Shown here: in pieces, positions 1 to 35,912 of the stretch | How positions within the stretch are numbered: the stretch's first letter is position 1 | Layout: the number at the start of each line of letters is the position of its first letter | Origin: an uncultured Gammaproteobacteria bacterium | Lineage (GTDB): Bacteria > Patescibacteriota > Patescibacteriia > Buchananbacterales > UBA6539 | Reading direction: 5' to 3' | DNA length: 35,912 nt | Assembly (NCBI GenBank): GCA_964470025.1 | Contig: CAYXZR010000006.1 | Location: forward strand, 1 to 35,912 | Program-made: the position numbers and the translations under genes | Notes under the pieces: generated by a model | Seen by the model: the letters and a program-made list of their open reading frames with translations, nothing else | Told to the model about the DNA's origin: nothing | Databases searched by the model: none

Positions 1-81
1 CCGGAGCTCTAGAATCGGCAACATGGATGCAATAAATACTGCCAACTCACCAGGTAGTGCGGTTAAAAAATCAGCACTCAT
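1..81 (-). CDS. 5' end of a membrane-protein CDS truncated by the window edge (MSADFLTALPGELAVFIASMLPILELR...)
   Basis: ATG at 81-79 lies just downstream of the dac stop. The N-terminus is hydrophobic and the frame stays open to position 1. It is absent from the ORF track because it is partial. Confidence 0.4.
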   Translation of the reverse strand, partial: MSADFLTALPGELAVFIASMLPILELR

Positions 82-82
82 A

Positions 83-994
83 CTAACGCCATTCGTAATT
101 ACCAAATACCCAGTCAACAAGTCCTTTCACCTCTTGCCAGCGATCAATCTGACTTGCTGCTCCGAGCAGCACGACTGTGAGCACTTCTCCTGAGTCTCTT
201 TGCACCTGAGTCAGTAAGCAATACCCTGCTTCATTTAGATATCCAGTTTTTGCTCCATTGATAGTGTATGGAGATTGATTAATAAAACTCTTTAGCAGCT
301 GATTTGTACTTTTTCCCTGTACTAGACGCTGAGTATTTGCAGTGGCAAAATCATACTCACTTCGTGTTACAGCATTAACTATATCTTGATTGGCAAATGC
401 TACTGATGCGAGAATTTTTAAGTCAGTTGCTGATGCGATATTAAATTGACTTAGCCCTGTCGGATCAACAAACGCTGCGTTTTCCATACCTAGCTGTGCA
501 GCTCTTTGGTTCATAACCGCAATAAAGTTTTCACCAAGTGTATGTCGAGCCAATGCAGCTGCTGCCTCGTTTGATGAGGCAATAAGCATTAAATTAAAAA
601 TCTCTCTTACTGTGGCTGTTTCTCCTTGTAATAAGTATACAATATTGCCTTCTCTGTAATCTTCTGCGGTAATTTCTACTAACGCGTCCCAGTCGTCAAC
701 ATTTTCACTGACCACAATTGCTGTCATGAGTTTAGTAATACTGGCAATAGGTTGACGGTGATACTGATTCTTACCATACAATAGCTGTCCTGAAGCTTCA
801 TCAAATACTGCTATACTTGTGGCGGTTGTTTCAATTCCAAGACTATTGGTGTTTACTTTAACAGGGATTGTCATTCGATCCTCAACAGGAATGCGCTGAA
901 CTTCGATATTGCGAACTGGAGCTTGGGTAATGAAAGAAAAACCATTGCTCAATAAAGCTGTGCTGATGATTATCCCAGATAAAAATTCAAACAT
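83..994 (-). CDS. D-alanyl-D-alanine carboxypeptidase (serine-type, PBP5/6-like)
   Basis: 303 aa with the SxxK (SITK), SxN (SSN) and KTG motifs in canonical order and an N-terminal hydrophobic anchor. Confidence 0.85.
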   Translation of the reverse strand: MFEFLSGIIISTALLSNGFSFITQAPVRNIEVQRIPVEDRMTIPVKVNTNSLGIETTATSIAVFDEASGQLLYGKNQYHRQPIASITKLMTAIVVSENVDDWDALVEITAEDYREGNIVYLLQGETATVREIFNLMLIASSNEAAAALARHTLGENFIAVMNQRAAQLGMENAAFVDPTGLSQFNIASATDLKILASVAFANQDIVNAVTRSEYDFATANTQRLVQGKSTNQLLKSFINQSPYTINGAKTGYLNEAGYCLLTQVQRDSGEVLTVVLLGAASQIDRWQEVKGLVDWVFGNYEWR

Positions 995-996
995 AC

Positions 997-1542
997 TTAT
1001 TGTTCTTTTTTCTCAAGTACTTTATCGAGTATCTCAGCAGAGTTGAGCACCTGATACTCTGGTAGCTCCGTTTGACTTGTAATACCTAAGTGCTGCAAAA
1101 ACTCTAGTGTGACTGCATACGTAACAGTCATGGTTTTTTTATCTTCGGTTTTTTCTATCAAACCACGCATGAGTAGGTTGCGAATGATAATAGCACAGTT
1201 AACCCCTCGAATCTGCTCAAGCTCAGGACGAGTTATTGGCCCACGATAGGCAATGATAGTAAGCGTTTCTAAGGCTGCCCTGGTTAGCTCTCCTGTGGTT
1301 TCTTGAGATACAAAGCTTTTGATTACTTCAGCACTCTCAGGAGCTGTTGCCATCTGCACCTTATCACCTTGCACTTGCACAATGACGCCTCCTTTTTTTT
1401 CATTATACCTTTTCTGTAACTCTTCAATCGCGTTTTGCACTTCGACTTTTTTTGCACCGGTGAGACTTACGAGTTTTTGCAATGAAAGTGGTTGGTGTGA
1501 AATAAACAGCACACTTTCTATTTTGTTGATTAGTTCATTCAT
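997..1542 (-). CDS. scpB: segregation and condensation protein B
   Basis: 181 aa with a typical ScpB N-terminus (IESVLFIS..PLS...L). It sits directly downstream of scpA. Confidence 0.85.
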   Translation of the reverse strand: MNELINKIESVLFISHQPLSLQKLVSLTGAKKVEVQNAIEELQKRYNEKKGGVIVQVQGDKVQMATAPESAEVIKSFVSQETTGELTRAALETLTIIAYRGPITRPELEQIRGVNCAIIIRNLLMRGLIEKTEDKKTMTVTYAVTLEFLQHLGITSQTELPEYQVLNSAEILDKVLEKKEQ

Positions 1543-1562
1543 ACGATCTATTATAGCAAATC

Positions 1563-2267
1563 TTACTTGAGTGATTCAATTGAAATATCTTCAAAGTTTG
1601 TGTCTTGCCGTACTACCACTATCCGCTGCTTCATTAGCTCGAGTAACGCCAAAAAACTTACAATCACCTCACCTCTATCTTTTGCATTTTTTACAATGTC
1701 AGAAAACTGCCCTTTTGCTTTTTGCGTTATATAAGTGCGGATGTGTTCAATTTTTTCTTGTATGTTAATGGTTTTACGTATTACTTCAGCTTGTGTAGCA
1801 ACTACTGGATCAAGTGACTGCAAGACCTTGGCAAACACCTCACCTAAAACACCACTGGTAACTGATGGCGGTGGAGAAAACTCTACCTCTCTAGTAACTC
1901 GTAATCGCTCTCGAGAAAAGCTAGTTCTATTACTATTATATAGCTCTGTAATATGCTTACTTGCGTCAAGGTATTGTTTATAAATTTTTAGCTGTCTTGC
2001 TAAGTCCTTACCATCCTCCTCATCTTCTTCCCATTCTAAAAATGGCAATAGTGCACGTGACTTGATCAGCATAAGACGAGCAGCAACAACTAAAAAATCA
2101 GCCAAGTCTGTGGCTGTGATAGTGTTTGCAGCTTTTTGAAGCAAGGCGATGTACTGCTCTGTAATCTCTGCTAGTGAAACTTCTGTTATCTCAAGCTTAT
2201 TATCTTCAATTAACTGAAGCAATACATCAAGTGGTCCTTCGAATTGTTCTATCTTAATTTCTCTCAT
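1563..2267 (-). CDS. scpA: segregation and condensation protein A
   Basis: 234 aa with the FEGPLDVLLQLIE kleisin N-terminal signature. It is paired with scpB. Confidence 0.85.
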   Translation of the reverse strand: MREIKIEQFEGPLDVLLQLIEDNKLEITEVSLAEITEQYIALLQKAANTITATDLADFLVVAARLMLIKSRALLPFLEWEEDEEDGKDLARQLKIYKQYLDASKHITELYNSNRTSFSRERLRVTREVEFSPPPSVTSGVLGEVFAKVLQSLDPVVATQAEVIRKTINIQEKIEHIRTYITQKAKGQFSDIVKNAKDRGEVIVSFLALLELMKQRIVVVRQDTNFEDISIESLK

Positions 2268-2724
2268 GCGTTATCTTGTATGAGGTTATAGTTGAAAAGT
2301 CTTTGCTAAAATGAAACTCTGCAAAAACATCTTTACCTTTAAGAAACTGCGGTAACCAGTATTGATCATCGATCCACATCTCAGCTAGTGGCACTCGATC
2401 GATATCGAACCATTGCGGTCGCATCTCCTCTGACTCTGCTGGCTCGCCCTGCCATTGATCTGCGGCATACACATACACATGAAGGTCTGTGGTTTTCGTG
2501 TCGTCAAAATAGAACTTTATCTCCCCTCGTCTTTGCAGTGCTTCTGATGGAATTGTCACACCAATTTCTTCATGTACTTCGCGAATAATACAATCATCCT
2601 GATGCTCACCCGACTCTATCTTACCGCCGATACCATTCCACCTATCTACACCGAATCCACGTTTTTTGTATCCAAGCAACACCTTGTTGTCTTTTACTAA
2701 GAAGCAAAGGGTTGCTATCTGCAT
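2254..2724 (-). CDS. Nudix hydrolase (MutT-like)
   Basis: 156 aa with the Nudix box GGKIESGEHQDDCIIREVHEEIGV (GX5EX7REUXEEXGU). It overlaps scpA by 14 nt. Confidence 0.8.
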   Translation of the reverse strand: MQIATLCFLVKDNKVLLGYKKRGFGVDRWNGIGGKIESGEHQDDCIIREVHEEIGVTIPSEALQRRGEIKFYFDDTKTTDLHVYVYAADQWQGEPAESEEMRPQWFDIDRVPLAEMWIDDQYWLPQFLKGKDVFAEFHFSKDFSTITSYKITHERN

Positions 2725-2725
2725 A

Positions 2726-4507
2726 TTAGTTATCCTCTAGCTCGACGTCATCACCTAGTTTGATATGTACATCTTTTAACTGTTGTTCATCAACTGTATT
2801 TGGTGCGCCCATCATCACATCTTCTGCTGCGCCATTCTTAGGAAATGCTATTACTTCACGGATACTTGGCTCGTTTTCCAGAAGCATCAATAATCTATCG
2901 ATTCCGGGAGCAAATCCTCCATGTGGTGGAGCGCCGTACTCAAATGCTCGAATCATGCCGCGGAATTTATCATCAACCTGCTCTTTGGTATACCCAGCGA
3001 TTTCAAATGCCTTATACATAATATCTGGGCGATGATTTCTGATTGCACCAGAAGACAACTCAAGTCCGTTTGCAATAATATCATACTGGTGTGCCAGAAT
3101 ATCCAGCGGTGCTTCCTTCTCTAGTGCTTCCATGCCACCTTTTGGCATTGAGAATGGGTTGTGAGAAAAAGTAACCTCACCAGTTCTTTCATCTTTTTCA
3201 TACATAGGGAAATCAACAATCCATGCCCATGCTACTACATCTTTGTCTTTTAGATTTAAAATGGTGCCAAGCTTCTCTCGCACTACTCCAAGTACTTTGT
3301 TTACAACTACTCGCTTATCAGCGCCGAAGAAAATAATATCACCCTTCTGCGCACCGGTTGTTTTAATAATGTACTCGATTTCTTCTTGAGATAAAAATTT
3401 CAAAATTGGTGATTTCAATTCTTCTTCAACAATAATGTATGCTAACCCACCTGCACCTGTATCCTGTGCGAGTTGTGTGAGCTCATCAATTTGACTACGA
3501 GTCATACCTGCTGCTTGTGGCGCGACAATTGCCTTGATAGTACTCTGTTCGTCACTCACTGCTTGTGCAAATACCTTAAACTCTGTTTTAGCAAGTCCTT
3601 CGGCAAGCTCAATCATTTCTATACCAAAACGAAGATCCGGACGATCGCTTCCATATTTTTCCATTGCTTCTTTATACGTAATTCGAGGGAAAGGTGTTTG
3701 TTGCACTTTTTTACCTGCAAATTCTTCTGTTAGTTTTACAAATAACGGCTCCATTACAGAAAACACATCTTCTGGTGTTTCTGCAAAAGCGATTTCTAGG
3801 TCGAGCTGGTAAAACTCACCTGGTGATCGATCGGCTCTTGGATCTTCATCACGAAAACATGGAGCAATTTGATAGTATCGAGGCACTCCGCCTACCATTA
3901 GCAGCTGCTTAAACTGCTGTGGGGCTTGTGGTAAGGCATAAAACTTACCTGGATGTAATCGTGACGGCACAATAAAGTCACGTGCACCTTCTGGAGATGA
4001 GCTAGTAAGTATTGGCGTATTGATTTCAATAAAGCCATTACTATGCATGTAGTCATGAATCTCTCTAATCATTTCATAACGACGTCGAAGCATACGCTGC
4101 ATTTTATCACGACGTAGATCTAGGTATCGATAACGTAACCGTAAATCCTCATTTACCTTTTCATCAAACTGCGCGATTTGAAAAGGAAGGACATTGCTCT
4201 GGTTTAACACTTCAAGCTCTTCAACAACAACTTCAACTGTCCCTGTTGGGATATTTGCATTAACTGTTTCTTTACTGCGCTCAACAACAGTGCCAGTTGC
4301 TTTCAGCACATATTCATCTCTTACCTTTTCTGCTACTTCAAATGCCCCAGTTACCTTGGGGTCAATTTGAAGCTGGACAATTCCACTGTGATCTCGAAGA
4401 TCGATAAAAATCAACCCGCCGTGATCACGCCGAGCATTAACCCACCCAGATACAGTTACTTTTTCGCTAATTTTAGATAAAATTTCTGAAGATAACGTTC
4501 GTTTCAT
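2726..4507 (-). CDS. aspS: aspartate--tRNA ligase
   Basis: Class II AspRS motifs ([20 protein letters not shown]) and full length. I prefer the start at MKRTLSS (ATG 4507); the track ORF extends to 4546 with an implausible hydrophobic prefix. Confidence 0.93.
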
Positions 4508-4579
4508 ACATGCAAGAATTATTAAAATAACAAACACATCATACAATATTATACCTCAAAAAGCAAGCAACTGAGCCAA

Positions 4580-5137
4580 TTATATAATATTTAGCTGCTT
4601 AATAAATCTCTGTGTTTTTAATTCGAAATTAATATGCTGTTCTAAAAACTTCATTAGTTGCACATGTGTTGCTACCATATGATCCTGTGGCTCATACCCA
4701 AGGTGCGTTAAGAGTTTTACAATGTACTTTTTTTCAAACACCCGCCACTCTTTCCGAGTAATACTCTCAGCTGCATCGAGCTGGCTAAAAAAATCAACCA
4801 TCATATCAAAAAGCTCATTATCTGGTTGACTCTGAGTCACAAGTGAGTCAAAAATTTCTAGCATGAAGCTTCCAAGTAGTATTTTGACACTGTTGTTTTT
4901 TATGTTTTTAAAACTATGCTCAACTCTGGCTGCGGTAAGCTGCTTGTTTTTCCCTTGTGCAAAACTTACAGCAACTACTGAAAACTGCTGCATGTGCGGG
5001 TTGAGCTTGCTAATAATTTTTTTTGTTCCCCTCCCTATCAGCGTAAGCTTGCCAAACCGTTTTGTATATACGGTAAAATACTGATCGAACTCATTGCGAA
5101 CAATAGAACGAATAACAAAAGCACTTGAGTGATACAT
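4580..5137 (-). CDS. recO: DNA repair protein RecO (short form)
   Basis: 185 aa. The N-terminal OB-fold region resembles RecO (AFVIRS....D....VYTK.FGK). It is shorter than the usual ~240 aa. Confidence 0.65.
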   Translation of the reverse strand: MYHSSAFVIRSIVRNEFDQYFTVYTKRFGKLTLIGRGTKKIISKLNPHMQQFSVVAVSFAQGKNKQLTAARVEHSFKNIKNNSVKILLGSFMLEIFDSLVTQSQPDNELFDMMVDFFSQLDAAESITRKEWRVFEKKYIVKLLTHLGYEPQDHMVATHVQLMKFLEQHINFELKTQRFIKQLNII

Positions 5138-5139
5138 AC

Positions 5140-5514
5140 CTACTGTCTATCAAGGTAGGTTTGCAAGATAAGCATCGCAGCAATTGGATCATCGTCACTT
5201 TTATCGCCAGATTGTTGTTGTAGTTTTTTTGCTTCTTGAGTTGAAAAACGTTCGTCAATGGTTGCAATAGTAATGTTGAGATGTTCTTTGAGTAATTCAA
5301 CAAATTTTTGTGTTTTCTCGCCTTGTTGATCAGATGGCATACCAACAACAATTACGCTCACCTGCTCTTCGGCGCAAATATCTTGTAGCTTTGTGATTAC
5401 AGACTCTGCTGATGAATTGCTGATTGTACCGATAGGTACAGCAATTGTGTCGTTTGCTGCTGATTTCGCGATACCAAGCTTTTTATCACCATAGTCAATA
5501 CCAAGAATTGCCAT
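5140..5514 (-). CDS. ruvX: Holliday-junction-resolvase-like nuclease YqgF/RuvX
   Basis: 124 aa with the MAILGIDYGDKKLGIA N-terminus typical of YqgF. Confidence 0.85.
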   Translation of the reverse strand: MAILGIDYGDKKLGIAKSAANDTIAVPIGTISNSSAESVITKLQDICAEEQVSVIVVGMPSDQQGEKTQKFVELLKEHLNITIATIDERFSTQEAKKLQQQSGDKSDDDPIAAMLILQTYLDRQ

Positions 5515-5516
5515 AC

Positions 5517-6287
5517 TTACTCCTGAGTAATTATCTCTACTCCTGCTTCAGTGACAACAACTGTGTGCTCAAAATGTGCCGCATTACTTCCATCACTAGT
5601 AACAATAGTCCAGCCATCATCTAATGTTTCTATCTCATGACTACCACGTGTAATCATTGGTTCAATAGCTATAACCATTCCGGCTTTTAGCTCGACATGC
5701 TTGTGTGATGGTGAATAATAGTTTGGAATATGTGGAGGCTCATGCACATCATATCCGACCCCGTGCCCGACAAGACTTCGAATCACTCCATATTTTCCTT
5801 GGCTGTTAACATAGTTTTCTACAGCCTTAGAAATATCAGCCACTGCAGCACCAGCTTTTACCGCTTTAATCCCTGCTTCAAGTGATTTTTGAGTAACATC
5901 AAGCAGTGCTTGATCTTCTTGACTAATAACTCCTACCCCCGTGGTCTTAGCGGTATCAGTATACATACCCTTGTACTCCATACCGACATCCACGGTCAAA
6001 ATATCGCCTTCTTTGAGCACATATTCTGATGCTGGAGTATGTACAACCTCATCATTAACACTAGCGCAAATTGAGCTAGCAAAAGGCTCTTCAGATGGTG
6101 ATGGTTTATAGTTTTTAAAAGATGGTCTGCCACCGGCTTTAGTAATTTCAGCTTCGACAAACTCATCGATCTGCTTAGTAGTCACGCCGGGCTTTGCCAT
6201 GGCAATAGCAGCATTAAGAATACGTCCAATAATCTTTCCACCTTCTTTTAAACTACTAATATCTTGTTGTGATTTAATACTACTCAT
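5517..6287 (-). CDS. map: methionine aminopeptidase type I
   Basis: Metal ligands and fold motifs are present (DILTVDVG, GHGVG, IEP). The ATG at 6287 (MSSIKS) is preferred; the track uses a TTG at 6302. Confidence 0.9.
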   Translation of the reverse strand: MSSIKSQQDISSLKEGGKIIGRILNAAIAMAKPGVTTKQIDEFVEAEITKAGGRPSFKNYKPSPSEEPFASSICASVNDEVVHTPASEYVLKEGDILTVDVGMEYKGMYTDTAKTTGVGVISQEDQALLDVTQKSLEAGIKAVKAGAAVADISKAVENYVNSQGKYGVIRSLVGHGVGYDVHEPPHIPNYYSPSHKHVELKAGMVIAIEPMITRGSHEIETLDDGWTIVTSDGSNAAHFEHTVVVTEAGVEIITQE

Positions 6288-6918
6288 TGCTACTTTGTTC
6301 AATAATTTTTTCTATTTGATTATATACTTCTTCGATTGACTGAGCGCCATCTATCCGATGCAAGATATCGTGCTGTTCATAATATGGAAATACTTTTTCT
6401 GTTTCATTGTGATAAATATCCAATCGCTTTTTAATTGCTTCTGGCTGATCATCATCACGACGGTATAACTCACCGTCACATTTATCACACCTACCTTCTA
6501 CTGCTGGCGGATTAAACTGAGTATGATAACTCAAGCCACACTTACATGCCAAACGCTGAGAAAGTCGACTTACTGCTTGCTCATCAGAAAGCTCAATAAC
6601 TATAGCTAAATCTATTTTTGCTACTGTATCCAGATATTCTGCCTGCTTGGTGTTTCGAGGGTAGCCATCAAGGACAAATCCTCGCTCACAGTCTGGCTGA
6701 TTAATTCTATCAAGTACAATTTTATTTGTTAGCTCATCTGAAACTAGATTACCCTGCTTGATTACTTCTTCAACTTTTTTACCAAGCTCTGTCTGATTTT
6801 TGATATTGTAACGAAAAATATCACCGGTTGAAATATACGGGTATGAACGTCGTCGTGCGATAAGTTCTGCTTGGGTTCCTTTACCTGAGCCCTGGGGGCC
6901 AAAAATAAGAATCTTCAT
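6280..6918 (-). CDS. adk: adenylate kinase (zinc-lid type)
   Basis: P-loop GPQGSGKGT and a lid with CKCG...CDKCDG. Confidence 0.95.
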   Translation of the reverse strand: MKILIFGPQGSGKGTQAELIARRRSYPYISTGDIFRYNIKNQTELGKKVEEVIKQGNLVSDELTNKIVLDRINQPDCERGFVLDGYPRNTKQAEYLDTVAKIDLAIVIELSDEQAVSRLSQRLACKCGLSYHTQFNPPAVEGRCDKCDGELYRRDDDQPEAIKKRLDIYHNETEKVFPYYEQHDILHRIDGAQSIEEVYNQIEKIIEQSSNE

Positions 6919-6932
6919 GCTTGCCTAATTTA

Positions 6933-6953
6933 CAAAACCCGCATGTGCGGGCT
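6933..6953 (-). terminator. hairpin plus T-run between the 73-aa ORF and adk
   Basis: Minus strand reads GCCCGCACATGCGGGTTTTG. Confidence 0.5.
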
Positions 6954-6959
6954 TTATAT

Positions 6960-7181
6960 TTATAATAACTTTAAAAGGTTTTTCTTATCAATCTCACTAA
7001 TTTCCTGATCTTCTCGTAATTCGCGTACAATTCGTCTAATTTCCTCTCGGGTAACGCCACCATTATCTAATTCCTTATAGAATTTTTCTAATACATCATC
7101 GCGCTCAGTGTAATCAATGCTTCTGATTTTTAGAATTTCACGACGAATTTCTTCTCTTGTTGTAAATACATTTGAAGTCAT
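6960..7181 (-). CDS. hypothetical small charged helical protein (73 aa) with internal TREEIRR duplication
   Basis: ORF in the slot between secY and adk, followed by its own terminator. It is not IF-1 or L36 by sequence. Confidence 0.5.
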   Translation of the reverse strand: MTSNVFTTREEIRREILKIRSIDYTERDDVLEKFYKELDNGGVTREEIRRIVRELREDQEISEIDKKNLLKLL

Positions 7182-7223
7182 AGGTTGTAGATCAATACAC
7201 CATTTGGTGTGGGAATAAGTAAG

Positions 7224-8504
7224 CTAGATTCCGTCGTAATCACGCATGGTCAGCTGTGATTCAATCTGTTTTACTGATTCAATAATAACCTGAACGATAA
7301 TCAAAAGACTTGTACCACCAACTGCTAGAGATTGGATACCACTTACGTTTGAAGTGATTAATGGAAGTACTGCGATAACACCTAAGAATAACGCTCCAGC
7401 TAATACGATGCGAGTTGTTACAAAGTTAAGATACTCTGCTGTATGCTGCCCTGGTCGAATACCTGGAATAAATCCACCTTGCTTCTGTAGATTTTCAGCA
7501 ATTTGATCAGGATGGAATACAACTTCTGTGTAGAAATATGTAAATGCGAATACTAATAGGAAGTAAAATACTCCATAGAATACCTGGTTCTGAAACAATG
7601 CGATTGTCCATGTAGCGATTCCTACTAGTGTTTGTGATTCGGCGTTAAGGAAAAACTGAGCAACCATTGGTGGGAATAGTACGATTGAAATTGCAAAGAT
7701 GATTGGAATTACTCCAGCCATGTTCACTCGAAGCGGTAAATGAGTGTTTACTCCTCCATAACTACTCTGGCCACGCATACGACGAGCATATGATACAGGG
7801 ATGTTTCTCTGGCCCTCTGTCATAATCACCACACCCACAATAGTCACAATTGCAACAAGTACAAACATAACTATGTTTAGTATCTGACTTTGATCAAAGA
7901 CTGAAACGACTGTTTGTTGCAGTAGTGTTGGAAACTGAGCAACGATACCCGCAAAAATCAACAATGAAATACCATTACCCACATTTTTTTCAGAGATCAA
8001 CTCACCAAGCCACATTAAAAATACTGTTCCAGCAGTCATGGTTGTCATCACAGCAAACAGTCCCCATGCTGAAAAATCGGGTAATACGTTGACTTGTGAT
8101 TGTCGAAGTAATGTAATCAAGCCATATGCCTGCAAAAATCCAAGTGGGATTGTTAGCATTCTGGTCCACTGATTAATTTTTGCTCTTCCTGACTCACCAT
8201 CTTTTGAAAGCTCTTCAAGTCTCGGTACAACCATTGTAAGTAACTGGAAGATAATTGATGAGGTGATGTATGGTGCTACACCCATTGCAACGATTGAGAA
8301 GTTGTCCATACTTCCACCTGAAAGTAGGTTTACAATACTCAAAAACTGATTACCTGCAAAAAATTCACGTAATGCTATCGTATCAACTCCTGGAATTGGA
8401 ATATGTGCAGCAATTCGAAAAATAACCAACATTGCAATAACAAAAAGAATGCTGTTTCTAATTTCTTTGACTTTCCAGACTTGGGTTAGTTTTTTGAGTG
8501 ACAT
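7224..8504 (-). CDS. secY: preprotein translocase subunit SecY
   Basis: 426 aa, multi-TM, at the conserved position after rplO. Confidence 0.95.
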   Translation of the reverse strand: MSLKKLTQVWKVKEIRNSILFVIAMLVIFRIAAHIPIPGVDTIALREFFAGNQFLSIVNLLSGGSMDNFSIVAMGVAPYITSSIIFQLLTMVVPRLEELSKDGESGRAKINQWTRMLTIPLGFLQAYGLITLLRQSQVNVLPDFSAWGLFAVMTTMTAGTVFLMWLGELISEKNVGNGISLLIFAGIVAQFPTLLQQTVVSVFDQSQILNIVMFVLVAIVTIVGVVIMTEGQRNIPVSYARRMRGQSSYGGVNTHLPLRVNMAGVIPIIFAISIVLFPPMVAQFFLNAESQTLVGIATWTIALFQNQVFYGVFYFLLVFAFTYFYTEVVFHPDQIAENLQKQGGFIPGIRPGQHTAEYLNFVTTRIVLAGALFLGVIAVLPLITSNVSGIQSLAVGGTSLLIIVQVIIESVKQIESQLTMRDYDGI

Positions 8505-8577
8505 GTGAGTAGGAATAGATAATTAGAGCCCTTGTAGTACAGTGTAGCATTTCATGAGCTCAAACGCTACGAGCTGC

Positions 8578-9081
8578 CTACTTCTTTTTCTTCTTTGTTG
8601 CTGACTTGGCTGATTTCTTTGGAGCTTTTGCTTGTGCTCGCTTTGTAGCCTCTGCTTTTCCACCAGCTTTTTCGATTGCCTGCTTAGCGGTTTCTGAGAA
8701 TGAATCAGCAACTACCGTGAGTTTTTTGGTAAGTGTTCCTTGACCAAGAACCTTAACTCCATGAGTTGCAGACTTGATAAGATTTTTTGAGATCAATGAT
8801 CGAGAGTTTACAGTTTGATCATTTTCAAACGCTTTTTCAAGCTGTCCGATATTTACTTCGGCCATCTTCTTGTTTGGTGAAGTAAATCCACCTAGTTTTG
8901 GCTTACCTTTAAGTGATTGGATTAATCCTCGACGTTTTAGTCCGCCTTTTCCACCTGATCGAGCTCGCTGTCCTTTTAGACCACGTCCTGCGTAAGTACC
9001 GGTACCAGATGCATTACCACGACCAACACGCTTTTTGCGCTTGCGTTGTGGTGATTGTAGATTGTGTAATGCAAGTGTCAT
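8578..9081 (-). CDS. rplO: 50S ribosomal protein L15 with Lys/Ala-rich C-terminal tail
   Basis: KRVGRGNASGTGTYAGRG motif and correct operon position. Confidence 0.93.
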   Translation of the reverse strand: MTLALHNLQSPQRKRKKRVGRGNASGTGTYAGRGLKGQRARSGGKGGLKRRGLIQSLKGKPKLGGFTSPNKKMAEVNIGQLEKAFENDQTVNSRSLISKNLIKSATHGVKVLGQGTLTKKLTVVADSFSETAKQAIEKAGGKAEATKRAQAKAPKKSAKSATKKKKK

Positions 9082-9090
9082 ATACGTTGA

Positions 9091-9729
9091 CTATTTTTTT
9101 GATTCTTTAGATTCTTTTTTTACAGTCTTTTTAGCTACTGGTTTCTTGTCAGTCTTCTTTGTCTTCTTTTCTCTGTTAACATCTCCCATCAAAGACTCGA
9201 GTGCCTTTAATGTAGCAAGTACGTTATTCACCTTACTTGGTGAACCCATAATCTTTCCAACTACGTTACTAATTCCAGCAAGCTCAAGCACTGGTCGAAC
9301 TGCACCACCTGAGATAACTCCGCTACCTTTTGGAGCTGGTCGAAGCATTACTCGGGCTGCATGAAACTTACTCTTGACCATATGTGGGATTGTTTCATTG
9401 GTGATTGGTACATTGATCAGATTTTTTTCAGCTTTTTTAGCTGCTTTATTAATTGCAGCTGTTACGTCTGCACCCTTTGCAAGTGCGGCTCCAACGCGGC
9501 CTTTTCTGTCACCAATAACCACACATGCTCGGAAGCTCATTCGCTTTCCTCCAGCCATCACACGAGTAACTCGAGCAAGGTCGATAATTACTTGATCGAA
9601 TTCTGACTCTTGTCGTCGTGGTCGCTGTCCTCCGCGTCCACCTCGACCCTGACGTCCACCTGGGCCAGCTGGTCGTCCTTTTGTGTTTGTCTCTTTATTT
9701 GGTTGTGTGTTCTGAGTTTGTGTTGACAT
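9091..9729 (-). CDS. rpsE: 30S ribosomal protein S5 with N- and C-terminal extensions
   Basis: S5 core (RVTRVMAGGKRMSFRA..VIGD) flanked by a Gly/Arg-rich N-tail and a Lys-rich C-tail. Confidence 0.93.
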   Translation of the reverse strand: MSTQTQNTQPNKETNTKGRPAGPGGRQGRGGRGGQRPRRQESEFDQVIIDLARVTRVMAGGKRMSFRACVVIGDRKGRVGAALAKGADVTAAINKAAKKAEKNLINVPITNETIPHMVKSKFHAARVMLRPAPKGSGVISGGAVRPVLELAGISNVVGKIMGSPSKVNNVLATLKALESLMGDVNREKKTKKTDKKPVAKKTVKKESKESKK

Positions 9730-9732
9730 AGG

Positions 9733-10092
9733 TTAGAAATTTAAGCCGCCTTCACGAGCACCTTCTGCTAGCGCCTTGATACGACCGTGATATGCATAGC
9801 CTGAACGATCGAATACTACTTCTGAAATACCAGCGTCTTTTGCTTTTTTAGCAATTGCAATTCCAACATTTTTTGCAGCATCAACTTTTGAACCTTCTTT
9901 TTTACCTAGTTCTTTGTCAGATGCAGCTGCAAGTGTTTTTCCAACAACATCGTCGATCAACTGAGCTGAGATATGATTCAAACTTCGAAATACCTGCAAC
10001 CGTGGTCGCTTTGCTGTGCCAACTACCTTAGCTCGTACGCGAGCTTTTCGTCGACTGTGTCTTTGTTGTTTTGCAATTTGTTTATTAGTCAT
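9733..10092 (-). CDS. rplR: 50S ribosomal protein L18
   Basis: 119 aa ending [19 protein letters not shown]. Confidence 0.93.
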
Positions 10093-10105
10093 ATACTTCT
10101 ATTGA

Positions 10106-10651
10106 TTACCCGGCTTTAGCTGCAGCTTTACCTGCCTTACGTCGAATAACTTCATCTACATATTTAATACCTTTACCCTTGTATGGCTCTGGTTTTCTAA
10201 ACCCACGAATTTCTGCTGCTACCTGACCAACCTGTTGCTTGCTAATACCGGTGATAGTAATTACGTTTTTCTCTGAGCTAATTTCAATACCGTCTGGTGC
10301 TTTAAATTCAATTGGGTGTGAGTATCCAAGACTTAGAACAAGTACTGACCCTTTCATATCTGCCTTGTACCCAACTCCGTTTACTTCAAACTTTTTTTCA
10401 AATCATTTTGTCACGCCCTCAACCATATTACTGATTAACTGTCGTGAAAGTCCCCATAGTGAGCGCTGTGTCTTGTCGTCTTGACTCTTGATAGTAAGCA
10501 CTACTTCGTTATCTGAAATAGCCACATCAACACGATTGTCAATTGCTTCTTGCAATTCACCTTTTGGGCCTTTAACGGTACAGATACTATCTTTTAGAGA
10601 TACTTCTACTCCGCTTGGGATACTGATTGGTTCTTTTCCGACTCGTGACAT
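10106..10651 (-). CDS. rplF: 50S ribosomal protein L6, single reading frame containing one in-frame TGA (10405-10403)
   Basis: Track ORFs 10403..10651 and 10106..10357 are in the same frame. The 45 nt between the TGA and the second ORF's ATG also read as L6 sequence ([15 protein letters not shown]). The TGA aligns with the Gly of GV(T/S)xGF in E. coli and B. subtilis L6. Confidence 0.9.
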
Positions 10652-10663
10652 ATTTCTTTCTTA

Positions 10664-11068
10664 TTAATACATTTGGCAAAGCACTTCGCCACCCACTCCA
10701 AGATTTTTTGCCTGTTTGTTGGTCATAATACCTTGTGAGGTTGAAACGATTGCAATACCTACATTATTCAAAACTTTTGGAAGCTGTTCTTTGGTTGCGT
10801 ATACACGTCTTCCTGGCTTACTTACACGTTCAATCTTAGTAATTGCTGGTACTTTTTCTTTTGAATACTTTAGTGAAATTTTAATCTGTGGAAATGCTGA
10901 TCCGTGAGAATTTGCTTCAACTTTTTCTACGGTTCCAACATAGCCTTCCTTATGCATTACTTCTGCAATACTCAACTTCAATTTTGAGTATGGCAATAGT
11001 ACTTCAGCCTTTCGTACGGCCTGAGCATTTCGGATTCTTGTTAGCATGTCTGCAATAGTGTCTGTCAT
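10664..11068 (-). CDS. rpsH: 30S ribosomal protein S8
   Basis: MTDTIADMLTRIRNA N-terminus, 134 aa. Confidence 0.95.
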   Translation of the reverse strand: MTDTIADMLTRIRNAQAVRKAEVLLPYSKLKLSIAEVMHKEGYVGTVEKVEANSHGSAFPQIKISLKYSKEKVPAITKIERVSKPGRRVYATKEQLPKVLNNVGIAIVSTSQGIMTNKQAKNLGVGGEVLCQMY

Positions 11069-11082
11069 ATCTATATTTCTAT

Positions 11083-11268
11083 TTACCAGCTAGATTTTTT
11101 AACGCCAGGAATCTGTCCATCGCTTGCTAGCTCTCTAAAACAAATACGGCACAATCCAAAGTCACGCATGTATGCTCGTTTTCGACCACAACGCCAGCAT
11201 CGTCGTACAACACGTGTGCTAAACTTTGGTTTCTTATTTGATTTTGCGATTTGTGCTTGTGTTGCCAT
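11083..11268 (-). CDS. rpsN: 30S ribosomal protein S14 type Z (zinc-binding)
   Basis: 61 aa with CxxC...CxxC. Confidence 0.93.
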
Positions 11269-11274
11269 AATTGT

Positions 11275-11829
11275 TTACTTATCTGTGAATGGGAATCCAA
11301 GAAGCTTGAGCAGCTCGAATCCTTCTTCTTTATTTTTAGCAGATGTTGCAATAGTAATCTGTAGTCCATGTACTCGTTCGATTTCATCTGGATTGATTTC
11401 TGGAAATGCAACGTGCTCTTTAATTCCAAGTGTGTAGTTACCTTGTCGATCCATTCCTTTTGGGCTGATGCCGCGGAAGTCACGGATTCGAGGTAATGAC
11501 ACGTGGATTAACTTACTAATAAAATCATACATTCGCTGACCGCGCAGGGTTACCATAATACCGACTTCATTTCCTTCTCTGATCTTAAAGTTTGAAATTG
11601 ATTTCTTTGCCTTAGTCTTTACTGGCTGTTGACCGGTGATTCGTACCAATGTGTTTTCGTAGGTTTCCATTAGTTGCTTATCTTTCAATGCCTGACCAGC
11701 ACCAATACTAATCGTCACTTTATTGATCTTTGGAATCATGTGCGCATTGGTGTAGCCAAACTTTTCTTTCAAAGCTGGTACTACTTCTTTGGTATATTGT
11801 TCTTTCAATGGCTGAATCATATTAGTCAA
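11275..11829 (-). CDS. rplE: 50S ribosomal protein L5
   Basis: 184 aa at the conserved operon position. Confidence 0.93.
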   Translation of the reverse strand: MTNMIQPLKEQYTKEVVPALKEKFGYTNAHMIPKINKVTISIGAGQALKDKQLMETYENTLVRITGQQPVKTKAKKSISNFKIREGNEVGIMVTLRGQRMYDFISKLIHVSLPRIRDFRGISPKGMDRQGNYTLGIKEHVAFPEINPDEIERVHGLQITIATSAKNKEEGFELLKLLGFPFTDK

Positions 11830-12133
11830 TTACTTCACCAGATTTCTTAGCAACTCGAACCTTCTTTTTATTATCCATAACCTTCTTTCCTACTCGAGTT
11901 GGTTTGTTTGTTTTTGGATCAACAAGGGCCAGATTAGAAATATGCAGTGGTGATGGAAACTCTACTCGTTGACCTTTTTCACCTTGTTGTCGTGGTTTTA
12001 AATTTTTGTATGCAACATTTACACCTTCAACTGAAACACGCTTAAGCTTAGAAAATACTTGCAATACCTTGCCTGTTTTTCCTTTATCTTTTCCTGCTAA
12101 TACAATTACTTTGTCGCCTTTTTTGATATTCAT
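11822..12133 (-). CDS. rplX: 50S ribosomal protein L24
   Basis: KOW motif ([21 protein letters not shown]). The start is trimmed to ATG 12133; the track ORF starts at a GTG inside rplN. Confidence 0.9.
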
Positions 12134-12137
12134 ATGC

Positions 12138-12509
12138 TTATAGTACTTCTGGTGCCAATGACACAATCTTATTAAATCCCTTGGCACGTAACTCTCTTCC
12201 TACAGGACCAAAAATACGTGTTCCTTTTGGTTCTTTGTTATCTTTATTGATAATCACTGCAGCATTTTCATCAAATCTAATATAGGTTCCATCTGCACGT
12301 CGTGATTCTTTTCTGGTTCGCACAACCACTGCGTGTACAACATCTCCCTTTTTCACATTTGATCGTGGTGCGGCTTCTTTTACACTTACAGTAATAATAT
12401 CACCAATACCTGCGTATCGTCGTTTGTATCCACCAAGAACCTTAATACACTCTAGTTTTCGTGCACCTGAGTTATCGGCTGATTTTAGTCGTGATTCTAC
12501 TTGGATCAT
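12138..12509 (-). CDS. rplN: 50S ribosomal protein L14
   Basis: [17 protein letters not shown]-terminus, 123 aa. Confidence 0.95.
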
Positions 12510-12513
12510 ATGC

Positions 12514-12771
12514 TTATTGGGCGTCGATTACTCGCCATCGCTTATGCTTACTTAATGGTCGTGTTTCAACAAATGTTACTACATCTCCAACCTTGTACTG
12601 GTTCTTTTCATCGTGTACTTGGTATTTTTTGGTTACCTTAAATCGCTTTAAGTATCGTGGATGGATCTTTGAACGTTCAACAGCAACGACGATAGTCTTT
12701 TCTGGCGCAGCAGAAACTACTGTCCCCCGGAACTTTCGTTGAATTTTTGATTGTGATGTAGTATCTGACAT
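12514..12771 (-). CDS. rpsQ: 30S ribosomal protein S17
   Basis: 85 aa at the conserved operon position. Confidence 0.92.
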
Positions 12772-12776
12772 ACTGG

Positions 12777-12983
12777 TTAGTTAGTATCGTTGTTAGTGTT
12801 TTTCTTTTGTCGCAACACTGTTAAAATTGTTGCAATTGTTCGTTTTGTAGCTCGAATATCTCGAACATTTTTCAACTGTCGTGCGCTTGCTTTAAATCGC
12901 TCTTCACGAAGCTGTTGTCGCTGTTCTTCTAGTAACTTCTGTAAATCTTTTTCTGATTTTTTTAGTAGTTCTTTAGCTTTCAT
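12777..12983 (-). CDS. rpmC: 50S ribosomal protein L29
   Basis: 68 aa with the L29 helical pattern. Confidence 0.9.
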   Translation of the reverse strand: MKAKELLKKSEKDLQKLLEEQRQQLREERFKASARQLKNVRDIRATKRTIATILTVLRQKKNTNNDTN

Positions 12984-12984
12984 A

Positions 12985-13389
12985 TTATTTCACTACAAAT
13001 CGTGTTTTAGTTGGCAGCTTGTAGGCTGCAAGTCGCATCGCTTCTCGTGCTGTTTCTTCAGGTACTCCGTCCATTTCAAATAAAATCATTCCAGGCTTTA
13101 CTACTACTACGTATCGGTCTACAGCACCTTTTCCAGAACCCATGGTTGACTGTTCACCTTTTGAAGTAACTGCTTTATCAGGAAATACTCGAATCCATAG
13201 CTTACCGGTTCGTTTTACGTATCGAGTCATAGCTCGTCGAGCTGCTTCTAGTTGTCGTCCAGTTACCCAGCAGTTATCAAGTGCCTTTAATCCAAAGCTA
13301 CCAAAGCTAATAGTATTTCGTGCAGTTGCAACACCGCGCAAATTACCCTTATGTGACTTTCTGTGTTTTGTCTTTCTTGGTCCCATCAT
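12985..13389 (-). CDS. rplP: 50S ribosomal protein L16
   Basis: [13 protein letters not shown]-terminus, 134 aa. Confidence 0.95.
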
Positions 13390-13390
13390 A

Positions 13391-14095
13391 TTAGTTCTTC
13401 TTTACTGGTGGTCGTCTTCGTGACCGTTGCTTTGTTGTTTTTTGCACTTCTGGCTGATCTGATTCAAACTTTTCACCTTTGTAAATCCATACTTTTACAC
13501 CAATAACACCATAAGTAGTATTTGCTCGCTTTTCTGCGTAATCAACATCTGCTCGAAGTGTTGTTAGTGGAAGTCGTCCTGAGCTTAGCTTTTCAGATCG
13601 AGCAATTTCTGCTCCATTCAATCGTCCTGCTACAATCACCTTAACACCCTGTGCTTCTGCTTTTTCAACTCTACCAATAGCTTGCTTCATAGCACGTCTA
13701 AATGGCATACGCTTTTCTAGATCAGCTACAATAGACTGCCCCACTAGCTCTGCAGAAAGATTTGGGTTCTGTACTTCTTGAATAGTAATTTGAACACTTT
13801 GCTTTGGTTGTAAAAATTGCTTCTTGATTTTCTTTTTCAAATCTTCAACACCTTGTCCGCCTCGTCCGATAATTACTCCTGGTTTTGCTGTATGAATAAT
13901 CAAATTAAGATCTGTTGCTGATCGCTCAATGTCGATTTTAGCCATTGATGCATTAGCAAACTGCTTTTCAAGGAATTTCTTGATCTTAATGTCTTGCTGT
14001 AAAAAGCTAATATAATCCTTACGTGAGAACCATTTTGAGTTCCACTGATTAATGACGCCGATTCGGAAAAGTTTTGGATTTATTTTTCTTCCCAT
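13391..14095 (-). CDS. rpsC: 30S ribosomal protein S3
   Basis: [14 protein letters not shown]-terminus plus a KH domain. Confidence 0.95.
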
Positions 14096-14100
14096 AGTGA

Positions 14101-14685
14101 TTATTTAGCTTCCTTTTTGGTCTGCTTTGCGGCAGGTTTCTTAGCGGTAGTTTTCTTAGCTACTGGAGTAGCTTTTTTAGCTGGTGCTGATTTTTTTTGT
14201 TCTTTTTTCTTAGATGTAGTAGCAGTTATATCAGATGTTTCAGATTTTTTCAAGTCTTTTACTCCCAATACTAAGTCAATATGGCTTGTTCGCTTACGAA
14301 TTGCGCCTGCTCGTCCGTGTGCTCGTGGTCGAAATCTCTTGATAATTGGGCCATCATTTACTGTCAATTCTTTGATGTATAGTGATTCTTTTTCTAAATT
14401 ATAGTTATGCTCTGCGTTTGCAATTGCTGAGTTAACTAGTTTTGAAAGTGGACCCGCTGCAATCTTTGAAATAAATCCCAAATGAGCTAATGCAGTCACA
14501 ACTTTCTTTCCTCTTAACTCATCAGCAACTAATCGCACTTTTCGTGGTGCAATTCGAACAAACCGTGCACGTGCTTTCACCTGATCTACAGTTGGTTTCT
14601 TAACTTCAGCTTTTTTAGCTGGAGCCTTTTTAGCTACTGTTGCTGGCTTTTTGGTTGTCTGCTTTGTTGCTTTTGCTTCTGCCAT
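14101..14685 (-). CDS. rplV: 50S ribosomal protein L22 with Lys/Ala-rich extensions at both ends
   Basis: L22 core (ARFVRIAPRKVRLVADELRGK) flanked by tails of about 35 and 45 aa rich in AKK/PAKK. Confidence 0.92.
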   Translation of the reverse strand: MAEAKATKQTTKKPATVAKKAPAKKAEVKKPTVDQVKARARFVRIAPRKVRLVADELRGKKVVTALAHLGFISKIAAGPLSKLVNSAIANAEHNYNLEKESLYIKELTVNDGPIIKRFRPRAHGRAGAIRKRTSHIDLVLGVKDLKKSETSDITATTSKKKEQKKSAPAKKATPVAKKTTAKKPAAKQTKKEAK

Positions 14686-14695
14686 ATAGGTCTAA

Positions 14696-14974
14696 TTATT
14701 TCTTTTGGTCCTTAGCCATCTTACCACCATGTCCTCGGAATGTTCGGGTTGGTGAAAATTCACCAAGCTTGTGCCCAACCATATTTTCTACAACTAAAAC
14801 TGGAACATGATCTTTTCCATTATGAACACCAATAGTATAGCCTACCATTTCTGGGGTGATGGTTGATGATCGATCCCATGTTTTAATTACAGTTTTGTCA
14901 TTAGGACCCAGCTTACTGATTTTCTTCAGTAGTTTCTCGTTTACGTATGGTCCTTTTTTTAGACTTCGTGACAT
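14696..14974 (-). CDS. rpsS: 30S ribosomal protein S19
   Basis: [12 protein letters not shown]-terminus, 92 aa. Confidence 0.95.
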
Positions 14975-14994
14975 AATGGTTTATTTATCTAATA

Positions 14995-15843
14995 TTATTT
15001 ACGTCGCTTTTTCTTTCGACTTGAAACAATAAGTTTATCTGAATATTTGGTCTTTTTTCTAGTTTTTACACCCATTGCTAGTTTACCCCATGCCGTTTTT
15101 GGTCCTTTTTTCAAACCAATTTGGTTTCGGCCTTCACCACCACCGTGAGGGTGATCAACAGGGTTCATAGCTTTACCTCGAACAGTTGGCTTAATACCAA
15201 GATGTCGATTTCTTCCAGCTTTACCGATTCTGATATGTCGAATTTCTGGGTTTGAAACTTGACCAATAGTTGCTGAAGCATCTTTTCGAATCAATCGAAC
15301 TTCACCTGAAGGAAGTTTAATTGTTGCATACTTTCCTTCAACTGCCATCAATTTTGCAACTGATCCTGCAGTTCGTACTAACTGCGCACCTTTACCTGGC
15401 GTAAGCTCTAGATTGTAAATCATGCTACCAAGTGGCAAGTGCTCAAGTGGCATTCGGTTTCCAACTTTGATTTCGATTCGAGTCTTTGATGACATTACAG
15501 TGTCGCCAACATTTAACTGCGTTGGGGCAATCATATACTGCTTGTCACCATTTTCATACTTGATCAATGCAAGACGTGCTTCTCGGTTTGGATCGTACTC
15601 GATTGCTTCTACAGTTGCTGGTACATCGAAGTACGCTCGCTTGTAGTCAATCAAACGATACAGTCTTTTTGCTCCACCACCTCGGTGTCGTACGGTGATC
15701 TTACCAGTGTTGTTTCGACCACCAGTTCGCTTTCGAGACTTAGTCAATGACTTCTCTGGTCGCTTCTTAGTAATTTCCTCAAATGTACTTACTGAGGTCT
15801 TACGTCGTCCTGGTGTTGTTGGTTTGTATACTTTTAATGCCAT
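14995..15843 (-). CDS. rplB: 50S ribosomal protein L2
   Basis: 282 aa containing [12 protein letters not shown]. Confidence 0.96.
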
Positions 15844-15845
15844 AC

Positions 15846-16307
15846 TTATACTCCTTCGTAAACTTCAATAGTTTGTCCTTCCTTAAGGGTGACAATAGCT
15901 TTTTTCCAGTCTTTTCGCTTTCCTTTTTGTCGTCGGAAGTTTACTTTTTTACCTTGCATTTTAACAATGTTTACTGCTACTGGCTCAACTCCGTATAAGG
16001 TTCGTACTGCTTTTTTAATTTCTACCTTGTTGGTAGTTGCTGATACTGCAAATACATACTTCCCAACAGATGCAAGTACTGCTGATTTCTCAGTGATCAT
16101 TGGGTGAAGAATCACAGCATATGATTGTGCAGTTGTTCCTTTTAGATCCTCAGCTGGTTTAGTTGCTGGTTTCTTTACTTCTGGCTTTGTAGCTTCTTTC
16201 TTAGCTGGTGCATCTTTTGCAGGTTTTTTTGCTGCAGGTTTTTTCTCCTGACTATTGTCAGTTGTGTGTTCTGCGTTCTTTTTAAATACTTTATTGAAAA
16301 TACTCAT
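15846..16307 (-). CDS. rplW: 50S ribosomal protein L23 with Lys/Pro/Ala-rich N-terminal extension
   Basis: L23 core in the C-terminal ~95 aa. The N-terminal ~55 aa is low-complexity, so the true start is uncertain. Confidence 0.88.
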
Positions 16308-16315
16308 ATCGGTGC

Positions 16316-16966
16316 TTAAGCAAATAATTGCTCAATTTTTTTAATAACTGCAAGTGGTGCCACAAGATACTGATGCTTCATGATATCGACTACTCTCAAA
16401 CTATCAACGTGAGCGATACTTACCTTCTCGATGTTTCGAGCAGATAGTGCTGCGTTGATGTTTTCATTATCAAGCACTAGCAATACTGACGGTGCTTTTT
16501 CTGAAGCTTTCTTTGGCTTTACTGAAATACCTTGTAATGCCTTGAAAATTGTCTTTGTCTTTACTTCCGGAAGTGTTAGCGCATCAAATACCATCAGCTT
16601 TTCGTTTGCAACCTTGTCTGAAAGAGTCATCAATAATGCTTTTCGTCGAACTTTTTTATTTACCTTTTTACTGAAATTCCGATCAGCAGTTGGACCAAAT
16701 GTCACACCTCCACCTTTCCAGATTGGAGAACGTGAAGAACCGTGACGTGCTCGTCCGGTACCTTTTTGTCGCCATGGCTTTCTACCACCACCGCTTACTT
16801 CTGATCGATCTTTTACTGAAGCAACTATTGGTCGTGCATTTGCCTGCTGTGCAACAACTACTTGCTGAATCACCAGTGGATTTGCTGCCACTGAAAAGAT
16901 AGCGTCATTAAGAGTGTAATCACTTACTTTTTTTCCTTCTAGATTGTAGACATTTACTGTTGCCAT
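16316..16966 (-). CDS. rplD: 50S ribosomal protein L4
   Basis: 216 aa containing GGGRKPWRQKGTGRAR. Confidence 0.95.
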   Translation of the reverse strand: MATVNVYNLEGKKVSDYTLNDAIFSVAANPLVIQQVVVAQQANARPIVASVKDRSEVSGGGRKPWRQKGTGRARHGSSRSPIWKGGGVTFGPTADRNFSKKVNKKVRRKALLMTLSDKVANEKLMVFDALTLPEVKTKTIFKALQGISVKPKKASEKAPSVLLVLDNENINAALSARNIEKVSIAHVDSLRVVDIMKHQYLVAPLAVIKKIEQLFA

Positions 16967-16971
16967 AGTGA

Positions 16972-17760
16972 TTAGTTAGCTTCTTTCTTAGCTTCTTCTT
17001 TTAGTGCTTCTTCAGCTGCTGGCTCTTCTTTTTTTTCTTCTGTTACTGAGGTTTCATCATTTTTTTCTTCAGTTGGTGCTTCAGCTGGAGTTTCTTCTGT
17101 AGTTTCTGGTTCTGCTGGGGCTAGCTCGATTGGACCTGCTACTAGCTCACCTGGGCCACTAATGATAACCATGCTTCCTCGATGACCTGGAACTGCACCT
17201 TTTACAAATACTGCATTATCTTCTAAATCTGTTTCAATGATTTCTAGGTTAGTTACAGTAACCTGATCGCCACCCATTCGGCCACCCATTCGAGTACCTT
17301 TAAATACATGAGCAGGGCCAGTAGAACCAACTGAACCAGGCATTCTTAACTGATCTTTGTGACCATGACTCTTTGGTGAACCACCAAAGCCATGTCGTTT
17401 TACTACACCTTGAAATCCCTTACCTTTTGATGTTCCAGTGACTTTTACTGTATCACCAGATTCAAATGTTTTTACTGTTACTTGATCACCAATTTTAAGA
17501 TCTAGTGCCTCACCATTTTTAATACGAATTTCTTTCATATACTTAAATGGACCTGCATCTTTTAGGTGACCCTTCATTGGTTTATTGATTGATCGACGTG
17601 CACCACAGCCTAGCTGAACTGCAACATATCCATCAGAATCAACTGACTTCACTTGCGTTACGATACATGGAGTTGCTTTGATCTTAGTTACCGGAATAAC
17701 TCGTCCATCTTCCATGAACTTTTGTGTCATTTCAATTTTTTCGCCGATGATAAATTTCAT
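16972..17760 (-). CDS. rplC: 50S ribosomal protein L3 with ~55-aa acidic C-terminal tail
   Basis: L3 core (FKGTRMGGRMG) followed by a Glu/Pro/Ala/Thr-rich tail. Confidence 0.94.
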   Translation of the reverse strand: MKFIIGEKIEMTQKFMEDGRVIPVTKIKATPCIVTQVKSVDSDGYVAVQLGCGARRSINKPMKGHLKDAGPFKYMKEIRIKNGEALDLKIGDQVTVKTFESGDTVKVTGTSKGKGFQGVVKRHGFGGSPKSHGHKDQLRMPGSVGSTGPAHVFKGTRMGGRMGGDQVTVTNLEIIETDLEDNAVFVKGAVPGHRGSMVIISGPGELVAGPIELAPAEPETTEETPAEAPTEEKNDETSVTEEKKEEPAAEEALKEEAKKEAN

Positions 17761-18021
17761 ATGTTGGGTATATCAGAGGAAAATAAAAGCTGCCTCAAGG
17801 AGAGCCAGACAGACAAACGGTACACCAGAACTCTGATGTGCGTTAGACTATGTTGTACTTCCTTGTTTTAGTTTTGTATTCTCCTTATAGAATGTATCAG
17901 CTGCAAAGGTTTTCCTAGTTGGATCTTTCTTTGTGCTGAGTAATTCTGTCGAGATGGGTTTCATCTCGATTGATGTAGATACAACGTTTGTTATATTCAC
18001 ATCGCTCGAGATGAGCGAATC

Positions 18022-18384
18022 TTACTGCATTTTGATCTCTACGTCAACACCTGCTGGAAGATTTAGATTACTTAGCGTATCAATTGTCTTCGCTGTAGGG
18101 TTGAGGATGTCGAGCAATCGCTTATGAATGCGCATTTCGTATTGATCACGAGAGTCTTTGTGAACAAATGATGATCGCATCACAGTGTACTTTTTCTTTT
18201 CAGTTGGTAGTGGTACCGGCCCTGAAATAGTTGCACCTGTTCGCTTTGCTGACTCGATAATAGTGCGTGTTGATTGATCAATAATCTTATGATCATATGC
18301 ACGAATCTTGATTCTGATTTTTTGCATTCCGTCTTCAGCCTCTTTTGCTGGCTTTGATGATGCTGGTACTTTTTTGATTGCCAT
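18022..18384 (-). CDS. rpsJ: 30S ribosomal protein S10 (possible 19-aa N-terminal extension; alternative start ATG 18327)
   Basis: [18 protein letters not shown] core. Confidence 0.92.
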
Positions 18385-18410
18385 GGTCGTAAAGAACTTT
18401 ATTAGCAGTA

Positions 18411-18439
18411 ATCCCGCCCCGACGTGAGTCGGGGCGGAT
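18411..18439 (-). terminator. GC-rich hairpin between tuf and rpsJ (terminator or processing signal)
   Basis: Minus strand reads ATCCGCCCCGAC-TCAC-GTCGGGGCGGGAT. There is no clean T-run, so the function is uncertain. Confidence 0.35.
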
Positions 18440-18446
18440 CAAGCGT

Positions 18447-19637
18447 TTACTTAATAATTTTAGCTACCACACCAGCACCAATAGTTCGGCCACCTTCACG
18501 GATAGCGAAACGTTGCTTTTCTTCAAGTGCTGTTGGTTTCATTAGTTTAACCTTTAGATTTACAGTGTCTCCAGGCATAACCATTTCTGTTCCTTCTGGA
18601 AGTTCAACTTCACCAGTAACATCAGTAGTACCAATGTAGAATTGTGGCTTGTATCCCTTGAAGAATGGGTTATGTCGTCCACCTTCATCTTTGTTCAAGA
18701 TGTAGGTTTCTGCTTCAAATTCAGTGTGTGGAGTAATTGTTCCAGGAACTGCAAGTACTTGTCCTCGCTCGATTTCATCCTTCTTAGTACCTCGAAGCAA
18801 GATACCAGCGTTGTCACCAGCTTCACCTTGATCTAGTGACTTGTTAAACATCTCAATACCAGTAACCACAGTCTTTTTGGTATCCTGTAGACCAACGATT
18901 TCAACTTCATCGTTAACCTTTACGATACCTCGGTCAATTCGACCAGTTACTACTGTACCTCGACCTTCGATAGAGAAAATATCTTCGATAGGCATGAGGA
19001 ATGGCTTTTCAGTATCTCGAACTGGAGCTGGTACGTATTCGTCTAGTGCCTTTACCAAGTCTTCCATTGGTTTAGTAGCTTCTGCATCGTCTAGATTTTC
19101 TAGAGCCTTCAAAGCTGAACCTCGGATGATTGGGATTTCGTCACCAGGGAATTCGTATTTCTTCAATAGATCTCGAACTTCTTCTTCCACTAGGTCGATA
19201 AGTTCTGGTTCTTTTACTTGGTCTACCTTGTTTAGGAAAACAACCAATGCTGGCACACCAACCTGTCGAGCAAGTAGGATGTGTTCTCGGGTTTGAGGCA
19301 TTGGACCATCAGTAGCAGCTACTACTAGAATCGCACCGTCCATCTGAGCTGCACCAGTAATCATGTTTTTTACGTAGTCAGCGTGACCTGGACAGTCAAT
19401 GTGTGCGTAGTGTCGTGTTTCTGATTCGTACTCAACGTGAGTAGTCGCGATAGTAATACCACGTTCTTTTTCTTCTGGAGCGTTATCGATTTCGCTAACG
19501 TCTCGAGCCTGCTTTGCAAAACCCTTCTTGTGAAGGTACTGCAATAGAGCAGCTGTAAGGGTGGTTTTACCGTGGTCAACGTGACCAATGGTACCAACGT
19601 TTAAGTGAGGTTTTCCTCGTTCGAATTTGTCACTCAT
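18447..19637 (-). CDS. tuf: elongation factor Tu
   Basis: 396 aa with [14 protein letters not shown] and NKVD motifs. Confidence 0.98.
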
Positions 19638-19773
19638 AGTATAATTCTTATCTTAGTACTTTTTGAGCAATCTTTTGTAAACCAATCCCCGCTGACGGGC
19701 GAGAACAGATCCTCGTTACTAATAATTTATTTAAAGTGTTTTAATAAAACAATAAAAATTTTGCTTTATACAG

Positions 19774-19795
19774 CCGTAAAATACGTATTTTACGG
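19774..19795. repeat. perfect 22-nt palindrome ccgtaaaatacgtattttacgg in the tuf upstream region
   Basis: The two 11-nt halves are exact reverse complements. Confidence 0.9.
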
Positions 19796-19875
19796 ATTTA
19801 TCAACAAAATACTCCTAGAGTATATAACCAGACGACGAAAATGTCAAGGGTTTTTTGTGAATTTTCTGTGTATTT

Positions 19876-20238
19876 CTACTCGATTGGCTCGAAGTAGTAG
19901 GTACCCTCTTCCTCGTCTGTGTTTTGCTGATTTTCGTCCTGATTTTCAACTACTTTTGGATCAGCCATTTCTGCTGGTTCAAACTGCTTACTTTTGTTTA
20001 ACACCGCACCAACTGACTGCCAAGAATCATCAATATCTGCTAGGTTTTCAGTAGTTTCTGGCACTTCCTCTGCAACAGGTACTTCATGGTGTGGCTGTGC
20101 TACGGCTCCTTCTAATAACACCTCATATTGCTCAAGTGAGACAACAACAAAGCCTTCATGCTGCTCTTTATCAACGATAATACATGGAGAGTCAGTTTTC
20201 TTGGCTAATTTAATTGCTTTTTCAACAATATGAGACAT
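19876..20238 (-). CDS. hypothetical protein with a Phd/YefM-like N-terminal region and acidic disordered C-terminus
   Basis: 120-aa ORF inserted between fusA and tuf. The N-terminal ~45 aa (SPCIIVDKEQHEGFVVVSLEQYEVLLE) resembles the antitoxin-type fold pattern. No adjacent toxin ORF is present. Confidence 0.5.
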   Translation of the reverse strand: MSHIVEKAIKLAKKTDSPCIIVDKEQHEGFVVVSLEQYEVLLEGAVAQPHHEVPVAEEVPETTENLADIDDSWQSVGAVLNKSKQFEPAEMADPKVVENQDENQQNTDEEEGTYYFEPIE

Positions 20239-20255
20239 AGAATTTCGTATTAGTC

Positions 20256-22358
20256 TTAAGCTTTTGCTCGCTCACCTTTAACAACTTCTGCAACATTTGA
20301 TGGCACTTCTTGATAGTCAAGAAATTCCATAGCATATGATGCACGGCCTTGGGTCATTGATCGAAGCTCAGTTGCGTAGCCAAACATCTCGGCCAAAGGC
20401 ACCTTAGCGTCGATAACCTTCACTTGGTTTCGATCTCGCATTTCTTCGATCTGACCACGTTTTGATGAAAGGTTACCAATAACATCTCCCATGAATTCTT
20501 CAGGAGTAGTAACTTCCACGCTCATGATAGGCTCAAGAAGTACTGGGCCGGCTTTCTTCGCTGCATCAGCAAACGCCATAGAACCCGCTACCTTAAAAGC
20601 AACTTCAGAAGAGTCAACATCATGATATGAACCATCATATACTGTTGCTTTGAAATCGATAAGCTCAAATCCTGCAACAACACCTTTTTGTCGAGCCTCT
20701 TGAATACCTTTATTGATCGGTTGAATGTATTCTTTTGGAATTACACCACCTTTAACTTCATCTGCGAATTCATACCCTTTGCCAGCTTCGAGTGGTTCAA
20801 GTCGAATCCAACAGTGACCGTATTGACCACGACCACCAGATTGCTTAACAAACTTACCTTCTGCTTCAGCGGTTTTTCGAATAGTTTCACGATATGATAC
20901 TTGTGGCTTACCGATGTTTGCTTCCACCTTAAATTCTCGTTTCATACGATCAACGATAACTTCCAAGTGAAGCTCACCCATACCTGAGATCAGGGTCTGC
21001 ATAGTGTCTTCGTCAGTGTGTACTCGGAAAGTAGGATCTTCTTCTGATAACTTGCTCAATGCGATACCCATTTTTTCTTGGTCAGCCTTGGTCTTTGGTT
21101 CAATTGCTACAGAGATAACTGGTTCTGGGAAGCTAATACTTTCAAGCACGATTGGAGCGCCTTCAGTACAAAGTGTGTGACCAGTAAACGTTCCTTTCAA
21201 ACCAACTGCTGCTGCGATTTCTCCAGCATATACTTCATCTACTTCTTCTCGATCGTTGGCGTGCATTCGTAGAATTCGTCCGATACGTTCTTTTTCACCA
21301 GTCGATGAATTGTACACATATGAACCAGCCTTTAATGTACCTGAGTAGATTCGGAAGAAAACAATCTTACCAACGAATGGGTCAGTTGCAACCTTAAATG
21401 CAAGTGCTGCAAACTTTTCTTCATCTGCGTGTTCTCGCACGAGTTTCTTTTCTTCGTTTCGTGGGTCGAATCCTTCTACTGCTGGAATTTCTTTTGGTGA
21501 TGGGAGGAAGTCAACAACTGCATCAAGTAGTTGCTGTACACCCTTGTTTTTCAACGCTGAACCACACATTACTGGAATAATTTCGTTGTTGATAGTTGCG
21601 TGTCGAAGTACTCGCTTGATGTCTTCAAGTGCAATCTCTTCCCCACCAAGATACTTATTCATCAAGTCTTCATCGTGCTGTACTACTGCTTCGATAAGTT
21701 CTGCTCGGTATTTTGCAGCTTCTTCTTTCATGTCATCTGGAATATCTGTTACTTCAAACACTCTTCCCTCTTCATCCTTAAAGATCACTGCCTTTTCGGT
21801 AAGCAAGTCAATTACACCTTGGAAAGTGTCAGCTGCGCCGATTGGTAATTGAATTGGGTAAGCAGTTTTTGTAAGACGTTCATGAATTGATTTCATGTCA
21901 GCATAAAAATCTGCACCAGTTCGGTCCATCTTATTAATGAATGCCATCAGTGGCACTTTAAATTTTTCTGCTTGTCGAAACACTGTTTCTGACTGAGGTT
22001 CTACACCTGCAACACCGTCAAACACCAACACACCACCGTCAAGTACACGTAGTGAACGCTGTACTTCTACGGTAAAGTCGATGTGACCTGGGGTATCGAT
22101 GATGTTGATACGACACTTCTTGTCTTCTTCACCTCGTGGTGCCCAGAAACAAGTAGTCGCAGCTGAGGTAATTGTAATACCACGTTCTCGCTCTTGTTCC
22201 ATCCAGTCCATTTCAGCAGCACCTTCGTGCACTTCACCTACTTTGTGCTTTCGTCCAGTGTAGAACAAGATACGCTCGGTAACTGTTGTTTTACCCGCGT
22301 CGATATGAGCGATAATACCGATATTTCGAGTTTTTTCTAAAGAATATTCTCGAGCCAT
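20256..22358 (-). CDS. fusA: elongation factor G
   Basis: 700 aa with [14 protein letters not shown] and NKMD motifs. Confidence 0.98.
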
Positions 22359-22379
22359 GTTAGTAATCTAAATGTTTAA

Positions 22380-22850
22380 TTATCCACGACGACCAAAGTG
22401 AGCAAAAGCACGGTTTGCCTCTGCCATCTTGTAGACGTCTTGTCGTTTTTTAATTGCTGAACCTTCTTGGTTTGCAGCAGCCATGATTTCATCTGCTAAA
22501 CGCTTTGCCATTGCTGCGCCTTTTCGTGCGCGGGCTGCGTCGATAAGCCATCGGTATGCTAGTGTTTGCTTTCGGTTACCAAATACTGCAACTGGAATCT
22601 GATAGTTACCACCACCAACACGTCGTGATTTTACTTCAACGTCTGGTGAAATGTTTTTCATAGCATTTTCAAACACATCGACTGGCTCTTTGCCTGTTTC
22701 TTTTTTGATAATTTCAAACGCACCGTACACGATTGACTGCGCAGTGGTTTTCTTACCGTTTTTCATGATTTGGTTGATGAACTTTGAGATCTCAACACTG
22801 TTGAATTGTGGGTCTGGAACGATCACCCGTTGTGGAGTTTTTCCTCGCAT
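22380..22850 (-). CDS. rpsG: 30S ribosomal protein S7
   Basis: 156 aa in str-operon order. Confidence 0.95.
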   Translation of the reverse strand: MRGKTPQRVIVPDPQFNSVEISKFINQIMKNGKKTTAQSIVYGAFEIIKKETGKEPVDVFENAMKNISPDVEVKSRRVGGGNYQIPVAVFGNRKQTLAYRWLIDAARARKGAAMAKRLADEIMAAANQEGSAIKKRQDVYKMAEANRAFAHFGRRG

Positions 22851-22874
22851 ATATTTTATCTAATCGTTACTGAA

Positions 22875-23303
22875 TTATTCTGATTTTGCAGAAGCTTTCT
22901 TAGCTCCATATCGTGAACGGCTCTTCTTTCGACCTTGAACTCCTTGGGTATCATATACACCTCGAACTACTTGATATCGCACACCGTTAAGGTCCTTAAC
23001 ACGACCACCACGTAATAGCACGATAGAGTGTTCTTGTAGATTGTGCCCTTCTCCAGGGATGTACGCGGTTACTTCCATACCATTTGAAAGACGTACACGA
23101 GCGATCTTTCGAAGCGCTGAGTTAGGCTTTTTAGGTGTCATTGTGGTTACTTTGACACATACACCACGCTTAAAAGGCGCACCCTTTGGCATGGTGGTTG
23201 TTTTTCGGTGCAAGGTGTCGTTGACAATCTGCATTGCTGGAGATTTTGACTTACGAGCCTTGGTTGACCGAGGTTTTCGGATTAATTGGCTAATTGTAGG
23301 CAT
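22875..23303 (-). CDS. rpsL: 30S ribosomal protein S12
   Basis: The start is trimmed to [10 protein letters not shown] (ATG 23303). [10 protein letters not shown] motif present. Confidence 0.95.
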
Positions 23304-23321
23304 AATTCCTATCTTCTTCAC

Positions 23322-23356
23322 CCTGCGCGTACCACCTAAATTGAGTAAGACGCAGG
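23322..23356 (-). promoter_or_regulatory. stem-loop in the rpsL 5' leader
   Basis: CCTGCG...CGCAGG arms enclose 23 nt, ending ~19 nt upstream of the rpsL ATG. Confidence 0.3.
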
Positions 23357-23371
23357 ATTACTTAAATTATT

Positions 23372-23391
23372 AAAAATCTGCCATGTGGCAG
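23372..23391 (-). terminator. intrinsic terminator after the M50 peptidase gene
   Basis: Minus strand reads CTGCCACATGGCAG followed by ATTTTTAAT. Confidence 0.55.
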
Positions 23392-23423
23392 TGCATAAAT
23401 GCATGAGTATAGTACCGACTTTT

Positions 23424-24104
23424 TTACAATAAGTCAAGGACCGCGGCAATCTGAGGGATAATGCCAAATCCAAGTGCTAAATAGACCATGATATAGTTGA
23501 TAATTTGGCTAATTACAGAGAAAAATAGAAAAAGTAAGGCTAGTGAGATAAACAGTCCATAACGTGCCATGATCATTGGGTTTGCTAGTGGGGTTTTTGC
23601 AACCAGCTTAGCTACTGGATTAAAGGTCATAAGGAAGTTGTACCCATCGAAGCTTGGCAATGGCATGGCGTTAAATACCGCCAATACGATGTTTAGGACA
23701 AACGCTAGCACGAGCATGATAACACCAAGATTTTCTGTACCAAGTCCGATATTAGTCAGCACTTTAATCAATGCTGCCGCAATCACTGCAAGCGCTAGAT
23801 TGGTCAAAATACCAGCTGCTGCAACCCATCGATATGCTGCTTTACCACCTTTAAGACGAGTGAAATTAACTGGAACTGGCTTAGCCCAGCCAAAAAGAAA
23901 TGGTGATTGTGAAATTACTAGCAGAAATGGCATCAGCAATGAACCAATTGGATCAATATGAGGAATTGGATTTAATGTCAGTCGATTAAGTTTTTTTGCC
24001 GTATCATCACCAAATTTTAAGGCAACCCAACCATGTGCAACTTCGTGCAAAATGACTGAGTAAATAAATACTGCAAAATATATTACAAAAATAATTGAAA
24101 TCAT
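23424..24104 (-). CDS. peptidase M50 (site-2-protease-like) membrane metalloprotease
   Basis: 226 aa, multi-TM, with the HEVAHG (HExxH) motif in the first TM region. Confidence 0.8.
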   Translation of the reverse strand: MISIIFVIYFAVFIYSVILHEVAHGWVALKFGDDTAKKLNRLTLNPIPHIDPIGSLLMPFLLVISQSPFLFGWAKPVPVNFTRLKGGKAAYRWVAAAGILTNLALAVIAAALIKVLTNIGLGTENLGVIMLVLAFVLNIVLAVFNAMPLPSFDGYNFLMTFNPVAKLVAKTPLANPMIMARYGLFISLALLFLFFSVISQIINYIMVYLALGFGIIPQIAAVLDLL

Positions 24105-24142
24105 ACTTTACGATAGTATCACGTTTATTATGATATTTCTAG

Positions 24143-24175
24143 ACAAAGAAAAAAGTCAGCGTGTTTGGCTGACTT
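24143..24175 (-). terminator. intrinsic terminator after the PG-binding-domain gene
   Basis: Minus strand reads AAGTCAGC-CAAACAC-GCTGACTT then TTTTTCTTTG. It begins 6 nt after the TGA stop. Confidence 0.7.
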
Positions 24176-24181
24176 AAAAGG

Positions 24182-24553
24182 TCACATGGTTTTAAAGCTA
24201 GGCCAGATTATTCTTTCACCTTTTGAGTTAAAAGTTATAGTCTTGCCCGAACTACCTGGAATTGTATCAAGATTAGAGTCGAAGTATATTTTGAGCATTC
24301 GCTTTGTTTCTTGATCAATTGCACCTGTTTCGGCAACACCTAGCTTTCTTTGAAGACGACACACTGCATTCTCGAGATCTGTATCGAAAATTGATGTATC
24401 CTGACAGCCTGCAAGAAAGCCCATGTGCCGACCAAGCCATACTGCAAGTAACGCACGCAGAAACACTACGGCATTTCCACTACTTCTCTGCTCTGGCTTA
24501 GTAGGATTACATGGAAGAAGTACTGGTGGAAACATCATCTGATCGTTATACAT
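24182..24553 (-). CDS. peptidoglycan-binding-domain (PG_binding_1-like) protein
   Basis: 123 aa with a pattern like SGNAVVFLRALL...DTDLENAVCRLQRKLGVAETGAIDQETKRML. It is the only CDS in the window that ends in TGA. Confidence 0.6.
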   Translation of the reverse strand: MYNDQMMFPPVLLPCNPTKPEQRSSGNAVVFLRALLAVWLGRHMGFLAGCQDTSIFDTDLENAVCRLQRKLGVAETGAIDQETKRMLKIYFDSNLDTIPGSSGKTITFNSKGERIIWPSFKTM

Positions 24554-24604
24554 GGCAATGATCCATCCTTCTTAAATATTGCAAGCTGGCGAAATTACAC
24601 TGGC

Positions 24605-24633
24605 AACGTATATTTTTTTTGACTCTTTGTCAA
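24605..24633 (-). promoter_or_regulatory. sigma70-like promoter (TTGACA-17-TACGTT)
   Basis: The -35 box abuts the T-run of the upstream terminator. Confidence 0.35.
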
Positions 24634-24662
24634 ATAAAAAACAGCCTGGATATATGAGGCTG
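24634..24662 (-). terminator. intrinsic terminator after the lipoprotein gene
   Basis: Minus strand reads CAGCCT-CATATATCC-AGGCTG followed by TTTTTTATT. Confidence 0.65.
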
Positions 24663-24678
24663 CTTTTTATTTAGTCTT

Positions 24679-25356
24679 CTAGTTAAATCGGAATGACCGT
24701 ACCATTTCTTCAAAAATTTCCATCTCGTGCTCGGTTGGACCTTGCTTTTTCATAGTGAACGTATAAGTTACTCCTCGTCGATTGAAAATATACATTACAA
24801 CCGTTACTCCCTCCATCTCTCCTTCTCTAATCACACCTTGAATTCGTGGAGCGGTAATACCCTCAATAATTGTTTCACCTTCTACGATTCGAGCGAGTTC
24901 TGCCTTCGTGTCGGTAATTACATTTTCGACATCTTCTGTTGAAGCCGCAACTACAATTGCTCCCAGTGGATTGCTTGCAAAACTTGGAGGTGTTACTGGA
25001 TCTACGATGAAGTAATCAAATACGGTATCACTTGAAATCTCTGGCTCAATGTAATGTCTCCAGTACCAGTTTTGTGGATGACGAATTTGATATGCTACAG
25101 ATCTATTTTCAAAACTTGACCACTCAATATTTATTTTTTGATCTGCATCATCTTTATCATCTTCCATCATTGCATCATCTTTATCATCTTCCATCATTGC
25201 ATCATCTTTATCATCTTCCATTGCGGTGTCAGATGAATTTGTGTTTTTATTTGCCCCGTCTTGTTGATTTGCGAGTGGTTGCACGCACGCAGTAGCTGCA
25301 AACAATGTAAGTATAGCGATCGTGAATAATTTTATAGACATATATTTTTCATTCAT
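24679..25356 (-). CDS. lipoprotein with acidic tandem repeat (MEDDKDDAM x3)
   Basis: Signal peptide with a lipobox-like FAATAC, then three 9-aa repeats. The C-terminal domain is unassigned. Confidence 0.7.
   Translation of the reverse strand: MNEKYMSIKLFTIAILTLFAATACVQPLANQQDGANKNTNSSDTAMEDDKDDAMMEDDKDDAMMEDDKDDADQKINIEWSSFENRSVAYQIRHPQNWYWRHYIEPEISSDTVFDYFIVDPVTPPSFASNPLGAIVVAASTEDVENVITDTKAELARIVEGETIIEGITAPRIQGVIREGEMEGVTVVMYIFNRRGVTYTFTMKKQGPTEHEMEIFEEMVRSFRFN
25144..25221. repeat. 27-nt tandem repeat, 2.9 copies (tgcatcatctttatcatcttccatcat)
   Basis: Exact copies lie at 25144-25170 and 25171-25197, with a partial third copy. The repeat is in-frame within the lipoprotein CDS. Confidence 0.9.
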
Positions 25357-25359
25357 TAA

Positions 25360-25956
25360 TTATGCTTTCCACCCTCCTTTAAATACTATCTCGCTTTGCT
25401 CTTTTCGTGAGCGTTGCGCTGATTGTCTTTTTTGCAGCTCCTCTGAGAGCTCTTGTGGATCACCTGGATATCCAATTGCCATCATGGTTAATGCAGTTAC
25501 TTCTTTTGGTATTGAAAGTGCTTTATGTGCTGCATCTGCGTCAAACCCTGCCATTTCGTGCGCGACAAGCCCGAGGTCAACAGCTTGTAAAAAAAGGCTA
25601 TACGTAGCTGCGCCGGCATCATATCGGTTATGCTTGTTTGGCTTATCGTTGCGTGAAAATGTAGGGATCGTACATATTAAGAGTAGCATAAAGGCATTTT
25701 TTGCCCAACTATTGCCATCAGTTAGTAGTTCTGCAAGCTTACTATACTCCTCTTCGTTTTCCTTAGTAGTGTAGATAAACCGCCATGGCTGCTCATTGAA
25801 TGAAGATGGTGCCCAGCGTGCTGCTTCAAAAAGTGTGTCGATTTTTTCCTGCTCAATTGGCTCTTGAGAAAATGCAAGTGGTGACCAACGACGTGCGATA
25901 AGGGAATTAATAGCTATGCTCGTTGGTGCTGGTTTTTCTGGATATTGATGTGACAT
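25360..25956 (-). CDS. nitroreductase-family oxidoreductase
   Basis: 198 aa with RRWSPLAF...LFEAARWAPSSFNEQPWRF, typical of the family. Confidence 0.8.
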   Translation of the reverse strand: MSHQYPEKPAPTSIAINSLIARRWSPLAFSQEPIEQEKIDTLFEAARWAPSSFNEQPWRFIYTTKENEEEYSKLAELLTDGNSWAKNAFMLLLICTIPTFSRNDKPNKHNRYDAGAATYSLFLQAVDLGLVAHEMAGFDADAAHKALSIPKEVTALTMMAIGYPGDPQELSEELQKRQSAQRSRKEQSEIVFKGGWKA

Positions 25957-25966
25957 GAGTACTTTT

Positions 25967-26533
25967 TTATTTTTTAGCTGTTCCCCGCTTAAGCGCTTTA
26001 TCTAATAATACTAGTTCGTGATCTGAAATTTCTGCCAGTGCAATATTTACTGACGTATGTGTGAAATTAATGTTAACACCTTTCTTATTTACTAATGCTA
26101 TCGCAGCACCTCTATGTGACCCATCAATACAAACTATGGTACCATCTTCTTTTTTCAGTCCAATCATTTCTGTGGTAAATGGGAGATTGTTACTAATATT
26201 TTTTATCCCTTGATGATTTGAGGCCCAATTATAGAATTGAGCTACTTGAACTGCAGAAATAAATGAATGTTTGTTTTTTTCATGAAAGTGCTTTTGCCAG
26301 CCTTGGTATGGTCCGATAAGCATTTCAGGAACTTGGTTATATGGATCATTAAATTTATATAGCTGCCATTTTCTGAGTTCGAGCTGTAACTGCGAAGTAG
26401 TATGCAGCCTCCATTGATCCCAACTCTCCCAGCCTTTACTTTTTGCTAATTTAACCCATGACTCACTTGATGTCTCGCGAGATTTCCAATTTGCAAAAAC
26501 AGTCGTCCAATTTATTTTTCTTAATAATATCAT
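25967..26533 (-). CDS. hypothetical protein with a ParB/sulfiredoxin-like DGSHR motif
   Basis: 188 aa and Trp-rich. IVCIDGSHRGAAIAL resembles the DGxHR core of ParB-like nuclease domains. The assignment is weak. Confidence 0.4.
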   Translation of the reverse strand: MILLRKINWTTVFANWKSRETSSESWVKLAKSKGWESWDQWRLHTTSQLQLELRKWQLYKFNDPYNQVPEMLIGPYQGWQKHFHEKNKHSFISAVQVAQFYNWASNHQGIKNISNNLPFTTEMIGLKKEDGTIVCIDGSHRGAAIALVNKKGVNINFTHTSVNIALAEISDHELVLLDKALKRGTAKK

Positions 26534-26540
26534 ACTCTTA

Positions 26541-26617
26541 TGGTCGGGCTGGCCGGACTTGAACCGGCGACCTCACGCACCCCATGCGTACGCGCTAGCC
26601 AACTGCGCTACAGCCCG
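26541..26617 (-). tRNA. tRNA-Pro (anticodon GGG), CCA encoded
   Basis: Hand-folded cloverleaf with anticodon loop AUGGGGU. It has C1:G72 and A73, as in bacterial tRNA-Pro. Confidence 0.9.
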
Positions 26618-26651
26618 TATAGTGGGTGCCTACTACTATTGTACCGATAAT

Positions 26652-26684
26652 AAAACAACCACGCAAATCGTGGTATTTTTATTT
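26652..26684. terminator. bidirectional terminator-like hairpin upstream of tRNA-Pro(GGG)
   Basis: ACCACG-CAAAT-CGTGGT is flanked by an A-run on one side and a T-run on the other. It reads as hairpin plus U-tract on both strands. Confidence 0.5.
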
Positions 26685-26832
26685 GAACTTCACTGCGGCC
26701 GCAAGATTTTGGCTTTGTTACAGCCGGCCATGTCGGACATGATCGCCGATAAATAAAGTATTACGTCTACTTATGGTAACCACATACGTATTTGACCTTA
26801 TGGGTCCGCAGAATACTTGCCGCAGCAAGATA

Positions 26833-26892
26833 TCATTTGTTCCCTACTCCAACGATTGTCCCAAAACTTAACAAACCATCAGTGAAGTTCAT
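26833..26892 (-). CDS. possible 19-aa leaderless small ORF (MNFTDGLLSFGTIVGVGNK, TGA stop)
   Basis: The ATG lies 4 nt after a predicted -10 box. There is no SD sequence. Coding status is unproven. Confidence 0.2.
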   Translation of the reverse strand: MNFTDGLLSFGTIVGVGNK

Positions 26893-26896
26893 AGTT

Positions 26897-26925
26897 AGTT
26901 TACCATTCATGGAAATGATGGTCAA
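26897..26925 (-). promoter_or_regulatory. sigma70-like promoter (TTGACC-17-TAAACT)
   Basis: It abuts the aroG terminator T-run, the same architecture as six other sites in the window. Confidence 0.4.
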
Positions 26926-26956
26926 AATAAAAATCCGACAAGAAAATCTTGTCGGA
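26926..26956 (-). terminator. intrinsic terminator after the DAHP synthase gene
   Basis: Minus strand reads TCCGACAAG-ATTTT-CTTGTCGGA followed by TTTTTATTTTG. Confidence 0.75.
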
Positions 26957-26975
26957 TGAAAGAGCAGATAGGATA

Positions 26976-28049
26976 CTACACCAGCATTTCGTATGCTTCT
27001 GCTAGCAAGCTAGCGGTTGCATCCCAATCCAAACATGGGTCAGTGATTGAAGTGCCATACCGCAGCTTGCGCAATGCGTCGGGTGCTGGAGAAAACTTTT
27101 GACTCCCTCCATTAATGTGACTTTCCAGCATGAGGCCCATGATAGTAGGATTGTTCGCACGGCGCTGACGAAGCACTGCTTTGAAAATTCCTGGTTGCGC
27201 AGTTGCGTCTTTACCAGAGTTTGCATGACTGCAGTCAACCATGATGCGGTCATTAACCCCAGCCTCCTGACACTTCATTGCCACTGCAGCTATTTCCTGC
27301 TCGCCGTAGTTTGAGCCACCCGAACCTCCGCGTAAGACGATGTGTCCAAAGCGATTGCCAGCGGTGGTTAGGGTTGAGACATGACCTGCGCCGTTAATAC
27401 CTAGAAAGCAGTGCTTACCAGCTGCAGCTAACATGCCGTGAATGGCAAGATCTACACTACCTCCCGTGCCGTTCTTGAATCCAAATGGCATGGAAAGCCC
27501 GCTTGCCATCTGTCGATGTGTTTGACTTTCAGCAGTGCGCGCTCCAAGGCATGCCCAGCTGATAACATCGGAAGTGTAGGCTGGGACGATCGGGTCCAAG
27601 AACTCGGTGCCGGTTGGCAAGCCCAGTTCATTGATGGCGATGAGGATTTTACGTGCCTGCTGAAACCCCTCTCGCACGTTAAACGAACCATTCAGCCAAG
27701 GATCGTTGATTAAGCCAGTCCAACCAAGTGTAGTACGCGGCTTCTCGAAGTAAGTTCGCATAAGGATTTCCATGCGATCTGCATAAGTCTGACGAAGCTC
27801 AACGAGACGCTCTGCGTAGTCGAGTGCAGCCTTTTCATCATGAATAGAGCATGGCCCCACAAGTACCAGTAACCGATTGTCTTCGCCGGTGATAATACGA
27901 CGAATTGCCTCTCGAGAAGCAGTGACAGTCTCTGCGGCTACATCAGTAATGGGAAGCATCTCAAGCACCCTATCAGGCGGGAGAAGCTCAGTGGTGCCAG
28001 TAATATTGAGATTATTAGTCCTTAAGTGTTCTGCAACTGCATTTGTCAT
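26976..28049 (-). CDS. aroG: 3-deoxy-7-phosphoheptulonate (DAHP) synthase, class I alpha (AroG/F/H type)
   Basis: 357 aa with GPCSIHD, KPRT, GARTAESQTHRQ and DCSHANS motifs, preceded by an AGGAGA SD. The isozyme specificity is not known. Confidence 0.92.
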   Translation of the reverse strand: MTNAVAEHLRTNNLNITGTTELLPPDRVLEMLPITDVAAETVTASREAIRRIITGEDNRLLVLVGPCSIHDEKAALDYAERLVELRQTYADRMEILMRTYFEKPRTTLGWTGLINDPWLNGSFNVREGFQQARKILIAINELGLPTGTEFLDPIVPAYTSDVISWACLGARTAESQTHRQMASGLSMPFGFKNGTGGSVDLAIHGMLAAAGKHCFLGINGAGHVSTLTTAGNRFGHIVLRGGSGGSNYGEQEIAAVAMKCQEAGVNDRIMVDCSHANSGKDATAQPGIFKAVLRQRRANNPTIMGLMLESHINGGSQKFSPAPDALRKLRYGTSITDPCLDWDATASLLAEAYEMLV

Positions 28050-28167
28050 AAGTGTATTCTCCTGACATTGGTGGAAGTGGCGGTACTATGTACTGCGGTT
28101 ACAATTTACTGCTTGTGATTCTTGTGATTGTTGTGCCCTGTAGTTCCTTTTTTAATGTAATGTGCGA

Positions 28168-28199
28168 TAAACAAAAAACTGACCTTTTTTAGACCAGTT
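28168..28199 (-). terminator. attenuator terminator in the DAHP synthase leader
   Basis: Minus strand reads AACTGGTCT-AAAAA-AGGTCAGTT followed by TTTTTTGTTTATC. Confidence 0.65.
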
Positions 28200-28232
28200 G
28201 CTTTGATACGTATTCACGACAAACTAACTGAT

Positions 28233-28286
28233 CTATAGGTCAGTAAAGAAAAAGCTAAAGAAATAGTTAGAATGTTGTGCTTTCAT
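28233..28286 (-). CDS. Phe/Tyr-rich leader peptide MKAQHSNYFFSFFFTDL
   Basis: 17 codons, checked codon by codon. There are 5 Phe in 6 consecutive positions, preceded by Tyr, with a TAG stop at 28235-28233. Confidence 0.7.
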   Translation of the reverse strand: MKAQHSNYFFSFFFTDL

Positions 28287-28296
28287 ATCTATTTTG

Positions 28297-28325
28297 AGCT
28301 TATACCTCAGAGTATGATTTGTCAA
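28297..28325 (-). promoter_or_regulatory. promoter (TTGACA, then -10 TATAAG/TAAGCT)
   Basis: It abuts the leuA terminator T-run and sits ~10 nt upstream of the leader ATG. Confidence 0.45.
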
Positions 28326-28330
28326 GAAAA

Positions 28331-28360
28331 TAAAAAAGGACCGCCAAAATGGTGGTCCTT
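28331..28360 (-). terminator. intrinsic terminator after leuA
   Basis: Minus strand reads AAGGACCACC-ATTTT-GGCGGTCCTT followed by TTTTTATTTTC. Confidence 0.7.
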
Positions 28361-28370
28361 AAAAGAACGA

Positions 28371-30068
28371 TTATCCCTGTGTTTTAAGGACTTTCTTGGA
28401 ACGACTGATGGCAGCGAGAATCGCCTTGATATTTACATTGCTTGAGTTAGTATCAAGCGCAGCACCCCAGACTTCGACATCGCCAAACGTAAGTTTAACA
28501 AACGATACAGCTGCAGCCTCTGAGCCTAAGCCAGTTGTTGAATCGACAAAATCGACCACCTTAAACCCATTAACTCCAAACTCAGCAAGACCATTCACAA
28601 ATGCATTGATTGGGCCATTACCAGTTCCGATGACTTGCTGCTCACTGCCTTCGACATTGATTTTAGCAAAGACAGTCACCTCGTCACCATCTTGGTTACT
28701 AGAGAACTTAACTAAGGTATGACTACCAGTTGGCTGCATAAATTCATCTTTAAACCATGCCATCACCTGCTCTGCTGTTGCTTCGCCTGCATTGTGATCA
28801 AGATATCCCTGAATCACCTGCCTGACAAATGGTTGAGCGGCTTTGGGAATACTAATGCCGTATTGCTCACGCAACACATGTGCAATGCCTCCCTTACCAC
28901 TCTGCGCATTGATACGGATGATTTTTTCAAACATCCTACCGACGTCCGCTGGGTTAATTATCAAATATGGCGCTTTCCAGCTACCATCTGGCTGGGTGGG
29001 ATTCACTAACCCCTTGCTGATTGCATCTTGGTGGGACCCTGAAAATGCAACATAGACAAGTTCTCCCACATATGGATGCCGAGGATCGATAGGCATGCCC
29101 GTAATTCTCACGACAGTTTCAACTATCTGAGAAAGATTACTAAAGTCGTACTCTAAGGGCAGTTCAATCCCCATTGCCATGCAGTTGAGAATCATAATAA
29201 CTAGGTCAACGTTTCCAGTTCGTTCACCGTGTCGAAAGAGTGTACCCTCGACTCGATCTGCGCCAGCAAGCACTGCATATGTTGCTGAAGCAGTTGCCAT
29301 GTCTTGATCGTTATGAGGATGCGCTGAAATTATCACACTCTCTCGATGAGTGAAACTGCGACAGAAGTATTCAAACTTGTCAGCAACTCGGTGAGGCCAC
29401 ATACGCTCAACAGTGGCCGGGAGATTAAATATCATGCGATTGTCAGGAGTTGCTTTGTTCCAGGCTGTAAACACAGCTTCACAAATCTCCAGAGCAAAAT
29501 CGATGTCAGTATCGGTAAATTCTTCTGGTGAGAACTCCAGATTAATCTGACTGCCAGACATCTGATCTGCAAGCATACTGATGAGCTCGACTGCATGAAC
29601 TGCTCGTGAGATTGTACTTTTTCTATCCAGCTGAAATACACCCTGCATATGCAGCTCTGAAGTGGCGATGTAGGCATGAACAATTGCCTGCTTTACGCCT
29701 ACAAGCGATTCAAAGGTTTTGCGGATCAAGTCTTCTCTGCACTGGGTGAGTACAGCGATGGTTACGTCATCAGGGATGTGGCCTTTTTCGATCAAGAGCC
29801 GAATAAACTCATAATCGTCCTGACTTGCCGAAGGAAAGCCAACCTCTATCTCCTTAAACCCAATACCGACAAGCATGTGAAAGTACTCAAGCTTCTGCTC
29901 AGGGCTCATGGGATTTTCGAGTGCTTGATTGCCATCTCGTAAGCACACGGAGGCAAATGTTACATGCGAAAACGCTTCGGCTTCGTTTCTGTCCGGCCAT
30001 GTTCGGTTGCTGAGCTTAACTGGCTGCGGGGGCCTGTACTGAGTGCGGGTAGCGACTGTAGATGTCAT
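28371..30068 (-). CDS. leuA: 2-isopropylmalate synthase, long (LeuA type 2) form
   Basis: 565 aa with LRDGNQA, HPHNDQDMATA and GERTGN motifs and a C-terminal regulatory domain. Confidence 0.88.
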   Translation of the reverse strand: MTSTVATRTQYRPPQPVKLSNRTWPDRNEAEAFSHVTFASVCLRDGNQALENPMSPEQKLEYFHMLVGIGFKEIEVGFPSASQDDYEFIRLLIEKGHIPDDVTIAVLTQCREDLIRKTFESLVGVKQAIVHAYIATSELHMQGVFQLDRKSTISRAVHAVELISMLADQMSGSQINLEFSPEEFTDTDIDFALEICEAVFTAWNKATPDNRMIFNLPATVERMWPHRVADKFEYFCRSFTHRESVIISAHPHNDQDMATASATYAVLAGADRVEGTLFRHGERTGNVDLVIMILNCMAMGIELPLEYDFSNLSQIVETVVRITGMPIDPRHPYVGELVYVAFSGSHQDAISKGLVNPTQPDGSWKAPYLIINPADVGRMFEKIIRINAQSGKGGIAHVLREQYGISIPKAAQPFVRQVIQGYLDHNAGEATAEQVMAWFKDEFMQPTGSHTLVKFSSNQDGDEVTVFAKINVEGSEQQVIGTGNGPINAFVNGLAEFGVNGFKVVDFVDSTTGLGSEAAAVSFVKLTFGDVEVWGAALDTNSSNVNIKAILAAISRSKKVLKTQG

Positions 30069-30103
30069 GATGGAACTTTTTCTCCTATTCCAAGATTGTA
30101 AAG

Positions 30104-30128
30104 ATCAAAAAACCTTCCGAGTGGAAGG
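30104..30128 (-). terminator. attenuator terminator in the leuA leader
   Basis: Minus strand reads CCTTCC-ACTC-GGAAGG followed by TTTTTTGATC. Confidence 0.65.
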
Positions 30129-30157
30129 CTGACTACTGAGTATATTTGCTACAAAAT

Positions 30158-30241
30158 TTACGCATCAATCAAACTTCCACCTTGAGGCTGGCTAAGAAGC
30201 AGGCTGAGCAGAAGTGAATTTTGTGCGTAAGAATAGTTCAT
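30158..30241 (-). CDS. Leu-rich leader peptide MNYSYAQNSLLLSLLLSQPQGGSLIDA
   Basis: 27 codons, verified, with 6 Leu in 7 positions and a TAA stop at 30160-30158. Confidence 0.7.
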   Translation of the reverse strand: MNYSYAQNSLLLSLLLSQPQGGSLIDA

Positions 30242-30254
30242 ATTGCTATTTATC

Positions 30255-30283
30255 AACCTATCTTAGATGGATTATTTTGTCAA
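30255..30283 (-). promoter_or_regulatory. promoter (TTGACA-17-TAGGTT)
   Basis: It abuts the upstream terminator T-run. Confidence 0.4.
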
Positions 30284-30314
30284 ATAAAAAAGCCTTGCTG
30301 GAACAACAAGGCTT
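30284..30314 (-). terminator. intrinsic terminator after the 100-aa ORF
   Basis: Minus strand reads AGCCTTGTTG-TTC-CAGCAAGGCT followed by TTTTTTATT. Confidence 0.7.
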
Positions 30315-30320
30315 GAAATG

Positions 30321-30623
30321 TTACTCATCCTCATCCTTGAGGATATACATAATCTCCGATGGAATCTCCGGCAAGTTGTCACCTAACAAGGTAACAATAT
30401 ATGGGATGCTTCTATCAAGTAATTCTTGGACCATGTGCCTTTGACGACTTCTTTTAGCAATAGGACCGGGCATTTGAACGCGTCTCAACAAAGTATCTGC
30501 TTCCCTAAGCTGCTGAAGAAGTCTTTTCTGAAGATACCCGGGGTCTTGCTCTCTCTGCCATACTGGTGCATTGCCCATAGTCTCTACCTGGACGACGACA
30601 CACGAATCGAACTGTCCTTCCAT
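30321..30623 (-). CDS. hypothetical 100-aa protein under a branched-chain-type attenuator
   Basis: GGAGAG SD plus its own promoter, leader, attenuator and terminator. I recognise no family. Confidence 0.6.
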   Translation of the reverse strand: MEGQFDSCVVVQVETMGNAPVWQREQDPGYLQKRLLQQLREADTLLRRVQMPGPIAKRSRQRHMVQELLDRSIPYIVTLLGDNLPEIPSEIMYILKDEDE

Positions 30624-30654
30624 GAGTAACTCTCCTTAAGATGAAATGAGCGGG

Positions 30655-30683
30655 CAAACAAAAACTAGTCTTTGTGAGACTAG
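30655..30683 (-). terminator. attenuator terminator in the leader of the 100-aa ORF
   Basis: Minus strand reads CTAGTCT-CACAA-AGACTAG followed by TTTTTGTTTG. Confidence 0.65.
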
Positions 30684-30728
30684 AATGTTTCGTTTGCTTT
30701 TTTGTGAAATTTATCGCATCAAAACACC

Positions 30729-30794
30729 CTAGTCGCTTTTGACTAGTACCACCTTAATGATTTGCTTAATCAGATTGTGTGGTTGTGTTTTCAT
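30729..30794 (-). CDS. Ile/Val/Leu/Lys-rich leader peptide MKTQPHNLIKQIIKVVLVKSD
   Basis: 21 codons, verified, with a TAG stop at 30731-30729. The last codons form a CTAGTC/GACTAG hairpin that can swap partners with the terminator arms. Confidence 0.6.
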   Translation of the reverse strand: MKTQPHNLIKQIIKVVLVKSD

Positions 30795-30805
30795 ACAATA
30801 TATTT

Positions 30806-30834
30806 AGCATATACCCGTTAAAAAGATGTGTCAA
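30806..30834 (-). promoter_or_regulatory. promoter (TTGACA-17-TATGCT)
   Basis: It abuts the cimA terminator T-run. Confidence 0.45.
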
Positions 30835-30861
30835 GAAAAAAGACCAAGTAACACTTGGTCT
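30835..30861 (-). terminator. intrinsic terminator after cimA
   Basis: Minus strand reads AGACCAAGT-GTT-ACTTGGTCT followed by TTTTTTC. Confidence 0.7.
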
Positions 30862-30867
30862 GGGTAT

Positions 30868-32409
30868 TTAAGGTGCGGTAGTTAGTCGACCGAGCAATAA
30901 TTTGTAATTAATCATCACTTCGGTAGCACGAATAGCAGCAATAACCTGATCGGTGTGAACTCCCCTTGTTTCAATCCGTACTGAATTGTCCCAGGTGATC
31001 GTTGCTTCAACAGGAGCATCAGTCTGGCCACCAGGTGGAATGTGCGCATCAAAGTCAGATAGTCGAGGGATGCTAAATGGTAATTCTAGCTGCGGCTCAA
31101 TATCTCGCAACGCATTCATGAAGGCATCATAGCCACCTGCCCCAGCAGCATGCGCTTCAAACTCTTTGTCACCTACGGCTATACGAATTGACGCAACAGG
31201 GCGGACTGACCTGTTGGTTGTGATAGTTGCGTGTGTCACCCTGAAAGCATCTTCTACTTCCAGCTTGAGAACTTTAGCAACTATGAATGGTAGATCCTCT
31301 CTGGTTACCGACTCTTTCATGTCACCGCGCCGGATAACTTCATTCAATACCAATGCTCGCTCTTCTGGACTCAGATCAAAACCAAGCTCGGCTACATTAA
31401 ACTCAATATTAGCTCTTCCAGACAGCTTACCTAGGGCATAGTGACGCGATCGACCGAAACGTTGTGGTGCAAGCACGCTGCCGTAGAGATCTCCTTTCTT
31501 GTCACCATCGGCATGTATGCCTGCTGTTTGCGTAAAAGCATTTTTTCCGAGAATTGGACAATTGGTTGCGACCTTTTGCCTACTTGCAGCTTGCACCAAC
31601 GCGCTGACAGCACTAAGCCGTGTTTCATCTACTGCGGTTTGGCGCTCAGTGTGATCACGAATAGCTGCGACCACTTCTGCCTGTGCTGCATTACCAGCGC
31701 GCTCTCCTAATCCATTTACCGTGACATGGACTCCAGCGACTCCACAACGCGCAGCGGCAATAGTGTTTGCAGTTGCAAAGCCGTAATCATTGTGCGCATG
31801 AAACTCAAATGTCAAACGATCATTATATCGCTCAAGTGTTTCTGAGAGAAACTGCTCGACCTGCCAAGGGTTTAATACCCCAAGCGTATCAGGCAACAAC
31901 ACTCGATCAACTTCCATAGTGCAGAGCGCATCAAGTAGTTGCCAAACGTACTCAGAATCATCCTTGATGCCGTTTGACCAATCCTCTAGATACACGTTAA
32001 CTGTTACCCCATGAGAACGTGCGTATGCAACAGTGTCAGTGATATCTTCTATGTGCTGCTCAAGTGACTTGCGCAACTGGCCACTGCAATGCTTACGAGA
32101 GCCTTTGCAAAGTAGATTCATCCGCTGACAGCCTGCGGCAATAAGCCAATTAACTGACAGCTCATGATCTACAAAACTCAGCACTTCAACTCGGTCTTGC
32201 ATTCCCACAGTAAGTGCCCAGTCCATAATGACTCTGACTGCTTGTTGCTCACCGTCGCTGACACGACAAGAAGCGACTTCGATTCGGTCTACTCCAACTT
32301 GTTGCAACAACATTTGTGCAATTGCCAATTTTTCTTCAGCGGCAAATGCAACTCCTTGTGTCTGTTCGCCATCGCGAAGGGTTGTGTCCATGATACTGAT
32401 TGTACTCAT
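30868..32409 (-). CDS. cimA: citramalate synthase / 2-isopropylmalate synthase family enzyme; the Ile-type leader favours CimA
   Basis: 513 aa with TLRDGEQ, HAHNDYGFATAN and GERAGNA motifs and a LeuA-type C-terminal domain. The substrate call rests on the Ile-rich leader and is an inference. Confidence 0.75.
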   Translation of the reverse strand: MSTISIMDTTLRDGEQTQGVAFAAEEKLAIAQMLLQQVGVDRIEVASCRVSDGEQQAVRVIMDWALTVGMQDRVEVLSFVDHELSVNWLIAAGCQRMNLLCKGSRKHCSGQLRKSLEQHIEDITDTVAYARSHGVTVNVYLEDWSNGIKDDSEYVWQLLDALCTMEVDRVLLPDTLGVLNPWQVEQFLSETLERYNDRLTFEFHAHNDYGFATANTIAAARCGVAGVHVTVNGLGERAGNAAQAEVVAAIRDHTERQTAVDETRLSAVSALVQAASRQKVATNCPILGKNAFTQTAGIHADGDKKGDLYGSVLAPQRFGRSRHYALGKLSGRANIEFNVAELGFDLSPEERALVLNEVIRRGDMKESVTREDLPFIVAKVLKLEVEDAFRVTHATITTNRSVRPVASIRIAVGDKEFEAHAAGAGGYDAFMNALRDIEPQLELPFSIPRLSDFDAHIPPGGQTDAPVEATITWDNSVRIETRGVHTDQVIAAIRATEVMINYKLLLGRLTTAP

Positions 32410-32584
32410 GTGCCTGCTCCTGTGGTAGTTTGTGAAAGATCAATTTGAAAAACAAGACAAACAAAAAATCCAGCTGGTGGCTGGACTCTCAAATCGTTTT
32501 GTTCAACGTTTACTAGAAAGCGGCCACCCGTGTAGGCTGGATAATAATGCTAATAATTGAAATGTTAGCGTATTGTGCTTTCAT
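32336..32584 (-). CDS. Ile-rich leader ORF MKAQYANISIISIIIQPTRVAG...; literal frame stays open for 82 codons
   Basis: ATG at 32584. There are 6 Ile in 8 positions. By manual translation the first in-frame stop is TGA at 32338-32336, inside cimA. A TAG-TAA pair (32514-32509) lies one frame off, at the position where a leader stop would be expected. This ORF is not in the supplied track, so it needs re-checking. Confidence 0.45.
32461..32484 (-). terminator. attenuator terminator in the cimA leader
   Basis: Minus strand reads TCCAGC-CACCA-GCTGGA followed by TTTTTTGTTGTC. Confidence 0.6.
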
Positions 32585-32590
32585 ATAATT

Positions 32591-32619
32591 ACTCTATCGC
32601 TTATCACCTATAGTGTCAA
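32591..32619 (-). promoter_or_regulatory. promoter (TTGACA-17-TAGAGT), 6 nt upstream of the leader ATG
   Basis: It abuts the tRNA-operon terminator T-run. The spacing predicts a leaderless or near-leaderless leader ORF. Confidence 0.45.
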
Positions 32620-32623
32620 ATAT

Positions 32624-32661
32624 AAAATAAAAAGCCCAATGAAGGTGGACCTACATTGGGC
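32624..32661 (-). terminator. intrinsic terminator closing the tRNA / structured-RNA unit
   Basis: Minus strand reads GCCCAATG-(12 nt)-CATTGGGC followed by TTTTTATTTT. Confidence 0.7.
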
Positions 32662-32701
32662 AAACTAAGAACAAAAGAACAAAACTACTAAAGAGCAAAT
32701 G

Positions 32702-32783
32702 TGGTCGGGCTAGAAGGAATCGAACCTTCGACCATGTGATGCTAGACTGCATCACACCGCTCTACCGACTGAGCTATAGCCCG
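32702..32783 (-). tRNA. atypical tRNA (82 nt with CCA) with Pro-like acceptor and an 8-9 bp anticodon stem
   Basis: The acceptor (CGGGCTA/TAGCCCG, A73), D arm (GCTC-AGTCGGTA-GAGC) and T arm (GAAGG-TTCGATT-CCTTC) are normal. The anticodon arm is TGTGATGC-AGTCTA-GCATCACA. Confidence 0.6.
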
Positions 32784-32886
32784 AGTGGAGAAAGAGCAGA
32801 TGTGGGGAATCATACTATCATCCACTCTTCCTCCGTGGGTTTGCCGGCGCAACTCTCTATGAAAGCCAGTGCCTGGCAAAAATTTC
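32784..32886 (-). ncRNA. structured spacer: 16-bp imperfect helix plus a small hairpin
   Basis: 32787-32802 pairs with 32819-32834. All three non-Watson-Crick positions are G-U on the minus strand and A-C on the plus strand. Confidence 0.45.
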
Positions 32887-32965
32887 AGGGGATGACAGGA
32901 GTCGAACCTGTGAGCTACTAAGCCACGTTGGCAAAGATACGCTCTAGCAATTAACTAACATCCCC
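32887..32965 (-). pseudogene. degenerate tRNA-Gly(GCC)-like element, no CCA
   Basis: The acceptor (GGGGATG/CATCCCC, U73), T arm (ACAGG-TTCGACT-CCTGT) and the loop heptamer TTGCCAA are all present, and that heptamer is identical to the one in the neighbouring tRNA-Gly. The anticodon and D stems do not pair, and the variable region is 11 nt. Confidence 0.5.
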
Positions 32966-33160
32966 TTTGTTGCGTCCACTACCTGTACAGCTGCCGTGCC
33001 CTGGTAGACGCAATGCTTGGGAACAAAAATTCGACGGGAGGTATGAATACCAGCAAAGAGCTGGTCCAAAAGATACGAGTGAAACTCGATCTCCAGTACA
33101 GACTGGTCCTCCCTTTGCGCTAGCATGAACGACTAAGAGTCGCTGGCATTGCGCAATAAA
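32966..33160 (-). ncRNA. structured spacer: multi-branched fold
   Basis: Helices 32970-79/33004-13, 33036-41/33108-13 (enclosing three 5-bp hairpins), 33115-20/33151-56 and 33129-34/33138-43. Confidence 0.45.
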
Positions 33161-33237
33161 TGGAGCTGCTGACGAGACTCGAACTCGCGACATCTTCCTT
33201 GGCAAGGAAGCGCTCTGACCAACTGAGCTACAGCAGC
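33161..33237 (-). tRNA. tRNA-Gly (anticodon GCC), CCA encoded
   Basis: Clean cloverleaf with loop UUGCCAA and U73. Confidence 0.9.
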
Positions 33238-33465
33238 TCTGAAATTTTTTGGGGAATGGAGTGTTCCAGGTCACCATCCCCCAAAGGTTGCAAACTTGTT
33301 ACTACTTGCAACCTGTTAGAAGCTGAGGTTGATTCCTCAAGAACTCTGTCTTTTGAGTCCGAGCAGCTACAAAGGCGCTCGCTTCCCTGCTCTACTCACG
33401 ATTACTGCTAGCCTGGCTGCGCGACTAACATCATGAGTAGCTTGCACCTGGCGCTGGTGCAAGAT
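33238..33465 (-). ncRNA. structured spacer: seven back-to-back hairpins
   Basis: Helices tile 33251-33462 almost without gaps. The coordinates are listed in the findings. Confidence 0.45.
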
Positions 33466-33542
33466 TGGCACACGTGGCCGGATTCGAACCGACGACAAGC
33501 GCATTGAGTTTTGCGCTGCTCTACCAACTGAGCTACACGTGC
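33466..33542 (-). tRNA. atypical tRNA with an 8-nt anticodon loop (AAACUCAA), G73, CCA encoded
   Basis: GCACGTG-TA-GCTC-AGTTGGTA-GAGC-A-GCGCA-AAACTCAA-TGCGC-TTGTC-GTCGG-TTCGAAT-CCGGC-CACGTGT-G-CCA. All other arms are canonical. Confidence 0.6.
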
Positions 33543-33551
33543 ACTAAAGCT

Positions 33552-33627
33552 TGGAGGACGTGATAGGATTCGAACCTACGACCAATGACTCCCAAAGTCA
33601 CTGCTCTGCCATCTGAGCTACACGTCC
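33552..33627 (-). tRNA. tRNA-Pro (anticodon UGG), CCA encoded, with non-bacterial-type G1:C72/U73 acceptor
   Basis: Cloverleaf with loop UUUGGGA. The acceptor and D arm are near-identical to those of the adjacent 8-nt-loop tRNA. Confidence 0.8.
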
Positions 33628-33914
33628 GGTGAAACTTTAGCGATTTTGAGCCCTCTCTCCGTGGACCGACCACATTTCCCTGCAGCGGAGAGAGGGCTGA
33701 CTGAGCAGGGGTACTGCCTGCAGGGAAATTTTGACTACATTGTCAAAGAAATTGATGGGTAGCGAGTCAGCTATTACGCACTGTTTCAGCTTTGGCTACT
33801 TCTAAGCCACAAGCACTCGCCACCCACCTCCTAGCCACACTATGATGGTATATCCCTTCACGGGGCCAGGAAATCTGTATATAAATATTTCAATTGCGTT
33901 TTTACGCAATTACT
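33628..33914 (-). ncRNA. ~285-nt structured 5' leader of the tRNA unit
   Basis: It contains an 11-bp helix closing a ~47-nt domain (33757-67/33815-25), interleaved perfect 13-bp and 11-bp helices (33649-33728) and a hairpin at 33892-33911. No credible ORF is present. Confidence 0.45.
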
Positions 33915-33943
33915 TTTATATATTATTTTTTACATCGTGTCAA
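33915..33943 (-). promoter_or_regulatory. promoter (TTGACA-17-TATAAA) driving the tRNA / structured-RNA unit
   Basis: Consensus -35 box, 17-nt spacer and near-consensus -10 box. Confidence 0.55.
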
Positions 33944-33950
33944 GTCATAT

Positions 33951-33978
33951 AAAAAAGTCACTGTCGTAACAGTGACTT
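33951..33978 (-). terminator. intrinsic terminator after the hydrolase gene
   Basis: Minus strand reads AAGTCACTG-TTACGA-CAGTGACTT followed by TTTTTTATATG. Confidence 0.75.
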
Positions 33979-33989
33979 AAGGTGCGAGG

Positions 33990-35549
33990 TTAGTAGGAAC
34001 TCCAATCTCCTACTGACGAGGTGTCCGGAGCTTCGAAGTTCGCGTACAGAATCCTGTCCTGCGAAATTGTGAATGAAATACTATTCGCAGTTTCTGATGT
34101 GCTCCAGCCATTAAATGTGGCGCCATCTTCTGGTACTGCGGTTAGCGTGACCATATCGCCGACGTTGTAGACTCCGCCGGGATTTTCTGGTGAAACAAGT
34201 ACATTGCCATTTCCACTTCCGAGAAGATTGACTCTGAGGACCCTTTCTGTCTCAGCAAGTTGAATTGTATGCATCTCACGCATACCATCATCAGATGTAA
34301 AGAAGAATGTCTGACGATAAGCATCGCCGGGGACTTCATATGGTGGGAAGATGTACTCGTCATCAAGCCGAGCCTCGAACCCAAGTTCGCTAGTAAAGCA
34401 GTCTGGGTTGACCGAGTTCACTGCACGATATCTGGAGTTGCGATCAGCTGGTCCGCCACCTAAGTAGTGATTACCACCGGGGACGGCAGTGAATTTCCAA
34501 TTGGCAATCTGCCAGCTGTCTGTATCGCCAGGTACTTGATAGTCATCAATGTCTTCTTGAGCGACTCCTGCGAAGCCAAACAACTTGTCACGGTAATCCC
34601 AGAAGTGCTGCGGGACAACGAGGCCATCGTTTAGTCCATGCATGACATAGACTCTGCTGACTTTATTGCCAAAGGTTGCCGCTAGTCCTGCGTGACGCTG
34701 TGGTGCACGCATTAACCGCTCCATGCTTTTTGTGGTTGTTAGGTCAGTGCTGTTGAGTGACCATGCGTTCACAATCCAGCCGGAGCCGTTGGCGTCACCA
34801 TCTGTACCGAGGGTGTAGCCGTTATTTTGCACGTCGTCTTGCGTCGAGATGAGCGTTAAGCCAGAGCCAGCATATACTTCGGCGAATGCCTTGGGTACTG
34901 CCTGAACAACTTGAAGTGCAAGGTGTGCTCCACCTGAGCCGCCAAGCATGTAAAGGCGTTGACGGTTGAGCGGCTTACCTTGATCTTCGAAATACTGAAG
35001 GGTTGCCTTCACCCCATTAATCACGTCGGCGACTTGAATATCGCCGTAATCATAGGGTGACATGTATCCCATGTTGCGGTAGAAGATTTTCACATAGACG
35101 ATGTCTTTTGTGTCCATCCACACTCGCAGCTCATTGAAGTTTGCATTTGCTGGATCATCAGCAAACACTCCTTGGTTGCTTGGACAGTCGGAAGTTCCGA
35201 TGCCGCCAAGCTCGACATACAAGCCCGTGCTTGCAGTGAGGGTTTCCATGCCGCCTTGAGGCAACACGACTACAGCTGAAATAGCAGCCGGGGTCTGTTG
35301 GCCGTCAGAGGAGCAGTTTGCAAATAGCCTTGAATCTGTGGCACCAGGATCACTGGGAACCTGCGACTCAAAAGTCAGATGCACTTTTGGATACACTGCC
35401 GGGGCAGACTTGCGTTGCACAATTGGGTTGATCTGTGGATCAAACTCAGGGACATAAAATATTTTTCCCTGAGCTTGAACGATGGCAGTCTGGAAAAGCC
35501 AGACAAGGGTTGCAAGGATTGTCATAATATAAAAGAGCGACTGCTTCAT
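33990..35549 (-). CDS. secreted alpha/beta-hydrolase (esterase/peptidase-like) with C-terminal divergent InlB B-repeat-like domain
   Basis: 519 aa with a signal peptide ending AQA-QG and a GxSxG nucleophile elbow (GGSGG). HGLNDGLVVP resembles the Asp/His region. The C-terminus LLGSGNGNVLVSP...VTLTAVPEDGATFNGWS matches the bacterial repeat pattern. Confidence 0.7.
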   Translation of the reverse strand: MKQSLFYIMTILATLVWLFQTAIVQAQGKIFYVPEFDPQINPIVQRKSAPAVYPKVHLTFESQVPSDPGATDSRLFANCSSDGQQTPAAISAVVVLPQGGMETLTASTGLYVELGGIGTSDCPSNQGVFADDPANANFNELRVWMDTKDIVYVKIFYRNMGYMSPYDYGDIQVADVINGVKATLQYFEDQGKPLNRQRLYMLGGSGGAHLALQVVQAVPKAFAEVYAGSGLTLISTQDDVQNNGYTLGTDGDANGSGWIVNAWSLNSTDLTTTKSMERLMRAPQRHAGLAATFGNKVSRVYVMHGLNDGLVVPQHFWDYRDKLFGFAGVAQEDIDDYQVPGDTDSWQIANWKFTAVPGGNHYLGGGPADRNSRYRAVNSVNPDCFTSELGFEARLDDEYIFPPYEVPGDAYRQTFFFTSDDGMREMHTIQLAETERVLRVNLLGSGNGNVLVSPENPGGVYNVGDMVTLTAVPEDGATFNGWSTSETANSISFTISQDRILYANFEAPDTSSVGDWSSY

Positions 35550-35589
35550 CGAAGTTCTCTCCTGTGTTGAGTTTTTTGAAGCTACCTAA

Positions 35590-35618
35590 CTTATACCATA
35601 AATAAAGCAAAAAATCAA
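35590..35618 (-). promoter_or_regulatory. extended -10 promoter (TTGATT-17-TGGTATAAG)
   Basis: It lies ~40 nt upstream of the hydrolase ATG, and an AGGAGAG SD follows. Confidence 0.45.
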
Positions 35619-35662
35619 TACCTGACTGCTATTTTATTAGTTTAATTAGGTTTTACGAGGTT

Positions 35663-35912
35663 TTATTGAGGATTTTTTGCCTGCTCAGGAGGTGCTGGCT
35701 TATTGTCTGGAGCTGGTACTTCCTGTGTTTCTTCAGGATACTCACAACTGTCATCATCTTGGGTAGCATCCGCGTTATAGTTAGTTGCCTCTTGGTCAGT
35801 ACAACCAAGGATTGGGTCTGGGGTTTCTTCAGGAGCAGGAGCAGGTGTTGGCGATTCTTCTTCAGGATACTCACAACTGTCATCATCTTGGGTAGCATCC
35901 GCGTTATAGTTA
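35663..35912 (-). CDS. 3' end of a secreted repeat protein (...GCTDQEATNYNADATQDDDSCEYPEE...), 5' end outside the window
   Basis: The frame is open from the window edge to TAA at 35665-35663. It holds two copies of NYNADATQDDDSCEYPEE 43 aa apart. Track ORF 35653..35898 is a different, low-complexity frame. Confidence 0.6.
   Translation of the reverse strand, partial: NYNADATQDDDSCEYPEEESPTPAPAPEETPDPILGCTDQEATNYNADATQDDDSCEYPEETQEVPAPDNKPAPPEQAKNPQ
35731..35783. repeat. 53-nt exact direct repeat, copy 1 (copy 2 at 35860-35912)
   Basis: Identical sequence cttcaggatactcacaactgtcatcatcttgggtagcatccgcgttatagtta, with a 129-nt period. Confidence 0.9.

Follow-up and report, generated by a model that had tools for sequence, protein, structure and literature searches.

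The stretch of DNA analysed in this study comprises 35,912 nt (in the following termed the window) and carries all of its large open reading frames (ORFs) that resemble real genes on the minus strand. Among these genes is rplF, which is embedded in the usual S8-L6-L18-S5 gene order and whose coding sequence contains a single interruption by a TGA codon (Table 1). Both ORFs flanking this codon belong to a single frame, which remains unchanged across the TGA and which is terminated by a TAA at 10108..10106. The initial annotation of the locus had described an in-frame TGA in rplF and had proposed a read-through translation; the former is recovered in our analysis at codon 83 and the latter is identical to our translation. 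The read-through product aligns end to end with uL6 proteins of Patescibacteria, and its residues 1-179 align with the uL6 chains of solved structures with an E-value of about 1e-52, with a Gly found at the position of codon 83. In light of its similarity over the full length and the presence of the family motifs, the product of rplF is ribosomal protein uL6 (Pfam PF00347). The 15 codons following the TGA retain the family-invariant residues E89, N91, G92, V93, G94 and Y95, thus confirming the view that the region 3' of the interruption still encodes L6, and their intact state implies that the change is either very recent or not real. L6, which is essential as established for E. coli rplF, is the sole interrupted gene in the window, and a second copy of rplF was not found within its boundaries. 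None of the remaining 44 ORFs shows an interruption, and wherever the fetched loci contain a relative, the alignment covers most or all of the ORF.

Table 1. Features of the window discussed in the text (nt, nucleotides; aa, amino acids).
Feature	Position	Strand	Remarks
rplF (ribosomal protein uL6)	10651..10106	-	181 codons + TAA; one interruption, at codon 83
In-frame TGA, codon 83 of rplF	10405..10403	-	'tca' on the plus strand; Gly in 130/135 relatives
Codon 88 of rplF, TTT (Phe)	10388..10390	-	Leu in 135/135 relatives; 15 nt downstream of the TGA
50-aa ORF	17848-18000		In rpsJ-rplC spacer; no family match
Acidic 120-aa ORF	19876-20238	-	In fusA-tuf spacer; TAG stop; no Pfam match
Intrinsic-terminator hairpin, AAGTCAGC..GCTGACTT + T-run	24143..24175	-	8 bp; starts 6 nt after the TGA of the PG_binding_1 gene
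PG_binding_1-domain gene, 123 aa	24553..24182	-	Pfam PF01471, 28.6 bits (cut-off 23); stop TGA at 24184..24182
Phe-rich leader, MKAQHSNYFFSFFFTDL	5' of DAHP synthase (26976-28049)	-	Terminator hairpin
Leu-rich leader, MNYSYAQNSLLLSLLLSQPQGGSLIDA	5' of isopropylmalate synthase (28371-30068)	-	Terminator hairpin
Ile-rich leader, MKAQYANISIISIIIQPTRVAAF	5' of second LeuA/CimA-like synthase (30868-32409)	-	Terminator hairpin
Aberrant cloverleaf	32702-32783	-	9-bp anticodon stem; 6-nt loop AGUCUA; A73; CCA; read as Cys-GCA by ARAGORN
Aberrant cloverleaf	32887-32965	-	tRNA score 27.3 bits; 22-nt anticodon region in place of 15 nt; no CCA
tRNA-Gly, anticodon GCC, U73	33161..33237	-	Canonical; only glycine tRNA in the window
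Non-canonical tRNA	33466..33542	-	6-bp anticodon stem; 8-nt loop AAACUCAA; G73; encoded CCA

The position of the interruption is occupied by Gly in nearly all relatives, where it is encoded by GGT (62), GGC (33), GGA (29) or GGG (6), and the earlier assignment of the TGA to a conserved Gly of L6 is thus corroborated by 130 of 135 sequences and by the solved uL6 structures. Neither a TGA nor a stop codon of any other kind is found at this site in any of the 135 relatives, none of which contains a Trp at the same position. Among the Gly codons, GGA is the one-step precursor of TGA, from which it differs by a G to T exchange in the first codon position. Since GGA accounts for about 20% of all one-step precursors of TGA in the window (215 of 1,086), the location of the TGA on a Gly provides about 5-fold evidence for its decoding as Gly, and no more. 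A second deviation is found in close proximity at codon 88, where the replacement of Leu by Phe (L88F) is equally unique to the window. Across 17 conserved genes, each of which was compared with at least 95 relatives, 481 columns show a conservation of 95% or more. The window deviates at 6 of these columns, and codons 83 and 88 of rplF account for two of the six. Both codons, which flank a run of seven A in an A/T-rich stretch, are separated from a plausible ancestor by the change of one base to T (GGA to TGA and either TTG, TTA or CTT to TTT). With the TGA taken as given, a chance of roughly 0.05 is obtained for a distance of five codons or less to any of the other five deviations, and the presence of L88F next to it is more suggestive of a locally changed patch than of a site of adaptive recoding. 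A chimeric join at L6 was considered and rejected, as the loci of the best relatives are identical on both sides of the gene.

To place this interruption into a wider context, we inspected a control set drawn from 160 public loci, which comprises 2,597 orthologous genes and 446,238 aligned codons. In this set, neither an internal in-frame TGA nor any other same-frame nonsense codon was detected, and the five genes that are broken are all split by frameshifts. A routine artefact is thus not a free explanation for the TGA in rplF. No split L6 was found among the relatives, and when the N-terminal 82 aa of L6 were used as query, the only match was the fragment of the window itself.

Within the 45 genes and 10,317 codons of the window, the TGA of rplF is the only one found in frame, as the initial annotation had stated for the conserved coding sequence, and it would constitute one of about 750 Gly codons. 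As positive control, a genuine code-25 contig with a GC content of 40% (L162, JGI Ga0494705_0000096) was subjected to the identical pipeline. In this contig, in-frame TGA codons are found in 19 out of 19 of the same genes. The 3,340 aligned codons contain a total of 65 TGA, of which 49 are located on Gly, and 23% of the conserved Gly columns are occupied by TGA. The density of TGA in the window is thus about 200-fold below the one of a code-25 ribosomal cluster, and the many Gly-aligned UGA codons spread across most genes, which are the hallmark of table 25, are absent. The stop codons of the window include about 37 TAA, 10 TAG and almost no TGA, with no TGA stop found among its ribosomal and translation genes. 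In the ten closest loci, TGA terminates 7 out of 226 of these genes (about 3%), from which about one case would be expected in the window, and many code-11 genomes contain no TGA stop in the 20-29 genes of the ribosomal cluster. Since such clusters often lack TGA stops in genomes using code 11, their absence is uninformative, and the scarcity of TGA stops, which is normal for the cluster, was rejected as evidence for reassignment. For the same reason, the absence of TGA stops in ribosomal-protein clusters should not be used for calling table 25 or table 4. The closest relatives of the window end the genes of L16, ScpA and Map exactly at a TGA.

A TGA that serves as terminator is found in the window itself, at the end of a gene encoding a PG_binding_1 domain. 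This gene is preceded by its own AAGGA ribosome-binding site and directly followed by the hairpin of an intrinsic terminator (Table 1). A similar layout is found for the genes ending at 30321, 30868, 33990 and 26976, where terminators are located at distances of 6, 6, 11 and 18 nt (in ascending order) from the TAA or TAG stops. If the TGA of the PG_binding_1 gene were read as Gly, translation would run through the terminator. Its correlation with the native part of the window (r = 0.89 for tetranucleotides and r = 0.88 for the codon-usage profile RSCU) and its location in a segment that by composition and codon usage matches the native flank of the ribosomal cluster assign the gene to the same background as rplF. 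A search for homologues of this gene that would confirm its C-terminus returned none, and the C-terminus is thus defined by the terminator, which is also the basis on which we take the TGA as evidence of termination at this codon in the genome, where UGA would remain unused as stop in table 25. A terminator immediately following a TGA could in general serve as quick local test for the role of this codon as stop.

In a comparison with public sequences, Parcubacteria-type Patescibacteria are the closest relatives of the window. The best matches of its L6 in a collection of 5.8 billion proteins reach an identity of only 68%, with labels of Buchanan-, Falkow-, Uhr- and Doudnabacteria, and the identity is 62% or less in GTDB species genomes and 73% or less for SecY in JGI metagenomes. 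Averaged over as many as 29 genes, the identity is 58-61% for the closest loci (L081-L092 and L002) and 55-57% for named Komeili-, Uhr- and Magasanikbacteria. The mean identity to the code-25 contig L162 is 42%. The named best matches are Komeili-, Uhr-, Magasanik-, Buchanan- and Falkowbacteria. We have searched for a close relative with the same TGA by means of the full-length L6, the GTDB genomes, SecY in the JGI metagenomes and the N-terminal L6 fragment, and found none. Within Patescibacteria, the use of UGA as Gly is reportedly confined to the Gracilibacteria/JAEDAM01 lineage (PMC13293708, PMC11393006), whereas a single independent case of UGA as Trp has been described for the family JAKLIH01 of the order UBA6257 (PMC13092985). 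Judged from the identity values, the organism of the window would be placed outside of Gracilibacteria/JAEDAM01.

The window was also inspected for components that could mediate the decoding of UGA. Besides tRNA-Gly(GCC), its canonical tRNAs are tRNA-Pro(GGG) and tRNA-Pro(UGG), and within the 35,912 nt neither a canonical tRNA(UCA) nor a tRNA-Trp is encoded. None of the ORFs of these 36 kb that were compared with Pfam corresponds to a release factor, and the remaining large ORFs align with genes from the ribosomal or translation cluster of relatives. On the minus strand, a tRNA cluster at 32702-33627 contains tRNA-Pro(UGG) and tRNA-Gly(GCC) next to three cloverleaves whose anticodon arms are aberrant. 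The latter form stable folds (z = -2 to -4.5) and are candidates for pseudogenes, decoys or non-canonical decoders. The loop of one of them, the 8-nt-loop tRNA at 33466..33542, contains the trinucleotide U-C-A, which as anticodon would leave four nucleotides on its 5' and one on its 3' side, and ARAGORN reads the same loop as four-base anticodon ACUC. An analogy to mitochondrial tRNA-Thr1, which likewise has an 8-nt loop (PMC3113583), would give CUC as the anticodon, from the position of the extra nucleotide in that loop. As a reader of UGA this tRNA was rejected, based on its loop geometry, the presence of G73 instead of U73 and its location in a segment of foreign composition. Its anticodon arm was also used for a pattern search of viral contigs, which did not yield a match.

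The immediate surroundings of the TGA in rplF are equally devoid of recoding signals. Neither a SECIS element nor any other Rfam family was detected near the codon even at E <= 10, and the fold of the downstream sequence is unremarkable (z = -1.03). With homologues carrying a Gly, the site is not that of a selenocysteine, and in light of the missing structure and the lack of a stop in all 135 relatives, it does not qualify as programmed readthrough. Frameshifting at A_AAA_TGA was rejected, as a shift by -1 would lead into ATG ATT TGA and a shift by +1 would encounter a TAA within eight codons. The first in-frame start past the TGA is the ATG of Met99, which is preceded by an AAGG motif. A split L6 with a restart at this position was rejected, as it would lose the invariant NGVGY strand.

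In the interpretation that we favour, the window would harbour the ordinary rplF of a Patescibacterium using the standard code (table 11), in which a one-off G to T exchange has turned the GGA codon of a Gly into TGA. The TGA would most likely reflect a defect in the assembled consensus, either in form of a local error patch or as a minority or aberrant allele that was picked by the assembler, and it is probably not decoded by the cell. To a defect of the consensus or a non-fixed allele as explanation of the TGA we assign a probability of about 0.58, and we infer that the living population either lacks the substitution or has not fixed it. This interpretation is supported by the uniqueness of the TGA in the window, by the GGN codons of the relatives, none of which has a TGA at the site, by the use of TGA as stop in the closest, Parcubacteria-type relatives, by the termination of a gene of the window at TGA, by the intact codons downstream of the interruption, by the location of L88F only 15 nt away and by the fact that no recoding apparatus was seen. 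The features are shared with nonsense variants that originate from metagenome assembly, consensus building or populations, namely a lone substitution that is absent from relatives and surrounded by intact codons, and a second unique change in its vicinity. A difference is that the same-frame type is rare in these genes, as illustrated by its absence in the controls, where all broken genes result from frameshifts. Further observations argue against a defect. Apart from the TGA, the window is clean, as it contains 44 intact genes and lacks frameshifts. The source contig, whose genes were called with table 11, spans 47,913 bp, a length that implies reasonable coverage, and random errors of single reads would then seldom be carried into the consensus. 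Moreover, the TGA resides on a Gly, as predicted for UGA decoded as Gly, with the 5-fold weight specified above.

The clean assembly and the long contig, which argue against a random consensus error, as well as the occurrence of two unique changes within 16 nt and the lack of a visible UGA-decoding apparatus, would also be explained by a real nonsense allele, where L6 would end at residue 82 owing to a recent exchange of GGA to TGA, to which L88F may have been coupled in a single multi-nucleotide event. The affected copy would be non-functional and represent either a deleterious variant in the population or a redundant copy. We regard such an allele as rather unlikely in light of the essential role of L6 and the absence of a second rplF in the window. 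Moreover, the rest of the gene does not show any decay, with its invariant residues being kept and only one other deviation in a conserved column, and there is no usable restart, since a start at Met99 would drop the NGVGY strand. The intact downstream codons and the interruption of an essential gene in an otherwise clean contig would alternatively be compatible with a readthrough of a UGA that is still a stop, at a level sufficient for L6, by either a near-cognate tRNA such as tRNA-Trp, including variants with 4-bp stems, or a suppressor encoded elsewhere. UGA is the leakiest stop codon in bacteria, and the window contains an unusual tRNA cluster. In E. coli, variants of tRNA-Trp(CCA) with 4-bp anticodon stems do indeed read through UGA (PMC13092985), and the site in rplF would resemble this system in its decoding of UGA at some frequency while the codon is still used as stop. 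In contrast to this system, the window encodes no such tRNA and offers neither a conserved site, given that a stop is found in none of the 135 relatives, nor a stimulatory structure or context. The stop in rplF is found in the context UGA-U, which in E. coli mediates efficient termination. A tRNA-Trp would also place a Trp at the near-invariant Gly, leakage at the percent level cannot supply a highly expressed ribosomal protein that is required in stoichiometric amounts, and the 8-nt-loop tRNA does not present UCA, contains G73 and is located in a foreign segment. Readthrough as source of functional L6 thus appears improbable.

A nascent or low-frequency reassignment of UGA to Gly, similar to table 25 and located in Patescibacteria outside of Gracilibacteria/JAEDAM01, is a very distant prospect. 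It would account for the TGA on a near-invariant Gly and for the fact that none of the ribosomal and translation genes in the window ends at TGA. It would not be without precedent, as at least two changes in the meaning of UGA are on record for Patescibacteria, to Gly in JAEDAM01 and to Trp in JAKLIH01. The window shares with the organisms using table 25 (SR1/Absconditabacteria and BD1-5/Gracilibacteria, GTDB class JAEDAM01) the UGA at a conserved Gly of a ribosomal protein and its origin from a member of Patescibacteria. It differs in the number of such codons, with a single TGA compared to their presence in every gene of the code-25 control, in its TGA-terminated gene with a terminator directly after, in the lack of a visible tRNA-Gly(UCA), with the sole Gly tRNA of the window being GCC, and in its much higher identity to relatives that use TGA as stop and that all lack a TGA at the site. 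The scarcity of TGA stops, as described, is a normal property of the cluster, and new sense codons would be expected to appear first in weakly expressed genes, which makes an invariant residue of an essential protein an unlikely place. The suggestion of table 25 or an early reassignment contained in the initial annotation has thus not found support, given the TGA stop in the window, the large deficit in TGA codons, the relatives with TGA stops but without TGA at the site and the absence of a usable tRNA(UCA) in the window, whereas the base-call error that was offered as another option is favoured by the evidence. The window does not comply with table 4 either, the code of Mycoplasmatales, several endosymbionts and the newly described family JAKLIH01. 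With JAKLIH01 it shares that the meaning of UGA is at stake in Patescibacteria outside of Gracilibacteria; however, in JAKLIH01 the signal at Trp positions is strong and extends over the genome, and two of four genomes contain a tRNA(UCA) (PMC13092985), whereas the sole TGA of the window aligns with Gly and none with Trp, a tRNA-Trp is not found within the window and TGA still terminates a gene. We would give equally little credence to the view that a Parcubacteria-type Patescibacterium terminates at UGA yet occasionally decodes it as Gly or another residue, by a suppressor-type tRNA encoded elsewhere or, conceivably, by an aberrant tRNA of the cluster at 32.7-33.6 kb. Effectively refuted are the insertion of selenocysteine and the expression of L6 as two polypeptides comprising residues 1-82 and 99-181. 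UGA is the codon for selenocysteine, the in-frame ATG of Met99 follows an AAGG motif, and the L6 fold consists of two similar halves, which we take to meet about where the TGA is located. Yet, there is neither a SECIS element nor a significant hairpin, the aligned residue is Gly and not Cys, and a split would delete E89, N91, G92, V93, G94 and Y95, which are nevertheless kept in the DNA, with no relative showing a split protein.

If the TGA were decoded, the locus would capture stop-codon reassignment at its ambiguous-intermediate stage, of which snapshots are rare. It would be the third and independent change of UGA in Patescibacteria, in a lineage that is separate from both known ones, with its first use as sense codon in rplF, an essential and highly expressed gene. 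For annotation, rplF should be marked as interrupted or flagged, and the contig should not be re-translated with table 25.

Public collections contain many L6 'fragments' of 82-88 aa, and four contigs were inspected as potential repeats of the site and rejected. L162 is a code-25 genome whose genes were called with table 11, leading to the shredding of all its ribosomal genes, and its TGA is located at G92 and not at G83. L161 is a GC-rich contig that is full of frameshifts, and L163 contains a junction of L6, at residue ~70-82, with a dnaE gene of opposite orientation. L164 constitutes a contig-end artefact, with the sequence GGC TAG and an end 5 nt after an 82-aa L6 ORF, and a second contig that ends 5 nt past an 82-aa L6 ORF is apparently alike.

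The composition of the window shifts near ~26540, at the gene of tRNA-Pro(GGG) (26541-26617), as found in a comparison of the segments 1-26540 and 26950-35912. The left 26 kb have a GC content of about 0.40 and a GC3 of about 0.30, with most ribosomal genes lacking a Shine-Dalgarno motif. In contrast, the 9 kb on the right show a GC content of 0.46-0.47, a GC3 of 0.45 and strong AGGAG ribosome-binding sites, and their tetranucleotide correlation with the rest is only 0.62-0.71. The boundary may mark an island acquired by horizontal transfer or, alternatively, a chimeric join of the assembly at a tRNA gene. On its right side, the minus strand contains three leader-peptide attenuators (28050-28370, 30069-30320 and 32410-32700), in each of which a short ORF is followed by a terminator hairpin. 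The Ile-rich leader suggests that the LeuA/CimA-like synthase downstream of it might be a citramalate synthase. The presence of attenuated amino-acid biosynthesis beside a ribosomal cluster of Patescibacteria is unexpected.

Within the ribosomal part of the window, two spacers are unusually long. The fusA-tuf spacer of the str operon (19638-20255, minus strand) extends over 618 nt and contains an acidic ORF (Table 1), which is followed by a promoter-like TTGACA...TATACT site ahead of tuf. The spacer between rpsJ and rplC (17761-18021) spans 261 nt, thus exceeding the usual length of the S10-L3 junction, and accommodates a small ORF of 50 aa.

Follow-up and report, generated by a model that had tools for sequence, protein, structure and literature searches.

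Four single-gene units behind putative leader-peptide attenuators in a contig from a CPR bacterium

The window analysed here, a stretch of 35,912 nucleotides, carries four monocistronic units on the minus strand, each with its own leader (Table 1). Gene identities were assigned from Pfam and NCBIfam matches. The top NCBIfam match of the cimA-like product was the Leptospira CimA, with a score under the family cut-off; the Ile leader in front of the gene supports naming this enzyme a citramalate synthase. All four units share one layout, in which a T-run and TTGACA are followed by a -10 box, a leader ORF, a codon run and alternative hairpins, and the 3' portion consists of a hairpin with a U-tract, a strong SD and the structural gene. 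This common architecture had been proposed earlier, and all of its parts were present in four of four units.

Table 1. Coordinates in the window of the features of the four units; leader peptides are given up to the stop codon.
Unit	Feature	Coordinates	Strand	Details
Ile	tRNA-Cys terminator	32632-32652		T-run runs into Ile -35 box
Ile	-35 box	32614-32619	-	TTGACA, directly after tRNA-Cys terminator T-run
Ile	-10 box	32591-32596	-	TAGAGT
Ile	Leader ORF	32513-32584	-	MKAQYANISIISIIIQPTRVAAF
Ile	Codon run	32540-32563	-	IISIII
Ile	Segment 1	32535-32540		CCAGCC, partner segment 2
Ile	Antiterminator	32523-32528 with 32476-32481		GGUGGC with GCCACC
Ile	Attenuator	32455-32490	-	terminator hairpin 32464-32490, U-run
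Ile	SD			AGGAG, 5' of gene
Ile	cimA-like synthase	30868-32409	-	513 aa; HMGL-like, HCS_D2, LeuA_dimer
Ile	cimA-like terminator	30841-30861
Val/BCAA	-35 box	30829-30834	-	TTGACA
Val/BCAA	-10 box	30806-30811	-	TATGCT
Val/BCAA	Leader ORF	30729-30794	-	MKTQPHNLIKQIIKVVLVKSD; sensitive codons I-K-V-V (13-16)
Val/BCAA	1:2 hairpin	30729-30746		CUAGUC...GACUAG
Val/BCAA	Antiterminator			15 bp, GACUAGGGUGUUUUG with CGAAACAUUCUAGUC
Val/BCAA	Attenuator	30655-30746	-	terminator 30665-30683, U-run
Val/BCAA	orf100	30321-30623	-	100 aa, mostly helical, lineage-specific; SD AAGGAG
Val/BCAA	orf100 terminator	30290-30314
Leu	-35 box	30278-30283	-	TTGACA
Leu	-10 box	30255-30260	-	TAGGTT
Leu	Leader ORF	30158-30241	-	MNYSYAQNSLLLSLLLSQPQGGSLIDA; run LLLSLLL
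Leu	Antiterminator			GGUGGAAG, within leader ORF, with CUUCCACU
Leu	Attenuator	30105-30130	-	terminator CCUUCC/GGAAGG, hairpin 30111-30130, U-run
Leu	leuA	28371-30068	-	long (yeast/actinobacterial-type) 2-isopropylmalate synthase, 565 aa
Leu	leuA terminator	about 28335-28357		read by eye, one mismatch; outside pattern-scan hits
Phe	-35 box	28320-28325	-	TTGACA
Phe	-10 box	28297-28302	-	TAAGCT
Phe	Leader ORF	28233-28286	-	MKAQHSNYFFSFFFTDL; run FFSFFF
Phe	Attenuator segments			ACUGACC (1), GAUCAGUU (2), AACUGGUC (3), GGUCAGUU (4)
Phe	Attenuator	28168-28245	-	terminator 3:4 at 28177-28199, then U-run
Phe	aroG-type DAHP synthase	26976-28049	-	type I-alpha (AroF/G/H family), 357 aa
Phe	aroG-type terminator	26933-26957

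The T-run fused to a TTGACA -35 box was seen at all four units, as the original prediction had stated. A pattern search of the window also located it at 24628 and 33741, so it represents a local promoter style and nothing special to the four units. The -10 boxes of the predicted promoters were weak (TAnnnT type). The leader ORFs lacked an SD and started 6-13 nt past the -10 box in every case, again as predicted, in contrast to the strong SDs at the four structural genes. From the -10 spacing, 5' UTRs of 0-8 nt are predicted; the Ile leader, its ATG 6 nt past the -10 box and without an SD, is thus predicted to head a leaderless transcript. The proposed paralogous leader starts were recovered, ATGAAAGCACAA having two exact copies and a third with a single mismatch, each at the start of a leader. 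Single-residue codon runs were found as IISIII, LLLSLLL and FFSFFF, but not in the fourth (Val/BCAA) leader, where the run (IIKVVLV) is a mixture of Ile, Val, Leu and Lys. With only three Val and three Ile codons amid Lys, its signal is ambiguous, and this leader would respond to an amino-acid class rather than to one amino acid.

Terminator-like sites numbered 18 in the window against 5.7 +/- 1.9 in shuffles, and this pattern scan recovered the attenuator hairpins of all four units and the hairpins after cimA, orf100 and aroG. A crude short-ORF scan, requiring at least five identical residues in seven and a nearby terminator, was run on both strands of the window and about 0.8 Mb of related DNA. 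It returned 19 hits, among them three of the four window leaders, and each of these three fits the end product of the enzyme encoded downstream.

All four leader RNAs were more stable than shuffles (z = -2.2 to -6.8, with -3.6 for Phe and -6.8 for Val/BCAA). Switching was evaluated with a masking value, the free energy of the best fold that leaves segment 4 free minus that of the best terminator-forming fold, in a model where folding is at equilibrium and the ribosome is assumed to cover the A-site codon plus 12 nt. The mutually exclusive pairings that had been predicted were borne out in that the masked RNA preferred the antiterminator solely at the last three to five run codons. Within two to three codons past the run the terminator was ahead by 6-13 kcal/mol (tabulated for Phe as +2 to +6). 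At the sensitive codons the values were -3 to -9 kcal/mol for Phe (S-F-F-F), -4 to -6 kcal/mol for Val/BCAA (I-K-V-V; about +7 past the run) and -2 to -4 kcal/mol for Leu (S-L-L-L; about +10 to +11 past the run). For Ile the difference was +0.1 to -0.7 kcal/mol at I-S-I-I-I and up to +13 after the run, the edge of the antiterminator being marginal (0 to -0.7 kcal/mol). The terminator hairpins of the Phe (-5.4 kcal/mol) and Val (-6.7 kcal/mol) leaders were weak, and nested 1:4 and 2:3 helices were predicted for the free Phe leader RNA. The masking pattern was repeated in seven homologous leaders from other genomes (11 leaders tested overall).

In this CPR bacterium (Parcubacteria/Buchananbacteria-like), each of the four leaders very probably acts as a separate transcription attenuator of the ribosome-mediated (leader-peptide) kind. 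In the proposed mechanism, a sigma-70-type promoter would start the RNA at the leader AUG or a few bases ahead of it, and a ribosome would translate the leader while RNA polymerase makes the downstream segments. Scarcity of charged tRNA for the run codons would make the ribosome stall near the end of the run, on its last codons, and cover segment 1; the 2:3 antiterminator would then form in place of the 3:4 terminator, and the gene would be transcribed. When the amino acid is ample, the ribosome would reach the stop codon and cover segment 2, and the 3:4 hairpin and U-tract would terminate transcription in vivo. The cimA-like gene would thus answer to Ile, orf100 to Ile/Val, leuA to Leu and the DAHP synthase gene to Phe; the three enzymes each catalyse the first committed step toward the sensed amino acid. 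The mechanism would require leaderless translation and transcription-translation coupling in CPR bacteria.

Conservation was assessed in three CPR contigs: L088 and L099 have a single JGI metagenome as their source, and L163 derives from a Logan run; all four genomes are represented by metagenomic contigs. The three contigs share the Ile, Val, Leu and Phe leader families with the window, in unchanged order and at the corresponding locus, where a conserved ncRNA-like element, tRNA-Pro(GGG) and rpsL lie downstream of the leaders, and the promoter style is common to all four arrays. Since the families recur at the locus, a lack of conservation at orthologous genes, which the original prediction had named as evidence against itself, does not apply. 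Within families, between-genome z was 5-33, except for the Val leaders of the window and L099 (2.7), and nhmmer E-values reached 5e-15. A PVPP leader was seen in L099 and L163 and is absent from the window. The RNAalifold consensus matched the antiterminators, with three to six compensatory pairs per family. The Leu antiterminator was 96.6% paired, slid controls giving 32-64%, and showed a U-A/C-G swap, two sequences against two; 25 of 500 shuffles attained its observed pairing. Terminators were 92.6% paired (19-59% in slid controls), with no two-sided changes among the aligned homologous leaders. With just three or four sequences per family, the covariation is suggestive and statistically not strong.

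It is improbable, though the likeliest alternative, that the short ORFs are incidental or untranslated and the hairpins ordinary leaky terminators or 5'-UTR structures, or that a protein, a T-box-like tRNA or a metabolite sets the switch in place of a translating ribosome. The missing SDs would fit incidental ORFs, and in Streptomyces coelicolor ilvB mutation of upstream candidate regulatory codons left regulation unaffected (reported in PMC1262725). Against this, the run fits the downstream enzyme in three of the four units, and the runs persist as such in three to four genomes while the flanking codons drift. The reading frame, the place of the stop codon with respect to segment 2 and the -10-to-ATG spacing (6-14 nt) were kept in 16 of 16 leaders read, and in the 11 leaders put through masking the switch point followed the run codons. 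A tRNA- or metabolite-set switch is further opposed by the region matching neither T-box and riboswitch models nor any other Rfam family, leader families included.

A SecY 73-76% identical to Buchananbacteria/Parcubacteria SecY indicates that the host is a CPR/Parcubacteria bacterium; judged from this membership, the predicted reduced genome is consistent, CPR bacteria being a group with small genomes. Attenuators in CPR would be an artefact if non-CPR units had been misjoined at a tRNA gene to a CPR ribosomal region, or if the units formed a foreign island. GC steps from about 0.40 to 0.46-0.52 near 27 kb, the cargo genes have a GC3 of 0.39-0.50 and the backbone one of 0.19-0.41, tRNA genes border the four-unit block on its flanks, and the top LeuA and CimA relatives, at most 55-58% identical, are named Planctomycetota, Verrucomicrobiota or Sumerlaeota. 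However, the junction from leader units through tRNA-Pro(GGG) and an HExxH protease gene to rpsL-rpsG-fusA was found in three independent contigs, and L099 has a matching GC step. Leader and promoter DNA is as AT-rich as the backbone (GC 0.34-0.38), the T-run and TTGACA style recurs inside the ribosomal part at 24628, and a long LeuA in L163, behind a Leu leader of the same family, is 53% identical to that of the window. The cargo genes are likely of horizontal origin; misassembly at this junction is not likely, and the artefact as a whole is a very remote prospect.

Least probable is that the leader ORFs code for small hydrophobic peptides with a function of their own (such as membrane peptides or toxins), which the runs would serve: the peptides are hydrophobic and partly conserved (for example FFSFFFTDL and SQPxGG), and a trans-acting role is documented for the leader peptide peTrpL (PMC7298713), but the conserved C-terminal motifs QPQGG and TDL overlap RNA segments 1 and 2 and co-vary with their pairing partners, and paralogous leaders keep the scaffold while swapping the run residue (Ile vs Leu), as would be expected of a codon sensor rather than of a fixed-fold peptide. 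A secondary peptide role may exist alongside codon sensing.

The attenuator reading had included duplication and re-targeting of one leader module. The 5' parts of the window Ile, Phe and Val leaders are alike (z = 6-8 vs shuffles), the terminator of the L163 Ile leader equals that of the window Leu leader (z = 10.4), scaffold segments are common to Ile and Leu leaders, and a Phe-leader covariance model also picks up Val leaders. These shared segments support the idea of one duplicated and re-targeted leader cassette, but the re-targeting predates this genome: the four specificities split before these genomes diverged, so it is old.

Like the enterobacterial attenuators (pheA/pheL, leu/leuL, ilvGMEDA/ilvL, ilvBN/ivbL, thr, his and trp), these leaders have a cognate-codon run in a short ORF, four segments pairing as 1:2 and 3:4 or as 2:3, mutually exclusively, and an intrinsic terminator before the first structural gene that stalling would cause to be read through. 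FFSFFF is similar to the run of E. coli pheL, and the mixed I/V/L leader to the multivalent ilv leaders. Groups of pheL and the attenuation model have been described (PMC3082878; PMC1183508). Unlike the enterobacterial systems, the leaders here show no sequence or covariance-model similarity to Rfam leader families, start close behind the -10 box without an SD, and each precede one gene rather than a pathway operon; the host is a CPR bacterium, and the targets include a DAHP synthase and a citramalate-synthase-like enzyme. No literature tying a leader peptide to citramalate synthase regulation was found. Closest in leaderless format are the actinobacterial leaders (Streptomyces lividans leuL, trpL, ilvL and others, and mycobacterial polycysteine short ORFs), several of which precede monocistronic trpE, leuA, leuS or trpS, some with a following hairpin and U-stretch (PMC8079986; bioRxiv 10.1101/834739). 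In many actinobacterial cases a clear intrinsic terminator is missing or the behaviour is non-classical (PMC1262725), whereas canonical terminator/antiterminator pairs were found here in all four units, with start sites that are predicted. No homology of the window leaders to actinobacterial leaders was detected. T-box and CodY/leader control in Firmicutes perform the same task, coupling tRNA charging or amino-acid supply to terminator read-through; sensing here would be via the translating ribosome and not by direct tRNA binding. Leader peptides are known from Firmicutes as well: his leaders occur in bacilli (PMC2965389), and S. aureus has a Leu-rich attenuator peptide (PMC5794164).

The cassette had been called apparently undescribed, which holds for the lineage and the array and not for the mechanism, given the Streptomyces leaderless leaders on single first-enzyme genes (PMC8079986); no earlier description of such leader attenuators in the CPR lineage was found in the literature. 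It is classical ribosome-mediated attenuation made of new, lineage-specific leader families. The genes behind the leaders differ among the relatives. L099 carries a LeuA2-type IPMS, tRNA genes, and pheA with a type I-beta DAHP synthase; L163 a different HMGL-family synthase, unknown proteins of 214 and 69 aa, a Zn-ribbon peptide with the long LeuA, and a PDH/PDT fusion; and L088 unknown small proteins only. Weak homologues of orf100 were found in L099 (orf108), L163 (the 69-aa ORF) and L088 (the N-terminus of a 225-aa ORF). The locus is a conserved, ordered sensor array in which the genes behind the sensors were exchanged during evolution: the mechanism is a textbook one, yet the same row of switches precedes different genes in three related genomes.

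The window covers 35.9 kb of a 47.9-kb contig. Every gene in it is encoded on the minus strand, and one block of the sequence is divided into four monocistronic units, whose gene identities were assigned with Pfam and NCBIfam (see table). Each unit opens with the hairpin and T-run that close the preceding gene, directly followed by TTGACA and, 17 nt past this, by a weak TAnnnT -10 box; the short leader ORF is then followed by a hairpin with a U-tract, a strong AGGAG Shine-Dalgarno (SD) sequence, the structural gene and its terminator. The leader ATG lies 6, 11, 13 and 10 nt past the -10 box in the window leaders and 6-14 nt past it in 12 leaders from other contigs, in all cases without an SD. 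This architecture of four single-gene units, as given in the original prediction, was confirmed by unit-by-unit reading, a pattern scan, a promoter scan and domain searches. The pattern scan recovered all four attenuator hairpins and the hairpins behind cimA, orf100 and aroG, and found 18 terminator-like sites, compared with 5.7 +/- 1.9 in shuffled sequence; the terminator behind leuA was identified by eye. The fusion of T-run and TTGACA is present at four of four units and, since further copies occur elsewhere in the window, represents a general local promoter style. The sequence ATGAAAGCACAA is present at three leader starts, as an exact copy in two and with a single mismatch in the other. 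The codon runs expected for single amino acids were seen as IISIII ahead of the cimA-like gene, LLLSLLL ahead of leuA and FFSFFF ahead of the DAHP synthase gene. The fourth leader, ahead of orf100, did not conform; its run (IIKVVLV) is a mixed Ile/Val/Leu/Lys stretch that fits only as a branched-chain amino-acid (BCAA) class.

Leader units in the window and in three related contigs (L088, L099, L163), with coordinates of other features; energy differences are from the ribosome-masking calculation.
Contig	Coordinates	Feature	Leader peptide	Gene or cargo	Sensitive A-site codons	Energy difference (kcal/mol)
Window	32660-26930 (-)	Four monocistronic leader units				
Window		Ile unit	MKAQYANISIISIIIQPTRVAAF	cimA-like synthase	I-S-I-I-I	+0.1 to -0.7
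Window		Val/BCAA unit	MKTQPHNLIKQIIKVVLVKSD	orf100	I-K-V-V	-4 to -6
Window		Leu unit	MNYSYAQNSLLLSLLLSQPQGGSLIDA	Long-type 2-isopropylmalate synthase (leuA)	S-L-L-L	-2 to -4
Window		Phe unit	MKAQHSNYFFSFFFTDL	AroF/G/H-type DAHP synthase	S-F-F-F	-3 to -9
L088		Ile leader	MTSARNIIIIGIIISQPWGGSFRN	Uncharacterised 138-aa protein		
L088		Leu leader	MTKLSAKNLLLGRLLLAPSGGRFTCI	53-aa Zn-ribbon peptide, orf100-like protein		
L088		Phe leader	MTKTRTEKFFFSFFFTDLAG	Cys-rich 89-aa protein		
L099		Val leader	MKTARQNLVLANVVVLVI	tRNA-Val, 209-aa ORF, orf108		
L099		Leu leader	MKFSAKKALLLGLLLLLQPQGGKFTSV	LeuA2-type IPMS		
L099		Pro-type leader	MYIHTNSILPVPPSLL	Marginal tRNA-like match (28 bits)		
L099		Aromatic leader	MQNLIRNNWYFGFYFFTGR	tRNA, pheA, type I-beta DAHP synthase		
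L163		Ile leader	MTFTKNIIISIIIISQSTGGSLSTV	Another HMGL-family synthase (29% identical to window CimA)		
L163		Val leader	MKSIAIRNIVVVNVVVLVS	214-aa and 69-aa ORFs		
L163		Leu leader	MNHFAKQSELLLLGLLLLQPTGGRFTYR	Zn-ribbon peptide, long LeuA (53% identical to window LeuA)		
L163		Pro-type leader	MKYQIILSLPVPPSLP	tRNAs		
L163		Phe leader	MQKTHANNWFFSFSFYTDR	244-aa ORF, PDH/PDT fusion		
L099	44-461, 3756-4079, 4320-4646	Attenuators directly ahead of tRNA genes				
L163	8089-8450	Attenuator directly ahead of tRNA genes				
L088	1694-1855	Zinc-ribbon-like peptide				
L163	6016-6210	Zinc-ribbon-like peptide				
L088	650-830	Inverted repeats				
L099	181-300	Inverted repeats				
Window	24628, 33741	Further T-run and TTGACA copies				
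Window	26685-26890 (-)	~206-nt structured RNA				
Window	26897-26925	Its promoter				
Window	26658-26674	Its terminator				
L088	3214-3425	~206-nt RNA				
L099	6792-7002	~206-nt RNA				
L163	about 12970-13180	~206-nt RNA				
Window	26976-35898 vs 1-26600	Composition step				
L099	1-7000 vs 7000-20405	Composition step				
Window	32702-33627	tRNA cluster				
Window	33466-33542 (-)	tRNA with 4-base anticodon				
Window	33640-33960 (-)	Unannotated stretch				
Window	9091-9729	Putative S5				
Window	8578-9081	Putative L15				
L161	1250-1410	Leu-rich ORF	VNATAFRTAGLRLSDLLLAGSAGRTLSG	Long-type leuA		

The leader RNAs fold better than dinucleotide shuffles in all four cases (z = -2.2 to -6.8). By inspection, segment 1 of each attenuator lies at or just past the codon run and segment 2 near the leader stop codon, and segments 3 and 4 form the terminator. 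Ribosome masking was represented by forbidding pairing from the 5' end to 12 nt past each A-site codon, and the best fold keeping the terminator was compared with the best fold in which segment 4 is free; the result, which assumes a footprint and uses equilibrium energies, amounts to a thermodynamic sketch and not a kinetic proof. In all four window leaders the antiterminator (segments 2:3) was equal or better only at the last three to five codons of the run. Two to three codons past the run, the terminator led by 6-13 kcal/mol in three leaders (Ile, Val/BCAA and Leu); in the Phe leader its lead was 2-6 kcal/mol. Seven further homologous leaders had the same switch point under masking, and the alternative pairings proposed for each leader are supported by these calculations. 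In this model, a ribosome stalled on the run would free segment 2, and one at or near the stop codon would block it. The Ile antiterminator helix is of 6 bp only. The untranslated Phe and Val RNAs fold as nested 1:4 and 2:3 helices, and because this nested fold still ends at the U-tract, a lack of translation should also lead to termination, as in the classical model. The four units show the sequence and folding characteristics of ribosome-mediated transcription attenuators, for which leader translation and an in vivo response are predicted.

Related loci were sought in a metagenome scan with RpsL, which gave 80 candidate phyla radiation (CPR) loci. In the two closest, L099 and L088, the HExxH-protease-rpsL-rpsG-fusA synteny is preserved, and tRNA-Pro(GGG) is encoded further upstream. 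The same synteny was found in a fourth contig, L163, which came from an unrelated sequencing run and was located via the LeuA homologue P0004. In each of these three contigs, leader units from homologous families precede tRNA-Pro, and their order matches that in the window. Local-alignment z scores between genomes were 5-33 within families, with the exception of the window and L099 Val leaders (2.7), and mostly near zero for cross-family pairs. With nhmmer, E values ranged from 1e-4 to 5e-15 in the Leu family and from 3e-3 to 1e-2 in the Phe family. The RNAalifold consensus structures of the Val, Leu and Phe families were the antiterminators, with 3-6 compensatory pairs per family. The Leu antiterminator was 96.6% paired against 32-64% in slid controls and includes a U-A/C-G exchange that divides the genomes two against two; terminator stems from three to four genomes were 92.6% paired against 19-59% in slid controls, with one-sided changes only. 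Given three to four sequences per family, these figures are good qualitative support and do not amount to a rigorous test of covariation. No additional members came up when 78 other CPR rpsL loci were searched with the Phe covariance model, and the array seems either confined to a small clade or sited elsewhere in other genomes.

Several features of the related contigs were observed beside the leaders themselves. Leader-peptide attenuators are located directly ahead of tRNA genes in L099 and L163. In L099 the Val leader precedes a tRNA-Val(UAC) carrying a 13-nt insert, and the tRNA behind the aromatic leader has an insert of 83 nt (called Ile(UAU) by ARAGORN). The proline-type 'PVPP' leader lies ahead of tRNAs in L163, with only the marginal tRNA-like match in L099. 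A literature search turned up no case of tRNA genes controlled by leader-peptide attenuators. A membrane-anchored CxxC...CxxC zinc-ribbon-like peptide of 53-64 aa, absent from the window, lies between the Leu attenuator and the main cargo in two genomes. Long, near-perfect inverted repeats were seen between attenuator and next gene, in the cargo 5' UTR, of L088 and L099.

The ribosomal part of the window belongs to the CPR, judging by protein identities and gene content. SecY shares 73-76% identity with its counterparts in Candidatus Buchananbacteria and other Parcubacteria/Patescibacteria, and FusA shares 78% with the L099 protein and 74% with the L088 protein (both contigs being among the closest RpsL relatives). 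There is neither an ORF nor room for L30 between the putative S5 and L15, which were assigned from position and size only. The GC content, about 0.40 in the backbone, climbs to 0.46-0.52 at about 27 kb; cargo genes have a GC3 of 0.39-0.50, compared with 0.19-0.41 for backbone genes. The best relative of LeuA is 53-55% identical (among 5.8 billion proteins) and that of CimA 58% (GTDB species genomes). This composition and these distant relatives led a chimeric contig to be considered, and misassembly was rejected on the strength of the same synteny in three other contigs. That synteny, the GC step in L099 and the leader DNA, which is AT-rich like the backbone, argue that the block is genuine to the CPR clade. 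A foreign origin is probable for the cargo genes, whose composition suggests foreign cargo placed behind native regulatory DNA. A viral origin is not supported for the DAHP synthase, which had no relative in IMG/VR. In both the window and L099 the composition step falls at tRNA-Pro(GGG); GC3 is 0.39-0.56 for the leader-controlled genes together with a 519-aa esterase-like gene, versus 0.19-0.41 for the backbone.

The original prediction also held that a single leader module had been duplicated and re-targeted through its codons. Shared segments support this. The window Phe leader has a -10 region and first nine codons in common with both the Ile (z = 7.8) and the Val (z = 6.4) leader, and the Ile and Leu leaders across genomes follow a common template, run-(S/G)-run-SQPxGG(S/R/K)(F/L). 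The terminator CCTTCCACT(C)GGAAGGTTTTTT is common to the L163 Ile leader and the window Leu leader (z = 10.4), and a covariance model made exclusively from Phe leaders matched the Val leaders of L163 (E = 0.008) and L099 (E = 0.03) at full length. The modules are thus related, Ile to Leu and Phe to Val, and differ mainly in the sensed codons, in line with the original prediction. Because every specificity already occurs in most or all of the four genomes, re-targeting took place before they diverged and is older than this genome. Leaders of one genome have more similar N-terminal codons than leaders of different genomes (the window has MKAQ/MKTQ, L088 has MT...), which suggests either gene conversion or a start region under common constraint.

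The cargo behind the sensors includes non-orthologous first-step enzymes that were probably horizontally acquired, lineage-specific uncharacterised proteins (orf100 and the 209/214-aa families behind the Val sensor, and all L088 cargo) and tRNA genes such as the tRNA-Val(UAC) of L099. It is possible, if a little less than evenly likely, that in this clade the Ile-Val-Leu-(Pro)-Phe array serves as a conserved 'sensor rack', located ahead of tRNA-Pro/rpsL at a site prone to recombination, with genes swapped behind fixed sensors, by which host-dependent CPR cells monitor external amino acids through ribosome stalling and make responses beyond biosynthesis. Sequence from the related contigs suggests a plug-in sensor array that would also control tRNAs and uncharacterised proteins in an auxotrophic symbiont.

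The orf100 product had no match in Pfam, NCBIfam or PHROGs, was matched only by itself in 5.8 billion proteins and in 1.84 billion representatives, and had no record in the contig index. The gene has a strong SD and weak homologues in L099 (orf108, 32% identity over 65 residues, pairwise E = 3e-7), L163 (the 69-aa ORF) and L088, and so is not a spurious ORF. In L099 and L163 the family sits downstream of the Val leader, alongside the 209/214-aa protein family. The single-sequence AlphaFold model was poor (pLDDT 49), and a three-sequence profile gave only noise against the PDB. The protein can be described only as lineage-specific and helical, with expression predicted to be tied to Ile/Val supply.

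Three other features flank the array. Between the Phe unit and tRNA-Pro(GGG), in the window and in all three related contigs, lies a structured RNA of ~206 nt in which the 5' end GAACUUCAC and the 3' end GUGAAGUUC pair with each other; its predicted start is exactly at the first base, and compensatory changes were seen in 15 pairs. It had no match in Rfam and may be a divergent housekeeping RNA (perhaps 6S-like) or a new ncRNA. Within the tRNA cluster, ARAGORN predicted a tRNA with a 4-base anticodon (actc) and no amino-acid identity (Rfam tRNA score 52.7 bits), which could reflect an 8-nt anticodon loop or a decoding oddity. Between the terminator of the 519-aa gene and tRNA-Pro(UGG), ~300 nt of unannotated sequence contain two TTGACA promoter-like sites and GC-rich stretches; no Rfam match was obtained there, and no leader ORF, Pro-type included, was seen upstream of the tRNA cluster (33630-33960).

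No Rfam leader family was matched in 26900-32720 even at E <= 10, or anywhere in the window at gathering scores, and no T-box or riboswitch was matched in the leader region at either threshold. The units would work in the same way as the Rfam Leu_leader, Phe_leader, Thr, His and Trp leaders and leu/phe_leader, but are not members of these families. The attenuation mechanism is textbook (model, PMC1183508; pheL, PMC3082878), and leader-peptide systems are known from Proteobacteria, Actinobacteria and Firmicutes (PMC2965389, PMC1262725, PMC5794164). In Streptomyces (PMC8079986) and mycobacteria (bioRxiv 10.1101/834739), leader ORFs that are leaderless have been described ahead of single genes, for instance trpE, leuA and leuS. 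Set beside these actinobacterial examples, the window leaders have no SD and an ATG 6-13 nt past the -10 box, with start sites that are predicted. A literature search on leader peptides or attenuation in CPR or Patescibacteria found nothing relevant. What is new here is the leader families, the host lineage and the conserved sensor array with exchanged cargo, together with DAHP synthase and a citramalate-synthase-like enzyme as single-gene attenuation targets. The 80 GTDB loci with cimA homologues (<=58% identical) almost all lacked an Ile-rich upstream ORF and were of no use as comparators, and an Arg-rich short ORF in the L085 contig was a false positive inside a coding gene. In a GC-rich Planctomycetota contig (L161), a Leu-rich ORF with a GTG start lies ahead of a long-type leuA, with a hairpin and U-tract between them; Leu-leader control of long-type LeuA may be widespread outside the classical phyla.

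The Ile leader supports naming the cimA-like enzyme a citramalate synthase, and the Val/BCAA leader connects the orphan orf100 family with the supply of branched-chain amino acids. Since their promoters and terminators are near the E. coli consensus, the units are directly testable in E. coli or cell-free systems. The four genomes provide a clean natural case in which an RNA scaffold persists through exchange of the sensed codon or of the controlled gene, with relevance to attenuator evolution and to the design of synthetic amino-acid sensors; the sensor rack, if true, would be a natural example of modular, re-targetable attenuators. Members of the CPR are thought to be amino-acid auxotrophs, and little is known of their gene regulation. 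Conserved amino-acid-specific ribosome sensors, as predicted here from sequence, would mean that these bacteria monitor tRNA charging with a classical device.

What the first reader, a model, noticed from the sequence alone, without database searches (positions are those of the whole stretch)
28168..28325. pheL-like leader (MKAQHSNYFFSFFFTDL) controlling a DAHP synthase
The leader has five Phe in six codons plus a Tyr, reminiscent of E. coli pheL ([15 protein letters not shown]).

The segment overlapping the stop codon (GATCAGTT, plus-strand 28226-28233) can pair over 8 bp, including one G-U, with the 5' arm of the terminator (AACTGGTC, plus-strand 28192-28199). That provides the antiterminator.

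In E. coli, DAHP synthase genes are repressed by TyrR or TrpR rather than attenuated. Attenuation of the pathway's entry enzyme is therefore unusual, and it predicts a Phe/Tyr-sensitive isozyme.
Basis: partly seen in the sequence, partly recalled or inferred. Interest (0 to 1): 0.65.

Follow-up and report, generated by a model that had tools for sequence, protein, structure and literature searches.

The report
Aromatic leader-peptide attenuator before DAHP synthase
A 17-codon mini-gene packed with phenylalanine codons, followed by competing RNA hairpins, most likely lets an ultra-small (CPR/Patescibacteria) bacterium switch on its first aromatic amino-acid enzyme only when phenylalanine runs short: a textbook mechanism, conserved in its relatives, in a group where I found no published report of it.

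Summary
The minus strand carries, in order:
- a TTGACA-17-TAAGCT promoter;
- a 17-codon ORF without a Shine-Dalgarno sequence, MKAQHSNYFFSFFFTDL* (28286-28233);
- four alternately complementary segments;
- a U-run;
- a class I-alpha DAHP synthase gene.

Folding with a masked ribosome gives a clean switch. A stall at Tyr8 to Phe14 keeps the 2:3 antiterminator. A ribosome at the stop codon lets the 3:4 terminator form (P about 0.85-0.89).

The decisive evidence is comparative. Six syntenic Buchananbacteria-like relatives and about 12 further distinct metagenome contigs carry a homologous leader, NN[WY]FF[SG]F[YF]FFT[DG]R*, with the same attenuator. It sits in front of DAHP synthases (I-alpha or I-beta), prephenate dehydratase or a TyrA-PheA-type fusion.

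The antiterminator helix covaries. A covariance model built without the window finds it at E = 4e-12.

The element works like E. coli pheL but is not a member of Rfam Phe_leader. The closest published analogue is the Corynebacterium glutamicum aroR-aroF attenuator, so attenuation of DAHP synthase is not unprecedented.

In the window copy, Trp is replaced by Tyr, and its terminator is the weakest in the family. The enzyme has the AroF-type (Tyr-type) glycine.

Verdict: a new member of a known kind. In vivo regulation is untested.

The parts
28327..28359 (-). Intrinsic terminator of the upstream leuA unit (AGGACCACC-ATTT-TGGCGGTCC followed by a T-run). Its T-run abuts the -35 box of the leader promoter.
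   Evidence: Read directly from the sequence. It shows that the leader has its own promoter and is not a read-through of leuA.
28320..28325 (-). -35 box, TTGACA
   Evidence: The same consensus hexamer, 17 nt from the -10 box, is found in all four cassettes of the window. It is also present in nearly every related leader (TTGACA in all but two, which have TTGACT), at 17-nt spacing wherever I measured it.
28297..28302 (-). -10 box, TAAGCT, 17 nt after the -35 box and 10 nt before the ATG
   Evidence: Relatives have TAAnyT at the same spacing and 10-12 nt to the ATG. This implies a 5' UTR of only about 3-5 nt without a Shine-Dalgarno sequence (the transcription start site is inferred).
28233..28286 (-). 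Leader ORF MKAQHSNYFFSFFFTDL*, with a TAG stop
   Evidence: It is homologous to leaders in relatives, for example MTKHFSNYFFGFFFTDR (L057) and MKKTFFNNWFSFSFYFFTDR (L041).
28245..28265 (-). Regulatory codons: TAT TTC TTT AGC TTT TTC TTT (Tyr8, Phe9, Phe10, Ser11, Phe12, Phe13, Phe14)
   Evidence: A ribosome with any of these codons in the A site leaves segment 2 free, and the predicted terminator probability is 0.00.
28237..28244 (-). Segment 1, ACUGACCU (codons Thr-Asp-Leu). It pairs with segment 2 (5 bp, -3.0 kcal/mol) or with segment 4.
   Evidence: The 1:2 helix is the RNAalifold consensus of the family.
28226..28235 (-). Segment 2, UAGAUCAGUU. It contains the stop codon and forms the 5' arm of the antiterminator.
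   Evidence: In the family, 85.6% of cells are paired with segment 3, with covariation.
28190..28199 (-). Segment 3, AACUGGUCUA. It is shared by the antiterminator (with segment 2) and the terminator (with segment 4).
28167..28185 (-). Segment 4, AGGUCAGUU, plus the U-run UUUUGUUUAU: the 3' arm and tail of the intrinsic terminator
   Evidence: The CM match covers 28172-28250.
28050..28166 (-). Spacer of about 120 nt between the attenuator and the gene. It holds the CA-rich tandem AATCACAAG x2 (28112-28129) and the Shine-Dalgarno sequence AGGAGA (28058-28063).
   Evidence: Its length and sequence are not conserved in relatives, where the distance to the first hit on a downstream gene runs from about 35 to 315 nt.
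26976..28049 (-). Class I-alpha DAHP synthase (357 aa), the regulated gene
   Evidence: TIGR00034 aroFGH scores 430.5 bits against a cut-off of 173.2, and PRK12755 scores 462.6 against 343. The best solved relative is E. coli Tyr-sensitive AroF. Gly sits at the AroF/AroG Gly/Ser position.

Best explanation
This is a ribosome-mediated (leader-peptide) transcription attenuator that makes expression of a class I-alpha DAHP synthase depend on the supply of charged tRNA-Phe and, secondarily, tRNA-Tyr.

**Proposed mechanism**
1. Transcription starts a few nucleotides before the AUG, from a TTGACA-17-TAAGCT promoter. The 17-codon ORF is therefore translated from a nearly leaderless 5' end without a Shine-Dalgarno sequence, close behind the polymerase.
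2. With enough Phe-tRNA, the ribosome runs to the UAG stop and covers segment 2 (UAGAUCAGUU). Segment 3 then pairs with segment 4, and the hairpin plus U-run terminates transcription before the gene.
3. If the ribosome stalls on Tyr8 or on any of the five Phe codons (9, 10, 12, 13, 14), segment 2 stays free. It pairs with segment 3 (10 bp), the terminator cannot form, and polymerase reads into the DAHP synthase gene.

**What is shown and what is inferred**
- Shown: the anatomy, the energetics, the position-dependent switch in silico, and the conservation and covariation of the element in related genomes in front of aromatic-pathway genes.
- Inferred: the transcription start, translation of the ORF, and regulated termination in vivo.
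For: 1. **Anatomy.** Promoter, ORF without a Shine-Dalgarno sequence, four alternately complementary segments, U-run and gene lie in the right order.
2. **Ribosome-mask folding.** With the A site at Tyr8 to Phe14, P(terminator) is 0.00 and P(antiterminator) is 0.99-1.00. With the A site at Asp16, Leu17 or the stop, P(terminator) is 0.85-0.89. This is stable for a 3' ribosome reach of 9-15 nt.
3. **Cognate logic, seen three times in the window.** An Ile leader precedes the citramalate synthase, a Leu leader precedes leuA, and the Phe leader precedes the DAHP synthase, all with the same promoter/leader/terminator design.
4. **Relatives found by EF-G synteny, independently of the element.** L040-L045 (EF-G 75-78% identical) all carry a homologous leader and attenuator at the same place. 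The consensus is NNW[FY]F[SGN][FY]YFFT[DGC]R*.
5. **Pattern search.** A pattern derived from these relatives hits the window once (0 expected) and 23 metagenome stretches, 18 of which have an aromatic leader.
6. **Downstream genes are aromatic-pathway genes.** They are DAHP synthase I-alpha or I-beta, prephenate dehydratase, or a prephenate dehydrogenase/dehydratase fusion.
7. **Antiterminator 2:3 in the family.** 85.6% of cells are paired, against 21-47% when the partner is slid. Five pairs and 14 cells show changes on both sides, and 0 of 500 shuffles reach the covariation score. The RNAalifold consensus is 1:2 plus 3:4.
8. **Covariance model.** A CM built from 17 relatives without the window finds 28172-28250(-) at 64.6 bits, E = 4.4e-12. 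It finds nothing in 39 unrelated DAHP synthase loci.
9. **Family-wide mask folding.** P(terminator) is at most 0.01 with the ribosome at the first aromatic codon in 15 of 18 sequences, and 0.85-0.97 at the stop in all 18.
10. **Published precedent.** The C. glutamicum aroR leader (Phe-Tyr-Phe) attenuates aroF and responds to Phe limitation (PMC11802643, PMC4046766).
Against: - The window's terminator hairpin is the weakest of the 18 family members: -5.4 kcal/mol against -6.8 to -17.2. Termination may be inefficient and the dynamic range small.
- At equilibrium without a ribosome, the window's RNA prefers 2:3 plus 1:4, which means read-through. In the E. coli trp attenuator, by contrast, untranslated leader RNA terminates. 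The 1:2 hairpin is only -3.0 kcal/mol.
- There is no Shine-Dalgarno sequence. Translation relies on leaderless or short-leader initiation, which is untested in this lineage.
- The terminator's conservation in the metagenome hits is partly forced by my search pattern.
- No transcript data could be found.
Confidence: 0.85

Rival explanations
1. Decayed or leaky attenuator. The element descends from a working aromatic attenuator, but in this genome the terminator has weakened so far that the DAHP synthase is transcribed essentially constitutively.
For: - The terminator is worth -5.4 kcal/mol, the weakest of 18, with two G-U pairs and only three G-C pairs.
- CTGGTCT replaces the family's CTGATCT.
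- The equilibrium fold without a ribosome is the read-through form.
Against: - The leader ORF, stop position, U-run and all four segments are intact.
- The CM score is high, at 64.6 bits.
- With segment 2 masked, the terminator still forms with P of about 0.85-0.89.
- The other three attenuators in the window also use short stems, at -7.4 to -11.7 kcal/mol.
- The A-to-G change that weakens the terminator also turns an A-U pair into a G-U pair in the antiterminator, so both competing helices are affected.
Confidence: 0.1
2. The short ORF encodes a functional small hydrophobic peptide, such as a membrane peptide or toxin. Its conservation would then reflect the peptide rather than codon sensing.
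For: The C-terminal motif FFT[DG]R and an aromatic core are conserved across about 18 lineages.
Against: - Conservation at the C-terminus coincides with RNA segment 1 (ACUGACC). The N-terminal halves are free to vary.
- F, Y and W interchange within the core.
- The ORF always lies between a promoter and a terminator, in front of aromatic-pathway genes.
- Sister cassettes carry Ile or Leu runs in front of Ile and Leu pathway genes.
Confidence: 0.03
3. The hairpins are read by a factor other than the ribosome, such as a T-box-like tRNA interaction, a TRAP-like protein or a riboswitch ligand. The ORF would then be incidental.
For: Alternative hairpins with a terminator are common to all these mechanisms.
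Against: - No Rfam family (T-box, riboswitches) matches at the gathering threshold or at E up to 10 on this strand. Only noise hits of 12.6-19.8 bits appear, and none is one of these classes.
- The stretch between segments 2 and 3 is short (26 nt in the window) and is not conserved in sequence or length.
- The stop codon is embedded in segment 2 in most of the 18 family members, which is the hallmark of ribosome sensing.
Confidence: 0.02

Closest known systems
Corynebacterium glutamicum aroR leader peptide / aroF (DAHP synthase) attenuator (Neshat et al. 2014, as described in PMC11802643; predicted in PMC4046766)
   Same: - A short leader peptide with aromatic codons (Phe-Tyr-Phe) sits upstream of a DAHP synthase gene.
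- Transcription is enhanced by ribosome stalling under Phe limitation.
- Corynebacterial leader peptides can also be translated without a ribosome-binding site (the ilvB leader, Morbach 2000, cited in PMC4046766).
- In the same organism a single-gene leuA is likewise predicted to have its own Leu leader.
   Different: - The phylum differs: Actinomycetota versus CPR/Patescibacteria.
- I could not test sequence homology because the aroR sequence was not at hand.
- The window's leader has a run of 5 Phe plus 1 Tyr rather than F-Y-F.
- The CPR family keeps a fixed four-segment ACUGACC/GAUCAGU/ACUGAUC/GGUCAGU design.
Escherichia coli pheL-pheA attenuator (Rfam Phe_leader, RF01859)
   Same: - A leader of about 15-17 codons has a Phe-codon run near its end.
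- The stop codon lies close to the antiterminator arm.
- A terminator follows.
- The signal sensed is charged tRNA-Phe.
   Different: - It regulates chorismate mutase/prephenate dehydratase, not DAHP synthase.
- By my recollection, E. coli pheL has a conventional ribosome-binding site.
- The window element does not match RF01859. The only hit is antisense, at 16.9 bits against a gathering score of 55, with E = 3.6.
- There is no homology; the resemblance is convergent.
Escherichia coli trpL-trpEDCBA attenuator (classical 1:2 / 2:3 / 3:4 model, Yanofsky 1981, cited in PMC11802643)
   Same: It uses four segments with mutually exclusive 1:2, 2:3 and 3:4 pairings, and the ribosome position selects among them.
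   Different: In trp the untranslated leader terminates, with strong 1:2 and 3:4 pairing. In the window the 1:2 hairpin is weak (-3.0 kcal/mol) and the equilibrium fold without a ribosome is read-through. Ten of the 18 family members do show the classical default.
Aromatic leader ORFs upstream of I-alpha DAHP synthase homologues seen here: Solirubrobacterales (..RFSY[FW]WRFS*, seven loci), Marinobacter maritimus (..FFWWFGYGFYF..), and two high-GC contigs (..YTSW[HR]R[DA]*)
   Same: Each is a short upstream ORF with clustered aromatic codons, followed by strong hairpins, in front of a DAHP synthase 46-55% identical to the window's.
   Different: They are unrelated in sequence to the CPR family: the CM R1 finds none of those tested (L072 and L073 were not tested). 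They use conventional longer leaders, are not characterised, and I did not validate them beyond inspection.

Membership tests
Classical ribosome-mediated (leader-peptide) transcription attenuator | A short ORF between promoter and structural gene carries clustered codons for the cognate amino acid. | tested here: met
   The leader MKAQHSNYFFSFFFTDL has 5 Phe and 1 Tyr in 7 codons. It is the only such ORF among 460 short ORFs in the window. The gene it precedes is a DAHP synthase, the entry step of aromatic amino-acid synthesis.
Classical ribosome-mediated (leader-peptide) transcription attenuator | An intrinsic terminator (hairpin plus U-run) lies between the leader ORF and the gene. | tested here: met
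   A 9-bp stem, a 5-nt loop and UUUUGUUUAU occupy 28199-28167. The hairpin is weak at -5.4 kcal/mol. It is conserved in relatives, though partly through the way the hits were selected.
Classical ribosome-mediated (leader-peptide) transcription attenuator | A mutually exclusive antiterminator exists whose 5' arm is covered by a ribosome at the end of the ORF but is free when the ribosome stalls at the regulatory codons. | tested here: met
   The 2:3 helix has 10 bp and includes the stop codon. Mask folding switches between Phe14 and Asp16. The helix covaries in 18 sequences.
Classical ribosome-mediated (leader-peptide) transcription attenuator | Translation of the leader and amino-acid-dependent termination occur in vivo. 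| not testable with these tools
   No sequencing runs hold the stretch, and the organism is uncultured.
Rfam Phe_leader (RF01859) | The covariance-model score reaches the gathering threshold (55 bits) on the strand of the leader. | tested here: not met
   There is no hit at the gathering threshold. At E up to 10 only an antisense hit of 16.9 bits appears.
CPR (Buchananbacteria-like) aromatic leader/attenuator family, defined here | The element matches a covariance model built from relatives only, lies at the syntenic position (cimA/leuA ... rpsL), and has the leader motif N[WY]FF[SG]F[FY]F(F)T[DG][RL]*. | tested here: met
   CM R1 scores 64.6 bits with E = 4.4e-12. Synteny is shown. The nearest leaders are L057 MTKHFSNYFFGFFFTDR and L059 MQTYQTNYFFGFFFTDR.
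Class I-alpha DAHP synthase (AroF/AroG/AroH family, TIGR00034) | The HMM score exceeds the curated cut-off, and the alignment is full-length and includes the N-terminal regulatory extension. | tested here: met
   TIGR00034 scores 430.5 bits against 173.2, and PRK12755 scores 462.6 against 343. Residues 11-354 align to E. coli AroF residues 6-345.
Phe-sensitive AroG equivalog (NF006723) / Trp-sensitive AroH (NF009396) | The score exceeds the equivalog cut-off, and Ser occupies the Gly/Ser specificity position. | tested here: not met
   AroG scores 398.6 against a cut-off of 568, and AroH scores 411.9 against 463. The window has Gly (HCFLGING), like AroF (HRFVGINQ). AroG has Ser (HCFLSVTK) and so does AroH (HMFLSPDK). 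The role of this residue is taken from my own knowledge (Hartmann et al. 2003), not tested here.
T-box / riboswitch leaders | The element matches a curated covariance model. | tested here: not met
   There is no such match in the window at the gathering threshold, nor in 27950-28450 at E up to 10.

The most novel reading that the evidence does not exclude
The aromatic attenuator may be a long-lived, modular sensor cassette of Buchananbacteria-like CPR bacteria that outlives its cargo.

- The same promoter, short-leader ORF and four-segment switch is kept at one syntenic site. Behind it the genes are swapped between sister lineages: I-alpha DAHP synthase, I-beta or FXD-type DAHP synthase, prephenate dehydratase, a TyrA-PheA-type fusion, and proteins of unknown family.
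- It sits in an array with Ile, Leu, a mixed Ile/Val/Leu/Lys (in one relative Val-rich) and, in relatives, Pro-codon cassettes.
- On this reading, leaderless leader-peptide attenuation would be the main, undescribed way in which these reduced genomes regulate the few committed-step biosynthetic enzymes they keep. These genomes are poor in transcription factors (my general knowledge).
- The window copy, in which Tyr stands where most relatives have Trp, would have been retuned from sensing Trp, Tyr and Phe to sensing mainly Phe.
Probability: 0.35. Interest if true: 0.7.

Novelty: new member of a known kind. Interest (0 to 1): 0.5.

Why it matters
CPR/Patescibacteria are usually described as auxotrophs with few amino-acid pathways; for example, amino-acid modules are 4% complete in CPR MAGs in PMC13597930. 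I also understand them to have few regulators.

This lineage keeps committed-step enzymes, each behind its own amino-acid-sensing attenuator. That implies these cells do make, and carefully ration, at least parts of aromatic and branched-chain synthesis. It also gives a direct sequence handle for finding which genes they treat as amino-acid-responsive, including genes of unknown function that sit behind the same leader.

The full-text searches I ran found no paper on leader-peptide attenuation in this group.

For attenuation biology, the family offers a compact natural series of about 18 variants: a start without a Shine-Dalgarno sequence, W/Y/F mixes versus Phe-only runs, and terminators from -5 to -17 kcal/mol. 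This series could calibrate how codon choice and hairpin balance set the response.

The mechanism itself is classical, and attenuation of DAHP synthase has a published precedent in Corynebacterium. The finding is therefore solid but not revolutionary.

Tried and rejected
- **Rfam.** I scanned the whole window at the gathering threshold and 27950-28450 at E up to 10. Only tRNAs and noise came up, and the Phe_leader hit is antisense. Membership of RF01859, T-box and riboswitch families is rejected.
- **Genome search.** The genome search failed on the own genome and on relatives. I therefore could not check whether the genome holds the rest of the shikimate pathway or other DAHP synthase copies.
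- **Close homologues of the DAHP synthase.** None exceeds 55% identity among 5.8 billion proteins, and none exceeds 52% in GTDB genomes. Direct orthologue-based comparison was impossible. I switched to synteny through EF-G, and that worked.
- **The window's own contig.** The look-up of encoding contigs has no record for the window's own protein.
- **Transcript evidence.** The look-up of sequencing runs listed no run in two attempts.
- **Ribosome mask.** Masking only a 30-nt footprint let the 5' end of the leader pair across the ribosome with the region after segment 2. This gave a spurious P(terminator) of 0.79 at Phe14. I treated it as an artefact and masked everything 5' of the ribosome's front edge.
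- **Pattern hits without a leader.** L047, L051, L054, L062 and L063 had no ATG-initiated leader ORF by my criteria and were left out. L054 has a weak CM hit at a different place (27.1 bits), which I did not pursue.
- **A second promoter.** The consensus scan finds no minus-strand promoter between the attenuator and the gene. However, the scan also misses the leader's own promoter, because its -10 box matches only 3 of 6 positions, so this is weak evidence.
Full report
**1. What is there**

Read on the minus strand, the region holds these features in order:
- the leuA terminator (28359-28327);
- a consensus -35 box, TTGACA (28325-28320);
- a 17-nt spacer;
- a -10 box, TAAGCT (28302-28297);
- 10 nt without any Shine-Dalgarno sequence;
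- the ORF ATG AAA GCA CAA CAT TCT AAC TAT TTC TTT AGC TTT TTC TTT ACT GAC CTA TAG, which reads MKAQHSNYFFSFFFTDL* (28286-28233).

Four alternately complementary segments follow:
- segment 1, ACUGACCU (28244-28237, the last sense codons);
- segment 2, UAGAUCAGUU (28235-28226, containing the stop);
- segment 3, AACUGGUCUA (28199-28190);
- segment 4, AGGUCAGUU (28185-28177).

After segment 4 comes UUUUGUUUAU, then about 120 nt of spacer, then an AGGAGA Shine-Dalgarno sequence, and finally a 357-aa gene (28049-26976).

That gene is a class I-alpha DAHP synthase. TIGR00034 scores 430.5 bits against a cut-off of 173.2. The best solved relative is E. coli Tyr-sensitive AroF.

The helix in fact runs to 10 bp.

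**2. Is it more than chance?**

- The 151-nt leader folds with z = -3.4 against shuffles.
- The terminator is picked up by the consensus scan, which found 2 sites against 0.3 expected.
- Of 460 ATG ORFs of 10-40 codons in the window, this is the only one with at least 5 Phe in 6 codons. Phe is 4.1% of coding codons.
- The two other intergenic ORFs with such runs are the Ile leader before the citramalate-synthase-like gene (MKAQYANISIISIIIQPTRVAAF*) and the Leu leader before leuA (MNYSYAQNSLLLSLLLSQPQGGSLIDA*).
- A fourth cassette (MKTQPHNLIKQIIKVVLVKSD*) precedes a 100-aa ORF.
- All four share TTGACA-17-TAnnnT, 6-13 nt to the ATG, no Shine-Dalgarno sequence, a short terminator and a T5-6 G run.

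**3. Mechanism in silico**

| Helix | Energy |
|---|---|
| Terminator 3:4 | -5.4 kcal/mol |
| Antiterminator 2:3 with its inner hairpin | -15.4 kcal/mol |
| 1:2 | -3.0 kcal/mol |

I folded the RNA available when polymerase reaches the U-run and masked everything up to 12 nt past the first base of the A-site codon.
- With the A site at Tyr8 to Phe14, P(terminator) is 0.00 and P(antiterminator) is 0.99-1.00.
- At Thr15 the result is intermediate.
- At Asp16, Leu17 and the stop, P(terminator) is 0.85-0.89.
- The boundary moves by at most one codon when the ribosome reach is varied from 9 to 15 nt.

The switch point therefore lies directly after the last Phe codon, as the attenuation model requires. 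Without any ribosome, the equilibrium fold is 2:3 nested in 1:4, which is the read-through form.

**4. Organism and relatives**

SecY is 72-76% identical and EF-G up to 79% identical to proteins of Candidatus Buchananbacteria, Falkowbacteria and other Patescibacteria. The DAHP synthase has no relative above 55% identity, so I used synteny instead.

I fetched six contigs through their EF-G proteins (75-78% identical), a route independent of the element. All six show the same neighbourhood, cimA/leuA ... rpsL-rpsG-fusA. In that neighbourhood each carries a promoter, an aromatic leader and an attenuator.

| Locus | Leader | Downstream genes |
|---|---|---|
| L040 | MQNNRLNNWFFSFYFFTCR* | 243-246-aa protein, then a prephenate dehydrogenase/dehydratase fusion |
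| L041 | MKKTFFNNWFSFSFYFFTDR* | 243-246-aa protein, then a prephenate dehydrogenase/dehydratase fusion |
| L042 | MQNLIRNNWYFGFYFFTGR* | prephenate dehydratase, then I-beta DAHP synthase |
| L043 | MKKILSNNWYFGFYFTDR* | I-alpha DAHP synthase, 46.5% identical to the window's |
| L044 | MQTIRVNNWFFNFYFFTGR* | small unknown proteins, then FXD-type DAHP synthase |
| L045 | ...GGNNWFFGYYFFTDRVG* | small unknown protein, prephenate dehydratase, then I-beta DAHP synthase |

The promoter geometry (-35, 17 nt, TAAnyT, 10-12 nt, ATG) is conserved, and so are the motifs ACUGRCC, CUGAUCU and GGUCAGUUUUUU.

**5. Widening the family**

I used the pattern TTTACYKRCCN{38,68}CTGRTCTN{6,18}TCAGTTTTT.
- It hits all six relatives and hits the window once, against 0.00 expected.
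- It hits 23 metagenome stretches, and 18 of these have an in-frame aromatic leader.
- Some of these leaders have Tyr in place of Trp and resemble the window's: L057 MTKHFSNYFFGFFFTDR*, L059 MQTYQTNYFFGFFFTDR* and L067 MTSLRTNNYFFFTFFFTDRR*.
- L057 lies on a 16,895-nt contig, the same length as the contig recorded for an EF-G 78% identical to the window's. Its leader precedes an FXD-type DAHP synthase.

**6. Comparative test of the structure (alignment A1, 18 distinct sequences)**

- **Antiterminator 2:3.** 85.6% of cells are paired, against 21-47% with slid partners. Five pairs and 14 cells show changes on both sides. 0 of 500 shuffles reach the covariation score. Segment 2 and the outer part of segment 3 were not fixed by the search pattern, so this is genuine evidence.
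- **Terminator 3:4.** It is 98.8% paired, but it is largely fixed by the pattern, so it says little beyond the six independently found relatives.
- **Helix 1:2.** 81.6% of cells are paired.
- **Unbiased consensus.** RNAalifold's own consensus is 1:2 plus 3:4, the terminating form.
- **Mask folding of all 18 sequences.**
  - P(terminator) is at most 0.01 at the first aromatic codon in 15 of 18.
  - P(terminator) is 0.85-0.97 at the stop in all.
  - The window has the weakest terminator of the set.
- **Covariance model.** A model built from the 17 relatives alone finds window 28172-28250(-) at 64.6 bits, E = 4.4e-12. It finds nothing in 39 unrelated DAHP synthase loci.

**7. Comparison with known systems**

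- The element works like E. coli pheL but is not a member of Rfam Phe_leader.
- The closest published system is C. glutamicum aroR-aroF. There a Phe-Tyr-Phe leader attenuates a DAHP synthase operon and responds to Phe, not Tyr (PMC11802643; predicted in PMC4046766). PMC4046766 also predicts a leuA leader and cites an ilvB leader translated without a ribosome-binding site.
- A 2005 survey found no aromatic attenuators in Actinobacteria (PMC1262725).
  - seven Solirubrobacterales loci (..RFSY[FW]WRFS*);
  - Marinobacter maritimus (..FFWWFGYGFYF.., with a strong terminator);
  - two high-GC contigs that hold close homologues of the window's enzyme (55% and 54% identity; ..YTSW[HR]R[DA]*).
- Attenuation of the entry enzyme is therefore not rare. 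It is simply absent from E. coli.
- Full-text searches found no paper on leader-peptide attenuation in Patescibacteria or CPR. CPR genomes are reported as depleted in amino-acid modules, including the shikimate pathway (PMC13597930).

**8. The enzyme**

I aligned the protein with E. coli AroG, AroF and AroH.

| Protein | Motif at the specificity position |
|---|---|
| Window | HCFL-G-ING |
| AroF (Tyr-sensitive) | HRFV-G-INQ |
| AroG (Phe-sensitive) | HCFL-S-VTK |
| AroH (Trp-sensitive) | HMFL-S-PDK |

From my own knowledge, a Gly/Ser exchange at this position switches Tyr and Phe specificity in yeast Aro4/Aro3 (Hartmann et al. 2003) and in the Neisseria enzyme. The PDB holds both FLS and FLG forms of the Neisseria enzyme.

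The inference is a Tyr-type pocket. In that case transcription would sense mainly Phe while the enzyme senses mainly Tyr, the complementary arrangement my recollection also assigns to C. glutamicum aroF. This is untested.

**9. Limits**

- No transcript data exist for this element.
- The transcription start, translation of an ORF lacking a Shine-Dalgarno sequence, and in vivo termination are all inferred.
- The weak terminator leaves a real possibility, about 10%, that this copy is leaky.

**10. Earlier notes of this scan**

I read these after my own analysis. They describe the four-cassette array in this window and similar aromatic attenuators in other CPR genomes. They agree with my result but are not independent evidence.

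One of them says the Ile leader lacks an in-frame stop. That is wrong by my reading: TAG follows codon 23.

**Verdict**

This is a real, conserved, classical leader-peptide attenuator. It is a new lineage-specific family and a new member of a known kind. In the window copy Tyr replaces Trp, it is tuned mainly to Phe, and it has the weakest terminator of the family.

Noticed in passing
L040:3382-3560, L041:4328-4475, L042:2718-2860: Relatives carry another cassette with no Shine-Dalgarno sequence. Its leader has a P-[TV]-P-P motif (MNKHLNSILPTPPCC*, MNYQINPTLPVPPSLP*, MYIHTNSILPVPPSLL*). In L040 and L041, where I read on, a hairpin plus T-run follows, and then not a protein gene but tRNA-like genes with abnormal anticodon arms. 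ARAGORN calls L041:4478-4559 and L041:4576-4660 oddly. It looks like a proline-codon attenuator in front of tRNA look-alikes.
   Followed up: partly
window 32513-32584 (-): The Ile leader upstream of the citramalate-synthase-like gene does have an in-frame stop: MKAQYANISIISIIIQPTRVAAF*, with TAG after codon 23. An earlier first-stage note (e1-4470443) says it runs on into cimA.
   Followed up: yes
window 28233-28286, 30158-30241, 32513-32584 (-): The Phe, Leu and Ile leaders share a layout in which the run is interrupted by Ser: YFF-S-FFF, S-LLL-S-LLL-S and IS-II-S-III. The Phe and Ile leaders also share the start MKAQ[HY][SA]N. This suggests a common origin of the cassettes, or a shared constraint on the nascent peptide or the start region.
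   Followed up: no
L040-L045, L049, L057, L066 versus window 26976-28049: Different DAHP synthases sit behind the same conserved attenuator. They are I-alpha (window, L043, L066), I-beta (L042, L045) and FXD-type (L044, L049, L057). In L040, L041, L046 and L058 a prephenate dehydrogenase/dehydratase fusion takes the place instead (in L048 only its first residues are in view). The sensor is more conserved than its cargo.
   Followed up: partly
L040:4180-4920, L041:4976-5707 (also L046, L048, L058): A 243-246-aa protein is the first gene after the aromatic attenuator. Its only Pfam hit is below threshold, to prephenate dehydratase (E = 0.008-0.018). Small proteins of 130-154 aa in L043 (after its DAHP synthase), L044 and L045 also have no convincing family. 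These are candidates for unknown players in aromatic metabolism.
   Followed up: partly
L016, L018-L023 (Solirubrobacterales); L025 (Marinobacter maritimus); L072:878-1272; L073:3714-4000: Conserved aromatic leader ORFs lie upstream of I-alpha DAHP synthase homologues outside CPR. They read ..RFSY[FW]WRFS*..FFWWFGYGFYF.. (with a strong terminator) and ..YTSW[HR]R[DA]*. These are possibly undescribed attenuator families.
   Followed up: partly
window 28112-28129 (-) and the 28050-28166 spacer: A CA-rich tandem repeat, AATCACAAG x2, lies in an unusually long spacer (about 120 nt) between the attenuator and the Shine-Dalgarno sequence. The other three cassettes have spacers of 41-59 nt. The stretch is not conserved in relatives.
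   Followed up: partly
window 33466-33542 (-) and 32702-32783 (-): ARAGORN reports a tRNA with a 4-nt anticodon (actc) and a second, 82-nt gene that it calls tRNA-Cys. Both lie in the ORF-free tRNA unit upstream of the cassette array.
   Followed up: no
window 30106-30198 (-); L054:3985-4078 (-): The aromatic-attenuator CM gives a sub-threshold hit on the window's Leu attenuator (18.4 bits, E = 0.69), which reflects the shared design. It also gives a weak hit in L054 (27.1 bits), away from the pattern match in that locus.
   Followed up: no

Follow-up and report, generated by a model that had tools for sequence, protein, structure and literature searches.

A predicted ORF-free transcription unit in a CPR bacterium in which tRNA-shaped genes alternate with strand-specific RNA structure

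Introduction

The CPR (Patescibacteria) account for much of bacterial diversity and, to our knowledge, almost nothing is known about their non-coding RNAs. The question raised by the locus described here is what roughly 800 nt of folded RNA is doing between five tRNA-shaped genes, with which it alternates on the minus strand of an ORF-free unit of about 1.3 kb. The unit comes from an uncultured, ultrasmall member of this group and lies in a window of 35,912 nucleotides (the whole stretch of DNA that was analysed; assembly GCA_964470025.1, contig CAYXZR010000006.1), whose EF-G groups with the Buchananbacteria/Falkowbacteria part of the CPR. An initial annotation, made from the sequence without database searches, had proposed strand-specific RNA structure, possibly that of a novel or divergent large RNA. 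Our tentative answer is a tRNA-punctuated non-coding CPR operon in which the spacers are structured RNAs kept by selection, a reading to which we give a little less than an even chance.

Results and discussion

The two ends of the unit were located where the initial annotation had placed them:

33915–33943, minus strand: promoter-like site, TTGACA (33943–33938), 17 nt, TATAAA (33920–33915), read from the sequence
32624–32701, minus strand: U-rich trailer and intrinsic terminator, stem 32661–32654/32641–32634 followed by UUUUUAUUUU

The site had been called a consensus promoter, which is right for the perfect −35 hexamer and the 17 nt spacing, but the −10 hexamer matches at only five of six positions. 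It lacks the T at position 6, which is usually invariant, and for that reason the site is missing from the list produced by the consensus scan. Other promoters read in the window combine a perfect TTGACA with −10 hexamers ending in G (TATAAG, TATATG); TTGACA-17-TATAAA was therefore taken as a plausible, not a proven, promoter of the unit. No internal promoter-like site was found on the minus strand of the unit and no credible ORF inside it, in keeping with the proposal of one ORF-free minus-strand transcription unit, and the whole would be read as a single transcript of about 1.29 kb.

Five tRNA-shaped genes were examined with ARAGORN and with the Rfam tRNA model (RF00005, gathering score 29 bits):

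33552–33627, minus strand: tRNA 1, tRNA-Pro(UGG), from ARAGORN and Rfam (67.0 bits, 33555–33627)
33466–33542, minus strand: tRNA-like 2, 'tRNA-??? (actc)' in ARAGORN, Rfam 52.7 bits (33469–33542), and from its fold
33161–33237, minus strand: tRNA 3, tRNA-Gly(GCC), Rfam 71.3 bits (33164–33237), canonical, with U73 and an encoded CCA
32887–32965, minus strand: tRNA-like 4, Rfam 27.3 bits, under the cut-off of 29, fold z-score −4.66
32702–32783, minus strand: tRNA mimic 5, 82 nt, Rfam 55.3 bits (32705–32783), and from its fold

The count of five tRNA or tRNA-like genes in the initial annotation was borne out, four of the five cloverleafs (67.0, 52.7, 71.3 and 55.3 bits) reaching the gathering score and the fifth falling just below it. 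The anticodon stems of decoding tRNAs have 5 bp, or 6 bp at most (PMC7609411), and a gene was accepted as a decoding tRNA if it had such a stem and a 7-nt loop. This was so only for Pro-UGG (33627–33552) and Gly-GCC (33237–33161). The other three of the five cannot decode, to judge from their predicted anticodon arms: tRNA-like 2 has a loop of 8 nt, tRNA-like 4 an irregular arm of 33 nt, and mimic 5 a 6-nt loop on a stem of 9 bp. The initial annotation had overlooked their non-decoding nature.

The tRNA-Pro(UGG) has a canonical anticodon arm and an encoded CCA; its acceptor carries G1:C72 and U73, as against C1:G72 and A73 in the window's tRNA-Pro(GGG). tRNA-like 2 is a paralog of it with a loop one base longer (repeat families D1 and D3): the 8-nt 'anticodon' loop is AAACUCAA, the first acceptor pair is G1-U72 and the 3′ end is GCCA. 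A palindromic CACGUG acceptor core is common to the two. In tRNA-like 4 the acceptor and T arms are intact, the D arm is weak, the anticodon arm is replaced by the 33-nt arm and no CCA is encoded; its 5′ half is paralogous to tRNA-Gly(GCC), with AGAGCG-N5-UUGCCAA in common (repeat D7). Mimic 5 has a tRNA-Pro-type acceptor (C1:G72, A73, CCA) and normal D and T arms, and its anticodon arm is replaced by a 9-bp stem with the 6-nt loop AGUCUA. A 15-nt direct repeat (D8) lies on both sides of it.

The remainder of the transcript folds as follows on the minus strand, with z-scores from 200-shuffle folds of each segment:

Leader, 283 nt, minus strand: MFE −110.5 kcal/mol, z −6.63
33893–33910, minus strand: 7-bp hairpin of the leader, AUUGCGU AAAA ACGCAAU, an MFE helix at or near the 5′ end of the transcript
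33754–33871, minus strand: leader domains, an imperfect hairpin (33871–33829) and then a three-way domain (MFE)
33649–33747, minus strand: 3′ part of the leader, a 6-bp hairpin (33747–33730) and two interleaved helices (inverted repeats I5 and I2)
33238–33465, minus strand: spacer S1, 228 nt, MFE −90.7 kcal/mol, z −5.42
32966–33160, minus strand: spacer S2, 195 nt, MFE −67.8 kcal/mol, z −3.38
32784–32886, minus strand: spacer S3, 103 nt, MFE −41.7 kcal/mol, z −5.11

The hairpin at 33893–33910 was also flagged as terminator-like on both strands. The three-way domain of the leader is closed by a 14-bp helix (33828–33815/33767–33754) with two G-U pairs. The two interleaved helices are perfect, one of 12 bp (33729–33718/33685–33674) and one of 13 bp (33698–33686/33661–33649); an MFE can display just one of them, and together they suggest the topology of an H-type pseudoknot. 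S1 contains an 8-bp hairpin, an 18-bp bulged hairpin, a cloverleaf-shaped four-way junction (33386–33318) and two 11-bp hairpins; S2 a nested hairpin, a four-way junction closed by GGGAGG/CCUCCC (33113–33036) and a 10-bp hairpin (33013–32970); and S3 a branched hairpin and a 16-bp hairpin (32834–32819/32802–32787) with three G-U pairs. The architecture is a chain of independent local hairpins and small multi-branch domains, broken by complete cloverleafs.

The strand specificity that had been claimed was confirmed. The plus strand folds more weakly, with MFEs of −96.1, −76.0, −65.1 and −32.8 kcal/mol for the leader, S1, S2 and S3; in S2 the strand preference is absent from the z-score (−3.38 minus, −3.36 plus). 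The MFE helices of the minus strand contain 28 G-U pairs and those of the plus strand 12, with base composition balanced; 1×1 A-C mismatches number two on the minus strand and six on the plus. In the 809 nt of spacer, the minus strand forms eight hairpins that run for 10 bp or more without interruption (9.9 per kb) and the plus strand two; the rest of the window has 2.05 per kb, so that the spacers show a 4.8-fold excess. All five helices singled out by the initial annotation are present, each with its G-U pairs. Its statement that the spacers are almost completely consumed by helices was too strong, since the MFE pairs 62.5% of the bases in the spacers; the GC excess that it noted exists but is modest (about 0.50 against 0.40–0.48 around). 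Strand-specific structure of this kind is the pattern expected under selection on the RNA. Good z-scores in one sequence may also stem from recently inserted hairpin-forming elements.

Known families were sought with Rfam 15, using the whole window at gathering score and positions 32300–34300 on both strands with permissive filters at E ≤ 10. Apart from a sub-threshold match to YrlA in the latter search, nothing but tRNA was found in the unit. The earlier failure to recognise RNase P, SRP or tmRNA was upheld, as none of them was found by Rfam at either setting and no tmRNA by ARAGORN, and 6S RNA was absent by Rfam at gathering score and at E ≤ 10. The YrlA match (41.4 bits, cut-off 69) is an artefact of neighbouring tRNAs: it runs from the 3′ half of tRNA 1 into the 5′ half of tRNA 2, with a basal stem in which many positions do not pair. 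A T-box leader was likewise rejected, with no match at E ≤ 10, a 13-bp leader helix that has no U tract and no ORF downstream. The suggestion that the structured RNA is novel is in agreement with the Rfam 15 result, in which no described family matches at E ≤ 10.

These searches bear on the possibility of a single large ornate RNA, or subunit of an RNA assembly, that spans all 1.3 kb in the manner of GOLLD and ROOL and keeps the tRNA-like domains as integral, unexcised parts. The long-range complementarities described below could close domains in such an RNA, and the interleaved 12- and 13-bp helices of the leader have the topology of a pseudoknot. When the models of GOLLD, ROOL, OLE, raiA and HEARO were run, as the initial annotation had advised, none matched even at E ≤ 10. 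Four of the five cloverleafs have an encoded CCA and normal RNase P-type acceptor stems, which predict excision; local hairpins dominate, and tertiary or long-range pairing is without homolog support. A single GOLLD- or ROOL-like RNA finds no support in this structure of local hairpins and domains interrupted by complete cloverleafs, and we consider it quite improbable.

An array of tRNAs carried by a phage or mobile element was rejected on cellular gene content, the lack of an integrase in the window and viral scans that gave no match to two of the odd tRNA-like genes or to a leader motif. The flanking genes are cellular (cimA, leuA and aroG, then the str, S10 and spc operons), and neither an integrase nor an rsr gene was found in the window. 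The viral contigs were scanned with exact patterns for the odd loops of those two genes, for the pseudoknot junction of the leader and for the relatives' D-arm, none of which matched; the 8-nt-loop pattern was absent from metagenomes as well. Comparison with phage genomes by blastn gave generic tRNA similarity only, at about 75–77% to T4-like phages. Phage contigs do carry many unrelated tRNA-like genes with elongated anticodon arms. Short ORFs rich in one amino acid and followed by an intrinsic terminator are present in the leaders of the window's cimA, leuA and aroG. A leader-peptide attenuator in the unit itself was rejected, its leader having no ORF of that kind and the window having no LPxPP peptide anywhere.

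No homologs of the spacers were found in metagenomes, viral contigs or 13 related CPR loci (L314 and 12 loci of relatives reached by way of EF-G), nor in reference genomes, where the flanks of cimA relatives were covered. When the spacers were compared with insertions and intergenic elements of CPR relatives by blastn and nhmmer, only tRNA parts matched, and the spacers showed no sequence similarity to tRNAs, to one another, to those insertions or to anything elsewhere in the window. Spacers derived from interrupted tRNA genes were ruled out by the lack of extra T-arm motifs inside them. As a homolog probe the tRNA-Pro(UGG) DNA pattern is too generic; a T-arm-plus-trailer pattern matches mostly ordinary tRNA-Pro genes, and the U-rich trailer is therefore not family-specific. 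No relative of cimA exceeds 60% identity, and the nearest ones, which are Sumerlaeota-like, have no tRNAs nearby. For the upstream gene of 519 aa no homolog was found, and its exact sequence has no other record.

The nearest reachable genomes have 75–79% EF-G identity, and the unit is absent from the fetched flanks of these EF-G relatives. What they do contain is a family of tRNA-Pro mimics, defined here by C1:G72 and A73, normal D and T arms, a 9-bp helix for an anticodon stem and a variable loop. Mimic 5 belongs to it alongside genes at three relatives' loci, L300 (4478–4559), L303 (1098–1179) and L326 (3549–3639). The stem is exactly 9 bp in each, with differing sequences and with loops of 6, 3, 3 and 10 nt (window, L300, L303, L326), in a comparison of four sequences whose statistics are weak. 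A length of 82 nt and an encoded CCA are common to the window and two relatives; the L326 gene has 91 nt and CUG instead of CCA. On this alignment the 9-bp stem is kept through compensatory changes, and because it is kept in relatives while sequence and loop differ, mimic 5 is best regarded as a conserved RNA rather than a decaying pseudogene.

In the relatives the mimic stands 3′ of a promoter, an LPxPP leader peptide and a terminator, that is, behind a conserved proline-rich leader-peptide attenuator, and is followed by a second tRNA-Pro-derived gene. We know of no description of 9-bp-stem tRNA-Pro mimics behind such an attenuator. The window, by contrast, is without the leader peptide, and its mimic ends a much longer structured unit. 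The possibility that the 16-bp hairpin of S3 is a relic of the relatives' antiterminator was discarded: the alignment does not support it, and the window has neither an LPxPP ORF nor the GGAAGUNGG motif.

The relatives' tRNA-like genes also carry structured insertions of 60–105 nt in the D, anticodon and T loops, and CCCCGC...GCGGGG elements adjoin tRNA-Pro halves. Non-anticodon arms and large structured insertions in tRNA-like genes are recurrent and partly conserved in these relatives, a point that the initial annotation had missed along with the CPR identity of the host. The parallel with the window is a loose one, because the extra structure sits within the tRNA-like genes of the relatives but between those of the window.

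Such insertions, and the CCCCGC...GCGGGG elements, also fit a reading of the spacers as evolutionary debris or as selfish structured insertions, tolerated rather than used, which would have come from duplicated tRNA genes or from hairpin elements colonising CPR structural-RNA loci. CPR rRNA genes are reportedly known for insertion sequences (PMC11270868). Within the unit, tRNA-like 4 can be recognised as a duplicate of tRNA-Gly(GCC) that has been rearranged, tRNA 2 is the longer-looped paralog of tRNA 1, and the 15-nt repeat flanks mimic 5. Neutral decay, however, would cause a symmetric loss of pairing, whereas here the transcribed strand keeps G-U and avoids A-C; recent DNA palindromes would be entirely Watson-Crick and free of G-U. 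Helices of 12 to 16 bp are uninterrupted, and the spacers resemble neither tRNAs, each other, the relatives' insertions nor the rest of the window. An origin as tolerated debris is, on balance, unlikely.

Complementary segments that lie far apart raise a further possibility:

33666–33677, minus strand: leader segment AAAUGUGGUCGG, complementary at 12 of 12 positions to the 3′ end of mimic 5 and the trailer (32708–32697; repeat I4)
32878–32888, minus strand: CUGAAAUUUUU, complementary at 11 of 11 positions to 33249–33239 (inverted repeat I9)

The leader segment AAAUGUGGUCGG may pair with 32708–32697 in vivo. Pairing of CUGAAAUUUUU would enclose tRNA-Gly, S2 and tRNA-like 4 and is present when the whole transcript is folded, in the centroid as well as the MFE; as the sequence is AU-rich, this match is the weaker evidence. 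An 8-bp complementarity surrounds tRNA 1 (33642–33635/33549–33542). Long-range perfect matches in the unit are rarer in shuffled sequences, at a modest significance (P about 0.02–0.04).

The spacers might accordingly act only in cis, as folding insulators or as processing and stability elements of the precursor. Strong local hairpins would stop near-identical, partly palindromic tRNA paralogs from mispairing, and leader-trailer helices would present the tRNAs to nucleases in the way that processing stems do in rRNA operons. The palindromic CACGUG core of tRNAs 1 and 2, across both of which the YrlA model threads a fold, fits this idea, as do the complementarities of 8, 11 and 12 bp that enclose tRNA modules. 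Some 800 nt is nevertheless a heavy investment where short spacers suffice in ordinary tRNA operons, the long-range matches are modest and one is AU-rich, and the multi-branch domains at 33386–33318 and 33113–33036 exceed the needs of processing stems. A role confined to the precursor is accordingly given a low probability.

What the analysis shows is the anatomy of the unit, a structure specific to one strand, three genes shaped so that they cannot decode, and one mimic family that is conserved in relatives. In the tRNA-punctuated operon that we favour, one sigma-70-type promoter would give a transcript of about 1.29 kb ending at the intrinsic terminator. RNase P would cut on the 5′ sides of the cloverleafs, and a 3′ endonuclease or trimming would act at the CCA ends. 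As cloverleafs are recognised by tRNA-processing enzymes, the transcript should be cut into three kinds of product: two tRNAs fit for decoding (Pro-UGG, Gly-GCC); three mimics in which the acceptor/T-arm half of a tRNA is kept but no anticodon loop is usable; and four hairpin-rich RNAs, namely the leader of 283 nt and the spacers of 228, 195 and 103 nt. Selection on the RNA of the transcribed strand would keep the spacers folded, and stable helix caps would confer exonuclease resistance, so that the spacers would persist as structured RNAs of their own, made in a fixed ratio with tRNAs and mimics. The single transcript, its processing, stable spacers and any action in trans are what we infer; the structure itself is real and unusual, and any function of the folded parts is putative.

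A bolder form of this proposal, which we regard as doubtful, is a new kind of RNA operon, confined to a CPR lineage, in which anticodon-less Pro- and Gly-type mimics would serve as processing handles and as translation sensors or decoys, either freeing about four novel structured RNAs or joining them in one particle. In the relatives a proline-codon leader peptide would switch the mimic family on, placing it in a hitherto undescribed circuit that controls tRNA supply.

If the spacers are functional, some 800 nt of structured RNA new to science would be gained from this locus, together with a clear example of tRNA shapes put to a use other than decoding; if they are debris, it documents tRNA duplication and decay into structured non-tRNAs in reduced genomes. 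The relatives supply three leads: a conserved tRNA-Pro mimic family with a 9-bp stem, a lineage-wide habit of loading structured insertions into tRNA-like genes, and a proline-rich leader-peptide attenuator before tRNA-like genes, by which, in what would be an unusual arrangement, a tRNA locus would be ruled by its own charged-tRNA supply.

Comparison with known systems

The rtT RNA arises from repeats downstream of tRNAs. It is a non-tRNA RNA of the E. coli tyrT operon (rttR) that is tied to processing of the tyrT transcript (10.1101/2024.07.17.603846). The present unit differs in having four unrelated structured segments that alternate with tRNAs, no Rfam match to RtT or another sRNA family and a CPR host rather than an enterobacterium. 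RNAC and RNAD are located in the tRNA cluster of T4. Also called species 1 and 2, they are stable small RNAs of unknown function (PMC9697503). That cluster is phage-borne, whereas the unit here is chromosomal and lies among cellular genes. By analogy, rtT, RNAC and RNAD may serve as precedents for stable RNAs from tRNA operon transcripts.

GOLLD and ROOL are large structured non-coding RNAs of unknown function that adjoin or are interleaved with tRNA genes (PMC12286853). Here no conserved core can be defined, the modular hairpins are cut by five cloverleafs and the setting is neither phage nor prophage. Long structured spacers with embedded tRNAs also occur in rRNA operons, where flanking complementarity encloses the mature RNAs; the unit here contains no rRNA (Rfam), and its enclosing helices are short (8–12 bp) and have modest support. 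YrlA adjoins rsr and has its opening on the anticodon side, the acceptor side being closed. Like YrlA and other tRNA mimics, those described here keep the acceptor/T-arm/D-arm half and have a longer helix in place of the anticodon arm, but, in contrast to YrlA, their acceptor ends are normal on both the 5′ and the 3′ side and include CCA.

Results and discussion

The minus-strand unit at 32624-33943 consists of five tRNA-shaped genes, numbered here in order of transcription, and four non-tRNA segments, termed the leader, S1, S2 and S3. ARAGORN called four of the five genes, and gene 4 falls just below the Rfam tRNA cut-off of 29 bits.

Layout of the unit and its upstream boundary
33978-33955, minus: terminator of the upstream gene, read from the sequence
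33943-33938 and 33920-33915, minus: promoter-like site, TTGACA, 17-nt spacer, TATAAA, read from the sequence
33910-33893, minus: 7-bp hairpin
Leader, minus: ~283 nt between the promoter side and tRNA-Pro(UGG)
33627-33552, minus: gene 1, tRNA-Pro(UGG) (ARAGORN; Rfam 67.0 bits), 9 nt from the next gene
33542-33466, minus: gene 2, tRNA-like, 8-nt loop (Rfam 52.7 bits)
S1, minus: 228 nt between genes 2 and 3
33237-33161, minus: gene 3, tRNA-Gly(GCC) (Rfam 71.3 bits)
S2, minus: 195 nt between genes 3 and 4
32965-32887, minus: gene 4, weak tRNA-like gene (Rfam 27.3 bits)
S3, minus: 103 nt between genes 4 and 5
32783-32702, minus: gene 5, 82-nt tRNA-like gene (Rfam 55.3 bits), then a U-rich trailer
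32661-32634, minus: intrinsic terminator, with a U tract after it, from the consensus scan

An ORF search gave no credible ORF within the unit, in agreement with its initial annotation as ORF-free. The terminator said to bracket it was recovered by a consensus scan, but the promoter was omitted because its -10 hexamer ends in A. The leuA, aroG and small-ORF leaders of the window also pair a perfect TTGACA with an imperfect -10, ending in G, so the site in the unit is a plausible promoter.

Five cloverleaf-type genes are thus present as originally proposed, but only tRNA-Pro(UGG) and tRNA-Gly(GCC) have a decoding-type arm, with a 5-bp anticodon stem and a 7-nt loop. In gene 2, a paralog of tRNA-Pro(UGG), the loop reads AAACUCAA and the acceptor has a G1-U72 pair. 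Gene 4 has AGAGCG-N5-UUGCCAA in common with tRNA-Gly(GCC), followed by a 33-nt irregular arm, and does not encode CCA. Gene 5 has a 9-bp stem with a 6-nt loop, AGUCUA, where the anticodon arm would be. The norm for an anticodon stem is 5 bp, with 6 bp in tRNA-Pyl and one mitochondrial tRNA (review of non-canonical tRNAs, PMC7609411). As their arms deviate from the norm, genes 2, 4 and 5 are tRNA mimics rather than decoders. Gene 5 carries the bacterial tRNA-Pro acceptor (C1:G72, A73, CCA), as does the tRNA-Pro(GGG) of the window at 26617-26541; tRNA-Pro(UGG), unlike the latter, has G1:C72 and U73. Acceptor positions 1:72 and 73 are identity elements read by bacterial-type ProRS.

The folding of the four segments was compared with that of 200 dinucleotide-preserving shuffles, and the predicted extra structure exceeds chance.

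MFE (kcal/mol) and z-score of each segment on the two strands
Leader: minus -110.5, z -6.63; plus -96.1, z -4.05
S1: minus -90.7, z -5.42; plus -76.0, z -2.95
S2: minus -67.8, z -3.38; plus -65.1, z -3.36
S3: minus -41.7, z -5.11; plus -32.8, z -2.22

G-U pairs in the MFE helices total 28 on the minus strand against 12 on the plus strand, and there are two 1x1 A-C mismatches against six, in spacers where A, C, G and U are almost equally frequent. All five helices singled out in the initial annotation are present with their G-U pairs; its description of the spacers as almost completely consumed by helices was too strong, as 62.5% of the bases are paired. When uninterrupted hairpins (at least 10 bp, loops of up to 40 nt) were counted, the 809 nt of spacer held eight on the minus strand (9.9 per kb) and two on the plus strand, compared with 2.05 per kb in the rest of the window, so that long hairpins are approximately five-fold in excess on the transcribed strand alone. 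The z-scores, the G-U/A-C asymmetry and the hairpin excess, all computed from one sequence, are evidence for selection on RNA structure.

This combination is consistent neither with neutral debris nor with DNA palindromes of recent origin, and that the spacers are debris or selfish insertions is considered unlikely. The reading as functional structured RNA is therefore ranked first, albeit tentatively, and the unit is classed as a tRNA operon co-producing structured RNAs, here with tRNA mimics. Under the tRNA punctuation proposed here, cuts at the five cloverleafs by RNase P and by 3' processing would release hairpin-capped spacer RNAs with two tRNAs and three mimics. That the spacers instead act purely in cis, as insulators or in processing, seems improbable.

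For the leader, the predicted elements are a hairpin at the 5' end, an imperfect hairpin and a three-way domain whose closing helix has 14 bp (33828-33815/33767-33754), with a 6-bp hairpin after them. Two perfect helices in it, of 12 bp (33729-33718/33685-33674) and 13 bp (33698-33686/33661-33649), are interleaved, giving a predicted H-type pseudoknot topology. Cloverleaf-shaped four-way junctions lie amid stable hairpins in S1 (33386-33318) and S2 (33113-33036); Rfam and motif searches found no T-loop or D-loop motif and no tRNA score in either. The 3' end of S3 is a 16-bp hairpin with three G-U pairs. This modular anatomy does not support the GOLLD/ROOL-type giant RNA suggested initially, a search with the Rfam models at E<=10 gave no match of the unit to GOLLD, and a single large RNA is judged very unlikely.

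Perfect complementarity was found over 12/12 nt between the leader (33677-33666) and the 3' end and trailer of gene 5 (32708-32697), and over 11/11 nt between 33249-33239 and 32888-32878, enclosing tRNA-Gly, S2 and gene 4. An 8-bp complementarity surrounds tRNA 1 (33642-33635/33549-33542). Three k-mers gave matches of 11 nt or more separated by over 150 nt, where shuffles predict 0.19 (P ~0.02), an excess that is suggestive only. A 15-nt direct repeat, CCACAU(C/U)UGCUCUUU, flanks gene 5 (32805-32791 and 32704-32690, minus strand). The 16-bp S3 hairpin has one copy as its 3' strand, and the second copy overlaps the CCA end and the trailer, so the 5' strand of the hairpin could pair with the trailer instead.

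Host genome and attenuators

The gene content of the window is cellular: the str, S10 and spc operons, SecY, AspRS, ScpAB, DAHP synthase and two HMGL-family synthases. Its EF-G is 75-79% identical to proteins of Candidatus Falkowbacteria, Buchananbacteria and the Patescibacteria group, which identifies the source, on sequence, as a CPR bacterium. The cimA-like gene adjoining the unit (30868-32409) has a best identity of 59-60%, the nearest proteins being Sumerlaeota-like. In a local alignment of 86 residues its identity to an HMGL paralog at the edge of one relative's locus is 34%; transfer into the CPR genome is therefore a possible origin of the gene. Upstream of the unit, 33990-35549 encodes a 519-aa S9 peptidase with an InlB B-repeat, for which no homolog was found at E<=1e-10 among 5.8 billion proteins.

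Between the terminator of the unit and the cimA-like gene lie an Ile-rich leader peptide, MKAQYANISIISIIIQPTRVAAF (32584-32513), and a terminator (32490-32464, both minus strand), which make up a classical leader-peptide attenuator of an isoleucine-pathway gene. Further leader peptides, also on the minus strand, are the Leu-rich MNYSYAQNSLLLSLLLSQPQGGSLIDA 5' of leuA (30241-30158), the Phe-rich MKAQHSNYFFSFFFTDL 5' of DAHP synthase (28286-28233) and MKTQPHNLIKQIIKVVLVKSD 5' of a ~100-aa ORF at 30622-30320 (30794-30729). Phe-rich leaders also precede pheA in relatives, and the use of amino-acid attenuators seems general in this CPR clade. CPR bacteria are usually described as lacking amino-acid biosynthesis, and widespread attenuators are unexpected there.

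Related loci

fusA-region loci were taken from ten EF-G relatives. Synteny is partly retained: tRNA-Pro(GGG) lies 5' of the str operon in most of them, with an M50 peptidase gene and, in several, an L28 gene between it and rpsL. In four relatives, 3' of leuA, a promoter, a short ORF and an intrinsic terminator are followed by tRNA-like genes.

Leader-peptide units of four related CPR loci, with the short ORF
L300, 4330-4700: MNYQINPTLPVPPSLP
L303, 911-1330: MKYQIILSLPVPPSLP
L324, 2718-3110: MYIHTNSILPVPPSLL
L326, 3384-3860: MNKHLNSILPTPPCC

The four proline-rich peptides share an invariant LPxPP, and GGAAGUNGG 3' of the stop codon is also invariant; the terminator stem varies in sequence with its pairing kept. 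Standing before mostly anticodon-less, tRNA-Pro-derived genes, this arrangement looks like an attenuator of a tRNA/tRNA-mimic locus; no description of such attenuation was found in the available portions of the literature on CPR tRNA genes and tRNA-gene attenuation. A motif search found no LPxPP leader peptide in the window, and alignment gave no support for homology of the S3 hairpin with the relatives' attenuator.

The first gene of the units in L300, L303 and L326 has the same design as gene 5 of the window. All four have exactly nine stem pairs, almost all differing in sequence, with loops of 6 (window), 3, 3 and 10 nt. The second gene is tRNA-Pro-derived and fast-evolving: the L326 copy keeps the UGG anticodon arm but has ~105 nt inserted in the D-loop, the L324 copy shares this insertion and has lost the anticodon loop, and the L303 copy has a T-loop insertion. 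UUCCGAGU is common to the L324 and L326 insertions (~95-105 nt). A further tRNA-like gene of L324, of Gly type and located between a Phe leader attenuator and pheA, has ~85 nt inserted in the anticodon loop (51.6 bits with the Rfam tRNA model over 158 nt), and in L314 a tRNA-like gene has a D-loop insertion. The insertions in L324, L326 and L303, the three loci searched, matched no Rfam family.

tRNA-like genes with large structured insertions
L324, 2917-3074 and 3482-3639
L326, 3653-3829
L303, ~1197-1299
L314, ~1590-1700

Non-decoding arms and extra structure on tRNA-shaped RNAs are thus a trait of the clade, with at least one family conserved.

In two other CPR loci (L327 4715-4960; L330 2395-2960), tRNA-Pro 5' halves are followed by 110-140-nt elements closed by CCCCGC...GCGGGG, which contain a conserved GGGGUAAAGGUGCUC and adjoin a complete tRNA-Pro(GGG). 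Mini-introns, integration scars or mobile elements are possible readings of these; in L330 a YbaK/ProX-type tRNA_edit gene lies ~900 nt 3' of them. In 98 viral-contig stretches (L201-L298), tRNA-like genes have D and T arms 30-36 nt apart, compared with ~26, and in several 8-10-bp stems with tetraloops or short loops replace the anticodon arm. The anticodons assigned to them by ARAGORN are spurious, and the Pro-type acceptor of gene 5 occurs in none of the 98.

The window and eight CPR relatives have, 5' of tRNA-Pro(GGG), a conserved RNA of ~215 nt with its own promoter.

Positions of the ~215-nt RNA
Window, 26890-26685, minus
L299, ~5632-5850
L300, ~7559-7775
L302, ~526-745
L303, ~5822-6038
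L324, ~5786-6002
L326, ~6778-7000
L327, ~4462-4676
L330, ~1124-1335

A helix GAACUUCAC/GUGAAGUUC closes this RNA, AAGUUUUGGGACAA and AGCCAAA(A) are invariant in it, and 24 of its 49 predicted pairs have compensatory changes. In the window its own terminator follows; no Rfam match was obtained even at E<=10.

Comparison with known systems

Searches detected no relative of any spacer. When the unit was searched with blastn and nhmmer against 13 related CPR loci, matches were confined to the tRNA parts, and pattern scans of viral and metagenome collections gave nothing relevant. The unit is real, unusual and in no described family, in a lineage with recurrent related oddities. The nearest large-RNA precedent is GOLLD, whose linker sometimes holds tRNAs (PMC12286853). 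Precedents for RNAs made alongside tRNAs are the E. coli rtT RNA (10.1101/2024.07.17.603846) and RNAC and RNAD of T4 (PMC9697503).

Follow-up and report, generated by a model that had tools for sequence, protein, structure and literature searches.

A tRNA-Pro-type pseudo-tRNA gene with a nine-base-pair anticodon stem in a predicted operon of irregular tRNA genes

The gene at 32702-32783 on the minus strand is a real tRNA-derived gene of the tRNA-Pro type, encoding a non-decoding pseudo-tRNA. It lies in a window of 35,912 nucleotides, the whole stretch of DNA that was analysed, where it ends a 1.3-kb operon of five tRNA-like genes for which a promoter and a terminator are predicted; the genes are referred to as (a) to (e) in their order on that strand. 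Gene (e) has an intact tRNA body and a perfectly paired anticodon arm without a decodable loop, and it is therefore classed as a pseudo-tRNA. We tentatively regard it as a mutational relic of recent origin that is itself without function, a reading that is slightly favoured over that of a maintained tRNA mimic.

Gene (e) comprises 82 nt including an encoded CCA and was delimited by sequence, ARAGORN, Rfam and folding. Read from 32783 to 32702, the RNA is CGGGCUA UA GCUC AGUCGGUA GAGC G G-UGUGAUGC-AGUCUA-GCAUCACA-U GGUC GAAGG UUCGAUU CCUUC UAGCCCG A CCA. The body consists of a 7-bp acceptor stem (32783-32777 paired with 32712-32706), a D arm with a 4-bp stem (32774-32759), G26 (32758), the anticodon arm (32757-32734), a 4-nt variable loop, GGUC (32733-32730), a T arm with a 5-bp stem (32729-32713), the discriminator A (32705) and CCA (32704-32702), all on the minus strand and with a 7/5 acceptor/T branch. 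All bases that make tertiary contacts are kept (U8, A14, G18G19, U54-U55-C56 and A58), and the 3' CCA is encoded. C1:G72 together with A73 constitutes the bacterial tRNA-Pro acceptor identity. An earlier note on this DNA had given the same coordinates and acceptor signature, and had described the acceptor as nearly identical to that of the tRNA-Pro(GGG) at 26541-26617. All of this is confirmed by the sequence; the two CGGG... acceptors are identical in six of seven pairs and differ in a single one.

ARAGORN reported a match at exactly 32702-32783 (82 nt), with the forced label Cys(GCA) that results when 7 nt are treated as an intron-like insert. Covariance-model scoring, which the earlier note had suggested as a check, gave 55.3 bits (E=1.9e-9) with the Rfam tRNA model RF00005, for which the gathering score is 29. 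In that alignment, a 13-nt insertion stands where the model has six anticodon-loop positions.

The over-long anticodon arm (32734-32757, minus strand) is built up by a G-U pair and an 8-bp perfect inverted repeat, UGUGAUGC/GCAUCACA, around the loop AGUCUA (32748-32743). The stem is thus 9 bp long (8 Watson-Crick pairs and G·U) with a loop of 6 nt, and the proposal of an extended and perfectly paired arm holds, with an excess of 4 bp. Both the minimum free energy and the centroid fold are cloverleaves with this stem and loop, at -35.7 kcal/mol (z=-4.25), and none of 200 shuffled sequences folded equally well. If a normal stem of 5 bp and an open loop of 14 nt are forced on the gene, the fold is 10.5 kcal/mol worse. 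The chance that a random 14-nt loop is closed by four extra Watson-Crick pairs is P=0.004, or 0.024 with G-U pairs allowed.

Since the seven-base loop has become four pairs and a six-base loop, a U-turn is lacking and positions 34-36 hold no anticodon. The usual anticodon arm, a stem of 5 bp and a loop of 7 nt with U33, an anticodon at 34-36 and a purine at 37, is not found in gene (e). The ProRS recognition bases G35 and G36 are absent from the loop AGUCUA, and the triplet CUA consists of the last three bases of this loop, which is closed by a C-G pair, and does not occupy 34-36. The earlier statement that no standard 7-nt loop can be drawn is correct for any stable fold. On paper, however, AUGCAGU or CUAGCAU can be written as a 7-nt loop with U33 if the other 7 nt are regarded as an intron-like insert, although neither is stable. 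A second copy of the 8-6-8 palindrome was not found elsewhere in the window, and to our knowledge AGUCUA is not a stabilising loop motif.

Gene (e) closes an operon of irregular tRNAs, a setting that the earlier note did not mention, and the anticodon region is aberrant in three of the five members. A sigma-70-like promoter was read from the sequence at 33915-33943 on the minus strand, with TTGACA (33943-33938) and TATAAA (33920-33915) separated by 17 nt; it comes after the terminators of an upstream gene for a 519-aa protein. It was not listed by the promoter scan, whose -10 rule demands T at position 6. Member (a) (33552-33627, minus strand) is a tRNA whose loop, UUUGGGA, is that of a normal Pro(UGG); its CCA is encoded, and it has the non-Pro acceptor G1:C72 and U73, which breaks the C1:G72/A73 rule followed by the window's own tRNA-Pro(GGG). 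Its paralogue (b) (33466-33542, minus strand), also with encoded CCA, has an 8-nt loop, AAACUCAA, without U33, and its stems are intact through compensatory changes at 2:71, at 51:63 and in four pairs of the anticodon stem. Member (c) (33161-33237, minus strand) is a normal-looking tRNA-Gly(GCC) with U73 and encoded CCA. Member (d) (32887-32965, minus strand) is a degenerate tRNA-like element which scores 27.3 bits, below the Rfam gathering score. Its D arm is damaged and it lacks CCA, and its oversized anticodon region retains UUGCCAA, the anticodon loop of (c). The operon ends with a predicted intrinsic terminator, GCCCAAUG...CAUUGGGC followed by a U-run (32624-32661, minus strand).

Two copies of a 15-nt direct repeat with the consensus CCACAUYUGCUCUUU flank gene (e). 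The upstream copy, CCACAUCUGCUCUUU (32791-32805, minus strand), is preceded by GAUUCC, as found in the T loop of (e), and the downstream copy, CCACAUUUGCUCUUU (32704-32690), begins with the CCA of (e). The repeat and GAUUCC indicate a probable trace of recent duplication/deletion or rearrangement at this gene. The leader RNA has a 13-bp hairpin (33698-33649) whose loop carries AAAUGUGGUCGG (33666-33677, minus strand). This 12-nt sequence is complementary over its full 12 nt to CCGACCACAUUU at 32708-32697, which spans the 3' end and trailer of (e), so that the two sites bracket the whole cluster; none of 100 shuffles had two matches. Two spacers are unusually structured: 33465-33238 (z=-5.4) and 32883-32784 (z=-4.9), the latter with a 16-bp hairpin that contains G-U pairs and is workable on this strand only. 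The idea that these spacers are decayed tRNAs is unsupported, no tRNA remnants having been detected in them, and no Rfam family matched the spacers of the operon. A search for internal repeats in the operon gave nothing beyond generic tRNA similarity. With the whole Rfam set only tRNA was found. The matches to YrlA, Plastid-ycf2 and miRNA were below threshold and spurious; the YrlA match (41.4 bits, gathering score 69) lies at 33486-33604, over (a) and (b) and not over (e).

In composition, the segment with gene (e) is foreign to the part of the window that encodes ribosomal proteins, a feature that had passed unremarked in the earlier note. GC3 is 0.39-0.68 in the segment and 0.19-0.41 in the ribosomal part, with a sharp break at about 26.6-26.9 kb, next to a tRNA gene. 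The operon adjoins attenuator-controlled aroG, leuA and cimA genes, with Patescibacteria ribosomal operons beside them. The open reading frames are full length compared with Pfam and NCBIfam models, and TAG is the stop codon in 8 of 40, including aroG of the same segment. The best homologues of CimA reach 59% identity and lie in an unrelated context, and searches for homologues of the upstream 519-aa protein returned none. No gene for a ProRS-like protein or other synthetase, toxin, defence protein, reverse transcriptase or transferase was found in the 36-kb window, which covers part of a 47.9-kb contig, nor a recombinase or regulator gene adjacent to (e).

Gene (e) is a singleton with no orthologue in the collections searched. 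Patterns combining the acceptor, D arm and T loop were run, with any arm length, against genome contigs (596 Gb) and against the JGI metagenome contigs. Both scans returned only normal 76-nt tRNA-Pro(CGG) genes and no second (e). In the viral contigs of IMG/VR there was no match to the arm sequence, to the 3' half or to a Pro-type long-arm pattern. All these patterns were exact-match, so that diverged relatives would escape. BLAST of the operon and (e) against phage and plasmid records gave generic tRNA similarity only. A description of this architecture was not found in the literature on extended anticodon stems and anticodon-less tRNA-like genes in bacteria and phages.

Hairpin-capped tRNA look-alikes do recur in phage contigs, an observation that goes beyond the earlier note. 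The IMG/VR viral contigs contain tRNA-like genes with canonical acceptor, D and T arms and an anticodon arm of 7-10 bp with a 4-6-nt loop; they are often located in tRNA clusters, and ARAGORN gives them forced anticodons or '???'. The arm has 9 bp and UCGCU in L033, which lies within a tight tRNA array, and in L051, which has two compensatory pairs. It has 8 bp with a UUCG cap in L047, L073, L086 and L088 and with a GCAA cap in L053 (two copies), and a GAAA cap is found in L063, L070 and L082. L015 and L020 have an arm design in common on unrelated acceptor stems. Measured in the same way with one script, the arm is 9 bp with 6 nt in (e) and 8-9 bp with 4-5 nt in L033, L047 and L053. With its canonical acceptor, D and T arms, an arm of at least 7-8 bp and a loop of at most 6 nt, the features by which the group was defined in this work, (e) falls among them, and the architecture of an intact tRNA body with a capped anticodon hairpin is the same. 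In contrast to (e), none of the viral genes is Pro-type and many have UUCG or GNRA tetraloops, and there is no sequence homology in arm or acceptor. The thermostable tetraloops and some covariation, with compensatory changes in two cases, suggest that at least some of the viral RNAs are selected, in a sample drawn by a length-biased pattern in which most families are small or consist of near-identical copies. The neighbourhoods of L015, L020 and L053 include an integrase, HTH repressors, RusA and a GNAT, and give no clue to function.

Several known RNAs have the shape of the acceptor and T arm recognised by tRNA enzymes and do not decode, for example the tRNA-like domain of tmRNA, YrlA and mascRNA. 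Their topology differs from that of (e), and neither ARAGORN nor Rfam gave a tmRNA match. The acceptor and D arm of (e) are identical to those of the normal 76-nt tRNA-Pro(CGG) of Uhrbacteria and other metagenomic contigs, whose T stem and inner anticodon stem are unrelated to (e). Unlike canonical tRNA-Pro, (e) lacks an NGG anticodon, G37 and the 7-nt loop, and has a stem of 9 bp instead of 5. ProRS reads the C1:G72, A73 acceptor together with G35 and G36 of the anticodon of bacterial tRNA-Pro (PMC10404621). The tRNAProX genes of Streptomyces and Kitasatospora (tRNAProA, tRNAProT and tRNAProN) likewise uncouple a Pro-type acceptor from a Pro anticodon and have oddities in the anticodon loop, but their stem stays at 5 bp and their loop at 7 nt, with A33 and the sense anticodons AGC, AGU or AUU. 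They serve in decoding on the ribosome, and a dedicated ProRSx is encoded along with tRNAProA (PMC10404621). Gene (e) in contrast has no anticodon, and no ProRS gene lies in the 36-kb window.

The tRNAOther of Bacillus cereus is a predicted tRNA with a non-translational role, located beside horizontally acquired DNA, for which expression and a phenotype have been demonstrated (PMC3399842). It sets a precedent for regulation by such pseudo-tRNAs and has a foreign-DNA setting like that of (e), but the sequences are unrelated and the structural defect differs. Polycistrons of irregular tRNAs in Acidobacteria are present in metatranscriptomes; some of the tRNAs are charged in vitro yet unused in translation, and some are pseudogenised (PMC5389517). 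The operon of (e) resembles these in bringing together several irregular tRNA-like genes. However, the irregular tRNAs and allo-tRNAs of Acidobacteria are marked by 8/4 or 9/3 branches, additional loops and long variable arms, and their anticodon is recognisable; the branch of (e) is the normal 7/5, and its anticodon arm is sealed. Active tRNAs have an anticodon stem of 5 bp, or of 6 bp in tRNA-Sec, tRNA-Pyl and mitochondrial tRNA-Ser (PMC7609411). The 6-bp stems deviate in the same direction as (e), but by 1 bp only, with the 7-nt loop and decoding retained. The hallmarks of tRNA-Sec, tRNA-Pyl and allo-tRNAs are a 6-bp stem, a 7-nt loop, a branch other than 7/5 and a long variable arm or a 3-nt variable loop (PMC7609411, PMC5389517); (e) has a 7/5 branch, a 4-nt variable loop, a 9-bp stem and a 6-nt loop.

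If gene (e) is a relic, it would be transcribed as the last unit of the operon, between the promoter (33943-33915) and the terminator (32661-32624), and ordinary tRNA end-processing enzymes would release it, because the acceptor, the D and T arms, the tertiary-contact bases and the encoded CCA are intact. The arm of the product would be about 4 bp too long for the ribosomal decoding site, and ProRS would probably leave it uncharged, the needed G35 and G36 being missing. The change would most likely have been one insertion of about 7 nt that formed a palindrome, through a template switch within the anticodon hairpin. Template-switch mutation in hairpins is expected to give perfect inverted repeats (quasipalindrome mutagenesis). 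The insertion would have struck a dispensable paralogue in a small foreign tRNA cluster under duplication and decay.

The relic is supported by an intact body combined with an arm that is unable to decode, by the decayed (d) and by (b), with its 8-nt loop without U33, in the same operon, and by the flanking 15-nt repeat, the foreign and poorly constrained segment and the rule-breaking acceptor of (a). It is further supported by the singleton status of (e), the lack of a partner protein nearby and the non-stabilising AGUCUA. It remains a tentative preference, and the alternative that (e) is selected for its tRNA body, with a sealed and rigid arm that keeps it off the ribosome, is a real if somewhat less probable competitor. 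Both a decaying duplicate and a decoy or regulatory RNA had been among the options of the earlier note. Such a mimic might act as a decoy or sponge and titrate factors that bind the acceptor, the T arm or the CCA end; toxins that modify the CCA or cleave the acceptor are examples, and so are processing and modifying enzymes. Alternatively, it might carry an amino acid for non-ribosomal use. It would then be one case of a recurrent and hitherto undescribed type of hairpin-capped look-alike in mobile elements. The undamaged stem pairs, tertiary bases and CCA of (e) fit selection as well as recency, and they would provide a substrate for RNase P and a flawless acceptor/T-arm surface. Four extra perfect pairs are improbable for a random insertion (P about 0.004), and the gain of 10.5 kcal/mol over the open loop also argues for a mimic, as does the strength of the predicted promoter and the terminator. 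The architecture is found again in many tRNA-like genes of viral contigs, where thermostable tetraloops and some covariation go with it, and tRNAOther and the Acidobacteria polycistrons are precedents (PMC3399842, PMC5389517). The irregular members of the operon seem to be structurally maintained, because (b) keeps all its stems by compensatory changes despite an undecodable loop; the picture of an array in decay rests mainly on (d) and the flanking repeat, because the spacers hold no tRNA remnants. Against a mimic, (e) has no homologue and hence no covariation for its arm, is unrelated in sequence to the viral families (themselves from a length-biased pattern and mostly small or near-identical) and has no linked toxin, synthetase or transferase. 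Its loop is not a stabilising tetraloop, and there is plain decay among its operon neighbours. That (e) belongs to an unrecognised class of maintained, anticodon-sealed tRNA mimics on mobile DNA and phages is a claim that we regard as doubtful.

The other explanations are much less probable. The tRNA shapes of the operon might serve as punctuation for RNase P and 3' processing, or as stabilising ends for the structured spacers, in which case (e) would need no anticodon. The strong structure of the spacers (z=-5.4 and z=-4.9) and the complementarity between the leader loop and the 3' end and trailer of (e) are in line with such a role, which is nevertheless improbable since the spacers have no Rfam family or known relatives, (a) and (c) resemble ordinary decoding tRNAs, and twelve base pairs are weak evidence. 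An artefact, with the hairpin extension or the segment junction absent from the organism, is still less probable. The contig is a metagenomic singleton with a compositional break beside a tRNA gene, and tRNA genes are a typical place for chimeric joins; a join 6 kb away, however, cannot make a 7-nt palindromic insert in an otherwise perfect tRNA, the operon is coherent from its promoter through five genes to its terminator, and we know of no tendency of assemblers to invent short perfect hairpins. It is very unlikely that (e) decodes, as an amber suppressor through CUA, a frameshifter or another decoder, or after loss of a mini-intron that would leave a GCA (Cys) or AGC loop. CUA, UCU and GUC are present in the loop, both halves of the 14 nt resemble 7-nt loops with U33, and a Pro-type acceptor with a non-Pro anticodon exists in tRNAProX (PMC10404621), but the closed 9-bp helix is strongly favoured, the real loop lacks U33 and purine 37, and the arm is 4 bp beyond any active tRNA described (PMC7609411). 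The amber suppressor, a recoding option raised in the earlier note, was rejected: CUA is misplaced outside 34-36, the arm is too long and TAG is an ordinary stop that ends 8 of 40 open reading frames, including aroG. The mini-intron was rejected on structure, the 6-7 extra nt lying inside a perfectly paired, bulge-free helix; neither an archaeal bulge-helix-bulge motif nor a group I intron of the bacterial type, with its hundreds of nt in the anticodon loop, is found in (e), and no Rfam intron family matched there. Bacteria are not known to have a mechanism that removes an insert of 7 nt. A primer role, also raised earlier, found no backing, as there is no reverse transcriptase gene nearby. 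Equally unlikely is a protein-binding or recombination site at the DNA level, formed by the palindrome TGTGATGC-N6-GCATCACA in a dead tRNA gene. The perfect 8-6-8 inverted repeat and the direct and inverted repeats around (e) would suit this, but the palindrome is single-copy in the window, has no adjacent recombinase or regulator and lies precisely in place of an RNA hairpin loop. The idea that it derives from a repeated element was dismissed, as the window contains no further copy of it. The TGTGA/TCACA half-sites, which we take to resemble those of the CRP family, have a 12-bp spacing that is wrong for a CRP-type site, and this candidate was also rejected.

If gene (e) is a relic, it illustrates how one palindromic insertion is enough to disable a tRNA whose body tRNA finders still score highly. 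The tRNA-Cys label given by ARAGORN is a warning for automated annotation and for screens for codon reassignment. If the gene is instead maintained, it adds a cellular, proline-type case to the sealed-anticodon look-alikes of viral contigs. Many toxins and anti-phage systems attack tRNA ends, and this is a topic of current interest. Should the class of mimics be real, (e) would be its first member with a Pro-type acceptor and also the first from a cellular operon. The sealed arm would then bar the RNA from the ribosome and leave it accessible to enzymes directed at the acceptor and CCA, and such RNAs would be candidate decoys against toxins and defence systems that target tRNA ends, or carriers of amino acids for non-ribosomal use.

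Gene (e), the tRNA-like gene on the minus strand at 32783->32702, lies at the coordinates reported in the earlier note and is most likely a non-decoding pseudo-tRNA of the tRNA-Pro type. ARAGORN finds an 82-nt tRNA at 32702-32783 with the forced label Cys(GCA), and the Rfam tRNA model gives 55.3 bits (gathering score 29, E=1.9e-9) with 13 nt inserted at the six anticodon-loop positions of the model. The sequence consists of a 5' part (CGGGCUA-UA-GCUC-AGUCGGUA-GAGC-G), an anticodon arm ([G UGUGAUGC AGUCUA GCAUCACA U]) and a 3' part (GGUC-GAAGG-UUCGAUU-CCUUC-UAGCCCG-A-CCA). Both the MFE and the centroid structure are a cloverleaf with an anticodon stem of 9 bp (one G-U and eight Watson-Crick pairs) and a loop of 6 nt, confirming the over-long paired arm without a decodable loop that had been read from the sequence. 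The fold energy is -35.7 kcal/mol (z=-4.25), equalled by none of 200 shuffles, and imposing a canonical 5-bp stem with an open 14-nt loop carries a penalty of 10.5 kcal/mol. For a random 14-mer, the probability of closure by four further Watson-Crick pairs is P=0.004, rising to 0.024 when G-U pairs are allowed.

The acceptor, D and T stems of gene (e) are Watson-Crick throughout, the conserved bases U8, A14, G15, G18G19, A21, U54-U55-C56 and A58 and an encoded CCA are present, and a 3' C is able to act as C48. The gene has C1:G72 and A73, the bacterial proline signature (PMC10404621), and its acceptor differs by one pair from that of tRNA-Pro(GGG) at 26541-26617; the earlier note was right on both points. 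A decoding role is rejected because the loop lacks a U-turn and positions 34-36 and the stem is too long: the longest anticodon stems of active tRNAs are the 6 bp of Sec, Pyl and mt-Ser(UCN) (PMC7609411), which gene (e) exceeds by 3-4 bp. Amber suppression, part of the recoding option proposed earlier, fails because TAG is the stop codon of 8 of the 40 ORFs in the window, including aroG of the same segment. There is no bulge-helix-bulge or group I intron to indicate an intron-containing tRNA, ARAGORN and Rfam rule out tmRNA and YrlA, and a tRNAProX is dismissed for lack of a sense anticodon and of a ProRSx gene in the window. Without G35 and G36, which belong to the identity set of E. coli cited in PMC10404621, gene (e) is unlikely to be charged efficiently by ProRS.

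Gene (e) is the fifth and last tRNA-like gene of a minus-strand cluster, which is flanked by cimA and by the gene for a 519-aa secreted protein (33990-35549, minus strand) with weak Peptidase_S9 and InlB B-repeat domains. A sigma-70-like promoter (TTGACA-17-TATAAA, 33943-33915, minus strand) is situated 3' of the terminators of the upstream gene, and an intrinsic terminator (32661-32624, minus strand) immediately follows gene (e), which is predicted to be probably transcribed and end-processed together with the operon. The other members, all on the minus strand, are (a) to (d). Member (a) (33627-33552) has the standard Pro loop UUUGGGA (anticodon UGG, G37) with G1:C72 and U73, as against C1:G72 and A73 in tRNA-Pro(GGG) at 26541. 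It is thus a mirror image of gene (e), with a Pro anticodon and no Pro acceptor. Member (b) (33542-33466), a paralogue of (a), is a perfect cloverleaf with CCA and an 8-nt loop, AAACUCAA, without U33, for which ARAGORN returns '???' (anticodon actc). Relative to (a), the pairs 2:71 and 51:63 and four pairs of the anticodon stem have changed in a compensatory way and all stems are kept, which suggests that the fold of (b) is maintained. Member (c) (33237-33161) is an ordinary Gly(GCC). Member (d) (32965-32887) is degenerate (27.3 bits): its acceptor and T arm are good, its D arm is damaged and CCA is absent. A 22-nt insert in its anticodon region still includes UUGCCAA, the anticodon loop of the neighbouring (c).

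The spacers and leader of the operon are unusually structured on the minus strand (33238-33465, z=-5.4; 32966-33160, z=-3.4; 32784-32883, z=-4.9; 33628-33760, z=-3.0). A 16-bp hairpin containing G-U pairs lies just upstream of gene (e), and the leader forms a perfect hairpin of 13 bp. They matched no Rfam family and showed no coding potential. A 15-nt direct repeat, CCACAUYUGCUCUUU, is found on both sides of gene (e); the downstream copy starts with the CCA of the gene and a T-loop-like GAUUCC precedes the upstream copy, a layout that suggests a duplication at this place and a later deletion. The whole cluster is enclosed by a perfect inverted repeat of 12 nt, CCGACCACATTT (33666-33677 and 32697-32708); at the RNA level, a 12-nt loop sequence of the leader hairpin could pair without mismatch with the 3' acceptor end, the CCA and the trailer of gene (e). 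None of 100 shuffles gave two such matches.

The first 26.5 kb of the window, which contain aspS, recO and the ribosomal operons str, S10 and spc, are Patescibacteria (CPR), and the SecY encoded there shares 72-76% identity with proteins of Candidatus Buchananbacteria and Parcubacteria. GC3 is 0.19-0.41 in ORFs at 83-26533 and 0.39-0.68 in ORFs at 26976-35898, with a sharp break at about 26600-26950 adjoining tRNA-Pro(GGG). Past the break lie genes for amino-acid biosynthesis enzymes (aroG, leuA and cimA) that are unusual in CPR. The best homologues of CimA reach 59% identity, and a search of 5.8 billion clustered proteins gave no homologue of the 519-aa protein at E<=1e-5. From the composition jump and these genes, the segment with the tRNA operon has one of two origins: horizontal acquisition as an island, or a chimeric assembly whose join lies near tRNA-Pro(GGG). 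The acceptor mismatch between Pro(UGG) of the operon and Pro(GGG) outside it is a further sign that the operon is foreign.

The same segment holds three textbook leader-peptide attenuators on the minus strand, each with a TTGACA promoter and a terminator. They precede aroG (28233-28286, terminator about 28190-28160; Phe-rich peptide MKAQHSNYFFSFFFTDL), leuA (30158-30241, about 30129-30106; Leu-rich MNYSYAQNSLLLSLLLSQPQGGSLIDA) and cimA (32513-32584, about 32490-32464; Ile-rich MKAQYANISIISIIIQPTRVAAF). An MKAQ...N start and an XXXSXXX design are common to the peptides, and a possible fourth leader, MKTQPHNLIKQIIKVVLVKSD (30729-30794), lies ahead of a 100-aa ORF (30321-30623).

Scanning for the exact acceptor, D arm, T loop and 3' acceptor of gene (e) with any arm length gave two loci in 185,579 species genomes, and a slightly looser pattern gave four in JGI metagenomes. 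Each of the six loci is a normal tRNA-Pro(CGG) gene of 76 nt that has the acceptor and D arm in common with gene (e) and differs in the T and anticodon stems. IMG/VR yielded nothing for the arm, the 3' half or a Pro-type long-arm pattern, BLAST against phage and plasmid records gave generic tRNA matches only, and the closest CimA homologues have unrelated gene neighbourhoods. These scans needed exact matches, which limits the weight of absent ones.

Look-alikes do occur in viral contigs. IMG/VR was scanned for tRNAs that keep the D and T arm sequences of gene (e) with 3-7 nt surplus between the two arms; the 75 loci obtained (53 distinct sequences) are a length-biased sample of small families. 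Part of these are tRNAs of ordinary type whose variable region is longer. In a substantial part of the sample, acceptor, D and T arms are perfect and the anticodon arm is a 7-10-bp hairpin capped by 4-6 nt (UUCG, GCAA, GAAA, UCGCU); ARAGORN either forces an anticodon on these genes or returns '???', and some of them lie within tRNA arrays. L033 (1120-1201; 9 bp and UCGCU) belongs to a tight array, with tRNA-Ile and tRNA-Gly on its two sides, and L051 (10454-10534) has the same loop with two stem pairs that are compensatory relative to L033. Four have 8 bp and a UUCG tetraloop (L047 at 6637-6715, L073, L086 and L088). L053 (2714-2792; 8 bp, GCAA, encoded CCA) has a second tRNA-like gene 94 nt away, likewise labelled Ala(CGC) by ARAGORN. 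L063, L070 and L082 have a GAAA cap, L015 (1626-1707) and L020 (7549-7630) combine unrelated acceptor stems with the same 3+7-bp arm and tetraloop, and L076, L077 and L054 are further examples. One capped-hairpin family with a 6-nt loop spans eight contigs, and anticodon loops of 6 nt or 11 nt are conserved across 8-14 contigs in other families. Selection for the sealed arm is suggested, at least for part of the capped RNAs, by the thermostable tetraloops and by the compensatory changes, which are few. No family is homologous to gene (e), and no clue to function came from the neighbourhoods inspected (integrase, repressor, RusA, GNAT).

Our tentative preference is that gene (e) is a recent mutational remnant, in which a single palindrome-forming insertion would have sealed the arm of a dispensable paralogue in a foreign cluster. 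The duplication scars and the decayed member of the cluster favour this, as does a gene that is a singleton in the collections searched and has no partner gene nearby. A selected tRNA-shaped RNA is only slightly less probable. It is favoured by the flawless body and CCA, an improbably perfect arm extension, a paralogue (b) that keeps its structure though its loop is undecodable and the repeated carriage of sealed-arm look-alikes by phages. Precedents are tRNA-like RNAs that are expressed or charged yet stand outside translation, such as tRNAOther (PMC3399842) and irregular tRNA polycistrons (PMC5389517).

That gene (e) serves as a processing handle for the structured spacers is improbable, and an artefact is less probable again. 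Last come a recoding tRNA, set against the TAG stops, and a site acting at the DNA level, both very improbable.

Pseudo-tRNAs and irregular tRNA operons have been described before. The literature searched gave no account of a tRNA body whose anticodon arm is a sealed 9-bp helix, which as far as these searches show is an undescribed variant. As one example for which conservation was not seen, gene (e) is of moderate interest only, and its automated annotation as tRNA-Cys(GCA) would wrongly list it as a Cys isoacceptor. A more promising lead than this single gene is the set of look-alikes that recur in viral contigs.

Follow-up and report, generated by a model that had tools for sequence, protein, structure and literature searches.

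A tRNA gene with an eight-nucleotide anticodon loop beside tRNA-Pro(UGG) on a Buchananbacteria-like contig

Background

An enlarged anticodon loop is very rare among natural tRNAs. One well-studied case that still reads triplets is the yeast mitochondrial tRNAThr1(UAG), which is derived from tRNAHis and has the 8-nt loop UUUUAGGU (PMC3113583, PMC4267643). Its anticodon occupies loop positions 4-6 and is followed by two bases (PMC3113583). The bacterial examples of an 8-nt loop compared here, the suf tRNAs, are laboratory mutants in which the parent tRNA has received one inserted base and has kept both U33 and the parental anticodon (PMC4238358, bioRxiv 10.1101/2020.12.31.424971). A search of the literature found no described natural bacterial tRNA with an 8-nt loop that lacks U33.

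Two other groups of tRNAs are relevant to the locus described here. UGA is decoded by tRNA-Gly(UCA) in Gracilibacteria and Absconditabacteria, and a tRNA(UCA) is present in the Patescibacteriota family JAKLIH01 (PMC8629427, PMC13092985). Non-canonical tRNAs or tRNA pseudogenes occur in the tRNA gene arrays of mobile elements, plasmids and phages (PMC4758250, PMC8421152), and members of bacterial arrays have been judged pseudogenes, as for three of 26 in Anabaena (PMC8421152).

The window analyzed here is the whole 35,912-nt stretch of contig CAYXZR010000006.1. An earlier note, made from its sequence alone, had pointed to a tRNA with an expanded anticodon loop and had raised frameshift suppression, recoding and, as speculation, a link to an in-frame TGA in rplF.

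The tRNA-X gene and its fold

The gene, here called tRNA-X, is a 77-nt class-I tRNA gene at 33466..33542 on the minus strand, with an encoded CCA, a G1.U72 pair and discriminator G73. ARAGORN and Rfam RF00005 both recover it, which confirms the tRNA proposed at these positions, and the cloverleaf is its minimum-free-energy fold, with 64% of the ensemble. The RF00005 match covers the full length of the gene and scores 52.7 bits, with E=1e-8 for the window, against a gathering score of 29. In the Infernal alignment the sole irregularity is an insertion in the anticodon loop, which has 8 nt against 7 in the model. Read directly, the RNA is GCACGUG UA GCUC AGUUGGUA GAGC A GCGCA AAACUCAA UGCGC, continuing as UUGUC GUCGG UUCGAAU CCGGC CACGUGU G CCA. 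The body is canonical, as had been claimed: the stems have the 7/4/5/5-bp lengths of a canonical elongator, the 21 stem pairs are without exception Watson-Crick or G-U, and the bases that make tertiary contacts are all in place (U8, A14, G18G19, G53-C61, T54, C56 and A58).

The anticodon arm (33499..33516, minus strand) departs from the canonical elongator, in which the loop has 7 nt with U33 and purine 37. Its 5-bp stem, GCGCA/UGCGC, encloses the loop 5'-AAACUCAA-3' (33504..33511, minus strand), which by direct reading and by Infernal has 8 nt and no U33. A26 (33517) can also pair with U44 (33498), extending the stem to 6 bp, and the minimum-free-energy fold takes this form with the loop still at 8 nt. 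Both drawings were in the earlier note, and ARAGORN and the fold agree with them. The absence of U33 in whichever register also stands, and no deletion of a single A would supply it. ARAGORN finds the tRNA but leaves it unnamed, as 'tRNA-???, anticodon (actc)', and draws it as 'tRNA-?(Ser|Glu)(actc)', that is, with a 4-base anticodon.

tRNA-X does not look like an ordinary pseudogene. Outside the anticodon loop it has no broken stems, lost bases or lost 3' end, unlike the neighboring copy at 32887-32965, which bears such marks.

Relationship to tRNA-Pro(UGG) and the tRNA cluster

The closest relative of tRNA-X in the window is tRNA-Pro(UGG) (33552..33627, minus strand), which has the 7-nt loop UUUGGGA, a G1:C72 pair and U73. 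It lies 9 nt upstream, the spacing that the earlier note had given. Outside the anticodon arm the two genes are 81% identical, compared with 64-72% for other tRNA pairs in the window. To call the acceptor and D arms near-identical was an overstatement, but the likeness is real in the 5' acceptor strand (6/7), the D stem (4/4) and the D loop (6/8). Both tRNAs can also form the A26-U44 extension of the anticodon stem. Nine stem pairs differ between them, five on both sides and four on one, and none is broken. Since all nine differences keep pairing, the comparison indicates that the tRNA-X fold has been under selection until recently, or still is today. The proposed duplication and divergence fits these data. 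The paralogy rests on 77 nt.

The anticodon arm of tRNA-X differs throughout from that of tRNA-Pro(UGG). AAA stands where N32-U33 would be, and AAACUCAA and UUUGGGA have no anticodon bases in common. The best BLAST matches among phage and E. coli tRNAs were of mixed isotype (Asp, Asn, Trp, Ile and Thr, at 72-82%), so no isotype can be assigned to tRNA-X. A YrlA (Y RNA-like) match, extending from the 3' half of tRNA-Pro into the 5' half of tRNA-X, was rejected: its 41.4 bits do not reach the gathering score of 69, and the YrlA model has a tRNA-like module that accounts for it.

ARAGORN reports five tRNA genes in the window, all on the minus strand, and names four of them, tRNA-X being the exception. 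The cluster around tRNA-X is a 1.3-kb stretch of non-coding DNA with five tRNA-like genes, two normal-looking and three unusual. In order of transcription they are tRNA-Pro(UGG), tRNA-X, tRNA-Gly(GCC), a decayed Gly-like copy and an aberrant tRNA that ARAGORN calls 'Cys(GCA)'. tRNA-Gly(GCC) (33161..33237, minus strand) is a canonical member, with 71.3 bits. The degenerate Gly-like copy (32887..32965, minus strand) scores 27.3 bits with the Rfam tRNA model, just below the gathering score of 29. Its acceptor and T arms are intact and its loop, UUGCCAA, is Gly-like; the D arm is decayed, the middle arm is too long and the CCA is missing.

In the 'Cys(GCA)' gene (32702..32783, minus strand) the anticodon helix is 9 bp long and closes a 6-nt loop (AGUCUA), and relative to the Rfam model there is a 13-nt insert in the loop. 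A tRNA-Cys is expected to have U73. The acceptor (CGGGCUA) and A73 of this gene instead resemble tRNA-Pro(GGG), to which it is 79% identical outside the anticodon arm. The middle arm is thus abnormal in three of the five cluster members, and the genes run in a pattern in which an aberrant relative comes after a normal gene. With a decayed Gly-like copy and a Pro(GGG)-like tRNA with a 9-bp hairpin nearby, odd anticodon arms are a local pattern rather than a single engineered-looking change.

A promoter-like sequence, TTGACA-17 nt-TATAAA, was read by eye upstream of the cluster (33915..33943, minus strand); the scan missed it because its rule demands T as the final base of the second hexamer. 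The scan did find a terminator-like hairpin with a T run (32632..32652, minus strand), 50 nt past the last tRNA. The cluster is probably co-transcribed, starting at a promoter near 33.94 kb and ending at a terminator near 32.64 kb. Like the described tRNA arrays, it combines dense tRNA genes and a foreign composition with a mixture of normal and aberrant copies. Arrays are defined by at least 20 tRNA genes, however, whereas this cluster has five, and no integrase or phage gene was found near it.

Host genome and composition of the window

The window carries the str, S10 and spc ribosomal operons, without a gene for L30, followed by secY-adk-map-ruvX-recO-aspS-scpA-scpB-dacA. Proteins named Candidatus Buchananbacteria or Patescibacteria share 72-76% identity with SecY of the window, and the protein collection searched has no closer relative. 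Gene order agrees with Buchananbacteria contigs, in which the ribosomal synteny is kept and rplF is intact.

The composition changes exactly at a tRNA-Pro(GGG) gene (26541..26617, minus strand; C1:G72, A73). GC3 is 0.28-0.36 to its left and 0.39-0.69 to its right, and the codons CCC, TCC, TCG and AGG are almost unused to the left and used to the right. The right-hand segment contains aroG, leuA, a small ORF, cimA, an S9-peptidase-like gene and a repeat ORF, and the tRNA cluster sits inside it. The best matches of cimA reach only 59% identity, are by name not Patescibacteria and have no tRNAs near them. The 519-aa protein upstream of the cluster has no homologue among 5.8 billion proteins. A prophage origin was rejected for want of PHROG matches, and an att-type repeat of a tRNA 3' end flanking the island proved to be generic tRNA similarity only. 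The foreign-composition segment was either acquired horizontally, as an island, or joined on at a tRNA gene during assembly.

Search for similar tRNAs

Pattern scans of 185,579 species genomes, the JGI metagenomes and IMG/VR found no tRNA with the tRNA-X loop. In the species genomes, the loop pattern AAACTCAA with a standard T arm gave 16 chance matches, none with a tRNA at the match. A standard D arm with NNNCTCAA at the 8-nt spacing matched three sequences in the JGI metagenomes, all of them unrelated tRNAs with 8-nt loops. The relaxed pattern matched 18 viral sequences in IMG/VR, and four of the matched loci carry tRNAs. The viral tRNAs at the match itself are a Glu(CUC) at locus L029 and a Ser(ACU) at L035, both of which have 7-nt loops by reading of the sequence. 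The exact 18-mer of the anticodon arm had one viral match, which received no tRNA call and by eye lies inside a coding sequence. The Buchananbacteria loci that were reached via SecY homologues carry no tRNAs and end before the region equivalent to the cluster.

By these scans tRNA-X is a singleton in the sequences searched. This is not in itself a sign that it lacks function, since the nearest sequenced relative is distant.

Sense codons, reading frames and UGA

Codon meaning was examined in 30 window genes aligned to their Buchananbacteria orthologues, with the residue of the relatives tabulated for each codon. All sense codons are standard. GAG is aligned with Glu in the relatives at 100 of 180 sites (0.56), and GAA at a frequency of 0.52. 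A reassignment of sense codons, including a CUC anticodon that gives GAG a new meaning, was therefore rejected: the codon that corresponds to loop positions 4-6 of tRNA-X is still Glu.

None of the 43 window genes is frameshifted or needs a shift, so that the suggested search for +1 frameshift sites came up empty in the window, and the 30 aligned genes are colinear with their relatives. GAG-U, the in-frame quadruplet that an ACUC anticodon would read, makes up 48 of 229 cases (21%), compared with 14% overall for U at that position. It is enriched rather than avoided, and it also falls in highly expressed genes, those for ribosomal proteins among them. Since it is this common in frame, an efficient GAGU reader would be harmful. 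Thus tRNA-X has the 8-nt loop of the suf type, but neither a parental anticodon with one added base nor U33, and the 36 kb contain neither quadruplet target sites nor quadruplet avoidance. The claim of a frameshift-suppressor or other recoding tRNA is left unsupported. Use of a 4-base anticodon has lost ground as well, despite the actc call by ARAGORN.

The TGA in rplF (10106-10651) that the earlier note had mentioned is indeed there, in frame at 10403..10405 on the minus strand. All compared uL6 proteins have Gly at this position; a residue-by-residue display places Gly there in the five best PDB uL6 matches, and the Buchananbacteria relatives have GGT or GGC. The reading frame goes on cleanly past the TGA, between well conserved flanks. 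This is what a UGA-to-Gly code would give, and equally what a single G-to-T change in GGA would give, by error or polymorphism.

It is the one in-frame TGA among the 10,235 codons of the window. TGA serves as stop in one of 43 window genes, and the gene at 24182-24553 seems to end in TGA; in standard-code relatives the count for the same region is nine of 115. At the rate of the relatives, the binomial probability of at most one TGA stop in 43 genes is about 0.14, which is not significant. The relatives are poor in TGA stops too, so the scarcity in the window is not evidence for reassignment, and a genome-wide UGA reassignment inferred from it was rejected. A young reassignment of UGA may exist in the host lineage.

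As far as is known, the tRNA-Gly(UCA) of code 25 and the JAKLIH01 tRNA(UCA) carry UCA at positions 34-36 of an ordinary 7-nt loop that has U33. This arrangement, which also includes A37 and is expected of the code 4 tRNA-Trp(UCA) as well, is not that of tRNA-X. Its loop does contain UCA, as the earlier note had said, and to this extent the observation holds. The triplet occupies loop positions 5-7 of 8, after AAAC and with a single loop base 3' of it, and to bring it to 34-36 the A31-U39 pair would have to open, breaking the stem. The acceptor end is not Gly-like either. The identity elements of tRNA-Gly are U73, G1:C72, C2:G71 and G3:C70; tRNA-Gly(GCC) of the window has U73, G1:C72, C2:G71 and U3:A70, and tRNA-X has G73, G1.U72, C2:G71 and A3:U70. 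The suggested reading of UGA thus fails on both register and acceptor end. The speculative link to rplF is weakened by the register and further by the location of tRNA-X in a segment that is compositionally foreign with respect to rplF.

Discussion

tRNA-X shares with the yeast mitochondrial tRNAThr1 a natural 8-nt loop, a normal body and probably an origin from a paralogue of a different identity. In tRNAThr1 the extra base is 5' of the anticodon, as it is in tRNA-X, so that positions 4-6 are read as a triplet. In the same register tRNA-X presents CUC, and the earlier reading of CUC (Glu), counted from the 3' side, agrees with this. Unlike tRNA-X, tRNAThr1 keeps uridines 5' of its anticodon and is conserved across 10 yeast species, and it goes together with reassignment of CUN to Thr and a synthetase that recognizes it. 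tRNA-X has no U33 and no relative that could be found, and GAG is still Glu.

The likeness to the sufD, sufA6, sufB2 and sufJ tRNAs lies in the 8-nt anticodon loop and, for sufA6 and sufB2, in the link to the tRNA-Pro family. In tRNA-X, however, the whole anticodon arm differs from that of tRNA-Pro(UGG) and no target site is evident. With the UGA-decoding systems the window has in common the Patescibacteria phylum, UCA in the loop of a tRNA and an in-frame TGA at a Gly position. UGA-reassigned genomes have many in-frame UGAs and no RF2, whereas these 36 kb have a single UGA and a UCA in the wrong register. We rate tRNA-X as a natural tRNA with an enlarged anticodon loop that falls outside the suf, tRNAThr1 and UGA-decoder families.

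The explanation that we prefer, at a probability of roughly 0.5, is that tRNA-X is a diverged tandem duplicate of tRNA-Pro(UGG) that is made and folded as a tRNA but stands outside normal decoding, a surplus or relic rather than a dedicated suppressor. After the tandem duplication the body would have been kept, while the anticodon arm drifted to an 8-nt loop without U33. The transcript is probably processed to a CCA-ended, L-shaped RNA. With no U33 and an extra base 5' of the anticodon, a normal U-turn cannot form, and tRNA-X would be at best a weak decoder. If it enters the ribosomal A site, its 3'-stacked bases would offer CUC, the reader of GAG, rather than UCA. On this view it would be a surplus or relic paralogue within a tRNA cluster that is both duplicating and decaying. 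In favor of this explanation, the coding sequences of the window show no sign of tRNA-X action. Against it, the body is free of decay, and a long-dead pseudogene would show mismatches like those of the copy at 32887-32965. The small genomes of Patescibacteria have few spare tRNA genes, and this speaks for some continued use of tRNA-X.

Such a use might lie outside routine decoding. tRNA-X could be an aminoacyl donor to a non-ribosomal reaction, a processing signal, or an RNA with a regulatory or decoy role, such as one that resists anticodon nucleases, and we consider this unlikely, though the least so of the alternatives. Since these roles involve the acceptor/T-arm half alone, nothing would keep the anticodon loop from drifting. 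Only the anticodon arm is in fact odd, next to perfect acceptor, D and T arms and a perfect CCA, and the 'Cys' neighbor shows the same; every difference from tRNA-Pro(UGG) keeps pairing; and non-canonical roles of array tRNAs have been discussed (PMC8421152). On the other hand, no Fem/MprF-type transferase, cyclodipeptide synthase, toxin or nuclease is encoded nearby, and no conserved relatives of tRNA-X were found. The known cell-wall tRNAs weaken G18G19 and the T stem, whereas tRNA-X retains G18G19 and a normal T stem. Somewhat less likely again is a natural +1 frameshift or quadruplet decoder, reading GAGU with ACUC, or with CUC and an extra base, at a few programmed sites outside the window. 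The 8-nt loop is the hallmark of sufD, sufA6, sufB2, sufJ and engineered quadruplet tRNAs, ARAGORN gives a 4-base anticodon, and sufA6 and sufB2 arose from tRNA-Pro (bioRxiv 10.1101/2020.12.31.424971), of which tRNA-X is a relative. Yet it has neither U33 nor a trace of the parental anticodon, no window gene is frameshifted, and the 48 in-frame GAG-U sites are enriched, also in ribosomal-protein genes.

Decoding of UGA as Gly by tRNA-X, which would rescue the rplF TGA under a young UGA reassignment, is very improbable. The UCA within the loop, the TGA at an invariant Gly in a frame that continues cleanly, the rarity of TGA stops and the C2:G71 pair common to tRNA-X and tRNA-Gly(GCC) speak for it. 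It conflicts with the position of the UCA, which demands an open A31-U39 pair, and with an acceptor end in which G73, G1.U72 and A3:U70 are not Gly identity elements, U73 being present in the tRNA-Gly of the window. Further points against it are that there is only the single TGA, that TGA stops are also rare in the relatives and apparently end one window gene, and that tRNA-X and rplF differ in the composition of their segments. The fuller form of this idea, a Buchananbacteria-like Patescibacterium early in UGA-to-Gly reassignment with tRNA-X as decoder and the rplF TGA among the first captured codons, is just as improbable. Such an event would be independent of the one in Gracilibacteria and Absconditabacteria, and tRNA-X would show UCA in a non-standard loop geometry. 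Equally improbable is that the odd loop is an artefact, either an indel from sequencing or assembly or a chimera in the consensus. The sequence is a metagenome contig, the extra base lies within a run of four A's (A31 and AAA), the change of composition at a tRNA gene might mark a join made in assembly, and the rplF TGA might be a base error. However, with one A removed the loop becomes AACUCAA, still without U33, so a single indel cannot restore a normal tRNA. The absence of frameshifts from every gene of the 36 kb, 30 of them colinear with relatives, means that indel accuracy is high, and the other aberrant tRNAs of the cluster differ by many bases, not one.

Conclusions

The suf tRNAs taught how the reading frame is maintained, and the yeast mitochondrial tRNAThr1 how the meaning of a codon changes. 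On present evidence tRNA-X is a curiosity and not a demonstrated recoding system. Its flawless body, combined with an 8-nt loop that lacks the near-universal U33, makes it a possible snapshot of a duplicate leaving the decoding pool. Should it prove to be charged and used, it would represent a new geometry of the decoding loop, relevant to the evolution of the code and to the engineering of quadruplet and suppressor tRNAs. Since a Patescibacterium has such a tRNA and also an in-frame UGA in an essential gene for a ribosomal protein, the code of its whole genome deserves to be checked.

Aberrant tRNA genes

The cluster that holds tRNA-X (33466-33542, minus strand), the tRNA whose 8-nt anticodon loop lacks U33, ends on the same strand in two further irregular sequences. 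The first of these, at 32887-32965, is a sixth, degenerate tRNA-like sequence in the window, and its score of 27.3 bits lies below the Rfam tRNA gathering score of 29. Its acceptor and T arms are whole and its loop has a Gly(GCC)-like motif, while the D arm has decayed and the CCA is absent. The sequence probably derives from the adjoining tRNA-Gly(GCC) as a dead duplicate. The second, at 32702-32783, is named tRNA-Cys(GCA) by ARAGORN, and its structure is aberrant, with a 9-bp anticodon helix (GUGUGAUGC/GCAUCACAU) closing a 6-nt loop, AGUCUA. The acceptor sequence is CGGGCUA, and position 73 is A and not the U73 expected for tRNA-Cys. These features resemble those of tRNA-Pro(GGG) and are unlike those of tRNA-Cys.

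The two proline tRNAs of the window have unlike acceptor ends. tRNA-Pro(UGG) at 33552-33627 has G1:C72 and U73, whereas tRNA-Pro(GGG) at 26541-26617 has C1:G72 and A73, which is the bacterial type. For tRNAs that share a single ProRS this difference is unexpected, and the two may have different origins.

Scanning JGI metagenome contigs for a D arm with a loop like that of tRNA-X identified further 8-nt-loop tRNAs, which are unrelated to tRNA-X itself. Locus L017 (BNJV01003070.1, a 537-kb metagenome contig) encodes at 2159-2233 a glycine-like tRNA (G1:C72, C2:G71, G3:C70 and U73) with the 8-nt anticodon loop UUCCUCAA, for which ARAGORN gives the anticodon cctc. The gene resembles a tRNA-Gly(CCC) into which a U has been inserted, and it is a candidate for a naturally occurring suf-like tRNA. 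Two independent metagenome contigs, L018 (135-332) and L019 (31-228), carry a tandem pair of odd tRNA-like genes in very AT-rich DNA, each set within an extension of about 15 bp of its own acceptor stem. ARAGORN assigns the anticodon gcgt to the first gene of the pair, and the second has an 8-nt loop, AUACUCAA, with a closing G.G mismatch; seven of the eight loop bases are common to this gene and tRNA-X.

TGA codons and other genes of the window

rplF (10106-10651, minus strand) contains an in-frame TGA at 10403-10405, the only one among the 43 genes of the window. All five top PDB uL6 matches have glycine at this site, and the Buchananbacteria relatives (contigs with SecY 72-76% identical and the same ribosomal gene order) have GGT or GGC there. 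The TGA could reflect an erroneous base or a polymorphism, or it could indicate that UGA is read as glycine. The sole gene in the window that ends in an apparent TGA stop encodes a peptidoglycan-binding-domain protein (24182-24553, minus strand); with read-through, the protein would gain 18 residues up to a TAA at 24128.

The AspRS gene (2726-4546, minus strand; NCBIfam aspartate--tRNA ligase, 801 bits) encodes a bacterial-type enzyme of 606 aa with a GAD domain. At the same syntenic place the relatives encode a product of about 476 aa that lacks this domain, and it seems that one synthetase has taken the place of another. The junction of fusA and tuf, which is not known normally to hold a gene, here contains a 120-aa ORF (19876-20238, minus strand) without a match in Pfam, NCBIfam or PHROG.

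Compositional break at tRNA-Pro(GGG)

Composition shifts sharply exactly at tRNA-Pro(GGG). GC3 is 0.28-0.36 to its left versus 0.39-0.69 to its right (26.6-35.9 kb), and CCC, TCC, TCG and AGG, near-absent on the left, are in use on the right. The highest value, 0.69, belongs to the ORF at the right edge of the window, which encodes a repetitive protein without known function and contains a 75-nt block repeated at 129-nt spacing with 88% identity (35709-35912). Similar sequence blocks of the repeat families D6 and D8 (28266-28330 and 30799-30839/32564-32586) lie upstream of leuA and cimA. D6 contains TTGACA when read on the coding strand, and the blocks are probably a promoter or leader common to these two synthase genes. 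Together with aroG, leuA and cimA lie to the right of the break, and amino-acid biosynthesis genes of this type are unusual in Patescibacteria. The nearest cimA relatives, at 59% identity, are non-CPR by the names given. The 26.6-35.9 kb segment was either acquired as an island or results from a chimeric join.

Follow-up and report, generated by a model that had tools for sequence, protein, structure and literature searches.

Two perfect inverted repeats interleave just upstream of a tRNA-Pro(UGG) gene, and the locus raises the question of whether the RNA transcribed from it forms a pseudoknot, alternates between two exclusive hairpins, or does neither. An earlier note had left the choice between a pseudoknot and a mutually exclusive switch. 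Our analysis retains the H-type pseudoknot, given the disjoint pairing arms, the loop spans, and the energies, and sets aside the riboswitch or attenuator, because the features through which such a device would produce an output are absent. We tentatively propose that the element is a static structural module that caps and insulates a leader RNA released by RNase P, and not a ligand- or tRNA-sensing switch. Throughout, the window refers to the whole stretch of DNA analyzed (35,912 nucleotides), and its features lie on the minus strand unless otherwise noted.

Anatomy of the interleaved helices

Read on the minus strand, the element has the layout A-19 nt-B-A'-12 nt-B' and a total length of 81 nt. 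Helix A:A' (33718-33729 / 33674-33685) comprises 12 bp and helix B:B' (33686-33698 / 33649-33661) comprises 13 bp, and both were found to be 100% complementary by direct reading and by a repeat finder. In plus coordinates, the arms of the 13-nt repeat at 33649-33661 / 33686-33698 read AGCCCTCTCTCCG / CGGAGAGAGGGCT, and those of the 12-nt repeat at 33674-33685 / 33718-33729 read ATTTCCCTGCAG / CTGCAGGGAAAT. A 24-mer of the element reads AGCCCTCTCTCCGCTGCAGGGAAA, and the joined flanks read TTTCCCTGCAGCGGAGAGAGGGCT.

Arm A (33718-33729, AUUUCCCUGCAG) is the 5' strand of helix 1 (12 bp), and its inner 6 nt form the palindrome CUGCAG. Loop L1 (33699-33717, 19 nt, GCAGUACCCCUGCUCAGUC) leads to arm B (33686-33698, AGCCCUCUCUCCG), the 5' strand of helix 2 (13 bp), which abuts arm A' (33674-33685, CUGCAGGGAAAU), the 3' strand of helix 1, with zero linker nucleotides. 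Loop L3 (33662-33673, 12 nt, GUGGUCGGUCCA) is followed by arm B' (33649-33661, CGGAGAGAGGGCU), the 3' strand of helix 2. Between B' and G1 of the tRNA lies an A/U-rich linker of 21 nt (33628-33648) that is predicted to be unpaired and provides space for RNase P. The sequence after B' (CAAAAUCGCUAAAGUUUCACC / CAAAAUCGCUAAAG) is not a U-tract, and none occurs within the linker.

These measurements uphold the description of two perfect helices interleaved as A-B-A'-B', including the perfect 13 bp of B:B', the 19-nt spacing between A and B, the direct junction of B with A', and the missing U-tract 3' of B' (CAAAAUCGCUAAAGUUUCACC stands there). Two lengths and one distance required revision. Helix A, given before as 11 bp, is 12 bp long because an extra A-U pair forms, and L3 is hence 12 nt instead of the 13 nt claimed for the gap between A' and B'. 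The distance from B' to the tRNA 5' end (G1, 33627) had been put at 22 nt and is 21 nt.

The four arms are disjoint, sharing zero nucleotides; only weak mini-hairpins overlap with them. All 25 pairs are Watson-Crick, with no G-U pair, and G-C pairs make up 6/12 of helix A and 9/13 of helix B.

Occurrence of the pair relative to chance

Three perfect inverted repeats of at least 11 bp with a loop of at most 60 nt were found in the 35.9-kb window, two of which are A:A' and B:B'. Shuffled windows contained a mean of 0.49 repeats of at least 11 bp and 0.12 repeats of at least 12 bp per window. None of 300 dinucleotide-preserving shuffles of the full window contained an interleaved repeat pair. As a control with real DNA, 0.94 Mb from 88 unrelated bacterial and viral loci was searched for interleaved pairs of at least 10 bp. 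The pairs retrieved (n = 6) consisted of tandem palindromic copies (e.g., the unit AGATTTGACAACTT...AAGTTGTCAAATCT in control locus L013), a repeated 14-mer (two direct and two inverted copies in L032), or AT-rich runs (e.g., L012). Two unrelated arm sequences with a single partner each were seen in none of these six control pairs from the 0.94 Mb. Taken together, the window repeat count, the 300 shuffles, and the 0.94-Mb control establish that the interleaved pair is real and non-random, far beyond chance.

We note separately that the palindromic unit of L013, a Thiomargarita sp. MAG, is ~30 nt long and is present in tandem arrays at 4537-4640, 7529-7615, and 9770-9860. These arrays, with at least three occurrences in 13 kb, lie near a citramalate-synthase homologue and look like a REP/MITE-like repeat family.

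Folding energetics and geometry

With folding restricted to nested structures, the hairpin-A state has an energy of -28.4 kcal/mol and the hairpin-B state, which is the minimum free energy (MFE) fold, -35.8 kcal/mol. The corresponding values are -19.1 kcal/mol for duplex A, -26.7 kcal/mol for duplex B, and -53.3 kcal/mol for an uninterrupted 25-bp duplex. The energy of the pseudoknot was calculated as the helix sum with the duplex-initiation term removed, a penalty of 9.6 kcal/mol, and small per-nucleotide terms. This penalty is a parameter of the Dirks-Pierce model. The pseudoknot was estimated at approximately -41 to -45 kcal/mol, compared with -35.8 kcal/mol for the best nested fold, and by this estimate it would be the more stable of the two.

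Geometry also permits the pseudoknot. In an ideal A-form model, L1 crosses the deep groove of helix 2 over 13 bp and needs ~46 Å, with 19 nt reaching >110 Å; L3 crosses the shallow groove of helix 1 over 12 bp and needs ~43 Å, with 12 nt reaching ~78 Å. Both loops of the model thus have the span that an H-type pseudoknot requires, and its strands interleave with 12 + 13 perfect pairs. In nested folds, L1 can form a mini-hairpin of 4-5 bp and L3 one of 3-4 bp, and these weak structures would have to open in the pseudoknot. The L1 mini-hairpin is probably incompatible with the full pseudoknot, because just 6 nt would be left to span ~46 Å.

Step-wise MFE prediction of the growing transcript found A:A' to be optimal once A' is complete and until the last bases of B' are added. 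The full-length ensemble, restricted to nested structures, switches to B:B' (P = 0.9999, versus 5e-5 for A:A'). If a model permits pseudoknots, breaking A:A' would be unnecessary. Each helix is longer than one helical turn, and strand threading may therefore be required for both to form completely at once (PMC4829277, PMC13725558). Completion of the second helix may also be hindered kinetically by the long structured 5' part of the transcript and by a 3' end held by the polymerase (PMC4829277, PMC13725558).

The same energetics give rise to the alternative that survives best, in which the B:B' hairpin alone persists and A:A' is a transient intermediate or an accident. The stable B hairpin would then serve, within the leader of the tRNA precursor, as a conventional determinant of processing or stability or as a site of pausing. 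Such a reading draws on the near-complete dominance of B:B' in the nested ensemble, on the MFE fold of the leader (in which B:B' is accompanied by a local hairpin that ties up the 3' half of A), and on the threading constraints past one turn, which disfavor a second helix (PMC13725558, PMC4829277). It leaves unexplained, however, why a second perfect 12-bp repeat is present, with a chance expectation of 0.12 per window, and why A' exactly abuts B. Moreover, with threading blocked, both duplexes of an engineered single-stranded DNA (12 + 12 bp) still hybridized, giving a pseudoknot (PMC13725558). We regard a lone B:B' hairpin as rather unlikely.

Genomic context of the element

The window is a bacterial chromosome segment encoding S12, S7, EF-G, EF-Tu, SecY, and AspRS, with all genes on the minus strand. 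The tRNA unit is free of ORFs and corresponds to a candidate transcript of ~1.3 kb. It is preceded by the terminator of the upstream 519-aa gene (33978-33955) and by a promoter-like site, TTGACA-17 nt-TATAAA (33915-33943), which was identified by direct sequence reading and matches 11/12 consensus positions; its -10 hexamer lacks the usual final T. A second TTGACA, at 33746-33741, was considered as an internal promoter and rejected, as a -10 element is absent. A hairpin of 8-9 bp (33891-33912) lies at, or close to, the predicted start of the transcript, and a 6-bp hairpin, UUUGAC/GUCAAA (33730-33747), directly abuts the 5' side of arm A.

The first tRNA of the operon is encoded at 33552-33627, and its identification as tRNA-Pro(UGG) was borne out by an ARAGORN call and an Rfam score of 67 bits. 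Another tRNA, with an 8-nt anticodon loop (33466-33542), begins 9 nt past tRNA-Pro and is followed by tRNA-Gly(GCC), a weak tRNA-like element (27.3 bits), and a further tRNA-like gene. A terminator at 32652-32632 closes the unit. The tRNA operon is unusual and includes non-canonical tRNA-like genes.

Several of these genes have properties of their own. The tRNA-Pro(UGG) at 33552-33627 has G1-C72 and U73. Bacterial tRNA-Pro typically has C1-G72 and A73, and the encoded tRNA may, judging by these positions, not be a standard proline acceptor. The 8-nt anticodon loop of the tRNA at 33466-33542 reads AAACUCAA, and ARAGORN assigns it the 4-base anticodon 'actc'. In the D and T arms, this tRNA is 78-81% identical to tRNA-Pro, which suggests an origin by tandem duplication of tRNA-Pro; the product could be a frameshift-suppressor-type or decoy tRNA. 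The last tRNA-like gene is flanked by a 15-nt direct repeat (32690-32704 and 32791-32805; minus strand, CCACAU[U/C]UGCUCUUU), in which UGCUCUUU resembles the start of the boxA antitermination motif of rRNA operons. Finally, an Rfam match to YrlA (Y RNA-like) at 33486-33604 on the minus strand scored 41.4 bits (E = 2.5e-7), below the gathering score of 69. It runs from the second half of tRNA-Pro into the first half of the tRNA after it and is probably driven by tRNA-likeness.

On the transcribed strand, the leader (~280 nt) folds with -111.3 kcal/mol, far more stably than shuffled sequences (z = -6.45); the opposite strand reaches -96.6 kcal/mol (z = -4.2). This predicted asymmetry fits a strand-specific RNA structure that uses G-U pairs, which are present in the domains neighboring the core. 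As modeled, the leader is a string of folded modules, of which the interleaved element is the last before the tRNA.

A GTPase-associated center look-alike in the leader

The main recognizable domain of the leader resembles the GTPase-associated center of 23S rRNA (helices 43/44, the L11 site) and spans 33755-33828, with a core at 33762-33820. A focused Rfam scan matched 33820-33762 on the minus strand to positions 1092-1149 of LSU_rRNA_bacteria (36.3 bits, E = 1.1e-9), i.e., to the region of helices 43/44 that binds L11 and thiostrepton. The look-alike is located ~33 nt upstream of the interleaved element. Because a significant rRNA-domain look-alike is present, the leader is more than a spacer. 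No rRNA look-alikes were found in the other spacers.

Set against three genuine 23S fragments and a viral look-alike in an alignment, the domain keeps nearly every loop residue, and one G-C pair is compensatorily flipped to C-G (AAAGA...CUCAC to AAACA...CUGAC). The closing helix is rebuilt from a different sequence, GCGAG/CUCGC, and the look-alike is closed by an added 13-bp stem that is helix-42-like, is not derived from rRNA, and includes two G-U pairs. An rRNA-domain mimic within the leader of a tRNA operon is unusual; it could be an L11/L10-binding decoy or regulator.

Two further observations concern helix 43/44 sequences in other loci. The viral contig L083 (IMG/VR UViG_2721755776_000002) carries a second stand-alone copy of the helix 43/44 motif at 1760-1820. 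A ribosome-binding site with a small hydrophobic ORF comes directly after this copy, and a scan at Rfam gathering thresholds showed no rRNA gene in its surroundings. In L084 (2540-2726), a 23S rRNA fragment ends ~60 nt past the helix 43/44 region and continues into AT-rich, non-rRNA sequence; the break would fit an intervening sequence or intron in the 23S gene.

Relatives and possible neutral origin

Searches for relatives of the locus retrieved little, and no homologous locus was among the results. Look-ups of public sequencing runs likewise yielded none that covers the region. With blastn, the 1.7-kb query against phages and the leader against plasmids matched tRNA bodies only. Exact-pattern scans of IMG/VR with the central 19-mer, the anticodon arms of tRNA-Pro and of the odd tRNA, and the variant GTPase-center motif gave nothing homologous and one coincidence in a coding region (L088). 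A metagenome scan for the rRNA-like motif with the 5' end of a tRNA 130-160 nt downstream of it retrieved one spurious tRNA array (L087). Genome contigs scanned with the adjacent cimA-like protein contained relatives of at most 58% identity and showed no synteny.

Protein searches gave a similar picture. In a search of 5.8 billion proteins, the 519-aa S9-peptidase/InlB-repeat protein had no homologue, and the best relatives of the cimA-like synthase were at most 60% identical. The orphan 188-aa neighbor has one relative (42% identical), at a non-syntenic locus. Even EF-Tu, EF-G, S12, S7, SecY, and others are singleton 90% clusters among ~15 billion proteins, and the source organism is essentially unsampled. 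We also note that the segment at 26900-35550 contains two proteins, the 519-aa protein and the cimA-like synthase, for which 5.8 billion protein clusters contain no relative more than 60% identical.

The isolation of the locus bears on a second alternative, namely, that the element arose at the DNA level or is neutral, as a product of template-switch or fold-back replication errors or as the remnant of an inserted element, with no selected RNA function. The 56 nt between A and B' hold the exact reverse complement of both flanks. Because 25/25 pairs are Watson-Crick and none is G-U, the feature is strand symmetric, and the 96-nt core in fact folds slightly better on the plus strand (-39.1 kcal/mol) than on the minus strand (-35.8 kcal/mol). 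The core thus carries no signal of strand or of RNA versus DNA, and we infer the strand on which the element acts from its context only. The element occurs once in the 36-kb window, within a compositionally distinct segment whose cimA-like and 519-aa genes lack close relatives.

Against a neutral origin, two independent perfect events would be required at one site, and the window contains no target-site duplication, no transposase, and no extra copy of the element. The surrounding leader has predicted strand-specific RNA structure and a domain of conserved fold, and the loop lengths of the element happen to suit a pseudoknot. On balance, a neutral origin appears unlikely. Were the element a product of neutral template switching, it would be a mere curiosity.

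Switching and membership in known RNA families

A third alternative is a two-state switch between hairpin A, which leaves B and B' unpaired, and hairpin B, which leaves A unpaired, set kinetically or by a factor, with RNase P processing or leader-tRNA pairing as its output. The element has three alternative states ~7-15 kcal/mol apart and a sequential folding order, and the probable protein-binding domain 33 nt upstream could host the factor. In addition, the end of A' together with L3 residues (33677-33666) could pair over 12 nt with the last tRNA-like gene, at its 3' end and trailer (32708-32697). This match is at chance level, however, because two other, unrelated 12-mers of the window match the same 138-nt query.

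The competing helices, moreover, share no nucleotides, and neither a terminator, a ribosome-binding site, nor an ORF is present to serve as output. Terminator prediction gave no call in 33628-33890; what lies downstream is a tRNA instead of an ORF. Rfam searches for aptamer, T-box, leader, and ribozyme families at E values up to 10, including a 141-nt search with lax filters, returned miRNA-hairpin noise only; no riboswitch, T-box, or leader family matched at an E value of at most 10. We know of no switch that governs RNase P access from 21 nt away. With disjoint arms, no U-tract, no ribosome-binding site, no ORF, and no Rfam family, a riboswitch or attenuator is unlikely. One caveat is that the two hairpins may compete kinetically, given that both helices are longer than one A-form turn. 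Overall, we consider a two-state switch quite doubtful.

Other identities were considered and rejected. L3 contains UGGU, with CCACGG after the loop, reminiscent of a T-box, but no covariance-model match to that family was obtained. The topology is analogous to P3-P7 of a group I intron core, an identity at odds with the far smaller size of the element and the excessive length of its stems. HDV-like ribozymes have a different helix order (P1-P2-P3hp-P1'-P4hp-P2'), and neither they nor other self-cleaving ribozymes with nested pseudoknots (twister, pistol) gave a family covariance-model match. Type III antitoxin repeats were rejected in view of the absence of both a tandem array and a toxin gene, and ARAGORN found no tmRNA. 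A primer-binding site for the last tRNA-like gene was likewise rejected, as complementarity to the mature 3' end extends over just 7 nt and the longer match of 12 nt is no better than chance. The element is outside every described riboswitch, leader, ribozyme, or sRNA family.

Proposed mechanism

For the static structural module, we propose the following sequence of events. During transcription, A would pair with A' as soon as A' emerges, and the emerging B' would then pair with B inside the loop of hairpin A. In the resulting H-type pseudoknot, the continuous B-A' strand would let the two helices stack into 25 bp of quasi-continuous helix, and L1 and L3 would extend along the grooves. RNase P would cut at G1 of tRNA-Pro, 21 nt downstream, and free a leader RNA of ~280 nt that carries a hairpin at its 5' terminus, the GTPase-center look-alike, and, toward its 3' end, the knot-like module. 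In this position, the module may act as a rigid block to 3' exonucleases and helicases, and it may insulate folding of the leader from folding of the tRNA. Transcription and processing of the leader, coexistence of both helices, stability of the freed RNA, and its protection by the module are all inferred. If the leader is indeed released and protected at its end, the locus would represent bacterial tRNA-punctuated production of a structured non-coding RNA.

The topology of the pseudoknot depends on when its ends are free. The most likely cellular product would be a non-threaded pseudoknot, possibly incompletely zipped, because the 5' side is a folded RNA of 230 nt and the 3' side is held by the polymerase until RNase P cuts. 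A threaded form would be possible solely after processing. It is very unlikely that the 81 nt form an open trefoil-type knot or slipknot, with the short 3' tail threaded after the RNase P cut and the entanglement mechanically locking the leader against exonucleases and helicases; if this were true, nature would have a functional RNA knot that is defined by its sequence.

Comparison with known systems

The closest functional parallels to the proposed module are elements that protect RNA 3' ends. In MALAT1 and MEN-beta, a triple helix upstream of the RNase P cut at the tRNA-like mascRNA guards the new 3' end, and bacterial REP and terminator hairpins block 3' exonucleases. Like the MALAT1 element, the present one is structured and lies tens of nucleotides before the RNase P site of a tRNA or tRNA-like RNA, at what is predicted to become a 3' end upon leader release. 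Unlike MALAT1 or REP elements, it would be a pseudoknot and not a triple helix or a simple hairpin. Attenuators and riboswitch platforms share with it the presence of alternative stable helices in a 5' leader, whereas the element has no shared nucleotides between its helices, no U-tract, no regulated ORF, and no match to an aptamer family.

Exoribonuclease-resistant RNAs (xrRNAs) of flaviviruses and plant viruses are compact pseudoknotted folds that mechanically resist a processive nuclease, as is proposed here (PMC12397905, PMC11702639). In contrast to the present element, xrRNAs adopt a ring-like architecture of short helices and stop Xrn1 in the 5'-3' direction, and the block proposed here is 3'-5'. 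The two have no similarity in sequence or in Rfam matches.

Whether natural RNAs form knots is an open question, described as 'the elusive quest for RNA knots' (PMC4829277), and structural work has identified just one RNA knot (PMC13725558). RNAs in which several helices of 10 bp or more are pseudoknotted have been called 'prime candidates for knotting', and long-stem candidates include ColIb-P9 repZ (18 + 10 bp), the CCR5 frameshift element (13 + 25 bp), and pMU407 repBA (19 + 8 bp) (PMC4829277, Table 2). The present element has two such pseudoknotted helices, of 12 and 13 bp, and is an RNA-knot candidate because both are longer than one helical turn. It has the X-Y-X'-Y' order of the published candidates and, like them, helices of at least 10 bp. 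Those candidates lie in mRNAs and control translation or frameshifting, whereas the present element lies in the ORF-free leader of a tRNA operon and combines perfect, near-equal helices (12 and 13 bp) with a zero-nucleotide junction. In this one sequence, the RNA-knot question gains a concrete case from nature that can be tested.

The nearest structural counterparts are engineered. A strand designed with two interleaved 12-bp duplexes becomes a knot if an end threads, and a strand of the same design with bulky ends becomes a pseudoknot in which both duplexes are still hybridized (PMC13725558). These and Seeman-type constructs (PMC4829277) follow a blueprint nearly identical to that of the present element, with helices of just over one turn, unequal helix stability, and spacers long enough for full hybridization. 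Unlike the constructs, the element is natural, is embedded in a candidate transcript of ~1.3 kb, and has one junction without a spacer. It is a short natural match to the engineered knot and pseudoknot blueprint, testable by published pulling or circularization assays. Near-equal perfect helices of just over one turn, a linkerless junction, and a position in a tRNA-operon leader beside an rRNA look-alike set it apart from known natural pseudoknots.
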